Part shown: positions 1-64,000 of the stretch, piece after piece
Position numbering within the stretch: the stretch's first letter is position 1
How the letters are laid out: each line of letters opens with the position of its first letter
Assembly: GCA_040285855.1 (NCBI GenBank)
Contig: JAUFOQ010000005.1
Coordinates: 806,001-870,000, forward strand
DNA from: Eukaryota sp. GEM-RC1
Taxonomy: Eukaryota
DNA: 64,000 nt
Direction: 5' to 3'
Notes under the pieces: model-generated
Told to the model about the DNA's origin: nothing
Database searches by the model: none
The model's input: only the letters and a program-made list of their open reading frames with translations
Made by a program: the position numbers and the translations under genes

Positions 1-4
1 ATTC

Positions 5-445
5 ATGTGTATATCAAAGGAATACGTGTCTATAGTGAATGAATCTCATTATTCTCACGAACAACTTGTACTGGAAAAGAATGTACGAATAATCCAAGCA
101 GCAGTTCGAAAGTTTTTAATTAAACGAAGAGCTAATAATTCCTATGAAGGTTTGCTATGTAAAACTGGGTCAACTTTGTTTAAACAAGCAATAACTTCAA
201 TTGAAGAATGTTTTAATAACATGACAGATTTCTTCACAAGTCAAAATTCTCAAATATTTACCAATTATGAACTTTCGTCACTATCCGATACTGTACGTAC
301 ATCTTCAGTTGACGTCATCAATCCATTACGATTACGATCACTACGAGCATTAGATTCTCCAAAAAGAAGAAAAAGATTCTCTGTCATTATAGTGGAAAAT
401 GTGCAAAACAAAATCCATCAGACATATAAATATAAAATTTATTAA
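5..445 (+). CDS. Hypothetical protein with one IQ-like motif (possibly the 3' part of a gene starting before the window)
   Basis: 146-aa ORF at the window edge containing IIQAAVRKFLIKRR; no other recognisable domain. Confidence 0.35.
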   Translation: MCISKEYVSIVNESHYSHEQLVLEKNVRIIQAAVRKFLIKRRANNSYEGLLCKTGSTLFKQAITSIEECFNNMTDFFTSQNSQIFTNYELSSLSDTVRTSSVDVINPLRLRSLRALDSPKRRKRFSVIIVENVQNKIHQTYKYKIY

Positions 446-994
446 CACGAGAAATATCATTACAAGTTTCACAAAAATTTATATTCCATTCAAATCATGT
501 CTTGGCTTTGGTGCTTGAATAGCAGGTACAGTCAACTTATTGATTTGACTGGTTGACATTTCCAATGACTTTGCAACTGCTGCAATCACAAAGAAGTCCA
601 TTGAGTTCAACGCACTTCTCATAGCATCCATAAAGAACTCCAAAGTGTACATTGTTAGGAATCCGTTTCAATGGATGAAATAGATCAGAATCGTACTCGA
701 AAAATTCCTATCCTTCAATGCAATTTGGCAACAAGAGGATCCAGACGATAAGGTTTACTGACTCCAAATGTATGTGAATTTGTATCTCGAAACTCTTCAG
801 GAACAAAACCAGTATTCATAATAATTCCAAGGGAAGCACCAACTGACATTTCACTCATGTCAACCCATGGCATTTCACGAGTTTGAATTTCGTCAACAAT
901 GAAAATCAACGGCAGTTTTAATAGGTTTCCTGGTCCATCGTTTTCACTGGAAACATTACACATATGCCCAACATAAATGAATAAAGAAACTCAG

Positions 995-1207
995 AGTATC
1001 GTATGAATTGTTCACATGGCATGTGACAGAGCTCTTGCTGTAGATTAGAGTATATTTCAATAATTGATACAAATGCTAGTTGTGGTTGTATATGAGTTAT
1101 TATCTGTATTTAAGTAGTGTACAACTATTCGAGAACAAACAAATATAGTAAGATTAAGGTATGAATTAAATTTCTATGTGACAACAGTGAGAACATTGAT
1201 TTAGGTA
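995..1207 (+). repeat. Dispersed ~210 bp repeat, copy A (copy B at 4145-4367)
   Basis: Colinear blocks shared with 4145-4367, e.g. agtatcgtatgaatt, cttgctgtagattagagtatatttcaataattgat, caactattcgagaac, gaattaaatttctatgtg, ttgatttaggta. Confidence 0.85.
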
Positions 1208-3227
1208 GATAAAGAGGATATCTCTGCATTGTGGAGGATTTGTCACTTCTTCTACTACTTATTGTACTATATCTGCTTGCCACGGGTTCTCAATACATTC
1301 AGTTCAAATTTGCGTATTTACAAGTGGAATTGATTTTTTTGAAACGGCATAAAGAACTTGCCTCTTCACAAATATTTGCAGAGTGGTCAAGTAACAATCT
1401 TTAGATTATCCTAGACTATCAGTCACGTGTTCATTTTTGTAAACGTTTGCAAAGTGAGATTAGAGTTTTGCGAAGTATTATCAACATTCACATGGTTCAA
1501 TCAAAAAGTAGTAAAATTTGATGATTCAGATTCTGAAGTTGAATGGATATATCAAATAAAAATTGAACTGACTGTCGAAAACAAAAGCTCTGGCTCTATG
1601 TAAAGATAAAAAAACCGAAGTTATCTACATTATACTACCAAAAGGATAGAATTCATTGTCGTCCGACATTATTTCTTTACGTTTAACACTAATCAGCTTT
1701 ATGTGAGCGAAAACTAAGTTTGTAAAACAACAATTAGGAAAGATTTCCAGAATTTTAAAGCCATAATCATTTACTGTACCAACCAGTTTTTATCAAGAGA
1801 TTTGTTTAAATTAGATTGAATAACTTTCTCAAAACGTGAGAGATTAATCATGAATTTAAGTTTCCTCATATACTCTCTTCTTACAGACGTCGACAATTAG
1901 TTGATTGCTTGAACACACAAACAACATATGATATGTGGGATCATTTGAACAGTTATACTCAATAATTTAAACAAATCGTTATTGTTATACAATGTACTAT
2001 TTTTTAACAAATTCAAATTTAAGTATTAAATACACCAACCTACAAAAAAAATCATGTGAGCTGATACGTTAAATAATATAAGGTTAAATCATGCATTTTG
2101 CAATCATTGAAACAAATACAACGAATGACATCCTATAAGTATTTGATTGAATTACATTCACTTTTCCTGTAGTTGTTTTCCTCTCCCTAACAAATAAACT
2201 TCCAAATGCCGAATTCAGAAGACCAAATCCTTTTCTTTGAGATTGCTACACATCGAAAATCAATTAAGAACTACTGAGAAACCATTTCGCCAGTACTACC
2301 AACTATAAATTAATAAATACAACAAACCTAAGTTTCGAGCACAAAGTGGGATTGAGCTTCGCAACGACCATACTATAACTTGACATAATTGTTTTCGTGG
2401 TTCAAATGTTTAGGAATTTAATTTGATAGAAAATTTAGATTTGTCATCATTCTGTTAGGAACTAATAACTGCTTTTAAAGGTACAAAATATCATTAAAGT
2501 TTCTTCTTATAAAAGAAATGGTTGTTGTTATACCATGATTTTGGGATTTTTGTATAAGATTAAAGAGGTTAAAAAATTTCCAGTGCCATTAGACCTTTTT
2601 ACATGTACACACATCTGAACTTCACACACTTGTGGCCAATAGCTGTTCCTGCCTTGTTGCCTCCAGAGGAAAGATTTAATATCGCCATGACTATAGGTGA
2701 TACGGTGGTCCATGTATATTGTATCTAGTGACAGATTGAAGACACTGATTGGTGGCTTATTTTGTTCAGATGATAAAGTACAGTTTTGGTTTACACTTGA
2801 TCATTAAACGTCAGCCAAAAAACTACTTAACAAATTTTGCAATTAAAAGAGAAATAGTAAATGCCTCAAGACAAAATGAATGTTGATGTTGATGGGTGAA
2901 CGGAAACTTCAACAGAACTAGTGGCAGTGAACGATAACGTGTAACAAGCTAATACATGTTCTCAACAGCAGTCATCATATGAAAGTCTCCTTTTGATAGA
3001 TGACTGAAAAATGATGTTTTAGCACTCTGCTGTGCAGAATCACCGAGATGATTATGTAGAAATGAGGTCTTTATTATAGAACTTCCGAGTAGCAATTTTC
3101 TCTTGTGACGCAAACACCTAACACAGGCATTGACAAGTGTTAGTTCCAATGTTGAAACGTCTTAACAAGACCTAACAATTTTGACCTACATGGAGCAAGA
3201 GATACAGTAAGTACTGTAGACCACGCA

Positions 3228-3335
3228 GATATCTCTGAAAATGATGTCTTACTCTCAAGTTGAGAGTCTCAAAAGATATCTGCGAACTGTGTTCAAATTT
3301 GCTCAGACCTTTTTCAAATTCCATTTTCTGAGTTC
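3228..3335 (+). repeat. Dispersed repeat, inverted copy at 15728-15807
   Basis: gatatctctgaaaatgatgtcttact...tctgcgaactgtgttcaaatttg.tcagacc matches the reverse complement of 15728-15807. Confidence 0.8.
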
Positions 3336-4144
3336 AGTAGTAGCCAAGTGTTACTGTAACACTGTATCATTCGTTAATTGTTTCTGATGTTCAACATTGT
3401 TTTATTCTTTTCTAATATACAAATACTTCAGGAGTGTTCCAAATTTTATAATCACTTGTTAATTACACTTCCTAAATGGAATTGGTAATTAATTTGTCAT
3501 TGAAATCATCAATTAAATTGGAATCTTATCAGAAAATCAAAGATGCGATGAACAAATTGAGCTTCAGTTTCTAGAAAGTGTTGTCATCATTCGAATCCAG
3601 TCAAAAGAATCGTCAGTATTAGCTTCTTCAAGGCATGACGAAGAGAAGGAGCAGCACGGTGATGTTGGTGAGAGTCTTCGAATGAAAGTTTCCAAGGTCC
3701 AATCACCTGGAACGATCGCTAGTTGTTTGATAGAAGACAACAACCATTTGGTCATGAATGGTAATTACGGTAAACCGTGATTTAAATGCATTCACCTGAG
3801 ATTAATAATGGTTAGGGACATACCTGCTCATTGGGAACGTTGTGAAGAAGCATTTCAATTGGGAGGTTTGATCTAAATATTGTCAGAATATTTTGATATT
3901 TAGAAGCATTACTATATCTAGTACTAGTAAACTATCTACAAGTGTACTTAAATTTCATATCATAGTATATCTAGGCTTTTTACGAGATTGAATTTCATCA
4001 ACAATTATAACAAAGGAACGTTTGGAAAACGTGTTCTTGTCTATGTCCATTGATGTTAAATATTCACAGAGCACAGAGACCGCTAATTTGACGGCAAATG
4101 TGGTTTTGCCACGACCACGGTTTCCTGTGCAAAATAAAATTCAA

Positions 4145-4367
4145 AGTATCGTATGAATTATTCACATGGAATGTGACTCTGGTACCAGAGCACTTGCTGT
4201 AGATTAGAGTATATTTCAATAATTGATCCAAATTCTAGTTGTACTTGTGTATTAATTACTATCTGTATTTAAGATGTGGACAACTATTCGAGAACAAGCA
4301 AATATAGTACGACAATGGGTAGGAATTAAATTTCTATGTGCCAACAGTGACAAAATTGATTTAGGTA
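4145..4367 (+). repeat. Dispersed ~220 bp repeat, copy B
   Basis: Direct, diverged copy of 995-1207. Confidence 0.85.
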
Positions 4368-5214
4368 AAGTTCATAAACAGAAGTGTAAATTGGCTTAAT
4401 GGTTCTTCATTTAAATAGTAAACACTGATACTTCAATCAATTAGACGAAAATCCTTTCGAACGTGGGGGCAAATACCAGGTAAATTGTATAGTTGTTATT
4501 CAACATGTCTGTTTTGGATCTTTGCTGAATAAACAACTGCTTCCACTAACAAAAAGTCTCCAATGTATCGTATACTAATTGTTTAGAACAATAGATGAAT
4601 TGAATATATACAATGTTGCATGCTTTCAATTAGGTAAATTAGGAACATATAGCTCTTTGGACAAGTCCTTTTCAAAGATGCTGAAGACTTGAAAGATAAC
4701 GTCACAATTCTAACATCTATACGTTTAATTTTCGGTTCCCAAAAGTTAACCTCCGTACAATAATATAAATTTGTAAAAACTACTAAGACAAAATCCAAAC
4801 GACGTCATTCAAAAATGCATACAATGTGATGATTTGGATTTTGCAGACAGAAAAGTGAAAAAATGTTTTTGATGTGGAAATAAGCAGGAAAACAATCCAA
4901 GTTGTCAAGAAAATAAAAACAGTTTATTGATGGAGGGTACAAAAATACATAATATCATAATAAAGGCTCTGAAACACTACACACAGAAATTTGCTTGTCA
5001 ACAGTAGCACAGTTTTTATGCAACTTTGTGAAAATTGATTTGAAAAACTTGGGCATCGAACGGAACAAAGGAAAAATCAAAAAAAAATCAAACGGTTATG
5101 CCAAATTGAAAAGTTAAATCTCTTACTCTGAGACAATGTCAAGAAAATGTTTGAACACTCATTGAATCAGTGCACATTTTATCAAACTCAAATTCAACCT
5201 TGTACAGTTTAGTT

Positions 5215-5405
5215 CATATATTAGTATGACGTTTCATAAAAACTTCTACAGTAACACGATAATTAATTTCAAACTAGGAATGATTTACTCCATAATGATC
5301 ATCGTCACAGAATATGTATAAATCTTGGAAATCTATTTTAATCTGTATCAATCAGTTAGCAACACGGCTTTTTCATCGGCCATTTTTGGTAGAATCCATT
5401 CTTCC
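5215..5405 (-). pseudogene. Merlin/IS1595-like (ISXO2) transposase relic
   Basis: Manual translation EWILPKMADEKAVLLTD*Y...DDHYGVNHS*FE...RHTNI resembles the TD...H..VNHS...HTNxIE signature; stops and a frameshift present. Confidence 0.45.
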
Positions 5406-5687
5406 ATTCTTAGTTCAATCTAGTTGTGTTAATAACAAAAGAAAAAAAAGAAGACAATGGGTGACCTTCCATATGTAAATCTGAAAAAAGCGCCATTTCA
5501 TTTCATGTTTTGATATCCCACTTTCTGCCCTTTTTATTCCTTTTTATTTCACAAAGAACATCAGTTCTTTAGACCAATTCCAAGAGAACATATTTTCTTG
5601 AGGCATTGTGTCTTGGCTTCCCCTAAACTTCTAGGAGCTTCTGCCATTCTTATTTCGCTTCTTTCATCAGCCCAACCTTATATATAA

Positions 5688-5735
5688 GGTCTTACTCAGC
5701 ATGGTGATATCAAAGCCAATCCTGGTCTCCCCAAA
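5688..5735 (+). other. Degenerate 2A-like (StopGo) peptide coding motif
   Basis: GLTQHGDIKANPGLPK; three single-nucleotide changes restore DLTQHGDIEANPGP. Confidence 0.6.
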
Positions 5736-6039
5736 CCTGATATTGTATTTTTCTTAGTAGATGTCGAGAATAAAACATATTGGTACAAATACCATAATCG
5801 AAAAACATTTAAAGCTGATTATGATACAGGAAAGCTTAGACATAAAAAGGTAAAATCTGAGACAGAATAAAAAACCTGGGCCAAGGAATAGATCAAAGAG
5901 GTTCACAATAATGAACTACCTACAGCAGAATATGAAGTCAATGCTCTAACACAAGACTTGCCTGATCTCGGCCACCTTTACAGACTTTCCAAATTGGAAA
6001 CATAGGATCCCTAACTGCAAAAAGATCGAATGAGTCAGC

Positions 6040-6720
6040 GTTTACGATGAGTTTGATGGAACGATTGACCTCTGCTATGAGAGACAATAACAGGTATACT
6101 CAGCTTAATCCACAATATCGAAAATTTTCTGAATTGTGGAATTTTTCTGATACATATCGATAACTTTCTAATGACAAAATTAGTACTATTGAACCGTATA
6201 ATGGTCACTTAACATTTGCTAGGAGACAATTTGTGAGTACTATTGGATCTCATCATTAGTCTTCTGCCGAAGTTTCAGGGAGTCTATTGAATAAGGCTGA
6301 ATGTAATGCCATTGTGGAACAAGTTACTAATTTTGTAAAAAATAACAGATCACATATGGAGCAATTATTGGATAGAAAAGTGACGGTGGCCGCTTTGACT
6401 CCTTACAGAGCACATTTACAGGAACTTTTTCTAGAGTTCTAGGAGAAGTATGGACGCTATTTTTCTGACCAGATTGAAATTTCAACTACTGATGCTTATC
6501 AGGGGAAGGAAGCTGATGTAGTCTTTATAAGCACTGTTAAAACCATGAAAAATACTCAACAAATTGCTAGTCTGGGATTTTTATCTGATTATCGCCGAAT
6601 GAACGTAATGTTAATAAGGGGGAGATTCAGTAATGTTGTTTTTGGTCACCAACAACTGTTATCAAGACATGGACAGGGACACAGAGCTTATGGAAGTAGC
6701 TAAGCAACGGCTGCAAACTG
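6040..6720 (+). pseudogene. Upf1/DNA2/NAM7-like SF1 helicase, C-terminal (AAA_12) half
   Basis: Manual translation: SLMERL, QLNPQYR, NKAECNAI, LTPYRAH, ISTTDAYQGKEADVVFIST, LGFLSDYRRMNVMLIRGR; several in-frame stops. Not in the ORF track. Confidence 0.85.
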
Positions 6721-6922
6721 CTCAAGACTCATCATTGCCAATTGAAGAGATAAGTTTCTTCTTCTTTGTCCACTTCTTTGTATACGAGTGCACCTTATAG
6801 AATCAATAACATATGAAGAACATGTCACTGTGCCAAGATATCACTGAAGACATCATCTATAAATAGTGTGAATTGATATTTGTATCGTTATTCAAAATTC
6901 TAATAATACTTCCAGAAAGAAA

Positions 6923-7249
6923 GTGATGAATTTTCTACTAAAATCAGTTAGTGAACATCCTCAATCCTTTAATAAATCTGCTTTTCAAATAAATTACTAT
7001 CTTGAAAGTGAAGGACCAAGTACATACAATGTAATTCCGATTGTTCGTCACATCACACCAGGTTTCTTTGAAATAGACACACACGGTCTTTGGGGAATAT
7101 TACGTTCTACTTTGTCAACACAACCAGTGAAAGCCAAGAAAACACTATCTGAGTGGAATACGATAGGAGAAACTCAGAAAAATCTCTCCTGAAGAACAAA
7201 ACATATTCTGGTCATATTTTTTCAACTTTAATCGTCCATTTATAAAGAA
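6923..7249 (+). pseudogene. Fanzor1 copy 1, N-terminal part (upstream of the MULE insertion)
   Basis: YNVIPIVRHITPGFFEIDTHGL and, after a frameshift, IFWSYFFNFNRPFIK. This joins in frame to KGYKFNNTIKTGRFSACV when the MULE plus one TSD is removed, matching the Fanzor1 P..iDT / W..F / F...I.TDG.S motifs. Confidence 0.75.
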
Positions 7250-9331
7250 GGGATTTATGCAGATTTCATCACTAATATACATTAATTGCATTTTTCATCT
7301 AATATTACTTTATTTTGCAATCATTGTTTCAACTCATAAAACCTATTTCGTTGGACAGTTTCTCCTGTCATGACCAACTTGGTCACAATTTCTACACTTA
7401 CGTTGTCGTGGTCTTGGTGCTGAACCATCTACTACTGTTGGTATCATACTGCTGGCACCTTGCTGCAACACAATCCACTCTGGGCAGTTTCTTCTGTCGT
7501 GCCCAATAATTCTACAATGACCACATCTACGTGGGGAGAGAGGCATTGCTTCCTGATTCTCTTCCGTTGCTGCTGCGTCAGGTTCTACTTCTTCACTGTC
7601 GCTACTCGCATCCTTCTCATCGAATCTCTTTTGATTAAAGCGTTTAGTACGTGAGTACTTGTCCTTACGTGAAATTGGCGGACGACCTGGCATTACTGTA
7701 TCTAAAGGAGGAAACACATCACTTTCTAGTTCTTCGATATTCCTTCTATAGTCGATTGGATAAAATTCGCCATCATACGTCTTCTTAAAATTAGTAACTA
7801 AATAATAGGGAGACACTAAAGATCTGGGGTGAATTCTAACACGTCTCGAAACTGACAATACGTGAATACATGGCACATCATGTTGTTTCCAGAATCCGCA
7901 ACTGCACGTTTTGTACTTCAGATCCACAGAAAACACAAATTCGTTTTCTCTCACGGAATACAAATTGTCGGAGAACGTGGTTACTTCTAAACTGCGAGCT
8001 CTCAATATCGACGGCAACAAATACTCTTCAACATCATCAACGAATTCTCCATGCATCTTCATTGATTCATCTTTTCTTCTTCTGAACAAATGAGTCATTG
8101 CTTCAAAGATACCGTTAACCATTGAAGTCACTGGCAGAGAGCGAACTGGAAGAAGCCATGCATTTAAGGATTCAATGATATTGGAGGTGAGTTGTCCATA
8201 TCTATTCCCTTCAAAGTGTACTGTCGACCAAGATTCTTTCGGAGCTGACTCTTCCAAATAAGTATAACCCACTGGGCACTGGATTTGAAGGAGCTGCCAA
8301 TAGCGGTCAAATTCGTTTAACGTACTCGCTCTTGCACATTTCCAAAACAATTTCATTGCTTTCTTTCCACCTCTGGACGAGAGATTGTCACTGAGATGTT
8401 TACAGCACACAGAGTGGTAGGTTTCTTCACCAAAAACTTCGACCAGCGTACGGGATATGGCTGGATTTCTGTCACTAATAAATACTGTTTTGTCGTTGAT
8501 TGCAAAATTGTCATTCAAATTCTCCAAAAAGCTTCTCCAATTTATTACATTTTCCGTTCGAGTAATTTCAAAAGCTATAGGAAAGAAATGTCCGTTGGCA
8601 TCAATGCCAGCAGCAGCCAACAATGTTCCCTTGTATTTGGACCTCAGATGAGTTCCATCTATCACGATAACAGGCCTTAAAAACTCAAATCCTTTCACAA
8701 GAGGTTGAAAAGTAAAGAAAAAGCGCTCAAATGTGCCATCAGGTGCAACATTCAGCTTAAAAGGAGAGTTGGGATTAGTGGAGTTGAGACTTTGGAAAAA
8801 GGGTTCCAGAAAGGTGTATGAGGTATCTGAAGAACCATAAAGTAGTTCGTTAGTGGCCTCTAGAGCTCGACAGGCTTTACTCGGACTTATATCAATAAAG
8901 TACTTGGTTTTCAGCTTCCTAGCAAATACAGATGGACTGGTAATCTTTCCACCTCTTACTTCTTCTGCCATTAAAATGGCACAGATTTGTTTAGGCAAGG
9001 TCGTAAAACATAAGGATTGGCAGGAAGCAATGTGATCGACAAACTTTCTTATTTCCCATTCGTGGGTGTCTGTGTCCTGAAAACAGTGGATGTAACAGGG
9101 ACAAGGTGTAGAGGAGCCACATCGTATATCCCAACGGTTCTGGTTTTTCTGAGTTATGTCGAAGCTTTTATCACTCGAAAGGAACCAAGAGTAAACATCA
9201 TGCTGCAAGTGTTGGATGTTTGTATAAGAATGACCTTGTTGAAGAGTTGTATTAGTTGTAGTCATTAGCAAAAGAGTATTGATGTTAAATGAATTGTTAT
9301 TTACTTATGTGATGTAAATTGACGATTTCCC
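7250..9331 (-). mobile_element. Intact-looking MULE/MuDR DNA transposon, 2082 bp
   Basis: Perfect 9-bp TSD TATAAAGAA (7241-7249, 9332-9340); termini GGGA...TCCC with imperfect ~28 bp TIRs; encloses an open transposase ORF. Confidence 0.92.
7343..9265 (-). CDS. MULE transposase with SWIM finger and two CCHC knuckles
   Basis: IDGTHL, FISDR, HSVCCKHL, SNIIESLN DDE motifs; CSCGFWKQHDVPCIH SWIM; CGHCRIIGHDRRNC and CRNCDQVGHDRRNC. First ATG at 9265. Confidence 0.95.
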   Translation of the reverse strand: MTTTNTTLQQGHSYTNIQHLQHDVYSWFLSSDKSFDITQKNQNRWDIRCGSSTPCPCYIHCFQDTDTHEWEIRKFVDHIASCQSLCFTTLPKQICAILMAEEVRGGKITSPSVFARKLKTKYFIDISPSKACRALEATNELLYGSSDTSYTFLEPFFQSLNSTNPNSPFKLNVAPDGTFERFFFTFQPLVKGFEFLRPVIVIDGTHLRSKYKGTLLAAAGIDANGHFFPIAFEITRTENVINWRSFLENLNDNFAINDKTVFISDRNPAISRTLVEVFGEETYHSVCCKHLSDNLSSRGGKKAMKLFWKCARASTLNEFDRYWQLLQIQCPVGYTYLEESAPKESWSTVHFEGNRYGQLTSNIIESLNAWLLPVRSLPVTSMVNGIFEAMTHLFRRRKDESMKMHGEFVDDVEEYLLPSILRARSLEVTTFSDNLYSVRENEFVFSVDLKYKTCSCGFWKQHDVPCIHVLSVSRRVRIHPRSLVSPYYLVTNFKKTYDGEFYPIDYRRNIEELESDVFPPLDTVMPGRPPISRKDKYSRTKRFNQKRFDEKDASSDSEEVEPDAAATEENQEAMPLSPRRCGHCRIIGHDRRNCPEWIVLQQGASSMIPTVVDGSAPRPRQRKCRNCDQVGHDRRNCPTK

Positions 9332-9340
9332 TATAAAGAA

Positions 9341-10316
9341 AGGTTATAAGTTTAACAATACCATTAAAACTGGTCGTTTCTCTGCTTGTGTTGAACTTAC
9401 TAGAGAGGACTGTGCGAGAATGTCATTTAAACCAGACAGTACAAAGTTCTCTAGTATAGAAGAATATGTTCAAGACTATGATGTTGAAGAGTTTTCATTG
9501 AAAACACAAGTGTTAATTGACCCTGGAAAAACAGATTTACTCTGTTTTTGTTCAGAGAAAGTATGAAGAAAAACCCGAGAAAGAAGAAACAAAGAATACG
9601 AGTGGCTAAGATTGACAGAGACAAAATGATCCAGATGGTCAAGGGTTCATCAAAAATTTAGAAGGGGAAAGAAAAAAGAATTCAGTCTCCAAGATGGAAA
9701 AACAGTTGAACAAGAAGAGTTAACATTATCCAAAGAAAATTCGAACTTCACTCTTTGTGACACATTCTATGACTATGTTGGTTCCAAACCTACAGTTATT
9801 GAATCAACATTTTATTACTACTGTTTGATGATATGGCGCATTCAAAAATGAAAAGATACGTCCATATTCAAAAAACAGAAAGTAAGTTGTTGAAGATCCG
9901 ACTGACAAAAGGATGGAATCAAAATGACTGTGTTTAGATGTTTGGTGACAATGGTAATAAGAGGCAGAACCTAAAACACCTCGAGTAGAGGTGTTGGTTA
10001 GAGAAACTTCTTTAAGAGAAATGATTACAATATTGTTCTTGTAGACGAGAGTTACACGGCTTCAAAGTGTCCTACTTGTTAGAGGGCAGTTAAAGTGCTC
10101 AAAGAAATCAGTAATCCAAAACCATGGAAAAGAGAGAAGAAACCTCTGGTAAAGTGTCACGCTTTGTTGAGATGCAAGTCCCAAGAATGTAGAGAAGAAT
10201 GTAATGGTAGCGCCAAGGGTTGGAATCGTAACAAGTTAGCATGTATCAACATCAAGACCATTGTAGAGCATCATTTGGAACGATGTCTGGAAGTGAGACC
10301 CAGTTATTTGGCATAA
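9341..10316 (+). pseudogene. Fanzor1 (eukaryotic TnpB) copy 1, RuvC/zinc-finger part
   Basis: LIDPGKTDLL (RuvC-I), KMKRYVHIQKTESKLL (bridge helix), MFGDNG, VDESYTASKCPTC (rearranged RuvC-II plus Zn finger), HALLRCKSQEC, WNRNKLACINI (RuvC-III), RPSYL; multiple stops and frameshifts. Confidence 0.9.
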
Positions 10317-10473
10317 TCATAGCCATTATTTACTACAGTGAATTGGTAGCATTTACATTGACAATTGCTAAAACGCACAACAACTTGTGTTGTTTTCCTC
10401 ATCAACTACAGCTTAGGTAGTTCTAAGTCAACAACAACTACACACCTATATCTGTCTTACATCCTGTGAGTTT

Positions 10474-10968
10474 ATGAATCCTACATTTCTTTTTGTGGGA
10501 CTAGAAGGTTCTGGTGTTAGAACTATAGCATCATCTTTCATTTCCTTATTCGGTTGTAACGTAACATCTACCTGTTTTGATGATTGTCCAGTGTATTCAG
10601 TGCGACATAAACCCTTGAACTTCTTTGTTGTCGTACCTGGAGGAGACATATCCAAACGACATCTCTGGCAACTTCATCTTCTTGATGGAGTCTCTGCTCT
10701 AATTTTTGTAGTGGATGCATCCAACACTGAAGCCATAGAAGATGCCAAGTGGGAGCTACACAATCTATTGACACCACCAAGTGATCTTAACGTCGTTATA
10801 ATAGCCAACAAACAAGACAAACCGAATGCTTTGAACCAAAGTCAAGTAAGCGATCTATTGGAGTTATCAACACTTTCTTTTATTAAAACACCCACAGTTC
10901 TGGAAACTGTTGGTATATCTGGATACAATATTTCACAGTTAATAGATATACTACAACTCAAACGCTAA
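10474..10968 (+). CDS. Divergent Arf-family small GTPase-like protein
   Basis: GLEGSGVRT (degenerate G1), ALIFVVDAS, ANKQD (G4); G3 DxxG replaced by VPGG. Confidence 0.8.
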   Translation: MNPTFLFVGLEGSGVRTIASSFISLFGCNVTSTCFDDCPVYSVRHKPLNFFVVVPGGDISKRHLWQLHLLDGVSALIFVVDASNTEAIEDAKWELHNLLTPPSDLNVVIIANKQDKPNALNQSQVSDLLELSTLSFIKTPTVLETVGISGYNISQLIDILQLKR

Positions 10969-11321
10969 GATGAAGCATCAGCTAGAGCTATCTCAGGATG
11001 TTGCTTATAATACATTCGTGCTTCATCGATGTCCTGTAATGAGAAAGTAGATGTTACCAACCCTTTTGAGTTCTTCATATTCCGAAGGATTGTTACGGAG
11101 AGTGAAGACTTTGTATAAAATACTGATTAATGAATATGTACCAAAGAGAACAATGTAGATAGGGAGAAACTGTGGTGAAAACAAGATGATGACCGAACCC
11201 ATTGGATGAAAAGGACTAGGTGGGGGTTCATTGTTGGCTGTTTGACTGTAACGTATGCTAACGACATCCAAATCGAAAGAATAAGGGACCACTTTAACAA
11301 GAATCGGGTGAAAGCTGTCAT
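10965..11321 (-). CDS. DPM3: Dolichol-phosphate mannosyltransferase subunit 3 (3 exons)
   Basis: Removing GT-AG introns 11170-11198 (29 nt) and 11034-11061 (28 nt) gives a ~99-aa two-TM protein ...WFLPIYIVLFGTYSLISILYKVFTLRNNPSEYEELKRDIDEARMYY..., the DPM3 pattern. Confidence 0.85.
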
Positions 11322-13439
11322 TGACGTAAGTGTAGAGGTTGTAGAGGAGTTTGTTATGAATGTTTTCAAATCTCTTACAGTTCTAGTTGTCTCAAAGAAT
11401 CCTGTCTCAACACTAAAAAGACCAACACAGGACTTACTTAGTTGCCCTGTTGTAGACAACTTACATAAGTTTTATATCATTAGACAACGATAACACCGAT
11501 CTCCATGAGTTTCTCGTTTACTAGTAGGTACGTTCTTCATTTGCGTAGGTCAAGTCTGACTTGAAGTATCTACCATTATCTTCACATTTGCATTTGCTCA
11601 TCCATGATTCTCTACTTGTTTTGTGTCTTTGTCATCGAGATTTTTCTCGATCAGGTTTCGTTTTCGTTCATAGACTTCAACATTGGACAATAATATTGTA
11701 AGGAATTCTTCTGATGTGTGTTGGATTATTTCCTAAGTCCTTGTTGTCTTAAAGGATGTTTGTCTTGGTGTTTTTCTGTCAAACCTACTGTAATCAATGT
11801 TGGCATTCTGTTACTAAATTTGTGTACAGCTTTAAACAGCAGGTCCTTGACCTAAAGAGTATCAATTGTTGTTGACGAGTACAGTATTTTCTTCGGTTGT
11901 AAAATGTTGATCTTTAGTAATGAATGAATTTTCCGAATATTAAAGAAATTTAAAAAAAATCTTTTGTCTCCATGTTTTACTTTGAGACATTGTGATTGAT
12001 TTTCTTTTTATCTAATATGTCTAGCGAAATGCTCTTCATTGTCTTTGTTTTATTATACCATTTAAGAAATTCATCTTCCTGCCGAAATGTCTACTGAAAT
12101 GTCTCTAATTTAGTAGTTTTGTTGTTTTTCTAAGTGTTTACGTGAGTACTGTTGGACTTATGTTATTGATTATATCAAACAGACATCCAGTATTTGGAAA
12201 GAAACCTTAGCGTAACGAACCACAAGGAGACAAGAGGGGAAAATAAGGTCTACATACATTTTCCCAGTAACATCATCACCACGAACACTGTATCTTCGTC
12301 GTGGTGAAGATGCGAGAAACTATGGCTGATCAATACATCCGTCAAAGACAGAGACACTAAAGAGCGAGGGGCGAATTTCTCTAAGATGGTCTAGGATTAA
12401 ATAAAGTGAAAGAAAAAAGTATTTTAATCAGAAGTCTTAAGACAACAACAGTAGTTAAGATTGATTGGATCATGGTCGATCTTGTTGTTGTTGACAACAA
12501 CTTCTTCTTAATTGATTACAGAGTACTGCTGGATTCTCATCCTTAACGATAACATTTTCTTTAATAACAAACCTACTAGACCAACTAGAAGAAAAAAGGA
12601 ACTAACAGAAACAAGGTTGTTACCTTTATTTGATCAGGAAGGGAATGAAAGGACATATAATACAATGGAAGCCTTGGTAACATTGTTGTCATTACTGACA
12701 GACAAGAGTATAAGTACATGTACACGTACCACATCAAAGTACCGGATGTGTGGTATCCTTAAGGAACATCAAACAAGCTAAGGTATGTCGAAACGTTAAT
12801 AGCAGGGGTTTGCTTTCCTTGACTGCCCCCTTTCACATGGGATGACCGTCCTCGAATGCCTGAGGTATCAGGACTTACAACGGAACTTGATGTAGCACTA
12901 ACTGAGCTAGACTCAAAAGAGCTGCGGTTAGTTGAGTCTTCACTGGAAGAGCTATGGTTAACATGGTTTCGCCTTTTTACCATTGGACAATAATTATTGA
13001 TACCTTTAGGTACTAAGGGGAAAAGGAACAATGTTTATAAAAAGAATTAAGGGATAATTTCGGTAATACGAAATTGAAGGGATTGATTCTCGTCATCTTC
13101 TTGCTACTAACGTTAATCGGTTAGTTTGTGCAAGTTTAGCCATTTCTAATTTAATGATTAGTCTGAGTGAGACTAATTATGAATATTCTTCATTAGTCTT
13201 GAAATTTTCCCCTACTGTTATTGGCAATGTAATTGTATGGTATCATTTTTAAAGCTTCAAAATTGAAAATGTAACACTATTATGTGTGTCGCTCTTATAC
13301 TGATACTTAATATAAAGTACTTACAGTTCAAAGTAAACTGTAAGTACTATATGGTGCCACAAACGAGATTTAACACATGGGTATACAGATCATACATAAA
13401 GGAGGTTATTTCGAACAATAAATTATACATAGTAATTCA

Positions 13440-14180
13440 GAAATGAAACAAGTTAAATTCGCCACATCAACACGAGAATTAATTTCCTGTACAACTTCGA
13501 ATAAATGGAACTCAAATACTTGGGAACACTTCTATAAAGAACAATCATAATTCGATTAATCCCAAACAACTATTAAAAAAACCTTGCCATTAGAATGGTA
13601 TAACAAACTTAAATCGGGAAAAAATGTAAACCAGCTGGACCAATATTACCAAAAATTGATATTGCAAATGGAACAAATGAAAAATTAGAGTATGTATTTT
13701 CATTAAGCTTCTTCAAAGCATCTGCATAATTAGAACACTTAGCCTGTTCAGCCTTTTCCAGCTGACCGTTAGAATGATTCAAAATAGAGTTTTGGTCTAC
13801 TTTTGCAAATGGGTCAACTGTAGTAAAATCAACCACAACTTGAAATGAATCCAGGAAAGGAGCATTTAAGTCAATGTGCCCAGAAAAATTTGTTTCCGTC
13901 GCTAAAATGTTCCAGCAGAGGATCAACTTTACAACTTTAATTATAGGATTTAATTATTTTCATAAGTAACATCACGAACAGCATTATGTAGAACAGATCG
14001 ACGTTGCATTTTTTTTGTATCTAACAATATATCGAAAAGAGGCTGTAGAACTGTTATCGGAATCACAAATTGAATTTATTTGCAACCCAGGGAATAATCC
14101 CAGTCGAAGTCGCGTATTTTGCTTCCAAAAATCATTGTGCAAACGTAAATCAAGGACATGTTAATACTCTTTGTTATACC
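13440..14180 (-). mobile_element. CRE-like non-LTR retrotransposon 3' relic (restriction-like endonuclease region)
   Basis: RLRLGLFP, VLHNAVRDV, VVDFTTVDP, AEQAK..Y, FVPFAISIFGNIG, SRVDV; homologous to 46860-49330. Confidence 0.75.
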
Positions 14181-15727
14181 TGCTTCCATCAATGATATTT
14201 ATGATTAGACGTCTGTTAAATCCTGCATTACGTCAACAAAATACACAATTTTTTGAAAATGTCGATTGAATTAACCAGAACACAAATTATTCAAACAATT
14301 TCATCAATCAGAGAAATATATACAGCTCATTTTGCACTGAGCCAGTACATATTGCCAAAGAAGCTGCGGAGAATACCAGTAACGGGCAGAAGTAGCGTAC
14401 CAGTTTGGTCCCAATTTATCTGGTGTTGGAGCAAGGATCACTCGCCCTTTGGCTCTACTTCAATGCAGAAAGACATTGGAGCTTTCTTGATAACCAATGG
14501 GACAAGTGTAGAATGAGAATGATAATATCAATATCTTGTTGAGCGCTCAATTCAATTTTCCCACATTAACAAGGATCCAAAGATGATGACGTTTCATAAA
14601 CTCACAAACTTTTTGTATCTCAATAAGGAAGATACGTCCAAAATGAATGAAACAAATGACGAATCAAAAGGACGTCTTCATGACAAATTTCACCACTTAT
14701 CGCCTATCGATTGCATTGTTGAAAGACCTCAAGAAGTGGTGAACTATTGCTTCAAAGATATTGTAATAGCATTGAAGTTGTTTTTATTGTTCCAATTAAA
14801 TAAAATCGTTCGTCCCACTTTTATAACACATAACACTACAACAAAATATATTGTAAAACATTTATCTTGCAAATAAGAAATGGAAAACAGAGCAGGATTA
14901 TTTTAGTGAACTATCTTTCCCTGTTTTTCAGTAACTTTTCATGGCTCTCGAAAATTTCAATTCAAAGTTTTACACTACTACTCCCCAAAAGTTTATCAAG
15001 AAACCCCTAAGAGAAACAATGAAGTGTACTCCGCATTGGAGACTGACACTGATACCTTAAGATCACTATGTATGTTCGGTTTTGATCTGCCACACTCTTT
15101 TGATACTACTGTGATTGATGAGCTGCATTTGTCCATCAGTGCTATTGTGCATGAAGTTTTTTCACATTCTGTATCATTATGCAGTGATTTTGAGTCAAGT
15201 GTGTCGGACACGTGTCACTAATTCCATCATCAGCTTGTGCTCTCACGATACATATATTTGCATGCTTTCTATCATTTCACAAAAACCTTCAAAGACAACC
15301 GCTGTGAAATTTTGCTTTCAACAACCCAAGGCTAACGTTACCTCACTCGATCATCAAAATGTAACATTTGAACTAATTCATGATCCACAGGTTAGAAAAA
15401 ACCTTGGTCTTTGTCGAACTTTTGTCAACATCAAAAATGCTTAAGAACTTTGTGTTTCTCTAAGTGAGAACTCACCGGTGCTAGTAACTCATAAGTATTT
15501 CAAATTTTCTAACAAATTCCAAATTACTTCTTTTCTTAAATCAAAATCAAATACACCTGACTTCATTTATTTTCTAAGTCAGATTTGACTGAAATCATTA
15601 AAATCTTCACTTTCAAATTTCCATTTGCTATCAGAAAAATTAATCAATGTTGGAAGTTACTTCCAACATACTTAAAAAACGAACCGGTGTTAAATAAACT
15701 CCTAGCTACCAATGAACAGAGAATATA

Positions 15728-15807
15728 GAACTCAGAAAAGGTCTGAACAAATTTGAACACAGTTCGCAGACATCTTTAGAAAGTAAGACATCATTTTCAG
15801 AGATATC
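15728..15807 (-). repeat. Inverted copy of the 3228-3335 repeat
   Basis: Direct sequence comparison. Confidence 0.8.
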
Positions 15808-16546
15808 CCTATTTCAACACCGTCACATGCTAAGGAAAGAATACAAGAGAAGTGGTTACTGATTGAGTGGATTTGTTCAACCGAAATATAATTCTAGAAA
15901 ACTAGAAGTGTGTTACAAGAGAGAAGCATGACAACATGGTGAAGATCTTAGATCCGTTTAGACTATTGATTCGATAGTATTAAAGTCATCAACAATAAGC
16001 ATAGTGAAATTTCACGAACATCAAAGGTATTTAGTTAGCTGTCGTCGCTCTGCTTGTTTTTCCCTGTTATTCTCTTTACAGCAACTTCATTGTTTCATCT
16101 TTACTGGTGCATTGTCATCACTTCTGGTGTTGTACAAAATGCTTCTCGTTATAACTGTTTTTGAGGTAGTTCGTTTGATAATTTGTTTAAATAGCCTTTA
16201 TATAGTTGTTGTTTTCTTGTTGGGTGTTTATCTTCGCACATCAATCCCTTTTCTGTTCTCCAGAAATAACTAAGAAAGTGCAAGTCTCTAATTCCACTTT
16301 CCAGTCGGACAGCATCGTGTCTTCGACAACTCTAGCTTGGAAACAACTTAAGGAGTAGAAGATACTTAATCTAACATTTTTGATTCATCAAAAGCCATCA
16401 TCTATCTAATTCTTAAATTTTGGTTTTAAATTTTTAATATATTTTTCTGTTGCAAATAAACTCTATCTCTTATTTTAATAAAAGAAAGTGTAATTAAATT
16501 CCCTTTTATTGACATTCCCTCTCATTCCTGGCATACTGTCAAAATC

Positions 16547-16594
16547 GACCTCACACTGAACGACGACATCGAACCTAATCCAGGTGCTCCCAAA
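16547..16594 (+). other. Degenerate 2A-like (StopGo) peptide coding motif
   Basis: DLTLNDDIEPNPGAPK; two single-nucleotide changes restore DLTLNGDIEPNPGP. Confidence 0.65.
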
Positions 16595-17859
16595 CATTTG
16601 AAAGAAAAAAAGATAAAATTCCACAATGTCCCAGGAAATCATACCTGTGTTAATTTTGGAAATCAAAAAGCTACTTTTGGTTTCAGTGGAAATAGCCACT
16701 AACTTTCAGAGAGACATATAACGGCATTGATAAATCCAGATTTGCAAATAAGAAGGAACGTCATCAAGCTGTCGATCGGTAATGGAAATTCTTTTAAAAT
16801 ATGAGTTTACAATTGATCTGAAAAATCCTGATTTGGAAGATTTTATTGAGAAGTTTAAAAGATCAACTCCAAATGATCACGATTCTCTTTCCAACCAATA
16901 TTCCATTGTAGGAACACGAGATCCATTAGTTAGAATAGACAGATAGGTTTAACGAAAGGTTGTTTCCTTTTGGTCCGAAGTAACACCTGATATCTTACCT
17001 GAAAGTATGAAAATCGAGTTAAATTCATTATTTAAATCAAATACCAACAATAATGCCAATTCATCTTTTGTTTTTGGTCAAAACTTTTTCAGAAAGAGAT
17101 CTACTCAAACTCGAAGCTCAAGAGATAAAAAGACCACAATCAGTAGTTTTTTCATTCCTGAAATGTTTACGTAATTGAATGATTACAATCAGTACAGAAA
17201 TGATACATGTAAAACACAAATTGATGAAGTCAAAATACCTGAGGAAAAATAAATTCCTAAATCCTGTGCTTCCACTAGATACTTCCGCCGAAGACTGGAT
17301 TAACCTTATTCTTGATGAAGTAACAGCTACTTGCTGCATTGGTTTGAAACATCTAAACAAACAAGATTTCTTGAGGTGTTATTCTTTACAACCATCTGTT
17401 GAACATTTACTGGGATTTACGGCCAATGTTTTAATTATTCTTGCTGATCGAGTAACAACTCCAGGCCGAAACAACATGTAATGTATGAAGTTGAAGTTGA
17501 TCAAAATTTTAAATTTATTTTAGCATCGTTCATCCTTGTAAACATGTTGGTGCTTCTAATTGGATCAAATGATGACCTAAAGAATGAAAAACGCAATCTT
17601 GACGTTACCATTGTCGACAAATTCCATCCATTGAAGAAGACAACTCCTTGGTCAAAAATGTCTGTATATACAGAAGATCCAATTTGTCAATTACAGTAAT
17701 GTTTGCAGTAAAAATTGGACCAGACAGGCACTTTTGGTGCTAGATTTCTGACATGGTAGATTTTGAAATACTATTACGTGTTCGACATCAGTTAGAGATT
17801 GTACCACGTGAATCAATGACAGAACTTTTTTAAAAAAATGACGAAAAATTCGGACCACT

Positions 17860-18115
17860 TTGAATCTTTGAACACTTCGCTAAGGCAAGCAGTCGTGCAA
17901 TCAAATTAGATCGCTAAATGTAACTGGACCTGGTCTCCACTTTAATCATGGTGTATCTGGTGCAGGGAAAACCATGGTTATTGTTAAATTAATCATGTCC
18001 TTTTTGGATGATCGCCGCAAAGTACAAGGTGCTGCTCCTTCTAACAATGCCGTTGACGTAATTTTATCAAAACTATCAACTGAAGAATCAGTTGATAAGG
18101 AAATTACCTAGAGTA
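17860..18115 (+). pseudogene. Upf1-like SF1 helicase, N-terminal (AAA_11) fragment
   Basis: LNTSLRQAV (Q-motif region), HGVSGAGKT (Walker A, 17947-17973), AAPSNNAVD (motif Ia, 18031-18057). Confidence 0.85.
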
Positions 18116-18118
18116 ACT

Positions 18119-19053
18119 AAACTTACTAGAGAGGACTGTGTGAAAATGTCATTTAAACCAGATAGTGTAAAGTTCTTTAGTAGAGAAGAAAATGTTCAAG
18201 GCTATGATGTTGAAGAGTTTTCCTTGAAAACAAAAGTGTTTATTGACCCTGGAAAAACAGATTTACTCTGTTTTTGTTCAGAGAAAAGTAAATAGGCATT
18301 TTCTGAAGAAAAAGCCAAGAAAGAAGAGCCAAAGAATATGAGTGGCTAAGATTGACAGAGACAGAATGGTCCAGATGGTCAAAGGTTCATCAAAAGTTTA
18401 TAAGAGGAAAGAAAAAAGAATTCATTCTCCAAGATGGAAAAACAGTTGGACCAACATTATCCAAAGGAAATTCGAAATCCACTTTTTACGAAACCCTGTA
18501 TGTAGGTTCCAAACTTACAGTTATTGAATCAACATTTGATTACTACTGTTTGATGATATAGTGCATTCAAAAATGCAAAGACATGTCCATATTCAAAAAC
18601 AGAAAGTAAGTTGTTGAAAAATATGACTGAAAGAGGATGGAATCAAAATGACTGTGTATTGATGTTTGGTAACAATGGTAAGAAGAGACAGATCCTAAAA
18701 CACCTCCGATCAAGTAGAGGTGTGGGGTGGAGAAACTTCTTTAAGAGAAATGGTTTTAACATTGTTCTTGTCGATGAGAGTTACGCGTCTTCAAAGTGTC
18801 CTACTTGTTGGAGGCCAGTTAAAGTGTTTAAAGACATCAGTAATCCAAAACCATGGAAAGAGGGAAGAAACTTCTGGTAAAGTGACACGGTTTGTTGAGG
18901 AGATGCAAGTCCCAAGAATGTAGAGAAGAATGTAACGGTAGCGTCAAGATTTGGAATCGTAACAAGTTAGCATGTATCAACATCAAGACCTAAGCATTGT
19001 TGAGCATCATTTGGAGCGGTGTCTAGAAGTGAGATGCCGTTATTTATCACAGT
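18119..19053 (+). pseudogene. Fanzor1 copy 2, RuvC/zinc-finger part
   Basis: FIDPGKTDLL, MFGNNG, VDESYASSKCPTC, WNRNKLACINI; colinear at nucleotide level with 9395-10316; frameshifts and stops. Confidence 0.9.
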
Positions 19054-19078
19054 GATAGCATTTCCTACAGTGAAACTC

Positions 19079-21417
19079 ATGCATCGCTCTTTCCACCTTC
19101 CACGGTCATTGTTGGTCTTAATTGACTTCCGTTTTTCACACATCTACACATTCTTTCAGTAAAACTGTATGGCAACAACAATCCCAAGTTTTGTTCTGAT
19201 TTCTATAAAATCCTTTCTATATTCTTTCATAAGGTAGGCTATGTAAGTCAATACTTCCTTGAATGCGCCATCATTGCCGTTCAACATTTCCTTGAATCAA
19301 ACACTCACCACCTACCTCTCCACGAACTCCATCGTTTTCTCTCTCTTTCTTCCTTCATTGGTGCAAACATTAGATCCGTGAACTTGTTACTGGAACATAC
19401 ATTCAAATCTAAGACCCTCTTTGAGTCTAGTTCAATTGTTTCAGGCCTACAATTCAACCTGGACTACTTTGCCAATGACTTCACTTTCCCTCAACCGTTC
19501 ATGTCCTCACTTCTTCCCCCTTCTCAAACGTCTTGATATAAAAGCATCTCGTACTTCTACACTTACTTCTTTTGCTGATCAACTCTCTCTTAATTCAACA
19601 GTAAAGGAGTTCGATATCTCGCTTGATTTGTTCACGTCATCCGCAATCACTGCTCTCATCACCATCTTTTCTTCAAATACAACTATAACAAAGCTAGCAA
19701 TCTCTAACAGAGTGTATGCCGTAAGTAAGTCTGAGTTTGTGTCACTTTTCACTGTTCTTGGCCAGAATTCAGCAATCAAAAGTGTTGATCTTTCCAATTT
19801 TTTCTGTGATGATTCTGAACGCCAAGGATGTGATGTTGTTAGTCCTCTTTTAGGAAGTTTGACTCTCAAATCAATTCGATTTCCACGTCTTGCTTGGATT
19901 GAAACCACAGTTTTCTCAGCTCTTGCTAGTAGTAAATCTCTTGAAGAAGTGTTCTTTGTCGACACTAATTTTGAAGCTGACGATCTTGGAGAAGTTCTGA
20001 TTTGCAACACTTATTTAAGGAAACTGTCATTATCTGGATTTTCAATTGATTTTTCACAACTTTTTAATTCTTTAGCAGTTAATTCTTCTTTGGCAGAGCT
20101 ATCTTTGTCTCGAACAAGCTGGCAACTAGACGAAAACCAGACAAATTCTTTAATAGAAATGTTGGAGAATAACACTGAACTTCTTGTCTTAAACATTGAT
20201 GGTTTCATGTTTAAATCTACTTCGTTTAAAAGAATTCTTGTTGCACTTCAAAATAATTCAAGATTAAAGAAAGTTAGTTTTCCTTTACTAGACTTGGGTT
20301 GTTTAATTATTCTGTATGAATCTTTGTTTACTAATGAGCTTACTGCTACTATTCACATTGCTCCTCTTTCTCTTGATAAAAGAGAGGAATCTTCTCCTAT
20401 GCTCCTGAGTACCGTTCTGTGATTAGCTATGATGAGATCTCTTCTCTACGGACTCTTTTGCAGACTTCAAATATTAAAATATGTCAATTACAAACGTGTG
20501 AATTTCCCAAAAAGATCTTTCCAGTTTTATGTGATTTAATTAAGACCAATAATTCCTTGACTTTTCTTGGCCTCCTTGACTGTGTTCTTTTCGGAAATAG
20601 TCTTTTAGAAATACTCGATGTACTTCAGAATCATTCAACCTTGAAAACAGTTGATCTAAGTTCTAATAGTGCTTCTCTCAAGGTGTTGTTGACTGTTTTA
20701 GAACTTTCTAATTCTCAAAAACTACTTGCAGATGTCCATTTCTCTCCTCATGTTCTTGATGTTTCTCGTGGTTCAATTAGTTATGAATCAACAGTTGAAC
20801 CGCATGATCTTTATGCACTTTTTAAGGCTTTAAAATCAGATGTTCCAGTTAAATACGTAAGTTGTTTTGGTTTGTTATTTGCTACTATCCCATCACTCAT
20901 GATTCTCTATGAAATTCTTGCAATGAAGAAAGTAGTTCTAGAAGTTGATATTTTACCTCATTTTGTTGACGTCAACAATGGGGTCTTTGGTTTTATATCT
21001 GATTATGAGAAGCAGATTTCTGCTGAAGATTTATCTTCTTTTATGTGTTTTCTGCAGTCTTTTGAGATCAAACGACTTACTTTAAAAAGCTGTCAATTTC
21101 ATGATACTGCTATTACTATTTTGTGTCAGTTAATTGCTGACACTACTACCCTAACCTTTGTTGAATTTGACAATATTTCTTTTATTAATCCTATTGTTTT
21201 ACCTACCGTAGCTCTGACTGGTGCATTGAAAAGGAATTCTTCTATTAAGAAGTTTGTTCTACGTTCTACTCTTATTAAACCCGAAACGGCGATAGCGTTT
21301 GCTGACGTATTTGAGGAGAATTCTAGTCTTGAAGAAATAGATCTGGGTCTTAACTCTTTTGATGACACAACTAGAGCTCACATCAACTCGGTTTCAAAAG
21401 GCAAAATGAAGTTCTAA
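19079..21417 (+). CDS. RI-like leucine-rich repeat protein (frameshifted)
   Basis: ORFs 19421-20422 and 20419-21417 with LxxNxxLxxLxL repeats; ATG 19079 (MHRSFHLPRSLL) resembles the N-terminus of the LRR gene at 63305. Confidence 0.75.
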
Positions 21418-22369
21418 TTTGAAGTTTTCCCCCATTTTGTCGTTGTGCTCAGCACCCTAATCTGACGTGGTTGTGTACAATAAAGTTTGTGTTTGTTTCA
21501 GAACAACCTTACCGTTTACTGTTTGCAATGTTAAATGATACCCAGATCCAGTGGAAACATGCTTAGAACTACGTTCCCGTACCTCTATTAGAGATCCGCA
21601 CCTTCTTTCTCATGAAGTAGTTTTTCAGACATGATGTTGTCAGTCTAGAATGTTGACTTGTCATAAATGTTGGTGATGATTCCCAAATGAAGTGACGTAG
21701 AAAGGACGCTTTAGACCACAAATTAGTATGTTATTCATGTAGTTGATTTTCGTAATTCTCGTTTGATTCTTCACAGATTTCGTTGTTGATAACACCTATA
21801 AAGAAACCGGTAATTTGTCATGAAATGAACAAGCAGTTCAACAAGTAAATTTAAACATTTCGAGAAACGGTCTGGGCCCTATTTTCACAAAACCTTCAAG
21901 GTAATGTCACATTATCTAGATCATCTTTCAATGACCATGAGACTCTTCTAGTCTCTTTTCTTCTTTCCTGAACAAAGAGTAAAAGAAAGGAGAGTATTGT
22001 CAGGAGTTTTTGATGGCGCGATTTGTACAGTTTATGGTATTCTGAATATGGATCATAAAATTATATATCAAGAATGAGTATGATACACTTAAATTAAGTT
22101 TTGATGTTTTGTATTAAATCTTGTTAGTGCGATGCTTTAAAAAGTGCCGTACAAGACAAAACCAGTTACATGTGCAGTATTTGTACACTAATATTCATTA
22201 CCAATGTCATAACAAACTTAATTTCAGATTCGGATTCCACAATAACCTAGTGCACTTCTTCAATTTAGTTTGATCACATCATCATCATCATTAGAAATCA
22301 CTTTCCCTCATCTTCAATTAGACTAATCAGACTGCAAAACACCGAATTGTTTCATCCAAAAGCAACACT

Positions 22370-22490
22370 ATTAATCTTTACAGTAATTGGTTAAAGGGAA
22401 AAATAGTTGTATACCAATATGACAAAACCGTAGTAAGATTTGATGGTGATGTATCATACTCGAACGAAACTCCATTTGACTTTACAAATA
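22370..22490 (+). mobile_element. Short 3'-end relic of a CRE-like retrotransposon
   Basis: DKTVVRFDGDVSYSNETPF resembles DKAVVRFDSDGCCFNDIKF at the end of the 28977-29400 relic. Confidence 0.35.
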
Positions 22491-23972
22491 AACATTCTAA
22501 AAAAACATATTGATTCTACTTTTTAAGACTATAATTACAGTTTTGGCGAAGATAGCGACAATGTGTAAGTATCTTCGCTTCTACTGACATGACCGTCGGT
22601 GTTAAACAATTGTTTTCTATAGTATACGTTTGTTTTTCTATACACATACTTTCTGTCAACGTTGTCCTTATTGGTAACAATAATTATTGGCCTATGTCCA
22701 TACCAGATACTTACACTAGAAAGTCAGCTTCTATTGGTTATCCAAGCTTTTTGATTAACAAAAGAAAGTAAATCTCGTTCCTTTTCTAATGCTTGCTTTG
22801 AGCAACAACAGTCACTCACGAAAATGAAAATTATTTTACTTTCGTACAAAAGTTGAAAGAAGTCTTTAGAAGTCAACTGGTGTAAGACCCTTAGGATCTA
22901 CATAGACTGATAGCAACCCTGGTTCTTTGGAGTCATTCATTGAACCCACTTCTGATTCAGTGTCACCCTTGTTAGTTAATAGTTTGTGAAATAATAAAGA
23001 TCGTGTAGATCCTTCAGTTCCTCTGTCAAGAGGTTGAAGAGAGTATTAGGCAACTTCCTATCAACACTGCGCCTGGTACTTACAATCGTTGAACAATAAA
23101 CGTAAGTTGTAACACAATGTTTCTGTAAGTACCGAATGGCTCCCTACTAGTCATCAGTATAGTCATTTACCTGCGGCGACAAGAGTTCTTGATAGTTTGT
23201 CAACTTCACCTCAAGATGTTGATTCCTTCTCTGGAATTAGAAAACTCAATAGGTTCGGTTTCTCTGGCACCTTTTCGCTTAGCTAGTTTCCTTAAACTAC
23301 ATCACTGGATGTGTGGAAAAGCCTGTCGTCGCTTTAAATCGCTCTTGGAGCATTTTAGATGGCCGTTTAGTACAGTAATTTCGGATTTTGTCATTGTTGA
23401 ATATTGAACTTCTGGTTTGTATAATGTGCTGATATTAGCACTTTCTATTTAGAAAAACACTATCATTCAACAGTGTGACAGAATCTCCACTAGACGTCGT
23501 TGTCAAGGACGTCTTCCTAACAGACGAGAATCATAAACTAATGCCATATACAGTTTATCCACTGAATAACAGTATAGTTCAAAATAGAAATTAGTAGGGC
23601 TATGAAGATAAATGCATTCCCTGTATTAAATCCAACAACAACAGTGTAACTCACCAAAAACATAAACAATAATCAATTTATCAAATATTTAAAAAAAATT
23701 CAATAGAAGACTTCACCCAAGAAGAGTATCGAGAGTAATTAAGAAATCTATCTGGATTGACTCAGAACTAGATTCCTCAAAAAATCAATTCTTGCACCGA
23801 TCACAATGATGAACATTTCGTTCAACATCAAGCAGCAGCAGGAACCAAAGAAAGTCTGTAAAGAAAATCCATAGGCAGTAGATAACAGAAGGTTAACAGC
23901 AGAAGAACCATCATTCAGTGTCAATCAGACACCATTATGTACAAAATCCAACCAAAAGTCAACTCCCAAAAG

Positions 23973-24719
23973 TCATAACTCTACAGGAACCTCCCTCAAT
24001 AAAGAAATGGCACTTTCTGATACTTCACAACAATAACACAGCACCTGAACTCCCGCATCACGTGCCTTAACCACTGCAGCAGTAAAGTCTGGGTCAATCA
24101 CGGTATTTGTAGAGAAAGACTCAACATCATTTCTTTGTGGAACAAACACAACATAGGCATCATGACCACTCTTAACCACTTCAATGAGCTCTAACACATG
24201 TTTAGTACCTCTTTTAGTAGGAGCATCAGGGAACAGAGCCTTGCCATTGATGCAGAGAGTGACTGACTTGACTTCTACATATGTCTTTCTATTGGTTAGC
24301 TTGTCTGTAATTTCAATATCAAATCGACTATTTCCAAACACCACTTCTCTTTTGACGGTGATACTGTTCTTCTCAAATGAAGGAATGACTCCTTGTAGAA
24401 AGGCTTCGTACATGAGATGGTTGGGAATCAATGTATCAATGCTGATCAAGGTGTCGTTGAGATAGACTTTGACCAAATCAAAGAGGGTTTTTCTTGTTTT
24501 GGAAGGAGGGAAGCGTCTGAGGATGACGGTAGCTCCTTCTTGTAGCAACTCTGTCATTCTTCCGGTGCTTTTGACATGGGCTACAACTTGTTCAGATTCA
24601 TTTATGAAACATTCAGCAATGAATCTGTTTCTTCGTCTTAGAAAGGAGCCCAAGAGTAGTTCTCCTGGCGTGAATATCGTAATTGATGAGAGACGGGACG
24701 TTAAGGAAGGTTGTGTCAT
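23973..24719 (-). CDS. sfsA: SfsA-family PD-(D/E)XK DNA/RNA nuclease (sugar fermentation stimulation protein-like)
   Basis: FLRRRNRF, AHVKSTGRMTEL, SRFDI, YVEVKSVTL, ALFPDAPTKRGTKH, DPDF; first ATG at 24719. Confidence 0.93.
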   Translation of the reverse strand: MTQPSLTSRLSSITIFTPGELLLGSFLRRRNRFIAECFINESEQVVAHVKSTGRMTELLQEGATVILRRFPPSKTRKTLFDLVKVYLNDTLISIDTLIPNHLMYEAFLQGVIPSFEKNSITVKREVVFGNSRFDIEITDKLTNRKTYVEVKSVTLCINGKALFPDAPTKRGTKHVLELIEVVKSGHDAYVVFVPQRNDVESFSTNTVIDPDFTAAVVKARDAGVQVLCYCCEVSESAISLLREVPVEL

Positions 24720-25353
24720 GGTGGTATTAAGATATGGCGCAGTAGAAGTAGTAGAAGTACACAAAAGGAGGATATTAGTAACAAGACCGAACAATAGTAG
24801 ACAATGATCTTCTTCACAATGAACTTCCGATTGTAGAAGAATCCTCTCTCAACGTCTCAATCCCTACATGGATTTGTTGTGAAGCAAAAGCCTTGAAATC
24901 AGCATCGCTGAAGTTTGACTAATCTTCTCAAGTTCTACTTCTTTGTTGTCTCTAGCAACGTCCGAACACTTTCGCTTTGAGGGACTTTGCATTGGCCAAT
25001 TCTTGGATGTCCGTGTTATTTCTATTCGTGAGGTTCTTCTCTCTGGATTGATGTCCTTAGATTGTGCACATCACCTATGTTTTATAGTTGTATGTATCCA
25101 TTTGTAACGTTCACATACATGTACATCTATTTTGATCCATAAACAGCTTTTAGGAGATGATAAGGAATCTCATAATGTCTATCGCCAAATAATAGGTTAA
25201 TTTAGATTTAATACATTAACCATGTGTTCTTCTTTTGCAAAAAGTGTCAGATGTTACTACTTGTAGTTGTTACTGACAACAAATATAAAAAGAATTCTTG
25301 TCAATTCTCGTTTTAAAAAATTCAATTTCTTTAGCTTTCTCAAACCCTCTATA

Positions 25354-27486
25354 ATGACTTCATTCGAGTCCCCTCTTCTGATTCCGCCTGACGTACCGTC
25401 TTTCCGATCTGATTTCTCCTTTGCCTTCTCTCCTCATCGATACGCTTCTCTTTCCCCTCAGACGGGTGTTGATGTCTCTCCTACCATAAACTTTGGAGAG
25501 CTCGATCTCTTCGAACGCAAGACTTGTCCTCTCTTACTGGAGAACCATGACAACGAACCCCATCGCTTTGTTCTTAGCTCTATTTCTCCTCTCATACAAT
25601 GTCCTATCCGCATCAAAGTACCACCAAACACCACAACTTCCACCCCGATCTCTTTCTACGCTAACACTTCTGGTCCTACCTCACTTGAACTCAACATCCT
25701 TAGTTTTCTCCCTCCAAAAACTGTTAGAATTGTTGCATCCGTAAAAAGCTTGGAAGAAACCATGGGTGAACATTTGCCCAAGATCGTTATTCTACAGTCC
25801 GTCATAAGAGGATATCTCCAACGGAAGAAAGATTGTGAGTTGAAACAGGGTGTGATAGTGATAGAACGAACATTTTTAAAATATTTGAACCGCAAACGTT
25901 TTAAAACTCTTACTCGCAATACAATTAAAATCCAGTCACTCATCCGAGCCTATCTTGACCGGAATCGTTTCTCTAACACAATGAGCTCAATCCACTTTCT
26001 TCAGGCAACAATCAAATCAGCTTTCCTTAAGATACGCTTTTACCAATTGAAATGTTCTAGTGTCAAGCTTCAGGCAGTTCAAAGGGGCTTCTTGGTAAGA
26101 AGAAGAATTAAACCAGTGCTTGAATTTAGAAATCAACTGTCACCGTTGTGTCGAAAATTTGTAACTGATCAGAATTTTTCAAATATTATCCCCTTTACTG
26201 TTATATTACAATCAACTTGCAGAATGTTTTTAGAAAAGAGAAGATTTGAAAAACTTCAACAGGCCACTATCCAGATTCAATCATTTATTCGAATGTATCT
26301 AATCAAGAAAAAGATCAAAGCTCAGCGCTTGAGTGCAATCAAAATTCAATCATTTGTTCGAATGTGTCTAATCAAGAAAAAGATCAAATCTCAGCGCTTG
26401 AGTGCAATCAAAATTCAATCACAGATACGTTGTTATCAAGCACAGCGGCAGAAGTTCAAATTGTTGAATGCAATCACAACCATTCAAAAAACGGTCAGAA
26501 CTCGGTCCAAATATCGTCATCAAAAAGCTACAGTTATTCAGTCACTTGTTCGTGGTCATTTTGCACGTAGACAAGTTTCATCACAACTAAGCTCTTTGCT
26601 TCCCATCCAATTAACAATCAAATCCAAAATTAATCAACGACTATTTCAGAAGCAACGACATGCTGCAATTTTATTACAATCTTTATTTAGATCTCATAAT
26701 GAGAGAAGCTTATATCGCGACCAATTGAGCCTAATAATAGCCCTACAATCCACTATCAGAAGACAACAATTACTGAGAAAACGTTCCAGTATTCTCATTC
26801 AATCAGTTTTTAGAGGATCACGTGTAAGGAAAGAAGCTCAACAACGACTAAACTCAGTTGTCAAACTACAGGCTTCGGTAAGAGGTCATATTGTTCGTAA
26901 AAGTCTAAAGAATATTCAAAAGTCTGTGGAATTAATTGAATCTCAAGTTGACACGTATCTTACTCAAAAACGATATCTAAAGTTGAAACAATCTACAACT
27001 TTTCTCCAAGCCAATGTTCGTGGTTACCTGACTAGAACTTCTTTTAAGTCTTACAGAGCACGAATTGTCTCCTGTCAATCCGTGGTCAGATCACATTTGG
27101 CAAAGAAAAAGTATCAGTCACTGAGAAATTCTACAATATTACTGCAATCAACGTGTAGAAGATTTATCTGTGAGCAACATTTTAAATCAACTAAACAGTC
27201 AGTTATACGAATTCAAAGTTGTATTCGGGGATTTAAAAGTAGGTGTGATCTTAAACGCAACGTTTCTGCTGCTGTGGTGTTGCAGAGAGTTTCTAGAGGA
27301 CATCTAGATCGCAACAAATTTAAACATTTGAAAATTCAACAAGCCAAAAACATGAATAGACAAACTATTCGTTATCATTTGTTCATTTTGGTGATATACA
27401 TTGCGATGGTGATGTTGCTGGTGTCTAATTTTGATAAGATCCAGCCTTTTTGTACAAGTAGGAGTTTTAGGTCGTGGTTTTTGTAA
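25354..27486 (+). CDS. IQ-repeat protein with N-terminal Ig-like/ASH-like domain and C-terminal hydrophobic helix (ASPM-like architecture)
   Basis: INFGELD...LLLEN beta-sandwich-like start; many IQxxxRG-type repeats; LFILVIYIAMVMLLV near the C-terminus. Confidence 0.8.
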   Translation: MTSFESPLLIPPDVPSFRSDFSFAFSPHRYASLSPQTGVDVSPTINFGELDLFERKTCPLLLENHDNEPHRFVLSSISPLIQCPIRIKVPPNTTTSTPISFYANTSGPTSLELNILSFLPPKTVRIVASVKSLEETMGEHLPKIVILQSVIRGYLQRKKDCELKQGVIVIERTFLKYLNRKRFKTLTRNTIKIQSLIRAYLDRNRFSNTMSSIHFLQATIKSAFLKIRFYQLKCSSVKLQAVQRGFLVRRRIKPVLEFRNQLSPLCRKFVTDQNFSNIIPFTVILQSTCRMFLEKRRFEKLQQATIQIQSFIRMYLIKKKIKAQRLSAIKIQSFVRMCLIKKKIKSQRLSAIKIQSQIRCYQAQRQKFKLLNAITTIQKTVRTRSKYRHQKATVIQSLVRGHFARRQVSSQLSSLLPIQLTIKSKINQRLFQKQRHAAILLQSLFRSHNERSLYRDQLSLIIALQSTIRRQQLLRKRSSILIQSVFRGSRVRKEAQQRLNSVVKLQASVRGHIVRKSLKNIQKSVELIESQVDTYLTQKRYLKLKQSTTFLQANVRGYLTRTSFKSYRARIVSCQSVVRSHLAKKKYQSLRNSTILLQSTCRRFICEQHFKSTKQSVIRIQSCIRGFKSRCDLKRNVSAAVVLQRVSRGHLDRNKFKHLKIQQAKNMNRQTIRYHLFILVIYIAMVMLLVSNFDKIQPFCTSRSFRSWFL
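26275..26421 (+). repeat. 69-bp tandem duplication encoding one IQ unit (2 copies plus start of a third)
   Basis: attcaatcattt.ttcgaatgt.tctaatcaagaaaaagatcaaa.ctcagcgcttgagtgcaatcaaa starts at 26275 and 26344. Confidence 0.9.
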
Positions 27487-27782
27487 CTGGTGTGGAATTC
27501 AATGTTTTATTGAATATATATTATTATAATTTTTCAAATCAGGAACCAGGACAGATACTTACTAGAATGTCTCATAGGTCTATTATCTTGTGATTTCTAT
27601 AAATTCAATTTATTAACTTGTCACTGTTATCAATCAAAAATACGTGATCTGATTAAGAGTTGGGATTTTTAACAACTATCAAGGAGTGTGTTCTTAAAAC
27701 TCATCAATACACAATCTAGAGGTTTATACCACATTGAAAGTGAATAAGGACAATACATATACAAAACGTTGTGCTTCCACAG

Positions 27783-28478
27783 CTACACAGGCTGTTGTTT
27801 TAATACCAGTGTTGGCTTTCCATTCCGTTGCGTCACATTAGTGATTTCGTAACAGCACTGATCCACAGCGGAGGGAGCAATAAGCCATTCATCTTCACCT
27901 TTGTATCGAGAGATTGAGGATAGATGGATGGCTTTAGTGTCGGTGAACTTCAAGACAACATCTCCAAACTGAGAAGCAATGGATCGTTTCGAAGAGCAGG
28001 AGCGGAAATCTCGAAGAAAGGTAGTGAGAGGAAGTTTGTTTTCAAGATTTGGAAGAGAGCATCTCAGTCCAGCATAGATATCGTGCCCCGTGTAAGGAAT
28101 ACACTTTCTGAAAGCATCACTGATGGATGAGAGCAAAGGATTCCACTCATGAAACCGGCCTTTTCTTAGATCTGAGTTCATCAGCCGGTAGATAGGATCT
28201 TTTCCGTTAAGGTCTTGAGAATCTAAAGTATAAGCATGAAGAGCAATAAGATGAACATCGGATAAGTCCTTGAGATTTCTAGAATATCGAACTTTCTGTC
28301 TCATCTCTGGTAAACATCTCTGCTCAATATCATCGTACAGACCATCGTACTTGTTGTTGAGGAGTGATCGCAACTTCTTGTCATTGGCTTCGTGGTTAAA
28401 GGCAACTGGGCCCCGAATTTGATTCAGGAAGACTTGAAGAAACTCTTGGCTTTGAATGACTCTTGATAGTACCGACAT
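27783..28478 (-). CDS. ART-family (R-S-E clade) mono-ADP-ribosyltransferase domain protein
   Basis: ALHAYT, IYRLMNSDLR, IYAG (canonical YRG), FRSCS (FxSTS), ISRYKGEDEWL (ExE). Start could extend to 28559. Confidence 0.8.
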   Translation of the reverse strand: MSVLSRVIQSQEFLQVFLNQIRGPVAFNHEANDKKLRSLLNNKYDGLYDDIEQRCLPEMRQKVRYSRNLKDLSDVHLIALHAYTLDSQDLNGKDPIYRLMNSDLRKGRFHEWNPLLSSISDAFRKCIPYTGHDIYAGLRCSLPNLENKLPLTTFLRDFRSCSSKRSIASQFGDVVLKFTDTKAIHLSSISRYKGEDEWLIAPSAVDQCCYEITNVTQRNGKPTLVLKQQPV

Positions 28479-28976
28479 AATTAAGAATTTCAAAGGTGAA
28501 GAAAAGTTTGAATTTCCAATGAACTTTGGGGATTTGCAATCTAATGTCATTTTTGACATTGCAGTCGTCGTTTTGTTTTGTTGTGCTTCCTAATGATAAA
28601 CCGACACTTTGATATCTCCAGACACTTTAAAAATGCTAGAAGTTCTAGTTCTAGTACTCAATTCATTTGCCATAAGTCAAAGTATTTGATCTTGATACTG
28701 TCATCGACTGTTTTGTCAAACCTCAAAGCATCAATGGTTTCCAGATTCTACCTATAATTCTGTCTACTCACAATGTAGGTGTAATCAATGAAGGATTGTC
28801 TTACGGTATTTGTATATATTGACAAGCTTTGTTCATACAATGGCCCATAGAATTACGTTACGTCGTCAAAGAACTGAAATAAGGATGATGTGTGGAAAAC
28901 GATTTCATTCACTTCACACACATAACTTTTTTTTATTAGCACTTTTATTATATTAAAAATGTAATAGATCAAACAA

Positions 28977-29400
28977 CTAAAATTTGATATCATTAAAACA
29001 ACACCCGTCGCTATCGAACCTTACAACAGCTTTGTCCTCAAAAAACGAACTCACTGCTAATACAGCTTTGGAGATGATTAGGGGAATTGTTTTAAAAACG
29101 ATCCGATTCAACCATAACATATGATCAAAACGATTGTTCATCCTATTTTTAACGAATTTTCCGAAATCGTAATAAAAATTCAATACACCTTTTCCTCCGT
29201 CCATATATTGAAACAGCAAAAGGCCATAATTCATATTCAACATGTTTTACATGTTTTAAAGCCATCAATGGTTTCTTGTACTTATCCTGCTTGGCTTAAC
29301 ACACATAACAGGATATTTGTGATTATAGGTTTCCGTAAAAACCGATTACTCCACTGGAATGAGTGTTGAAGCACCAATGTTATTTTTCAAAATTGGATGC
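28977..29400 (-). mobile_element. CRE-like non-LTR retrotransposon 3' relic
   Basis: AKQDKY...WPFAVSIYG, then after a frameshift WLNRIVFKTIP; same motifs as the other CRE relics. Confidence 0.65.
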
Positions 29401-29780
29401 TGATCTGTTATTGACCAATCCTTTTGTAATAATCCAAACCTGCTTAATCAAACTACATAGAGACTCAACTCAAAACCAGTAAAAATAAACTGGAAAACTG
29501 AAGCATGTAGTCCATTAGAGCTTTAATACCATCTCTCTAATGTAGGGAGATGGTAATAAAGCGATGGGCGTTAACATAAGTGGGAGTGTACAGTACAATC
29601 TCCCTTCTAAGCAATCATTAGCCTTCACATAGCTTCGAACCTTGATTGTCTGGTAGTTTATGGTGTAGTTACAAGATATGAATAGGGTATGGGTAAAAAG
29701 ATGTCAGTTCAAAAGCAGAAAATACATTTCGTATTGTTTATATAAAAAATGTTGACTTTCGCTCAAAATATATAGCTCAA

Positions 29781-31155
29781 TTAGTCAATCAGCTGAACTA
29801 CAATATTTGGATAACTACTACGGAAGAAAGGGTAATAGTTACGATCACAACTACTGATAGTAGGAAGAGTTCCAGATAGATTAATTGAACAATTGTTGCC
29901 AATTGCTTTGATTGACAATGTACAATCAATCATGTTAGCAGTGAATTCAAGCACCTGGTGCGGATCCCATCTAGCCAGACTTCCACAGACACGACCACAG
30001 TTAGTAGAATTGTTTATGACCCCATGACAGTTGCCTCCGTGACAGTTGGTATCAGGGGAAAAAACACCCTCATCAATAACACCAACAACTAAACAACCAG
30101 GTTTACATCCACTATAAGTAACTTTCCAAGTGTAAACGTTACCTGGAAGTAAAGGCTTATCGCCAAGGATATTCCTTACAAAACTATCAGAACCATTGAC
30201 TGTCAATGTCTTTTGATCACTACTGACAACTAAGCGAGGATGTTTTCGGGAAGTTGAGAAGAGAATTGTAGAATTCTCTAGCTTAATAACTTGACTCTTC
30301 ACGTCATCAAGTTCTGATTGTAGATCAATGATTTTAGTCTCATAATCATTAACAATCACACCTTTTTCAGTTTCCAACTCTTGAATTCTATCAACAAGCG
30401 AATCAACATAGAATCTTTTCAGCTTTTTAAAATGAAAGGCAATTAAAATACTTTCAACTTCCTTAACATCATTCAGTGGAACAAAAAGAAATTCTTCCCA
30501 TTGATTGAAGGGAAAGAGCTTTTGGTGACGTCACCATCAGAATAGACCTCAACTCTTCAAAATCAAAGGACTGATTTTTGATTGAGTGTACCATTGATTT
30601 AATCAACCATGATTGTGATTGATTAGTTGTACAGTAACTAGCAAGTGTCTTAAAGGATTGGGTATTACAAACCATCACGTCATCAATCAACAGATCAGAA
30701 GTTTTTGAAAAGAAAGGACCAGCCACTTCCAGAGCTCTAAAATCATCACGTTGGTCAGCTTCTTTAATGAATTCCTTCAACCACGACCATTGTTGGAGAT
30801 GATCCTGTAGTTGAGCTTCTACTTGTTCGATAAGAGTTTCGACTTGGAAGTAGTGTGATAGATAGAAGAAGCAGTAAAGAGTGGTGTTTGTGAGAGTGAA
30901 TGACTGTCCGTAGAAAGACTTGATGAAGGAGAGAAAGACATCAGCGTCGACATTCAGGTTAGAGAAATCAAGGGGGTTTTCATTCTTGTCAGCAAACTCA
31001 AGGAACCAAAGAGATCGGAAGAAGGTGGAAGAAGAAGCGAGAACCGATTTGTTGACATCAATGGAGACGTCCTCTACAACAAGTGTTTGATTGGAAAGGA
31101 AGGATTCTTCAAGAATAGTATTAAGAGTAGAGGTTGGTGAAATGGAGATGGTCAT
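29781..31155 (-). CDS. BTB/POZ - coiled coil - SPRY/B30.2-like protein (one frameshift near 30510)
   Basis: VNKSVLASSSTFFRSL BTB motif; the alternative frame from ~30510 runs into ORF 29781-30377 (SPRY-like YTWKV...VVGVI...YYPF). Confidence 0.8.
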
Positions 31156-31253
31156 CAGAAATTAAGCATCAATCTCTTTTAAATCAAACTAAGGAAACGA
31201 CATTCTAGATTCCAGGATGAAGATTGTAGAATTTCTGTTTACCCTACATAAAT

Positions 31254-31363
31254 TAGAGCTGTCAAACAGCTCGGCTCAAGCCAAAAGCCGATCGACTTGA
31301 GCCAAATCTTATCCAAATTTGGCTTTACATAAAGCCCTATGGCTCAAGCCGTTGACAGCTCTA
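31254..31363. mobile_element. 110-bp hAT-type MITE
   Basis: 12-bp perfect TIR TAGAGCTGTCAA; 8-bp TSD ACATAAAT/ACATAAGT; internal ggctcaagcc repeats. Confidence 0.85.
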
Positions 31364-31518
31364 ACATAAGTGATATAATACTTTTGATGGTATTAATGTA
31401 CAAAGTAACATTTTATTCCATCAAAGTCAATACAACGCTCACTTTCTAAACCTGAAAGCAACAATTAAGACTTATTTTATAAGAACCTAAACCGATATTT
31501 ACAAACAAAAACACAAAA

Positions 31519-32439
31519 CTACCTACATCTACACTGCAAAGGTGCATTATAAGCACCCTCATTTCTCTGCCTAACAAACGGTAGCATCTTCCAACAGAAC
31601 ATGATCACAATCAAACAAAAGAACAAAGGTATACGTGCTGTCTCGTCATCAACAGTTAAAGCTGCAGGAATGCTGAACAAAACCTGCATTGTAATTGAAA
31701 CATATAGATTACCAGTAATATGATGGATAAACACCAGATAAACAGTTGAAATAAAGTACAATAGAAAAGCCAATACAATGAAAGACGGCGGATATATGGT
31801 AAATAGAAAGAACACATTCGCTGCGGTATACACCAAATGACCATACAACACTCCCAGGTAATATCCCTTCAAGCCACCATGTTTTTGAAGGGATCGGCTA
31901 ATGATCTGGACGTTGAAGAAGCCACGGTAGGTCCACCCGTCAAAGAAGGACTTGATCCAGAAAGCGAAGAAGATACCAAAAGCGCGGGAGAGGGGGGAGA
32001 TCCAGAAGGTGGGTCCTTGGGTCGGTAGAACTACTCCAATGAGGTTGATCAAGAAGTAGATGAGGCCGTACACGGCTAGGGCTTCGTAGAGACTGCGGAG
32101 GTCGCCAAGGGAGATGTCAGAGGGAGAGAACTTGAAATGTCGGTAGAGAGCGTATCCAGTGAGGAATTGAAGGAGGTAGGTGACAAACAAGGGGTTTAAG
32201 AAGTGATTGGTGTGTTCTTCGATTGTATCGAAGGTTCCAGATAATGTGAATAACAGTGATATGAAACTGACAGCAGCTAGGACAGAGAAGATGGTTATCA
32301 GGGTCTTGCGATCATGTTGTTTAGAATTGGTAAAGTCTACTCCAGAACTAAATCCCAAACGAGAGTTTGAAGTTCGACGAGTAGTATAAGGGTTGGGAAA
32401 CTCTTGAGCTTGGAGATCCGACAGCGTTACTATAGGCAT
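31519..32439 (-). CDS. Multi-pass membrane protein, CPBP/Abi (CAAX protease)-like with degenerate active site
   Basis: About 8 hydrophobic segments; FFDGWTYRGF aligns to EExxFRG; HITGNLYVSITMQ aligns to motif 4 without the His. Confidence 0.6.
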   Translation of the reverse strand: MPIVTLSDLQAQEFPNPYTTRRTSNSRLGFSSGVDFTNSKQHDRKTLITIFSVLAAVSFISLLFTLSGTFDTIEEHTNHFLNPLFVTYLLQFLTGYALYRHFKFSPSDISLGDLRSLYEALAVYGLIYFLINLIGVVLPTQGPTFWISPLSRAFGIFFAFWIKSFFDGWTYRGFFNVQIISRSLQKHGGLKGYYLGVLYGHLVYTAANVFFLFTIYPPSFIVLAFLLYFISTVYLVFIHHITGNLYVSITMQVLFSIPAALTVDDETARIPLFFCLIVIMFCWKMLPFVRQRNEGAYNAPLQCRCR

Positions 32440-32859
32440 TGCGATGAAGTGATAATAGAGTTCGCAGAATTCACTTCTGTCTACTGTAGTTCTACATGTA
32501 GTTCTACAATCTTTCAAGCCACTATGACTTTCATTACGGTTTGAACATCTACTTTACGAGTCTTAATGGAGCTGATTCTTGTAGAAACTTCTTTTGTGTT
32601 CCCGGTGTTGCTTGTTTGTTTTGATTTCTGGTTTTCTGGATGGTGGGAGAAAGTCTTTTCATTCATAGATTTATGTAGATGTTTCTTCAGCATTGGTTGC
32701 TACAGTATTTTTACTGTCAAGATTAAACATTAAACATGCCTCAAGTTTGGAATGGTTAGTAAGGTGGACAATAATGCTACTGAAAGCCAAACTTAAGCTG
32801 AAACTGTTGTTTATTTCAAAAGTCTTTTTTTCAACAGTGGGGATAGCTCATAATATTCA

Positions 32860-33130
32860 ACCACAAGTCTACTTAGTATTTATTGATGAATTATGTTTCT
32901 TCTTTTACCAACTTTCAATGACAGTCTAGGGAGAAACAGTAAGAGACTGGCAAAAGTTTGAAAGGGAATCATGTCATTTGTTTTGTGTTGTTGTAATTGA
33001 CAAGGATGGTCATGTCTATAGTCATGTTAAGAAGATCTGTTTAAACAGGAGTGATTTTGTTCAGTACTTGATAGATTTTTTTACAGAGATATTGAATTCT
33101 AAAGATGTAAGTAATTCAGTATCATTTCTT
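32860..33130 (+). pseudogene. Tc1/IS630-like DDE transposase relic
   Basis: LVFIDELCF followed by VIDKDGHVYSHV...LNRSDFVQYL. Confidence 0.45.
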
Positions 33131-34455
33131 ATTACAGTCTACCCTGGTGATGCTAGTAAAGATAGAGCAGGGGTAGAGCGGCCTCGGAGGGACGAGGAGT
33201 TTTTCGTTTTACTGAACCTGTAGTAATAGTTGTTGGATAACATACGGGTAGTAGTGACTTGGGTTAGCATAAAAGCCCATACGTATTGATGCTAGTAAAG
33301 CTAACAAAGGTTTTTGTTGCTAGAAAAAGCAAAGAAGACTAGAATTCTACTTTACATTAAACTGGATTTAATCCTCATAGTTTGTACAGTAGTGGTTGTG
33401 GCACTTACAAGCTTATTACATATTCGGGGTCCCAGACGATGTCACTGGCATAATATAGAGTGATTGTGTTAGATGTTAGAGTGTGAGATCTAAGAGTGAA
33501 GTTAATTCCAACAGTATTACTCTGGCTGACTGGGAAAGGTTCAAGAGACTGGGAGGAAACGGTTGACTTGGACTGTCTTGAGAAAAGTTCAAACGTCGTG
33601 TTGTTGTTGTGAAGAACAACAAAAGGCTGTGAGGTACTTATATCTGAGTGTCAAGTTGGCTTTACAATTTCATTTCAAATGATTCCTACTACTAGACCAT
33701 TCAGAACAGTAGTCATCAAGATCTTTTCCAATAGTTTTAGTTGTGGTAGAATGGTTTGAACTCTCACTGATCCAATTTGGTTGGCCACACTTTGAACATG
33801 TTCTTCTCTCAGAAGAAAGTTTGTGAATAGACAAGTATTCTCTACTTCGGTTACCTTTAATAGTTTCTTGAAAGGATAGTGGCGGTGTCCAGATTCTTTT
33901 TTCATAGATGTAATCTGTAGAGACTTGGTCCTTTTTCAGTGTGTTGAGAGTTCCGGAGAGGGAATTACTGGTTGAGAAGATGGGTTGTTTTCGGGATCAG
34001 AAAGGGTATCTTCAAAGGGGGGAGCATGTTAGGACTCGTCGCAATTAAGTAACGATAACGCTTCAGATAACTTAAATTTCTTATAAAAAAGAAACAACAG
34101 GAAATTACACCTGTCAAAATTCATAATGTCAACACACCGCATATATCGGTAAAGTCCATCTAAAGATCTCTGGTACGCAGAAAAAATTGTGGTGCGTAAC
34201 TGAATTTATGGTAGGTATTACATTGTGGTACGCAATCACCAAGAAATCAATTTGTGGCCCGTTTAATCAGTGTTGTATTAATTTTGTATTTGTACTACTG
34301 TGATAAAGATTTCTGTACCTTCCTCCACTCTTATGAAACTCGATTTAACAAAGCTATGATAACAACATTTTGGAGACACTTTAGATATAAGATCTGATTT
34401 ACAGTTAATTAACGTTTCATTGATGTTAATCAGAAATCAAAGTGTGATCACACTA

Positions 34456-35405
34456 CAGTCTACCCTCCCAATATGACCAGGTGTCGGACTAGTCTTATTG
34501 GGAGGGTGGACTTATTCGGAGGGTTTGGTTTTTATAGAATGAACAGCGATCGTCGATCGTTTATAACAAATAAAACAACAAGCTAAGACAACCGTGCGTC
34601 TATTGAGGGAGAATTGGAGCTGGATCTATCACCAGATGGGAGAACAGATGTTTGGGGAAAAACAAGGAGACATTGTGACAATTTTGATGAATATGAAGTG
34701 CTACAGAGAGTTTGACCACTGCTTTCAGCTTTTATCAACAGATAACAACTATAGAGAGAAAGTGTAAAGGCTAAGATCACCAAAGCAATGATCTTGTACA
34801 GGATTTCAGATCGCGATAAAAGGAAAGCAATAGCTTACAAAGCGCATATCTAGGGAGATGATGAAGTTCTGTGACTCACAACAAGCGGATATGCGATATT
34901 TGAAAAGATGTCCACCAACATTCAAATAGGAGAGAACTGTGAACGTACGAGTGCACAATAGAATTTCTGGTGATTGTGATGAAGGAAGAAGGCTGAAAAG
35001 GCGTTACTGAGGGGGAAGTGACTGTTTTTGAGAGAGCTTCTCTCTCAACACAATTTTCCTCCACAGACAAGACCAAAACATTGTTTGACAAGATCTAGAG
35101 TGGTTCGAGGGGGAGGAGATTATAAGGAATAAGATCTGACCAGAACACATGAGATGGTCTTAACCAAGTGATAATTAACAACACGTGAGCCATCAAAGAT
35201 GTTGTAGCAATAGGATATAGATATGTGAAGTCAAAAATGAGAGTTTTGTTATGAAAACCATCAAAAACATGATCGAAAGAGATCACGAGAATGTTGACAT
35301 CGAAGATACGAAAAAGGAAACATGTTTATTTGGAGTAAGGGAATCGGATAAGAGAAGACAAAAAGTCGGACAGTGAAAATTTGGTCATAATGGGAGGGTG
35401 GACTG
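34456..35405. mobile_element. Non-autonomous Tc1/mariner(pogo)-type element, 950 bp
   Basis: 24-bp TIRs CAGTC(T/C)ACCCTCCCA(A/T)TATGACCA (22/24 match), flanked by TA on both sides. Confidence 0.85.
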
Positions 35406-36202
35406 TATTTGAAAAACTTGTGATTTATGTATGTGATTGCCAACACTGGTTACAACGCCAGATCTGGTTTATTTAAAGAGCTTTAATATTATATTGGACT
35501 AATGATTTTAGAACAAAAATTGTTTATAGATGAGAATGACAACAATAAATATCCCGATAAAATCTACACAACACTAGACACAATAATTTCTTGATCTAGA
35601 AAACCACAGTTATTAAATCAATTAGTGTTAATTGATGCAATGTATTGGTGCTTACATGTGACTTTTGAAAAAGATTGTTTATAGTTGAAGCTCTCAAAGT
35701 TGTGGTGTTCGACTCGAGTCATGAGTAGTATACAAAGAAGTATGAAGTAGTATGAAGAGGCTCAGAGTAGGACTGACTTGTCTCAACAGAGAATATGTTA
35801 GAATGAAGATGAGAAGACAGTCAAACGGTTGGTAAAGCAGAATCATCTATTTAGATTTAGAAAGCAGAATTAGACTGCTTGTGGTGTAGTGATAACAACT
35901 AAAAGAGTCTTCTCGAGAAGTCGTTTAAGTAGGATAACAAACATGTAATAGAATCAGACAGAGATTCGGATGGAGAGGGAAGGAGATGAACAAGTACATG
36001 ACATGACATAGTTTGAGGCCCTTGTGATCCAGGAGATTACAACAGGTTAAGTTATGATACATTCATGGCCTTGCAAATGTATGATAGTACTCCTGAAAAG
36101 TACAACATTGCTGTCAGAAGGCATTTTGGAAGCCCGGCAGATCATAGTTCTTGACATCGAGGAGGATAAAGCTAGCTAGGAAAGGACACAAAGGCCTAAC
36201 AG

Positions 36203-36796
36203 ATGATTGAGGTGCTGCTGCTCCTGGCTGTTGCTGGAATCATCGTGTCTCCTCCCTTCATGTTTGATTTCCTTCGAAGTAAGAAAAAGTTCCGAGGCCT
36301 CCTTGTTGGTCTTGATGGTGCTGGAAAAACGACGCTTATTTATTTGCTGAAAGAAGGTGATATGTTTGACACCATTCCCACAACTGGATTCAATACGGAA
36401 GAAATTGCCTTTGGAAAAAACACGCTTGTCACATTCTGTGATGTGGGAGGTCAGGATTCGCAAAGATCTTTATGGAGCCACCACTTCGATAAGATTTCTG
36501 TTCTAGCCTTCGTCATTGATGGATCTAAACCAGAAAGGTTTGAAGAAGCAAAACAGGAGTTACTTCGCTTAGATCAAGAATCTCAGATTGATGATGATGT
36601 ACTTTGTGTCATTCTCTCTACCAAAATGGATCTCCCTGATTATGTTCCTTCTGAGGAGGTGAGTGTGGCTTTAGGTGTTTCTGACTTAAAGAGAGATTGG
36701 AGTGTTCTTCAAGTATCTGGAACCGACAAAAAACACGTCAAGGAGCTTGTTCGTTGGTTATCCGATCAATTGAGTACGCGAAAGCCATTGTTGTAA
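36203..36796 (+). CDS. Arf-family GTPase with N-terminal hydrophobic anchor
   Basis: GLDGAGKTT, PTTGFN, DVGGQ, TKMD; N-terminus MIEVLLLLAVAGIIV. Confidence 0.9.
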   Translation: MIEVLLLLAVAGIIVSPPFMFDFLRSKKKFRGLLVGLDGAGKTTLIYLLKEGDMFDTIPTTGFNTEEIAFGKNTLVTFCDVGGQDSQRSLWSHHFDKISVLAFVIDGSKPERFEEAKQELLRLDQESQIDDDVLCVILSTKMDLPDYVPSEEVSVALGVSDLKRDWSVLQVSGTDKKHVKELVRWLSDQLSTRKPLL

Positions 36797-37323
36797 GTAT
36801 TGTATCTATCTTTTTTTGTGTCTGCCAGTGTCGTAATACTTTCTCTTTTTAAATTTTGTCTAGAATAGCTCATCTTATATCTGGAAACTACACAATCAAG
36901 GGGGAAGGTCTAGGACAGAATCACAATCTCAAAAACTCGTGAATTGTCAGCTGTCCACAGTAGCAGTATTGACAAATGACGCAAGGTGTTTCACAAGTTT
37001 CAACCTGACATAACACCCCACGTTACTGTTTGCGTTGCGTCACGTCGACGTGCGTTACAACAAGACTCACTGAATCATATAAATTGATATCATCAAATGA
37101 GTGTTTAACACCATAGTTTTGTTTTTAAACTGAGATAATGATTGGAAGTCTTCATATCAAGAGGAAAGATAATCATATCATGTTACAATCTACACATATC
37201 CAATACAAAGCACAATATCTACAAATCAATGATGGGAAGCTTGTAAAAGCTTGTACAATTGAAGCCTGTATTGGTCCACAAAAGTCCACATCAAATTGAT
37301 CCTCTTTTCTCATTCCTTCCTAC

Positions 37324-38688
37324 ATGGATACGTCATCTGATTTGCACATTTCCAAGCAGGAAGGCAAGGAAACCAAGAGTATGCTTCAAATTCTATCGAT
37401 ATTTGCTGTTCTATTGGCCAATAGCGCTCTCTTGAACTCCATCAATGCAATTCTGGGACCACTTCTTGTTTCCAGACTTTATGAAGGATCTTCCACTGTT
37501 CTTGGTATTGTCGCTGGTCTGGGAAGTTTTTTTAAGTCTCTGGTGTGATTTGTGCCCTACTTTCTGATAGAGTTGAGTTTAAATCTGGTATGTACATGCC
37601 AGAATCTAATATTAGGGCGTCGTCGTCCTTTCATCCTCTTGGGATCTTCATTCATGATGATTGGAACGATACTGTGGCTCCTGATCGAATTGTTGGACGT
37701 GTCCATTCAAGTATTACGGTTACTTTTTGTTGTTGGTTTCTTTACTGCAGCAGCTGGTTTGAGTATAACACAGATGTTGAATGTTGCTTTGCTCGTTGAT
37801 ATCATTCCTATTGACCAACGTGGAAGTGGAAGTAGCATTGTTTCTCTTTACCAGGTTGTTGGATCTGGAATCGGTTTTGTTCTCTTTGCAGCAGATGTAG
37901 ATCTTAAATGGATATACACAGTCTTCCTACTCACGACGGTTATTGCCACCATACTAACTCTTTCAGCCTCAAAGGAGATTCCATTTAAGCGAGAAGCAGA
38001 TAAACCATTGAAACTCGGCTCAATCATTTCTGATTTAAAGTTCAATGTCTCTGAGCACTGGAATTTTATTTTGATTAGCTTTGTTAGACTACTCTTTTTT
38101 CTAGCTTTTGGAGTTCAGTCTTACCTCCAGTTCTTCCTCAGGGACATTCTAGATCAGGAGAATCCTGCTGCATCAATGTCAATCTTTGCAATAGTAATGT
38201 TAGCCTGTTGCTTTGTAATTGCTGGTCCAGTAGGAAAGCTTTGTGACAAGCACCCCAAAACGATTTTCATGCAACTTGGCCTTGCTGCTCGTATTATTGC
38301 TCTATTTCTATTACTTTTTGTCAATCAGTTCTGGCAAATGATGATTGGAGCAGTATTTCTTAGTTTTGCTCACATCAACTATGCTACCGCTGAGAACGCT
38401 TTAGTGATATCGTATTTACCATCTCAGAAACAAGCAGGTGCTTACATTTCACTATTTGGTCTTCTTGTTGTTATTGGAGTTTCTCTTGGGTCAATGATTT
38501 ATGGACTAATCTTGGACTTTTTCCCCGATGGTGAAAGCCTTCCTGGTATGCCCCAGCAATACACCAGAGCTGGTTACTCTCTCTGTTGGATTGTATCAAT
38601 GTCTTTCCTTGCATTGGCTTCATTATTTGCTTCTAAATTGAAGAAGCCTGTAACTGTTGATTCAAGTCAACTTAAGAATTCAGTGTAG
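37324..38688 (+). CDS. MFS transporter, tandem copy 1 (intron 37588-37615; 1-nt deletion near 37530)
   Basis: Splicing restores SDR...SGRRRPF; 12-TM MFS pattern; close paralog of 39567-40931. Confidence 0.88.
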
Positions 38689-39566
38689 ATCCACTCCATA
38701 TTTGTAACTGTAGCTTTTTGTTAAATTACATACTGGAAATTTAGATATCATTCCTTTGGCTGAGGAACTGTTAAGAGTGGCATTGTTTCAAAGCACATGG
38801 AGGGCTCTACCACAACCGTCACTTTTCTGAGAAGTAATAGATTCTGATTAGGTTTTGTTGGTTTGTTATCAAGTACAATGGACATGGACTTTCAAATGGA
38901 ATGCTGATATTATCCCAATCAAAAGAGTTTAAATGAGTTCATTCAGAAAGTTCATATGAACAAAGTTGAAAAGCAGAACACCATTTGCAGAACATTGTGT
39001 GGACAATATATTAGTATTGAGATCTAAAACAAAGAAATGTCTCTGAATATCCAGTAAAACGTATCCAAATGTGATTTGATATCTTCAATAAAATACCACT
39101 CATCTTAAACTACCATTGTGGAGACCATGGATGTGTTTTCTTTTCATGTGACTGTATTAAAAGACAACTGGTCAAATACAATGTAAGTGTTTCACCCGGA
39201 CCATCAATCAATTTCAATCAGCAAGCGAGAAGATCAAAAAATAAGACCAAATCGCAATGAAAAAGTGAATTACCTGACGAATAAGACGGCAAGATGCAAG
39301 ATGGAACTTCCACGTAAGCCAATGAGCTAGAATTGAGTCCTCTTATTGAGGAAGTCTAAAGAACAAGACAAGAACAAATACAAAAGAGCGATACTGTCAA
39401 CTAAACAGATCAAGCCAACCGTCAACCAAACTGTTGCTTACCAAACCAGATACACTCTCAGAAGATCTTAAACGACTGCATAATAGACTCTGAAGCCATT
39501 AGTCAGGAGAAGTCATTGGAGATTGACTCTGTCACTTTCCCTCACGTTTTTCTACGTTCTTCTTAC

Positions 39567-40931
39567 ATGGATTCGGCATCTGATTTTCAGAGTTTTAAGC
39601 AGGAAGGTAAGGAACCCAAGACTGTGCTGCAAATTCTGGCAATATTCGCTGTTCTATTGGCCAATAGTGCACTCCTAAACTCCATCAATGCAATTCTGGG
39701 ACCACTTCTTGTTTCCAGACTTTATGAAGGATCTTCCACAGTTCTTGGTATTGTTACGGGACTGGGAAGTTTCTTTCAAGTCTCTGGTGTGATTTGTGCC
39801 CTGCTTTCTGATAGAGTTGAGTTTAAATCTGGTATGTACATGTCATACTCTAATATTAGGGCGTCGTCGTCCTTTCATCCTTTGGGATCTTCTTTTATGA
39901 TGACTGGAACGATACTGTGGCTCCTGATCGAATTCTTGGATGCATCAATGTTCGTCCTACGAACTCTATTCGTTGTTGGTTTCTTCATTGCAGCAGCAGG
40001 TTTAAGTATCACACAGATGTTGAACACTGCCCTATTGGTTGATATCATTTCCATTGACCAACGTGGAAGAGGAAGTAGCATTGTTTCTCTTTACCAGGTT
40101 GTTGGATCTGGAATCGGATTCGTTCTCTTTGCAGCAGAAGTTGATCTCAAATGGATCTACTTGGTGTTCCTGATGACCACACTCATTGCCACCATACTAA
40201 CTCTTTCTGCCTCAAAGGAGATTCCATTCAAGCGAGAGGCAGATAAACCATTGAAGCTCGGCTCAATCATTACTGATTTGAAGTTCAAAGTTTCAGAAAA
40301 CTGGAATTTTATTCTGATCAGCTTTGTCAGACTTCTCTTCTTTGCAGCCTTTGGAATTCAGTCATACCTCCAGTTCTTCCTCAGAGACATTCTAGATCAG
40401 GAGAATCCTGCTGCATCAATGTCATGGGTCGCCATCACAATGTTGGCATGTAGTTTTGTAATTGCTGGACCAGTTGGAAAGCTTTGTGATAAGCACCCCA
40501 AGACGATTTTTATGCAAATTGGTTTTGCCGCTCGTATCACAGCACTGTTTCTTTTGATATTTGTCAATCAGTTCTGGCAAATGATGATTGTGGCGGTCTT
40601 CCTTAGTTTTGCTCACATCAACTACTCTACCGCTGAGAACGCTTTAGTGATATCGTATTTACCATCTCAGAAGCAAGCAGGTGCTTACATTTCACTGTTT
40701 GGTCTTCTTGTTGTTATTGGAGTTTCTCTAGGATCAATGATTTATGGACTTATCTTGGACTTTTTCCCTGATGGTGAAAGTCTTCCTGGTATGCCTCAGC
40801 AATACACCAGAGCTGGTTACTCTCTCTGTTGGATTGTATCAATGTCTTTCCTTGCATTGGCTTCATTATTTGCTTCTAAATTGACGAAGCCGGCAACTGG
40901 TGATTCAACTCAACTCAAAAATTCAGTGTAG
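39567..40931 (+). CDS. MFS transporter, tandem copy 2 (intron 39832-39859; 1-nt deletion near 39880)
   Basis: Same intron position as copy 1. The 471-aa ORF in the track reads through the intron only because of a compensating missing base. Confidence 0.88.
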   Translation: MDSASDFQSFKQEGKEPKTVLQILAIFAVLLANSALLNSINAILGPLLVSRLYEGSSTVLGIVTGLGSFFQVSGVICALLSDRVEFKSGMYMSYSNIRASSSFHPLGSSFMMTGTILWLLIEFLDASMFVLRTLFVVGFFIAAAGLSITQMLNTALLVDIISIDQRGRGSSIVSLYQVVGSGIGFVLFAAEVDLKWIYLVFLMTTLIATILTLSASKEIPFKREADKPLKLGSIITDLKFKVSENWNFILISFVRLLFFAAFGIQSYLQFFLRDILDQENPAASMSWVAITMLACSFVIAGPVGKLCDKHPKTIFMQIGFAARITALFLLIFVNQFWQMMIVAVFLSFAHINYSTAENALVISYLPSQKQAGAYISLFGLLVVIGVSLGSMIYGLILDFFPDGESLPGMPQQYTRAGYSLCWIVSMSFLALASLFASKLTKPATGDSTQLKNSV

Positions 40932-42938
40932 ATATCATTACGCTTTTAAATAAATGTACATTTCTTCACTTAATTTCTCCTTCTAGTTCTTCAATCAATT
41001 AATTTCACAGATCAGAAGAATGTATTTCTCCGATACCACGAAGTAGTCAACATAGTTTTAGGAGTCTCATAGTCATAATTTATCACTTACAAAATAGAGA
41101 AGTGGTCACACGTGGCAGTCGAAAAATTTCAGTCTGGTACAATGCTCAAAATAACAAATTTTATACACACAATCATTTTGCAATAAGCTCTATTTTGAAT
41201 GATTTGAATGGATATTTTGAAAAGGCTGAACTTCGTAAGCGTTCTAGTAATGCTGATACTTTGAAGAAGTTAATAAAAAATTTGAAATCGTGTCAAAAGG
41301 TCCTGTCATCATCAACACAACCGTACATTGTGTACTTTTGTACAGAAACTGTCCATATTTATTGAAACGAATTAGTAGATGTTGATGAAGCTGTTTTCTT
41401 ATTCAACGCACACACTGTTCAGCAGTGAACGAAAGATACCGTTTTACAACTAAATTTCTGATTAATCTTCATGAATCTCGATGAAATGACAACAATTCTG
41501 AAGCAATCACAAGAAGAAAACGATTAGATAAGTATGGACGAGCCAAAAACTGTACAATGGATTGGGTTTACCCACAGCTAGAGCATGACTTGAGCTATGA
41601 TATACACAAATATATTTTGTTCTATTTGTGTTTTATCGCCTTTTGTTCATAGTTGTACTTCACACCAATTTTGCTCTGTTTTGTGATTTGTAACGACAAA
41701 TCACAATCATACATGATATGACAAGTGTACTCTTCATTACTGATATTTTGTTGATCCTTGTAATTCTACTTTTACCACAGAAGTACTTGATGATGAATTT
41801 TCGGTCATTGACCATGCTGAAAACAAGAAAAGATGGTTTTTCGATACGGGGATTGTTTTGAAAAGTTAAACTCTCAAAGACACAATGCTTTTGTTTTTCA
41901 ACCTTTTGGAATTTCTTAATAAGGTAATTTACGTACTGTAGCTAATAATTTCTCATGTTCGTTTAAAGATTTGTGTAATGATTTCGATAAAAAGTTCAAC
42001 AGTTGTTTTTGGAGAGATCATCTAGTTTTTGCTTTATTTCGTTCTATGAAGAATTACTTTGATGATATCTAGAAGGGTTTGTTTGGTGGTGGAAACGTTT
42101 GTGTGGGGTAGGTTTATCTGTCTTTTTTACTTTCTTGAGGGTAAGATTATGGATTAAAGCACACTTTGAATGAAAATATATCCAGTTGTGAGCTCCACAC
42201 AATTTGAACTCCTACACGAGAGAGTTAAACAGTTGGTAACTGATAATGAATTTGAACAAAATGATTAATAATTTTTTCCACATCAATCATTTACTAATTC
42301 ATCAGTTTCAGCTAATTATTCTACGACTAGTAGTTTTTCTTGTTAGGCAATGCTGTAATTCCGACACATTGTCATCATCTATGTTTGATTCAACCACAAA
42401 ATGCAAAGGATTTTCACTTGTGGTGTCAACTATTGCGCTTTTAACATACATGTCTTCTATTATCTCAACATCTGGAGATTCATCTTTGTTCTCTACTTTT
42501 GCATCTTCCTAAGATGTCCCAAATTGCTCAAAATTCAGATTTGTATCTTCTTGCTTCCAATAGAGGTAGGTTACAATAACACCAACACATCTTCATCTTT
42601 TTCTAAAGTTCAACCAGTTTTGAATCACCTTTCAGAAAATGAATTTCCTGATCAATGAAATATTGATTTCCGTTGTTGGACTCGTTGTTCAAAATTTTCT
42701 AAATTATCTTAAGACATGACCTGTCCCTAGTACCCTATTGTCATTGGTACCAGGAGTTTTTATCGATAATTTCTTATTGTTAGATAACAATATATCTATC
42801 TATTTACTGTCTCCAAGAGTATTCCGATATATTGCGATAAATAAAGATAATTTTTAGGAGAAAAAATAGACCATTACTCTGTGATTTCTAAGAAACAGGA
42901 ACTCCGATTGTTTCAGTTACGTCATTTTCACTCTTCAC

Positions 42939-43636
42939 TAGGGATGGCAGCAAAACCAATGGTTCTGGTTAAACCAATGGATAGGATTGGTTTGGTCTGG
43001 TTTGGTTCTAAAATCCGGAACCATCATGGTTTTGGTTCTGGTTTGGTTCCAACTGCAAAAACCAGAACCAAACCAGAACCATGATGACTTCAGCATATAT
43101 TTTACTTACACAACATCCTAAAAGTACCTACGAACAAAAGTGTTCGAAACGTTATTAAATCAGGTCCGCTTGTACAGTGGAAATTGCACAGTAAAGAGTA
43201 TCCTCCTTTGGCAGAGATTTTCTAATCATTCTGTGAAAGTGTTTTTTCCGTTGCTGACCTCATCAAGTGCAAAAAAATATCATCACTTGACGACGAATCT
43301 TTAACTTCGTTATGCTTAAAGTATTGGCTCAATTATGGCTATGAATTAGTTTATTGTAGTGATGACGAAAACGATGAATCGTCTCTTTCTTTAGATTCAC
43401 AAGACACCAAGGCATTCATCCACCTTTGTATTAAAACGACAGTAGTTTGTGATGAGTTTCATCAATAGAAACAATTACAAAAAATTAATTTATTCAAGCC
43501 GAAAAAATATCGGTTTGGCTCGGCTTCAAGTCGACTTGTCACTTTGGTTCGGCTTATTCAAATGGCTCAAGCCAAAGCCGAACCAGTTTGGAATTTTACA
43601 AGCCAAACCGTTCGGCTCAAGCCGTTGACAGCTCTA
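42939..43636 (+). mobile_element. hAT relic(s): TAGGGATG-type left end, dimerisation-domain remnant, TAGAGCTGTCAA-family right end
   Basis: Subterminal aaccagaacc/ggtttggtt repeats; EYPPLAEIF*SFCESVFSVA...LDDESL...CLKYW; terminal ttgacagctcta shared with 31254-31363. No TSD found. Confidence 0.65.
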
Positions 43637-43673
43637 ACTGTACTTTAATACATTTCATCAACTCATGGTTTAG

Positions 43674-45233
43674 ATGCTTTCCTCTTCATCTTCTCAACCA
43701 CTACGATTACAGACTGTTGGCCATTTCACATCACCAGTACGTTCTCGGTCTCATAGACACACTTCATCCTCTGTTTTCGTGTCTTCTAGCGATTCCGATA
43801 CATCAGATGATGATTCTTTTCTAAAGCGGTTGCACTTTTCGAGATCCTCGCTCTGATGAATATCGAACTTCTATTTTCCCCAAATCATTTAACTTTCTCT
43901 TCAATCATGTTACTATCATAATCTGGTCTCTATCGCCACCGCTTCTGATTTCTGTGATGATTCTTCTTGAATCCTTGAGTTCTTCTACTAAGAACGGAAT
44001 CATTCAATCCTTGATGGCTACAAATCTAGATGATCCTTTTCTGGCTCTTATGAATGTGGCTGTTTGTCTACTGTTCTCTCTCATGTCCTCTTTTCATCTT
44101 ATAAGTGATGCTATCACTCGTGTTAGGTATGAAGACCTGTTCAAAGACCACTTGAAGTGTTTAGAATCATTTAGTACTATTTTTAGTTACAGGTGGGATT
44201 ACACTGCAGAATCAGATGTCGATTACGTTCGAAACAAGATTGAAAATAACCTTCAAAAATCGTCTAATCATCGCAAATGGTCTAAAACATTGAAGAAAGA
44301 TTCTAAGGCATTGAAGTGGGATGATTACGTACTCCTCTACGCACTGAGTCTTCTTTTGGTTGGGGTACTTCTTCTGGTTTTGACCATATTACGGAATGTA
44401 TTTTTCTTCTATCTGTTCTCTTCTGGGCATCCACTTGCATATTTAGATTCTCTTCTTTTAATATGTTTATTTAATTTTCTTGGACGAAAGATGTTGTATT
44501 CTATAACTTCTTCATTACCGATTCCCGAGAGAGATTCTTTTAGGCTGTGGTGCCTTCTATTTTTAAAATTGTGCTTCTTTTCTATCCCATTGCTGTTTGT
44601 AGTTGGGGAATCCAGCTGTTTTCCTACTGATTTTGGTCTTTATATTTTTCAGTTACTTATCTTAACTTTCTTCTTTGATGTTATTTTTCCTTTCTTTTGG
44701 TACAAGTTTAGGTCTTTAAGTAAATCATTTGAAAAGCCTTTGTTTGACTTACCTCTGAGCCAAGCTAAAGTCTCTTACTACCATGTTTTGAGTTTCACAG
44801 CTCAATTCTATGTTCCAACTTTTGCTTTAGTTTCACTTCCTTTAGTATATCTTTATGGTAAGTATTTGTCTTACAGTTTAAGAAAGTGTTCACGTTTACC
44901 TTCAGCTACTTACAATGTGGATCATTGGAAAAGTTGTTTTCTTAAATCAGGAATTATTTCTTTTCCTATTTGTTCATCTTCTTTACTGTTTCAATGATTG
45001 TCAAGTTTCCATGTGGTACTTTTAAAGACAAACAATTGATGAACACGAGTATGTATACAACTCCGGTTTTTTTAATTTGCGGTGGTCTTCTTTTGGCATG
45101 GGTTAGTTATTTGGACAGTATGTGGAAATCTGTTAAGCTGAACTTTAGGCGGAAGTTCAATCAGAAGTCGATCAGTGCATTTTATAAGTACTATAAGAGA
45201 AGCTACAAGGACTCCAGATTTCTTGGAGTTTAA
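43674..45233 (+). CDS. TMC (transmembrane channel-like) family protein, divergent, frameshifted
   Basis: IFSYRWDY, CFPTDFG (CWET.vG-like), KPLFDL, FYVP, PCGTF (CGPF-like) in TMC order; paralog at 58.6-60.2 kb. Confidence 0.65.
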
Positions 45234-46051
45234 TTCAAGAAAACACCGTACTGTTTATGGTGACGTGAGAATTCGTGTATAAAACATTCAAACGGGTTTT
45301 AGCCAATAATAGACGAAGGTAAATTAAATTTAAGAAGTGAAACCTCGATAATGATTTATCTTAAGTTTGAGTTGTATTTTGTAGTAACACTAAATTAACA
45401 CATACTAATTCAAAGAATGAATATTCATCAATTTTCTGACAAACTGTTTTGAAGAAGAATACCAGATCATTTTAGAACATATTGACAAGTCCAAGTCATG
45501 ATAATCTTACAAATCAAAAATAGACTACTAGTAGTTGTCCAATAGTACGTCTGTATGGGTTTATACAATCAATTAATCCAACCTAATCGACATGTCCCAG
45601 GTACTTGGTTAGCATTTTAAAACATAGTTGGAAAATACAGAATACATGTATTCTGTGTATTTTGTATTTGTATTTGTATTAATACAAAGCCCTTATTTGT
45701 ATTTTTGTTTGGTAATTTTAGTATCAGTATTTAGTCTTAATCATTCCATTAATTTGCATAGCCAATGCAGATTCATATGACAAAATACTGCTTCAATGCC
45801 AAATACAGTGTTTTTTCTGCAAAAGTACGTACAAATGTAGTATGAAGCATACTTGTGGATCACACTGGCCTTTTTTTGTGATCACATCACTTGTGATTCA
45901 AATGTGATCCATACTGAAGTGAAGTCATTAATGTAATACATGTATGTGATAAACCTAGACCAGTTGTAATTGTTCAACAACACTCTACAGTTTAGAGCAC
46001 AAGTGTAGAGTCTAATCTGGTGCTCGTAAACTACATTTACCCTTTCCCAAA

Positions 46052-46826
46052 ATGTCATCACTTCCTTTTCTCCAATCCGAATGTAACAAGGACAATCCGC
46101 TTTACCAGCTCGTGAAAGTTCGTGAAAACACATCAGGTAAGGAAGACTTTCAATGTCAAAGGTGCTATAAGATATCAAACAATACTATTAATATATCATA
46201 CAATAGATTTTACCACAAAACTAACTACTTCTGAAGTCATTAATTTGGCTGTCCATCAATGGTGGTACTCTGTTGGTAACAGCTTTATCCACAGTTGAGT
46301 CAATTAGCTCGAAGAATTACAGGTCATACTGGTTCAGCATCTACAACACAAAGGAATTGGTCTTCATTTGACTTCCAGGTGTCCAAAAGAAGGTTGAAAT
46401 TGACCAACGATCATTTGGATGACATGATGATTATTCATTCCAATACTCCTCTTCTAAAACAAGAACCCAAAAATTTGAATCTCGGTATTCTCAACTAAAT
46501 ACTTGAGACCAAATCTCAAGTATGTGGGGGATGTTCTTTTGGATGTGGAAATGTGGGCATCAAACAGAGAAGATTCTTTAGTGTTGTTGGCAGAAGAAGA
46601 ACAACCGGCAGATACAATGGATGTTGTAGCAAATATTGATTTGAGAGGTGTTTTTGACGACATCACAGATGACGATGAGGACGAGGATGATAAAGAGGAT
46701 ATTGAAGAAGCTTTTGTGATTGAAAAAGCAGATATGGAGGAGTACATTGATGTAGATTGGTCTCAGGACAGTGAAATAGATCATGTTCGCAAAAGAAAGC
46801 TGTATGGTTATGTTATTTCGATATGA
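46052..46826 (+). pseudogene. hAT transposase remnant (BED finger start joined to the dimerisation domain)
   Basis: FQCQRCYK; WWYSVG; LARRITGHTGSASTTQRNWSSF...KRRLKL; acidic tail. Confidence 0.8.
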
Positions 46827-47898
46827 ATAAATATTATAATACATTATTATCAATTATTAATCATTATTATTTGGTGGTTTGAAATTTTTTTTAAAATTCC
46901 GTTTGAGATTTACTGATGTGTTTTCACAGATAATCGCACAGGATTCTGTGTGGTTACGTCCTCTTGATTGTGTCATTCAAAACCTACCTGCTGACATTTG
47001 GAACAAGTGTTTTCCTAAGTCAATCTCTTCTATTCCTGATAGGTCAATCGAGTTTCTACATTTATCTGTGGTAAAATTACAAAATTGAGTTTTACATGGC
47101 TTAGAAGACTTGGATTTTTGTAAACGTCTTAGTGTTACTAAGGTAAATAATCCCGTCTTTGCTGCTTTTCTTTTGGATTTAAAAAACTGTTCATCGTTTA
47201 TTACTCAACAGCCTAGACCTTATGGTCTTCATCTCAATAATGAGGCTTGGAAACTTAACATGCGTCTTCGCTTAGGTCTGTTTCCATCTGAATTGTTAAA
47301 TAATACTATGTGTTGTTGTGAAAAGAGACAAAAGCTGACTTCAGACACATTGTTAGTTGCAAAAAATTTCTTCAGTTTAGATCGATTGTACACAATGCTG
47401 TTCGTGACGTTACGTATGAAATGTTTAAATGTCATGGGTTTAATGGGAAAATCGAACCTCTTCTTAAGCATTATAGTGATGATAATATTACCAATTCTCG
47501 ACGAGGTGATCTCATTGTTCCATATCATGATTCTTGTCAAGCTGTGATAGATTTTACTACTGTTGAATTCATGTGCTAAAGTATATTTGAATTCAGTTTC
47601 GAGTGATACTGAAAATTATTTATCCAAAGCTGAAAAATGAAAAATTAGTACATATTCTGACACAATGATAAAACTGAATTCCAATTTGTATTCTTCTTTT
47701 AAGTTCATTCCTTTTGCTATTTCAATTCTTGCTAATATTGGAATTGCTGCTGAAAAATTCTTTGATGCCTTTTCAAAGTTGTGCCGTGACCATAGAAAAT
47801 TTTTTAATGTCTATTTGGCGCAATCGCATTGTTTTTTCCTTATATAGAAGTTTCCCAAAGTATTTGAATCGTATTCTGGACAAATTGTATCGAAATTG

Positions 47899-48554
47899 CA
47901 GGGCCCCTCACAAATAAATATAAATTCTATTTATTTCTATTTATTTTTATTTATATTTATTTTTGAGCCTTTTTGGCGATCATGCAAATAAAACAAAATA
48001 AAAAAGTATATAAATAAATATAAATAAAATATCGGAAAGTAAACTTCATGATCTCTATAATACATGAATTAATTTAGTGCTCAAGGTTGTTGATTGACTT
48101 GAAACATGATGTGTGAAATACTCAAGCTCAGCCCAGAATCAAAGTCAACTCATTTTTCCTCAAACTTTGCCATTTCTATGTCGAACCTAACCGATGCAGA
48201 CGAGCCTTTACTTGTGTTCTAAGCCAATCCCACAACTATATCCGGACGTATGATCAGTGAACGATTCTAATGGTCGTCCACGATGCTGAACTTCGAACTA
48301 ATGTTGAAGACCCACAGGTGGTGGCGACACAGTCAGAGCAATTATACGAAGCAGAAAGTCAACTAACCATTTTCGACAAGAAAGGGATGATCAAATGGAT
48401 TGTGTAATCATCGATAGTGACTGAGACAAACTGAACTAGTAAAATATTTGGTTTTTATTTGGGTTTTATTTTGTTTTAATTATATTTATTCCACATTTAT
48501 TTTTGGCACTTTTTGATGTTCAAATTATTTTAAATTATCTTATGAGAGGGCCTG
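47899..48554. mobile_element. hAT-type MITE C
   Basis: Imperfect TIR CAGGGCCCCTCACAA vs CAGGCCCTCTCATAA; flanking duplication GAAATTG (47892-47898, 48555-48561); AT-rich subterminal repeats. Confidence 0.7.
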
Positions 48555-48578
48555 GAAATTGTATCGTGGTAGTTCAAG

Positions 48579-49277
48579 CAGCAATGTAAAAATATCTTAT
48601 TGTTATCTTATTGTTTTTCTGACATTCAACAATAAATGTATTGTCTGGATTGATATCTTATCTTATTTATTGGTTATCTTGAGTCAAAACAATAAATATA
48701 TCTTCAATAACGACGGTATCAAATCACTAAGAGCAAGAATTTGATCACATTCATCAATTGTGGCCTAATTGTATTGAGGTGTGAGATACTATATTCAATG
48801 TTTCCAATAGAAGTTTGGTCCCATAGATCAACATACTACAACAAGAAAAGTTGCTTTCCTAACGCTTTTGAATTCAGATTTGGTTTAGTGTTTCCTGAAG
48901 TCCTTCTGAGCTAGACTGACAAGCATCCCATCTTCATTTCTAGTTACAGGTATCCAACTTAAATCTATATACTGTAGATCTTGATTAGATCGTTGCTGTT
49001 TACGTTTGTTCAATCTTTAATTTACCCCAATGGTTCTCTGTTAATCTGGGAGTTCAAATGCTTCAACACAATCCTACTTTATTCTAAATTGACATCAAGA
49101 AAAAATCAGGTTACAACAAGAAAAAGAACGTTCTTGAATTATCTTATCTTATTGAAATATATCGTATATTGTTGAGTTTTGAAGATAAATATATTGTTGA
49201 TAGAGATGTCCACAATAAGATAACAATAAATATATTTATTGTTATTGTGCAATATATTTATTTATTTTACATTCCTG
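48579..49277. mobile_element. hAT-type MITE D
   Basis: TIR CAG(C/G)AATGTAAAA; perfect 8-bp TSD AGTTCAAG (48571-48578, 49278-49285). Confidence 0.9.
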
Positions 49278-50776
49278 AGTTCAAGAGTAGATGTGGATCA
49301 TTTAATATCTTTTAAGTACTAGTTGTTTGTATTTCGTTAATTTATAACATAAAATTATTTTATAGTTATTATCAACTTTATTTTTCCCAATAAACAGTAT
49401 TTGTGATTACTATTTGTGATTGTGATCACACTGACAGAACGAGTGTGATCAACAAGTATGGTATGAAGTAGTGTGTGTCCATCAAATTCCAATTCGTCTA
49501 GTTATGTTGTGACTCCTACTGATTCAAACACACTTGCCTCTTCTCCCACTGTACTGTTTACATCTCAACTGCGCGGATATCAGCGCAACAACGTAATCTT
49601 CGACAACCCCTTATAGGATAGGTGCTCGTTGAAATGGAGAGTCAAGGGGTATGATATCTATTTCTCTTCAATTTTTCTGAAAAGTCAGGGGAGAAACCTC
49701 AATTTTGGCTTGATTAAATGCACACCTTTTTCATGCACTAACTGTAATCACATCAAAAACCTTAGAAGTTGAATCTACCAGTAGATGAAATTTTTCAGTT
49801 CATAATATCTTGAGTGCTCACCCACTCTCTATCATAATCTGTAGTTTTTGGTGAGTTTCTATAGTATAGAACAAAAGTTCAACTACATTCGGCGTGAAAA
49901 CGATGAAACGTAGAAAGTTTTCCGCAATACCACTTTGTAGTATACTTGATTATTTTAAATGGTCTTATCAAAGTAACACATATGTGTCCACCTGCAATAC
50001 AATTGAAATACACCCACGTGATAGAAATAGTGTATTTGTATTTGTATTAATACAGAGGCATGAAGTTGTATTTCCCATTTATGTTTTAAAACAACCCACA
50101 ATACTGATCAACATGAATTTGATCTTACTATTTCATATTTCACATGGTAACACTGTATCAGGTCTTCATCGATCAAGAACCAATCGTTTTGAAAACACGA
50201 CAAGTCGTCTATGTGATGGAAAATCACTCCCTGTTTTAGTCAGAGTTGATATAACTATTGATTTTATGTAGAGAATATCAAAATTAGTTAAAGTAGGAAA
50301 TAGTGTTGGTCGCTGTGGTTAATGTTAAAGCAACAACGGAAACAATTCTGATGATGCAATGATGATTCTAATTTCACTGAATTGAATTCAAATACCAGCG
50401 GCAACAAGGGCATACATATGGTGGTCTTTGTATAGGCAATTGTTGATGAAAAAGGATAATAATAACTGGAACTAGCAGTTCAACCGTAACTGTTTGGAAT
50501 TTCCTCCGGTTGAGCTGTTAGAATCACATTATACTTGTACTGTACCTTTCATTCCTGTTCTAATGTTGACCTTATTAAAACAAAGTACAGTATGTACTAA
50601 CAGAATTTCAGTAGATGAAGACTCAATACGATATTTATAGATAAAGTGTAGATTAAATCAGGAAAACGGACAAAAAGATTTAGAATAATTGAACAACCAC
50701 ATTTTTACATTACATAATAAATAAGAGTTTTCTAAAATACACAACCAAAACAAGAAACCTAAAACAAAATGAACAC

Positions 50777-51727
50777 CTACCTCACATTCTTCAAAGTCCA
50801 GCATTCATTCTCAACTAATGAAATCATTTCCTTCAACCTCGACACTTCTGACTCATGACTGGTAACAAGCTCTCGAACTGAAAGTGAATTCTCTTGTTGA
50901 TTAAAATCAGATAGCTCCTCAAACTTCTTCAGTTTTTCCATTAGATACATTACCCTTCTAGATTCAAGTAGCAGTTTTTCATTTAAGTGAGTCACCATTC
51001 GTTTCGTCTGGATTCTTCTTGACTTTTCTGAATTCATGAGAAGTCTGTATTGATCTAGTTTCTGAAGATACCCTAGTTCAGCAGCTGTTTGGATCTGAGA
51101 AACCATGTTTAACACACATATTTCTGCCTCTATCTCGTGTATTGGGGAGAGAGAAGTAGATGAGGAGTCTGTGGATGTTTGTAAGGCTTGTGATATAGCG
51201 GAGGTTGGAGAAGATGTGGAAGAAGAAATCGACGATATTCCTCCATGGACAAGAGATCGTAGTCGTGAGATGCGGGAAGTCATTTCGTGTAGTTTATGTG
51301 TTACATAAGGTTCAGAGATCGGTATCGGAGGTTGTTGGGGGTTGTTAAGGAGGGAACTGTAGTGATCTGCATGAGATAGAGAAACTGTTTCATGATAACG
51401 TCTGAGATTATCTAACTCATTCGTAGATTCTTCATAGTCTTCTAACAGAGCATTGAAGGATAGAACATGCTGGTCACAGTCAGTATTCAGTGCTCGATAA
51501 TCCAAGTGAAGGGTATTGAGTTCTTCTGTTACGGATTCGATGTGTTCATAAGAATCATTAAGTTGTTGTTGTAGCTCTTGAGTGGCTTTCACTTTAGACT
51601 CGTAAGCAGAGTATAGCTTCTGGCCTTGAATTCGTATCCGATCAAGTTCTTGAAGTGCTTCTTCCTTCTCAAGTAAAGCGATGTTTAGTTGTTCTGAAAG
51701 CTGTAAACAGTGTGGACATGAGTTCAT
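50777..51727 (-). CDS. Coiled-coil hypothetical protein
   Basis: Long open ORF with heptad-rich E/Q/L segments and a Ser-rich linker; first ATG at 51727. Confidence 0.7.
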   Translation of the reverse strand: MNSCPHCLQLSEQLNIALLEKEEALQELDRIRIQGQKLYSAYESKVKATQELQQQLNDSYEHIESVTEELNTLHLDYRALNTDCDQHVLSFNALLEDYEESTNELDNLRRYHETVSLSHADHYSSLLNNPQQPPIPISEPYVTHKLHEMTSRISRLRSLVHGGISSISSSTSSPTSAISQALQTSTDSSSTSLSPIHEIEAEICVLNMVSQIQTAAELGYLQKLDQYRLLMNSEKSRRIQTKRMVTHLNEKLLLESRRVMYLMEKLKKFEELSDFNQQENSLSVRELVTSHESEVSRLKEMISLVENECWTLKNVR

Positions 51728-52395
51728 CCGACGAAGTGATGTGGGAAGCAATAAAGAAACTTCTACCAGAAGTGATGACTTTAATTGTCTCGAATATGTA
51801 GTCTCATCCTAAACTACTGTATGGTTTTCAGCATGTCGTCAGGATTCTTTGCTGTGACACATGTCTAATTGTCTGGAATAGTATTTCTGCAGAACTATTC
51901 TACTCAAGCAATAATCACTTCTACTGTGGTCCTTCCTTAATAAGCCACGATATCAGACAATGGAATACATGTATGTCAATTAATATTAGAATAGATTATG
52001 TACATGAACACTGAGAGTTGGATCAATTCTAATTTGCTGAAGTTCCTTGATATAAAGAGTTTATTAGCTACTATTTCGTGATCGTCCTCCAAAAACATTT
52101 CCTCAGACCATATTGAACACATTCACCTGATTGATATCATAGTTTAAGAGAATTCACGATACGAGTATGAGCGTTTTAGTTGTATCAATTGATGAAGCTT
52201 TGCAATTTGAAGAACTCACTTTTACAATCCGCTAATATCACTTCTCTGAGTTATGAACTACTAAAGTTAAACTGTCTATATACTCACAAAAGGATTAGTG
52301 GCAGAGTATTAGTACGCACCAAAAGCGACTTACTATTGACAGAATTTGATTGAAAGAAACACAATTCTTGACCTTTTTGACCTTTTCTATCAAAA

Positions 52396-52947
52396 ATGTT
52401 GCTTCTTGTTGTGCTGGTCTTTATATCGATTTCTCTCTCTTACTGTGAGTCCAACAGGATGAATATTGCTATCATTTTTGCTTCCAAACACGGTGCCGTG
52501 TCTACCGTTGTTGATTACATGAAGAACAAGATCAATGATGCCCCAGTAACAGTGTTTGATGCGAAACACGTCAAGCGTTCTGATATCGAGAACTTCGATA
52601 CGTATATTGTTGGAGGATCCATATACGCTGGCTCTATTCAGGGCTATCTTTCAACGTTTCTGACGTCTAACGAAGACCTATTCTCTCAAAAGCGCCTAGC
52701 CCTATTCTTGTCGTGTATGAATAAGCCACAACAACAAGAAGCATTCGATAGAGCCTATCCTGAAACACTCCGATCGTCTTCTATCCACAATTCATTTGTT
52801 GGAGGAGAAATCATCATGACCAAACTCAACTGGTTTGAACGTTTTCTGACCCGTGTTTTCGGAAAAACAACTGAATCTGTCTCTGACATTAACTATGATG
52901 AGATTGATCAATTGATAGTTGCAGTTAAAACTTTTAAAAGCTCATGA
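52396..52947 (+). CDS. Flavodoxin-domain (HemG/Flavodoxin_5-like) protein with signal peptide
   Basis: MNIAIIFASKHGA, IVGGSIYAG, LALFLSC, GGEI...KLNWFER; preceded by MLLLVVLVFISISLS. Confidence 0.85.
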   Translation: MLLLVVLVFISISLSYCESNRMNIAIIFASKHGAVSTVVDYMKNKINDAPVTVFDAKHVKRSDIENFDTYIVGGSIYAGSIQGYLSTFLTSNEDLFSQKRLALFLSCMNKPQQQEAFDRAYPETLRSSSIHNSFVGGEIIMTKLNWFERFLTRVFGKTTESVSDINYDEIDQLIVAVKTFKSS

Positions 52948-53120
52948 AACTCCATATAGGTTTGTAAATAAATTTTTGATTGAAAACTACATATATTGAA
53001 CAAAAGTAGGGAAATACTCCACAAAAGTACAATGCAAATTGGTATAAAAACCAATAAAAAACTAAAAAAGAGTTTAGAAACTCTTCCACAAAACTAAAAA
53101 CCTATAAATACAAAATTACA

Positions 53121-54089
53121 TCACTCAGATTCAGACCTGTGCTGATTCTGATTACACAAGTTGTTCAACTTATGCAATATCTGTACAGAAAGAACAGCCG
53201 ACCGCAGCTTTCTTCGCGCGTTAAACACCTTCATCTGATCCACCACATTGGTCATATGATCAGAACTACTGTCACGGACAATGAAAGGATGTAGAAGCGC
53301 CTGGTCAATATTGATTCGCTGAGTTGGATCAACAATGAGCATTTGTCCTATCAGATTCTTACAGTCATCAGAGAAATGGTCACAGAAGGGAGTCACGAAG
53401 GAATACTTACCAGTAATGATTTTGTTGAACATTTGAGCATTGGTGTTACCAGTAAAGGGTGCAAATCCAGACATCATTGTGTAGAGAACGACACCTAAAG
53501 ACCAACAATCGCAATGGTAATCATAAGGTTGTTTTCTCAGTATTTCGGGAGAAATGTAGGCAGGTGTTCCACATTGTGTCTCTAGAGGGACAGGTTTACC
53601 ATCAATGTCTATATCAAGACGAGCCAACCCAAAATCGGCGATTTTAACCACTTCGTGACCATCAATTGTGGAGAAAAGTATGTTTTCCGGTTTAAGATCT
53701 CGGTGGATGACATTGTTGGAATGCATATAAGAAACAGCAAGTAGGATTTGCTTGAATATCTCAGAGGCCTCTTGCTCGGAATATGACCGCTTGTTTATGA
53801 TACGATCCAGCAGCTCTCCACCATTGCAGTATTCCATAACAAGATACACTTTGGATGAAGTTTCCACAGCATCAATGAAGTGAACAATGTGGGGATGTGA
53901 CATGTTTCTCATCACATTGATCTCACGAAGAAGCTTGGAGTAGTCGACCTTAGACTTTTTGACGACCTTGATGGCCACTGTTTGATTAGTTGCCTTCTGA
54001 ATAGCCTTTCTAACAGTTCCAAAGCGTCCAGTCCCGATTTTTTCTTTAAGTTCATAGAAGTTTCTGATTGAAGGTGGCTTTTCTGCCAT
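53121..54089 (-). CDS. CaMK-group Ser/Thr kinase (CaMK1-like)
   Basis: GTGRFG, VAIK, HRDLKPEN, DFG, CGTPAYISPE; C-terminal FNARRKLR calmodulin-binding segment. Confidence 0.95.
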   Translation of the reverse strand: MAEKPPSIRNFYELKEKIGTGRFGTVRKAIQKATNQTVAIKVVKKSKVDYSKLLREINVMRNMSHPHIVHFIDAVETSSKVYLVMEYCNGGELLDRIINKRSYSEQEASEIFKQILLAVSYMHSNNVIHRDLKPENILFSTIDGHEVVKIADFGLARLDIDIDGKPVPLETQCGTPAYISPEILRKQPYDYHCDCWSLGVVLYTMMSGFAPFTGNTNAQMFNKIITGKYSFVTPFCDHFSDDCKNLIGQMLIVDPTQRINIDQALLHPFIVRDSSSDHMTNVVDQMKVFNARRKLRSAVLSVQILHKLNNLCNQNQHRSESE

Positions 54090-54160
54090 TATTTTGGGGA
54101 AAGAGTTTCAGACGAAAAAAACCACTTCTTTCCCAAGTCAACCTTTCTTTTCCTAAGTTA

Positions 54161-56822
54161 ATGCTAGTTGGAGGAACTCTAGGTCTGGGACCCACTTTGT
54201 TTTCAGCTGATGGTAAGATTCTTTACTGTCCCGTCGGAGGTACTCTTCATCTTTATTGTGTATCTTCCGGCAAACTCCTGAGTTCTAAGTCTCTACATAC
54301 AGATAAGATTACTGCACTTATACCCTGTTTTGATACCCATGAACTACTTACTGCGAGTCTTGATGGATCTATCATTATGTGGGACATCCGTAAATGGAAT
54401 CCCACTGCCATGTCCAAACTTGGCTTCCCCATCCATCACATTGCCACTCACCCAAACTACCCAGCTCAAGTCTTTGTTGTTCATGACCGTCCCTCTCGTC
54501 CTGAGAAAACCAGAACCCACCACACCTCTTTCGGAAGAGTCACCCTCGGTGAATCCTCCATGACAAGACTCATGCACGTCAGCATAATCCCCCCTAATCT
54601 CGCTCTCTCTGACTGTGGTCGTTATGCCTTCCTCTCTGATAAGAACTGTGTCTTCATCCATGACATCGCCAACGGTCGATCTACCCAAGCCTACCTCCCT
54701 GAACAGTACATCCCTACTCTCCTCCAGTACACCCCCAGTGGTCTCATTACTGGTGATAAGAGTGGTCGTCTACTACTGTGGAAATCTGCCATTGAACACT
54801 ACCCAGTCATTGGTCAATCTCTTAAGTCAAGAGCTTCCAGATATGAAACTGAAGTTGATATGGCTGAGCTAGCTATCTTTCATTGGCATTATGGTCCAGT
54901 GAGTGATGTTTACTACTACGGAACTGGTCATTCAGAGCATTTGATCTCTGTTGGTAGGGAAGGTGTTATTGTCATTTGGGATCTTAAAACACGTGAGCGA
55001 GAGTTTGTCCCTCGTTTCGGATCTCCTCTCACCAACGTGATGATGTCTCCTGATTGCCAGACCTTCAGTGTTTGCTCAGCCAGTGGATCTATTCACATCG
55101 TTAAAAAGAATATGTTTGGAGCCCTGGGATACTCAGTTATCCACTCTTTGACTACGCTTAGACTTCCTAATGCTAGTTATCCTCAAGCTTATCCTTTGAT
55201 TGGACATAAGCTGTCTGAGAATCACACTCCAATGTTTTTAAAGGAGAGTATTTTGATTCCTGATGCTTCGCCCTCTTCTCTTCAGTTGTTTCATCTTCGG
55301 CAGGGATGTAATAAGTTCATTCTTAATGTTACAGAGGAGCCGTATCAAGCTTCTGGATTTGGTAATCAAACCTATCCTGCTATCGTCACGTCATATGACG
55401 TGTCTGATGCACGTTGGATTGTTGCCACTCAAGCCACGTTTTGTGATTCAATTTTGACCTCTAAAATGGAGGCGTTTAATGTTTATGTTAAGTTTTATTC
55501 ATTTGGTGTTACTCATGATACACCCTCCCTGAATACCATCTCTATCTGCCCCGCATCACGTGGATTTGTGACCTTTGTTAATTTCCTTACTTCTACTACA
55601 GTAGTTGCCCTGTTTTCTACTGGTTGGTTGAGGATTTATGAGCTGACTGCCAATCAGACCATGTCATCAATGTCGAAGGTCAAAAGAGTGAAATCACTCA
55701 GAAATGGACGGTAACCCACGAGATTGAACTACCAACTATTTCAAATATTCCAACATATTCTGTTACTTCTGCGTCTCTTTCTAGAGATGGATCTGTTCTA
55801 GCAATTATGGTCGATGACGTGCTCCAACTCTGGTCAATTCAAAAATCCCCTAAATTTTTAAAAAGTAAGAGTTTTCCCTCTGGATCTAATTTTACTGTTC
55901 AATTTGTTGAAACTGTAGGAGCAACTCCAATGATCTTGCTCCACAACACTACTGAAGTCTTACTCTACAATGCAGTGGACTTTGTTAGACAACAACGATT
56001 AAAACGAACTCACATCGTATCCGTTTCCACTCCTTCTAGTAAAACTCTCGAGAAAGCTCAGAAACTAGAAGAAGGAAGGTTCGTGATTGTATACGTGTTC
56101 AATGGTAATCTCAAAGTTGACCTGTTCGAGACCTCCAAGCCGACCCCACTCTATACTCATGTTATTCCTACAACTATTTGTACAAAGGTGTTTAGATCAT
56201 TCTGGATAGCTTCACCTACACCTCAATCTGATATCCCTTCATTAGTCCCTGTAGTTTTAACTAACTTTGGTTGGGTTTATGCAGTTTCTGATTTCGGAAC
56301 TGAGTCTTTCAACACTGTTTTTGAGCGGAAAGTTGGATTAGAAGAGGAAGGTACTTATGATGAGGCTGTACGGACTACCATGGCCAAGGAGCTCTTGGGA
56401 GAAGTAATTCAGGTCGAAAACATTACCACTACTAGGATTGACAAGGATTTTATTCCTCAAATTATCTCTAAGAACAACGACCGGTTGTTTTCAGCGCCTT
56501 TTTCTCCCTTCCACCTCCAGCTAAGATGTTTGACACTTTGTTTAAAGATGTTGCACAGGAGAAAGTTGAGGAGATGGATTCAACTGAGAATTTTGTCAAA
56601 AAACCTAATACTGTTCTTGCTTTAAGTAATCAAGAGGTGTTGGGCGGTGTTTTGAGTAGTTTTAGTAATGACTTTGTGTTGAAGCTGGGTTCGTTTGCTT
56701 TAGATGTACCTGCTTTAGTTGCTCCAAAGACTAGGAAACGAACTGGTTCGCCTAAGTCTAGTAGAAGACGACCGTTAACTCCTGTGAGACGTTCTAGTCG
56801 GTTAGCCAGCAAATCATCATAG
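54161..56822 (+). CDS. WDR75: WD40 protein WDR75/UTP17 (NAN1), t-UTP complex; frameshifts near 55690 and 56500
   Basis: HWHYGPV, SVGREGVIVIW, FVPRFGSP are characteristic of Utp17; three consecutive ORFs complete the protein. Confidence 0.8.
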
Positions 56823-57290
56823 TTTTTTTAGTTCTTTTTATAAATTTAAAATATTATGCGTTCTGTATGGGAGGATTTTCGTGGGTGCTAAATGTAGGAG
56901 GTTTTTTGCAAAACTGGAAACAACACTATTTCTTTCTAAGAGAGGTTAGTTGTTTCTTTATCAAAAACTCATTTCCTTCAGTTCTTGTTCTAGTTGTCTT
57001 CCAGGATGGTAATGGAGAATACTGTCCAGTCCATTAGATCGAGAAACTCTAAGTGTTAGCCACACGTGTTATTGGTGAGGTAATGTCTTATTGTTCTCGA
57101 ATAGTGACATGATTGTGTATGTCACTAAAAATAATCCCTGGCAGTGTAATAGTGCATGACATGCTGCATGTTATCAATTTATTGATAACATTGAATATTC
57201 AATGAGAATTTCTGCACTGATTTCGATATGTCTACAGTACCCACTATACAGCTGTACACTTGCTGCTGTATCCAAGATTCATCATCCTAA

Positions 57291-57627
57291 ATGCTGTCTT
57301 CTGTTGTTTCTTCTCCAAGATCCCCTATTCTCTCCCCTGCTTAACAATTACTCTCAAGTTGCATGTCTATCTGTCCTCGACCGCTTTAAGAATGTTCCTA
57401 AAGTTCAGCAGATCCTAACTGATTACGGTTGTAACATACAGGCGCGTATAGGGCTTCACGAGACCGTATGTATCATTGTGTTATACTCATTTAAGGATCC
57501 TGAATGTTCCACCAAAGGTTTGATTATTCTTGCTATGGATACTCGTAACAGTAATATGTCTCAAAGATGTCTTGATGAGCTAAATTCTGTTCAAGGAGTC
57601 TCCGTAAAAACTGTAGAGTTTGATTAG
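57291..57627 (+). CDS. Small ACT-fold protein related to the bacterial putative iron-only hydrogenase system regulator family; intron 57466-57495; start uncertain
   Basis: DRFKNVPKVQQILTDYGCNIQARIGLHET^DPECSTKGLIIL...ELNSVQGVSVKTVEF after removing a 30-nt GTATGT...AG intron. Confidence 0.7.
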
Positions 57628-57914
57628 ATTTCATCTTTTAAAATCGGGTAAAGCCGTATTAATTGTGATACAAAACTCTTTGACCAACTACTTCATGACA
57701 AACAGTTTCAACAGAATCAGAATGGCCAACACTCGCTCTACTTGATTACCACACGTGAATTAATCACCATCAAATGCATGAAATGTTACAAGAAATTTAT
57801 GATACTGTTCAAAAATGAATAAAAATTGAAAAATTTGACAACATTGAACATCAGTAGCATATTGAATAAAACACACGTAATCCAAAAGGTACTATAACTT
57901 ACAGCGTGCCCATC

Positions 57915-58518
57915 TTAACTGTGGAAGAACAATATCTGAAAGTTTAGATCCATCCAATCGTAAAACTCTTTAACATGTTCCTTCTTAGTCCCAGATGTCT
58001 CAATGACATCCCAATGATGTTTCAACTCAGAAAGACCTAATGCTTGACTAACTTCAGATGCAGGAACAAAATTGGAAAGATCCTTTTTGTTACAGAGAAT
58101 GACACGAGGAATGTCATCATTAATATGAGAGTCTTCATCTAACCGATGTAACTCCTCCTTTGCTTCTTGGAACCTTTCTGGTTTAGATCCATCAATGACG
58201 AAGGCTAGAAAAGAAGTTCTGTCATAGTAGTGTCGCCAATGTTGTCGGATATTGCATTGCCCTCCTACATCAAAGAGAGTAATGGGAGTATTCCTACCAA
58301 TGTCAACTTGTTCAACGTTGATAAAAATTGTGGGATGAGTGTCATGTATTGTTCCTTTTGACAACATAGACAGCAGAACTGTTTTCCCAGATTCATCAAG
58401 TCCAATCAACAGCCCACGAATCTCTTTTCTTTTTCTTGCCAAAGAAACCCATCCGAATGGCCAAGATCGCTGCTACAATTGTGATGGCTAGAGTAGTGGA
58501 GAAGATGCTGACGTTCAT
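57915..58518 (-). CDS. Arf-family GTPase with N-terminal hydrophobic anchor (paralog of 36203; 1-nt frameshift near 58450)
   Basis: GLDESGKT, DVGGQ, NKKD; LAFVIDGSKPERF shared with 36203-36796; upstream MNVSIFSTTLAITIVAAILAI. Confidence 0.85.
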
Positions 58519-58609
58519 GGACAAAAGATGGAAGTGATGATTTCTGAGTTCTTAAATAGACTCGACTTGAACCTCTTTTATTACAACACGCTACAAGTTC
58601 TCATCTTCT

Positions 58610-60253
58610 TTGTCCCTCATCAGCACGATCTTCACCTCTTCATTCCTCAGTCAGTCGTTTTGTTATGCTTCTTCACTGGTAACCTTTGATCTTCATCCCG
58701 AATGTATTCCCTTTGGTGTCTATATGATGAATAGCAAATATAGTTTGGGGGAATTCTTTGAATCAATCTTTATCAATCTCTCTTTGTTGACCATCAGTTT
58801 GGTACCCTTACTAATTACATCTGTCATCACACTCTATTATGTCTTACGTGATTCATCCTTATCGAGTGTGAGAATTTTCTACACACTCCTTGCAACAGAT
58901 CTAAAGAATGCTTCTCATACAATTCCTAGCTATGCAGCTTGTTTGGTTTGTTTCGCATTTCCCCCTACCCTTTTGGAATCACTTTGAGTTCCGGACAACT
59001 AGATATTTAGCAACGTGCCCAGTTTAAACACCATTAGTACTGTTTTTAGTTACAATTGGAACTATGCTGCTAATTATGATATCGAATACTTTCAAAAACA
59101 GCTGACTAAAAAGCCACAGGCTTTTTTGTAACCAGTATCAAAAAATAATTTAAATAATAACGAAACAGATGACGATGACGGTTTGGATGGTGGCTTTGAG
59201 GGTGTTTGTCTTATTACTCTTTCGTCATTCGCGATTACAGTTTTTGTTACTTTCATGACGACCATTTTCACTTCTGACAATCCACATAAACGCTTGCAAG
59301 TTCCTCTTTTCATATGTGTTATGAATGTTATTACATTGAAAGTGTTGCGGTTGTCGATACAAAATTTTACAGAATTACCTAATAGTCATTCTTCGAACAA
59401 TTCTATTAGACTGTGGTCCCTTCTGATGTTAAAGATGGCTTCATTTTTCACTTCTCTAGTGGCTCTAAACAATGATTTTTATCTAAACTCTGAATGTTTT
59501 ACCACTGTTGCTGGGTTGTATGTTTGCACTGTATTTCTCTTTACATTCTGTTTTGATGCTATTTTTATTAACATTCTGTTTTGATGTTATTTTTCCTTTC
59601 TTTTGGTACAAGATCGATCAGGTCTCTAAGTAAATCGCTTGAAAAACCTTTGTTTGACTTTACCTTTGACTCAAGCTAATGCTTTTTACTACCATGTTTT
59701 GAGCTTCGTTGCCCAATTCTTTGTCCCAACTTTTGGTTTAATTTCCTTCCCTATAGTGTTTCTTTATGGTAAGTATTTGTACTATAGTTTGAGGAATTAC
59801 TCACATTTACCTGCTGATAGTTACAATCATGATTGGTTGAGAAGTTCTTGTATTCGATGCTGTTTTATTGTTCAGACTGTACTTCTCGCTTTTTTCATTT
59901 ATTATTTGTCTTATAACTTTGACTGTGGCACTTTTGAAAACACCAAAATTATGAACCTCAGTGTGTTTACAAACCACGTGTTTTTGGTCTTGAGTGTTGT
60001 CCTTTGGTTATTGGTTAGTCATCGTTTTGTTTTAGAGTCAGTTAACAAACAACAACAAGAATTATTAAAATTCCACTACAAGTCGATTGATGTCCTGTAT
60101 GCTTACAGTAAGAAAGGTTATTTAGCATCAAGAGTATTTGGGATACAGTCTCAAAAACTTGTTTTGAAATATATTATGAATAATTTATTTTGGCTGCTGT
60201 ATTATTCATTGATTGATTGGGATCCTTTTACAGTCTACCCCAGGCTTCACTAA
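58610..60253 (+). pseudogene. TMC-like paralog, broken by several frameshifts/stops
   Basis: VFSYNWNY, CFTTVAG, YYHVLSFVAQFFVPTF, DCGTF; nucleotide similarity to 44.6-45.2 kb. Confidence 0.6.
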
Positions 60254-61108
60254 AGTAGTCCCAAATTCCAAATTAAAGTAAAATAAAGTGGTTTACTTTA
60301 CTTTAAGCTTTACTTTACTTCAGCTAAAGTAACTTTAGGGTCAATAAGGAATGACCTGATCTCAATCCTCTTATCACAACTTTCTCTTTTACACCTACAT
60401 ATTCAGTTTCCGTTTCCCATAACACATTATTTCACTTAATTCGGTACAACGAATACCATTTTGTGAAGGGCCGACATTTATCCAAAACTGAAGAGACATA
60501 ACGAATGGTGTATCGGAGATGAAGTGGTTTCTGTTTTTGAAAAGACAATCTCGAACTATCACATACTGATTAGTGTATTGACGTGCTCTGTCGTTTGATT
60601 AATTTTCTTTCAGAAACACTTTTACATCTTTTTTTGTGTTCCGTTTTTGCTGAGATCCTATGATAGAACATGTTATACTGGTATAAAAGAGTTTTTTACT
60701 GTGGTCAGAAAGAAAAATGAACAAGGGTGATCACTGTTTATCTTTGAGGTCCCAATACACACAATTTTAAAAACTATCCAAGCTTACCCTTTTACTTTGC
60801 TTATATATGGGGTCCTTTAAATACCTCTTAACTCAACAACTAATAATCACAAGTGTCCTAACACTGAATTTAGCCAAGGCTGTGTGGTAAAGTGTCAATT
60901 TAGACGAGCTCTAGTGGATTTTGATTGAAGATATTGTGGATTTTGGTGTTGTCCCGAAGAGATTTGTCTAGGTGTCTATCTCATGCTTAAGTACATTGCA
61001 CCGATCAAACATCGATCAAAGTGTACTTCTGTTACTGTGTTTAGTCTAAGAGAAAGCCTTTCTCAGAATGGTCTATTGTCAACAATCCTTAATTGAAGCT
61101 TTGAAATC

Positions 61109-61567
61109 TGTCATGACGTCATGACACTCCATGAAATGACAATCATGACAAGCAACCACTATTTCCAATGTTTATTGATAGTTATTCACCAATAGTCTAC
61201 ATGTATAAATAGTTTTTTTCTTCTTCATTTCCCCAATTATTTCAGTTCTTATACCGCTAGTTCTTATACCGCCTCACTGAATAATCGTTTTGCACCAGCA
61301 CGAGTTTGTGGTTTATTTGTTGTGATATAATTACATCATCATCATTTCATATGTCATATACACTAAAGATTTTGCATATAAACAAGGAATATCAGATAAT
61401 GTGAGAATGGAACTGTATTAAAGAAGAGAGGTTGTTTGGAAAATGTCGGACGACAAAAGATTCATTTGTTTCAGGTAAATTCGCAGCAATTAATTACCAT
61501 TAAATGATATGTCATAATACTTCACAAAAAAAACACAATGGCGTCATGGCGTCATGATGTCATGCCC
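61109..61567. repeat. MITE-like segment bounded by inverted catgac/gtcatg arrays
   Basis: gtcatgacgtcatgacactccat at the left, atggcgtcatggcgtcatgatgtcatg at the right; no TSD identified. Confidence 0.45.
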
Positions 61568-61987
61568 AGGTATGTTTGAGATTCATCGTTCACTAATGGT
61601 CCTATGAAATGTTCTGATGATAATTGTCAAAGCGTCAGCCAGTAAACGACAGTGATGTATTTACTGAAATTGTTCTCAAAGAAGTTGTTGCTTCTACAAC
61701 TTATCATTTCAAATTCAAAGTGTAGTATCACTTGTTATTGACAATCTAAATGATTGGTCTTGGCAATCAACGACAAAGTACATTGCAACTAACTCTAGAA
61801 GAGAGGCTAATACTTATAGATAACACAGATTTGCATGTAATTCATGAATTATAACATCCGAGAAACAAGTTTTAAATAAAAGTAACTTTTAGAATATTGT
61901 AATGGAGAAATCTACAGATAATCTGAATCGAGAACGATACCATCATTACGTTCACAATCTTCACAAAAAGTACATAAACAATCTGTT

Positions 61988-63305
61988 TTAAGATTCATCC
62001 ACGAAGTATTTGGAAACAATAAGAGCATAAGTCTCTTTCATTCTAGAATTTTTAAATTTGTACCTTATTGAAGTTTTACTTGAGAGCCTGAATAATTCAT
62101 TTAGTCCGAAATTCCCAAAGGCGTGATCATCAAAAATAATTAAAAGAAGTGCAAAATTTGTCTGTAAAGACTCGGTAAGGACGCAAACTTCTTCACAAGA
62201 AGATAAACCAATATAAAGAACTTGCAGGGTGGTGTTGATGGAAAGTGCTTGGGAAAACTTCACCAAATCATCAAAATCAAAAGTAATTCCACTCAAATTT
62301 AACGAACAAATATTGGTATTGTGCTCCACTAATTCAATCAAGGGGCAAAAACCATTCCTAAAAAAGGCATCGTTAAGATAATCATCGATGTAATGGGAGT
62401 TGCAATTGGCAATGCTGACGTCACGTATACAGGTATTAAACTGAAAGGATTTGACAATTGAAGGACCGGTAAAAGAGGAGTTCCACTATAATAGCTGAAA
62501 AACAAAATTCATCAAGAATTAAAATTTTCATTGTCAGATGTGCGAATAAATTATCAATGGTCAATGTTTCATATTGCATTTCATCACAGACAATCACTGT
62601 AGACGATAATTCAACAGAACCTGGTTTGAGACGATCAATCAAATCGATAAATGAGTGCAAAGTCTTGAGCATAAGAGTAGAATTAGAAATTGTGATATAT
62701 TTTAAACTACTTGTTTTCAGTGTCTTGAAAACATCAGAAAACTCATTGTCATGAAAAATAGCTTTAAGTGTCAGTCGTTCAATATTTGTTGTTTCAAAAA
62801 GTCGCTGCAAACCAGAAATAAATTCTTCATCAACATCATCAGCACACATCTCGGAGAAATCCAGAGTAAGATCGTAAAGATTTAGTGCGGAGAGAACAGA
62901 GATGAATGAGTCAAAGAAGTCCAGAACTAAATCTAGGTCAACCGTGACATGGGAAAGGTGAAAAAGTGGAAGTATTTGAGATTTGGACTGAACCATGGGA
63001 GTCAAGTCTTGATTGTATTGGATGATGAGATGAGTTGGAATACAGTTGAGATTGAAATGAGCTGCCAATCGTTCGAGGTCATGTTTTGTGTCAAGACATC
63101 TAACGACATGGATTTGAGAGGCAAGAAACACACGGAAGGCATTCTTGGCAATGTTGAAGAAAAGTTGAGATACAAAACCAAAAGATTCAATGAATATATA
63201 ATAGCACAAATGAAGAGGGTTATACGAGGGATGAATATTCCTTAGGAGGTGTAGAGATATACATGAGATGAGAGTCTGGGGAAGTCTAACTGGTTTGCGA
63301 GGCAT
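61988..63305 (-). CDS. Divergent LRR-type protein (frameshift near 62450)
   Basis: Two consecutive ORFs; HNTNICSLNLS and LSINTTLQVLYI RI-like repeats. Confidence 0.65.
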
Positions 63306-63585
63306 TAACTAAAAGTTAACAACAAATCACTGTACAGCAGTTTGTTTTAGGCAATAGAAGATCATTGTGCGTCATGAAGTTTTACTGGATCACTACAGTT
63401 CCAAGAGCAGCAACATTCGGGATGAAGTATAGATTCTGAGAACATTTTCCAAGAACTTGGCCATAACAATATGATAACACCTTCATTATTAAAAAAAGAC
63501 GTGGATCTGTTACGTGGAATTTTGTGAGTCTTGTAAACAAATGTACTAATGTAGTACCTGGAAAGGACATTTAGCACGTTTTAAT

Positions 63586-63695
63586 TAGAGCTGTCAACGG
63601 CTTGAGCCGAATGGTTCGGCTTGTAAAATTCCAAACTGGCTTGGCTTTGGCTTGAGCCATTTGAGTAAGCCGAACCAAAGTGACAAGTCGACTTG
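63586..63695 (-). mobile_element. Solo end of the TAGAGCTGTCAA hAT family
   Basis: Reverse complement of ~43525-43636. Confidence 0.8.
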
Positions 63696-64000
63696 TCAGT
63701 TTAGTTTTACCAATATTAGTTTTAATCTGATTAATTTGATACAGTTAATGCTCCGATAAATGCTAGTAATTGAACAACTTTGTGTAATTTTACTGCTCTT
63801 AAGATACGTGCTTCGTCTTTTGAAAACTCAGTTGTGTATAGTCATTAAGTCTTTGACTAGAAACAGGGGAGTGAAAAAGCAGAATTCCTATTGTCCACTA
63901 CTATGTGTTCAAGTAAAGTCTCATCACAAACACCATGTCGACAAACAATTAAAATAACTGTTCAACAATTGATGGACTATTCTGCTGGTCGATAGATAGA

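Follow-up and report, generated by a model that had tools for sequence, protein, structure and literature searches.

The window, a stretch of 64,000 nucleotides, contains two loci ∼11 kb apart, and at each of them a Fanzor1 remnant is accompanied by one half of a Upf1-like helicase and by a 2A-like motif. The original prediction placed these in the order 2A-like motif, Upf1-like helicase, Fanzor1 on the + strand at both loci, and motif, profile, and Fanzor matches bore this out. The features are the following:

5691..5732, + strand: 2A-like motif 1, degenerate (NPG-L-P), 9/12 identical to the 2A of P0174/P0177
5733..6000, + strand: ∼90 codons between 2A-like motif 1 and helicase motif III, without significant match
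6002..6703, + strand: C-terminal half of a Upf1-like SF1B helicase (motif III remnant, IV, V, and VI) with 3 internal stops; AAA_12, E 8e-17
6704..6895, + strand: spacer, closed in the helicase frame, without match to the Fanzor N-terminus
6896..7249, + strand: middle part of Fanzor1 copy 1 (∼residues 503-620 of P0183), its 3' limit being the left 9-bp target duplication (7241-7249)
7250..9331, − strand: Mutator (MULE) transposon in nested position, whose transposase ORF is intact and whose ends read GGG...CCC and are weakly similar in inverted orientation
9332..10316, + strand: RuvC and zinc-finger part of Fanzor1 copy 1, with catalytic D, E, and N, stops, and frameshifts
10317..10342, + strand: copy 1 right end common to both copies (ends CAGTG-AA), a likely element terminus
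14658..14894, + strand: piece of the exonuclease of this family (motif III, YCxxD) leading into the first Fanzor strand; E 1e-16 and E 4e-23
16499..16594, + strand: leader and 2A-like motif 2 (NPG-A-P); E 0.011 to the leader and 2A of P0195
16595..17870, + strand: decayed coding-like stretch without family match; by its position, the last part may be helicase 1B/stalk
17871..18116, + strand: N-terminal part of a Upf1-like helicase (Q motif, Walker A, and Ia); AAA_11, E 2.6e-7; IGHMBP2, E 0.002
18119..19049, + strand: Fanzor1 copy 2, from ∼residue 636 of P0183, with catalytic D, E, and N, stops, and frameshifts
19050..19074, + strand: copy 2 right end common to both copies (ends CAGTG-AA)

Both Fanzor loci are decayed, dead copies. 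Copy 1, read with X at stops, matched PpFz1 (E 6e-20) and SpuFz1 (E 4e-13), and a copy 2 ORF matched the same proteins (1e-8 and 5e-7). The RuvC-I aspartate and the RuvC-II glutamate, the latter just ahead of the zinc finger, are present in both copies, and the C4 zinc finger (TNB) was recognized by PF07282 (E 0.003). Positions 9394-10342 align to 18120-19074 with 85.5% identity over 977 nt, and this 3' part of Fanzor is the only same-orientation stretch common to both loci. Copy 1 had been thought to retain most of Fanzor; it keeps ∼63% and lacks what corresponds to residues ∼250-500 of P0183, an intact relative. The jump from helicase into Fanzor in copy 2, placed at ∼18118, was confirmed at ∼18117-18120. 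A transposase, reported as not visible, does lie within the Fanzor of copy 1: a 653-codon MULE ORF on the minus strand (7343-9304; PF10551, E 2e-15). Nine-bp direct repeats at 7241 and 9332 bracket the MULE as a target duplication, and its ends align with a score of 54 against a shuffle maximum of 46. We rejected the MULE as carrier or mover of Fanzor because it interrupts Fanzor, is flanked by a 9-bp duplication of its own, and has the match to Fanzor running on past it; it is a younger insertion.

We considered whether both loci could stem from a single local duplication of a helicase and a Fanzor that had come to lie side by side by chance and were dead by then. The copies are 8.7 kb apart and have one frameshift in common: the same A-run is one base short in both, possibly through descent from an ancestor that was itself broken. 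However, two gene models of other loci (P0162 and P0159) also have this A-run site in the shifted frame, and the lesion is therefore recurrent or family-wide. The raw dN/dS between the copies was 0.44 (Fisher P 0.002), and correction for the mutation spectrum weakened this to a borderline signal (pN/pS 0.47 versus a null of 0.71, P 0.058); selection is thus not significant, as a dead duplicate would have it. Against the duplication, all six stop codons in the 271 aligned codons are private (4 and 2), and the two copies have unrelated flanks on either side, their homology ending at one right point, 26 nt past the copy 1 Fanzor stop. Duplication of one dead locus is hence disfavoured by the differing flanks, the common right end, and the lack of a common stop codon, and we hold it to be quite improbable. 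The idea of two complementary copies of a longer parent stood in part: the Fanzor 3' part is common, but the helicase halves do not overlap and we can only infer their common origin.

Intact relatives of the window copies were found in skoliomonads. The nearest matches among 1.84 billion representatives were skoliomonad proteins (E 2.5e-98 to 4e-24), 15 of which grouped with the window copy in a 107-sequence tree (support 1.0). The closest relatives are a single clade of multi-copy Fanzor1 proteins from many contigs of three skoliomonad genomes, and we counted domains on 70 proteins of this clade. Long members, as predicted proteins, have the layout 2A, Ulp1 protease, linker, Pol-delta-like 3'-5' exonuclease, and Fanzor1 with a D-E-N triad. 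The exonuclease profile PF03104 matched 20/70 proteins; exonuclease motif III and the RuvC-II/zinc finger occur in one chain in 16/70, and motif III is present in all 18 proteins with at least 330 residues before the mid-Fanzor marker. Motifs I, II, and III were all intact in six of eight proteins examined, the other two lacking motif I in their gene models. The best solved-structure match of the exonuclease was Pol delta (E 3e-6). The predicted structure of P0183, in which the exonuclease is modelled with low confidence (pLDDT mostly <60), matched SpuFz1 along its length, with a TM of 0.83 by target. The window itself holds a third fragment overlooked at first reading, with the exonuclease and the Fanzor start (14658-14894), which ties it to the exonuclease-Fanzor design of the relatives. 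We found no description of such a joined polyprotein in print and no relatives in viral contigs, metagenome contigs, or phages; Atlas leads were all sub-0.9.

The solved Fanzor1 proteins SpuFz1 (PDB 8gkh), PpFz1 (9cf0), and GtFz1 (9cer) resemble the clade in the RuvC glutamate beside the zinc finger, the C4 zinc finger, and the overall fold, and both the closest solved relatives and the fold are Fanzor1. These three are stand-alone proteins, whereas in the skoliomonad relatives a Pol-delta-like exonuclease is present at the N-terminus, often along with Ulp1 and 2A. Alignment showed a RuvC-I aspartate in 14/16 and a RuvC-II glutamate in 16/16 clade rows, and an asparagine at the RuvC-III position in 16/16, versus aspartate in 81/91 other sequences. 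The clade therefore has RN in all 16 rows in place of the RuvC-III 'RD' of Bao and Jurka. This is a variant triad and not a reason for exclusion from Fanzor1, as GtFz1, solved and active, also has the asparagine according to PMC11423790, which describes the D-E-N triad as active. For the same reason, and because the asparagine is clade-wide, we rejected as a default that a dead Fanzor (D-to-N) serves only as a binder. The clade's asparagine may be independent of that of GtFz1, since its sequences are closest to PpFz1 and SpuFz1. RNA-guided DNA cleavage by the clade proteins is putative.

Both helicase halves were supported by domain profiles: AAA_12 matched positions 6443-6700 (E 8e-17), and AAA_11 matched 17884-18108 (E 2.6e-7). 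The predicted motifs were recovered, those of the C-terminus in copy 1 (QYR at 6104, TPY at 6398, V at 6485, and VI at 6596) and those of the N-terminus in copy 2 (Walker A at 17950 and Ia at 18034); motifs Ia, IV, TPY, V, and VI occur nowhere else in the 64 kb. AAA_11 and AAA_12 with motifs I, Ia, IV, V, and VI are thus all present, split across two loci. The absence of motifs I-Ia from the copy 1 helicase points to a deletion within 5733..6000. As to subfamily, the N-terminal piece matched only IGHMBP2, and weakly (E 0.002). Word-indexed protein searches gave no match for the helicase C-half or the Fanzor ORF, a weak negative because the Fanzor ORF search overlooked the close relative P0003. 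Five metagenome loci matching the helicase N-part were dismissed as chance, having little in common beyond an 8-residue seed and neither a helicase continuation nor a Fanzor match.

In its strong form, the original prediction would make helicase and Fanzor a single effector, either fused or linked by 2A, for both unwinding and cutting. Strand and order are indeed the same at both loci, and in copy 1 only ∼190 nt separate the helicase end from Fanzor, in the same frame. However, this spacer contains five in-frame stops and no match to the Fanzor N-terminus, and ∼250 Fanzor residues are absent from copy 1, which makes their proximity the result of a deletion. In 18/18 long relatives, as in the fragment within the window, it is the exonuclease that immediately precedes Fanzor. 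None of the 70 clade proteins has AAA_11 or AAA_12, a count on gene models containing Fanzor, to which a separate upstream gene is invisible. In intact relatives, Fanzor therefore has as its defining partner a PolB-type exonuclease (plus Ulp1) and no helicase. A DEAH helicase at the front of P0154 was rejected as support, since it belongs to another superfamily, occurs in 1/70, and gene models merge neighbours (P0009 and P0012). The helicase-Fanzor link is confined to the two window loci, with nil positive support outside the window; fusion is unsupported, nothing speaks for a functional effector-helicase pairing, and we consider the fused effector very improbable. As a novelty, the family of exonuclease-Fanzor polyproteins is better supported than the helicase link.

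In the six frames of the window, no site other than the 2A-like motifs at 5706 and 16565 has 5/7 or more letters of the consensus, compared with a mean of 0.225 sites in 40 shuffles. The claim of 2A peptides held insofar as two such motifs exist, but both depart from the consensus D(V/I)ExNPG-P, neither ending in NPGP (NPGL and NPGA), and the two sites are not orthologous: the DNA around them has a similarity score of 32, equal to the shuffle maximum of 32, and the downstream sequences are unrelated. Seven of the 70 clade proteins have a 2A motif resembling those of the window, six full and the seventh degenerate. A D-x-E strand just past 2A-1, taken by eye for exonuclease motif I, scored no better than shuffles.

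Taking these observations together, we somewhat favour the two loci being decayed, internally deleted copies of a 2A-Ulp1-exonuclease-Fanzor1 type gene, the helicase probably being a separate, 2A-led upstream gene of the same mobile element and not a fusion partner. Both helicase pieces lie 3' of a 2A of the family's kind and 5' of Fanzor, in the same orientation, which counts for this explanation. Several observations count against it: no relative has the helicase (0/70), the exonuclease-Fanzor fragment lies upstream of 2A-2 and the helicase and must then belong to a third, tandem copy, the unrelated 2A sites and downstream sequences require extra deletions or two variants, and the borderline selection and the A-run shortfall common to both copies weigh on the same side. 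A nested cassette explains both loci almost as well. Here, a separate element with 2A and helicase would have entered an exonuclease-Fanzor gene in its N-terminal half, once before the composite was copied or twice by target preference, and the helicase would have broken Fanzor and never partnered it. At locus 2, the exonuclease-Fanzor start (14658-14894) is followed by 2A, helicase, and the end of Fanzor, an order collinear with that of a single gene that was split; P0183 residues ∼275-500 are among the pieces absent at both loci, the helicase is found in 0/70 relatives, and the MULE within copy 1 shows that nesting occurs here. However, there is no exonuclease or Fanzor-start fragment upstream of copy 1, the helicase cassette showed neither ends nor a target duplication, its 2A motifs are similar to those in the Fanzor family, and this explanation requires about as many deletions as the separate upstream gene. 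We regard the nested cassette as possible, though unlikely.

We take as observed the domains with their order, the clade with its D-E-N triad, the MULE nested in copy 1, and the right end common to both copies; the mechanism for the favoured separate-gene explanation is inferred. The active parent would have made an omega RNA from its own 3' end plus flank, and Fanzor would have cut element-free sites, keeping or spreading the element, as proposed for other Fanzors. Skipping at 2A would drop the leader and, in one subfamily, the upstream protease too, leaving the exonuclease on the nuclease. The exonuclease would most likely chew the 3' ends of the Fanzor cut, or alternatively trim the guide, and the helicase would be an accessory dispensable for cutting. 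The stretch between helicase and Fanzor would have been lost in each copy by its own deletion. Positions 1-25000 gave no Rfam match for an omega RNA, and the 3' ends of the copies folded no better than shuffles (z -0.2 to -1.3). We think it improbable that skoliomonads harbour an undescribed class of mobile element with a 2A-processed cut-and-shred machine, in which Fanzor1 would open the target, the 5'-3' Upf1-like helicase would load on the cut end and displace the other strand, and the fused 3'-5' exonuclease would degrade that strand, as a eukaryotic, Cas3-like processive destroyer with Fanzor as its basis.

As to the type of element, a mobile, 2A-using Fanzor1 element is supported by the many copies on many contigs of three genomes and by the 2A motif in 7/70 relatives. 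For the virus-like alternative, no viral gene was seen: Pfam and PHROGs scans gave no match to a capsid, packaging ATPase, polymerase, or integrase of Polinton-like or virus-like kind. Fanzor1 is carried by Helitron, Mariner, and IS4-like elements as well as Sola and MuDR (PMC3627910) and also occurs in Harbinger, Crypton, hAT, EnSpm, and piggyBac (PMC13565253), as stated in extracts of these papers, in which we found no 2A, Ulp1, or exonuclease described for Fanzor1-bearing transposons. The skoliomonad-type element resembles these DNA transposons in being multi-copy and in having Fanzor at its 3' end, with homology ending just past the stop codon, but differs in that no carrier transposase was found. 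The scanned window regions and the 70 relatives contained no mobilising enzyme for the Fanzor element, including no Tnp2-type DDE transposase, which could lie in the unseen part, and no left end, target duplication, or transposase of the Fanzor element was found around the copies. Unlike in Helitrons, the helicase is of AAA_11/AAA_12 and not RepHel type, and a Helitron HUH Rep fused to a Helitron-type helicase had no Pfam match in six frames of 1-6, 11-17.9, and 21.4-24 kb or in the 70 relatives. Non-LTR retrotransposons (Crack, L2, CR1, Ingi, and L1Tc) have a 2A near the start of an ORF (10.64898/2026.06.17.732966), sometimes followed, as here, by a protease-type domain (OTU or DUB there), but the 70 relatives have no reverse transcriptase or APE domain and their C-terminal enzyme is Fanzor1. 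Plant CACTA and MULE transposons carry Ulp1 (PMC2528002) and are alike in having this protease domain in a mobile element, but the family's proteins include no Tnp2 or MULE transposase and no left inverted repeat was found. Both right ends in the window read CAGTG-AA, and a search for CACTA/CACTG inverted termini gave no exact left partner upstream of either copy. The CAGTG end presumably fits the CACTG-type terminus of CACTA transposons. A CACTA/EnSpm-type DDE transposase encoded elsewhere is our weak guess for the mover.

Studied Fanzors are stand-alone, and here a multi-copy clade has Fanzor1 naturally joined to a proofreading-type exonuclease, behind 2A and SUMO-protease domains. Engineers have added exonucleases to Cas nucleases to alter the outcome of a cut. 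The clade, which contains intact, testable proteins such as P0183, P0202, and P0174, could show how an end-processing enzyme affects the outcome of an RNA-guided cut. It is also a second case of the D-E-N triad, here clade-wide, and links 2A recoding with a Fanzor element. Were the helicase a part of that element, the carrier would be a transposon type not yet named.

For DNA evidence we relied on the window alone, and for all comparisons on proteins. The original prediction described the order 2A-like motif, Upf1-like helicase, Fanzor1 at two loci, and its helicase pieces were borne out: AAA_12 matched at 6443-6700 in copy 1 (E 8e-17) and AAA_11 at 17884-18108 in copy 2 (E 2.6e-7), with the named motifs present and no additional copies of motifs Ia, IV, TPY, V and VI anywhere in the window. 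The Fanzor pieces also held up, with PpFz1 and SpuFz1 as best solved matches; a 977-nt alignment of their 3' parts shows 85.5% identity and is the only same-orientation stretch common to both loci. The 2A claim stood in part. Just two sites across six frames of the window had at least 5 of 7 consensus letters (0.225 expected from 40 shuffles), but both lack the NPGP ending. The two motifs are not orthologous at the DNA level, and they resemble those of the exonuclease-Fanzor family. A third 2A-like word at 22944-23003 (minus strand) is very weak and not significant (E 0.72 to the clade protein P0177).

No transposase had been seen originally, but copy 1's Fanzor contains an intact one:

7250-9331, minus strand: intact, autonomous-looking MULE of about 2.1 kb; ORF 7343-9304 (PF10551, E 2e-15)

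The MULE protein has DDE motifs, SWIM and two zinc knuckles, and the terminal inverted repeats are weak. A 9-bp target duplication lies at 7241 and 9332, and the Fanzor match reaches one repeat and restarts at the other. Because the MULE lies inside Fanzor, with the match continuing on either side of the repeats, it was ruled out as the carrier and is a younger insertion.

Copy 1 had been thought to keep most of Fanzor, but residues ~250-500 of P0183, an intact relative, are missing from it; copy 2 is without everything before P0183 residue ~636. Stops and frameshifts leave both copies dead. Helicase and Fanzor in copy 1 are separated by 190 nt that contain five in-frame stops and match nothing, and their closeness is therefore the product of a deletion and not a visible fusion.

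A full HMMER search with the Fanzor of copy 1 against 1.84 billion representatives gave 425 matches at E 0.001, the best 150 of them detailed. The top ten were NCBI proteins labelled Eukaryota sp. TZLM1-RC, TZLM3-RCL and GEM-RC1, the first of which we take to be S. litria. The strain names GEMRC and RCL belong to Skoliomonas in the available text of PMC11316075. These labels thus correspond to Skoliomonas species, and the window host is likely a skoliomonad. Cluster look-ups and a profile search yielded 70 relatives, one cluster entering with 15 of its 18 members. In a 107-sequence tree (those of the 150 detailed matches with at least 300 residues, eight members and the window copy), fifteen of the 70 clustered with the window copy, with support 1.0. 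The clade comprises several near-identical clusters spread across many contigs, as would be expected of a mobile family.

A Pfam scan of all 70 relatives matched the PolB exonuclease PF03104 in 20 and Ulp1 PF02902 in three. It gave no credible-score match to reverse transcriptase, HUH or transposase; two weak DDE_Tnp_IS1 matches (E 0.02-0.03) both fell on the RuvC region. Exonuclease motif III and the RuvC-II/zinc finger occur in a single chain in 16/70, and motif III is present in all 18 relatives with at least 330 residues before the mid-Fanzor marker. Motifs I-III are intact in six of eight inspected, and the best solved match of the exonuclease is Pol delta. The AlphaFold model of P0183 aligned with SpuFz1 at TM 0.83 by target (mean pLDDT 75.9, low across the exonuclease). 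Seven of the 70 carry a 2A motif. The longest order, in P0184, P0202 and P0195, runs leader, 2A, one or two Ulp1, basic linker, exonuclease, Fanzor1; in P0177 an Ulp1-like tail precedes the 2A. These proteins are automated gene models that sometimes merge neighbours (P0009, P0012 and probably P0154), but the exonuclease-Fanzor join was found repeatedly, in all three genomes. The window itself also carries this join, at 14658-14894. Residues 139-680 of P0154 (RCL1_001071) form a divergent DEAH-box helicase ahead of exonuclease-Fanzor in a predicted single chain; the gene model may be a merged one, or else this family has another type of helicase upstream.

The link between the Upf1-like helicase and Fanzor was seen at the two window loci only. 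AAA_11 and AAA_12 were absent from all 70 relatives by Pfam; this protein test is blind to a separate upstream gene and hence opposes fusion, not linkage. A helicase-Fanzor fusion is improbable. We modestly favour a helicase encoded upstream by a gene of its own within the same element, given the order and orientation of the pieces and their 2A motifs of the family's type. A weaker candidate is a helicase cassette inserted within the Fanzor gene, favoured by the exonuclease-Fanzor join upstream of locus 2 (14658-14894). Like fusion, duplication of a chance neighbourhood is well behind both the upstream gene and the cassette. The flanks of the two loci are unrelated and each copy has private stops (4 and 2 in 271 aligned codons); a pair of insertions fits this better than a single duplication. 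That the helicase partners Fanzor is plausible, although the evidence is two dead loci. The predicted observation was partly confirmed and its interpretation partly supported.

Homology stops 26 nt past copy 1's Fanzor stop and at the equivalent point in copy 2, at CAGTG-AA. Selection is only hinted at by a pN/pS of 0.47, the spectrum-matched null being 0.71 (P 0.058). A single A-run frameshift is common to both copies, and the gene models P0162 and P0159, from assemblies that are long-read based according to the available text of PMC11316075, also read this site in a shifted frame, which may reflect a hotspot, a family-wide lesion or an assembly error.

AT-rich eukaryotic DNA makes up the window, whose genes include Arf-like, DPM3, SfsA and kinase-like ones. 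Host gene-family expansion accounts for:

10417-10968, 36200-36796 and 57915-58472: three Arf-like genes
37305-40933: tandem pair of transporter-like genes, 88% identity

An intact SfsA gene (23973-24848, minus strand; PF03749 E 4e-45, PF17746) lies among eukaryotic genes; SfsA is mainly a prokaryotic family, and lateral transfer is possible. Three related decayed fragments (13486-14148, minus; 41186-41290 and 47227-47893, plus) are without a Pfam match; by their motifs they may come from the C-terminal end of a non-LTR retrotransposon of the restriction-like-endonuclease kind. A minus-strand gene in two decayed copies (869-1243, 3974-4403; core 85% alike, Walker A-/B-like words) lies, as far as seen, outside the Fanzor-helicase element. 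An old interspersed repeat (3228-3417, 15629-15991, 51773-51939; ~70% identity, mixed orientations) has one copy between the exonuclease fragment and the 2A-like motif at 16565. ORF-like plus-strand stretches flanking that fragment (14220-14655, 14910-15444) matched nothing in Pfam, PHROGs or the collected relatives.

RuvC-III has asparagine in 16/16 clade rows and aspartate in 81/91 others. In the available text of PMC11423790, GtFz1, which carries this D-E-N triad, cuts DNA, and SpuFz1 became more active with D606N; by analogy, the skoliomonad clade is predicted to be catalytically active.

No left end or transposase for the Fanzor element was found in the regions searched around the two loci. 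Ulp1 occurs in CACTA and MULE elements (available text of PMC2528002), and together with the CAGTG end it points weakly to a CACTA/EnSpm-type carrier. Among the papers brought up by full-text searches, none described 2A-Ulp1-exonuclease-Fanzor1 by title or abstract start; supplements or Repbase may list these proteins. In the text available, "helicase" had zero occurrences in PMC10711439, PMC10312701, PMC10432273 and PMC13565253; the latter two also lacked "exonuclease", and neither PMC11316075 nor 10.64898/2026.06.17.732966 contained "Fanzor"; PMC3627910, PMC6338049, PMC10288648, PMC11071296, PMC12338488 and PMC12846837 were also covered in part.

Beyond the observed domains, order, clade, triad, nested MULE and shared end, we propose that omega RNA from the 3' end would guide Fanzor to element-free sites, a homing model for Fanzor being given in the available text of PMC13565253. 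Skipping at 2A would drop the upstream part and leave the exonuclease joined to Fanzor, where its likely role is to resect the cut's 3' ends or to trim the guide, and Ulp1 likely strips SUMO off proteins of the host or the element. Firmest among the new findings is the 2A-Ulp1-exonuclease-Fanzor1 family, a variant form of Fanzor1-bearing element.
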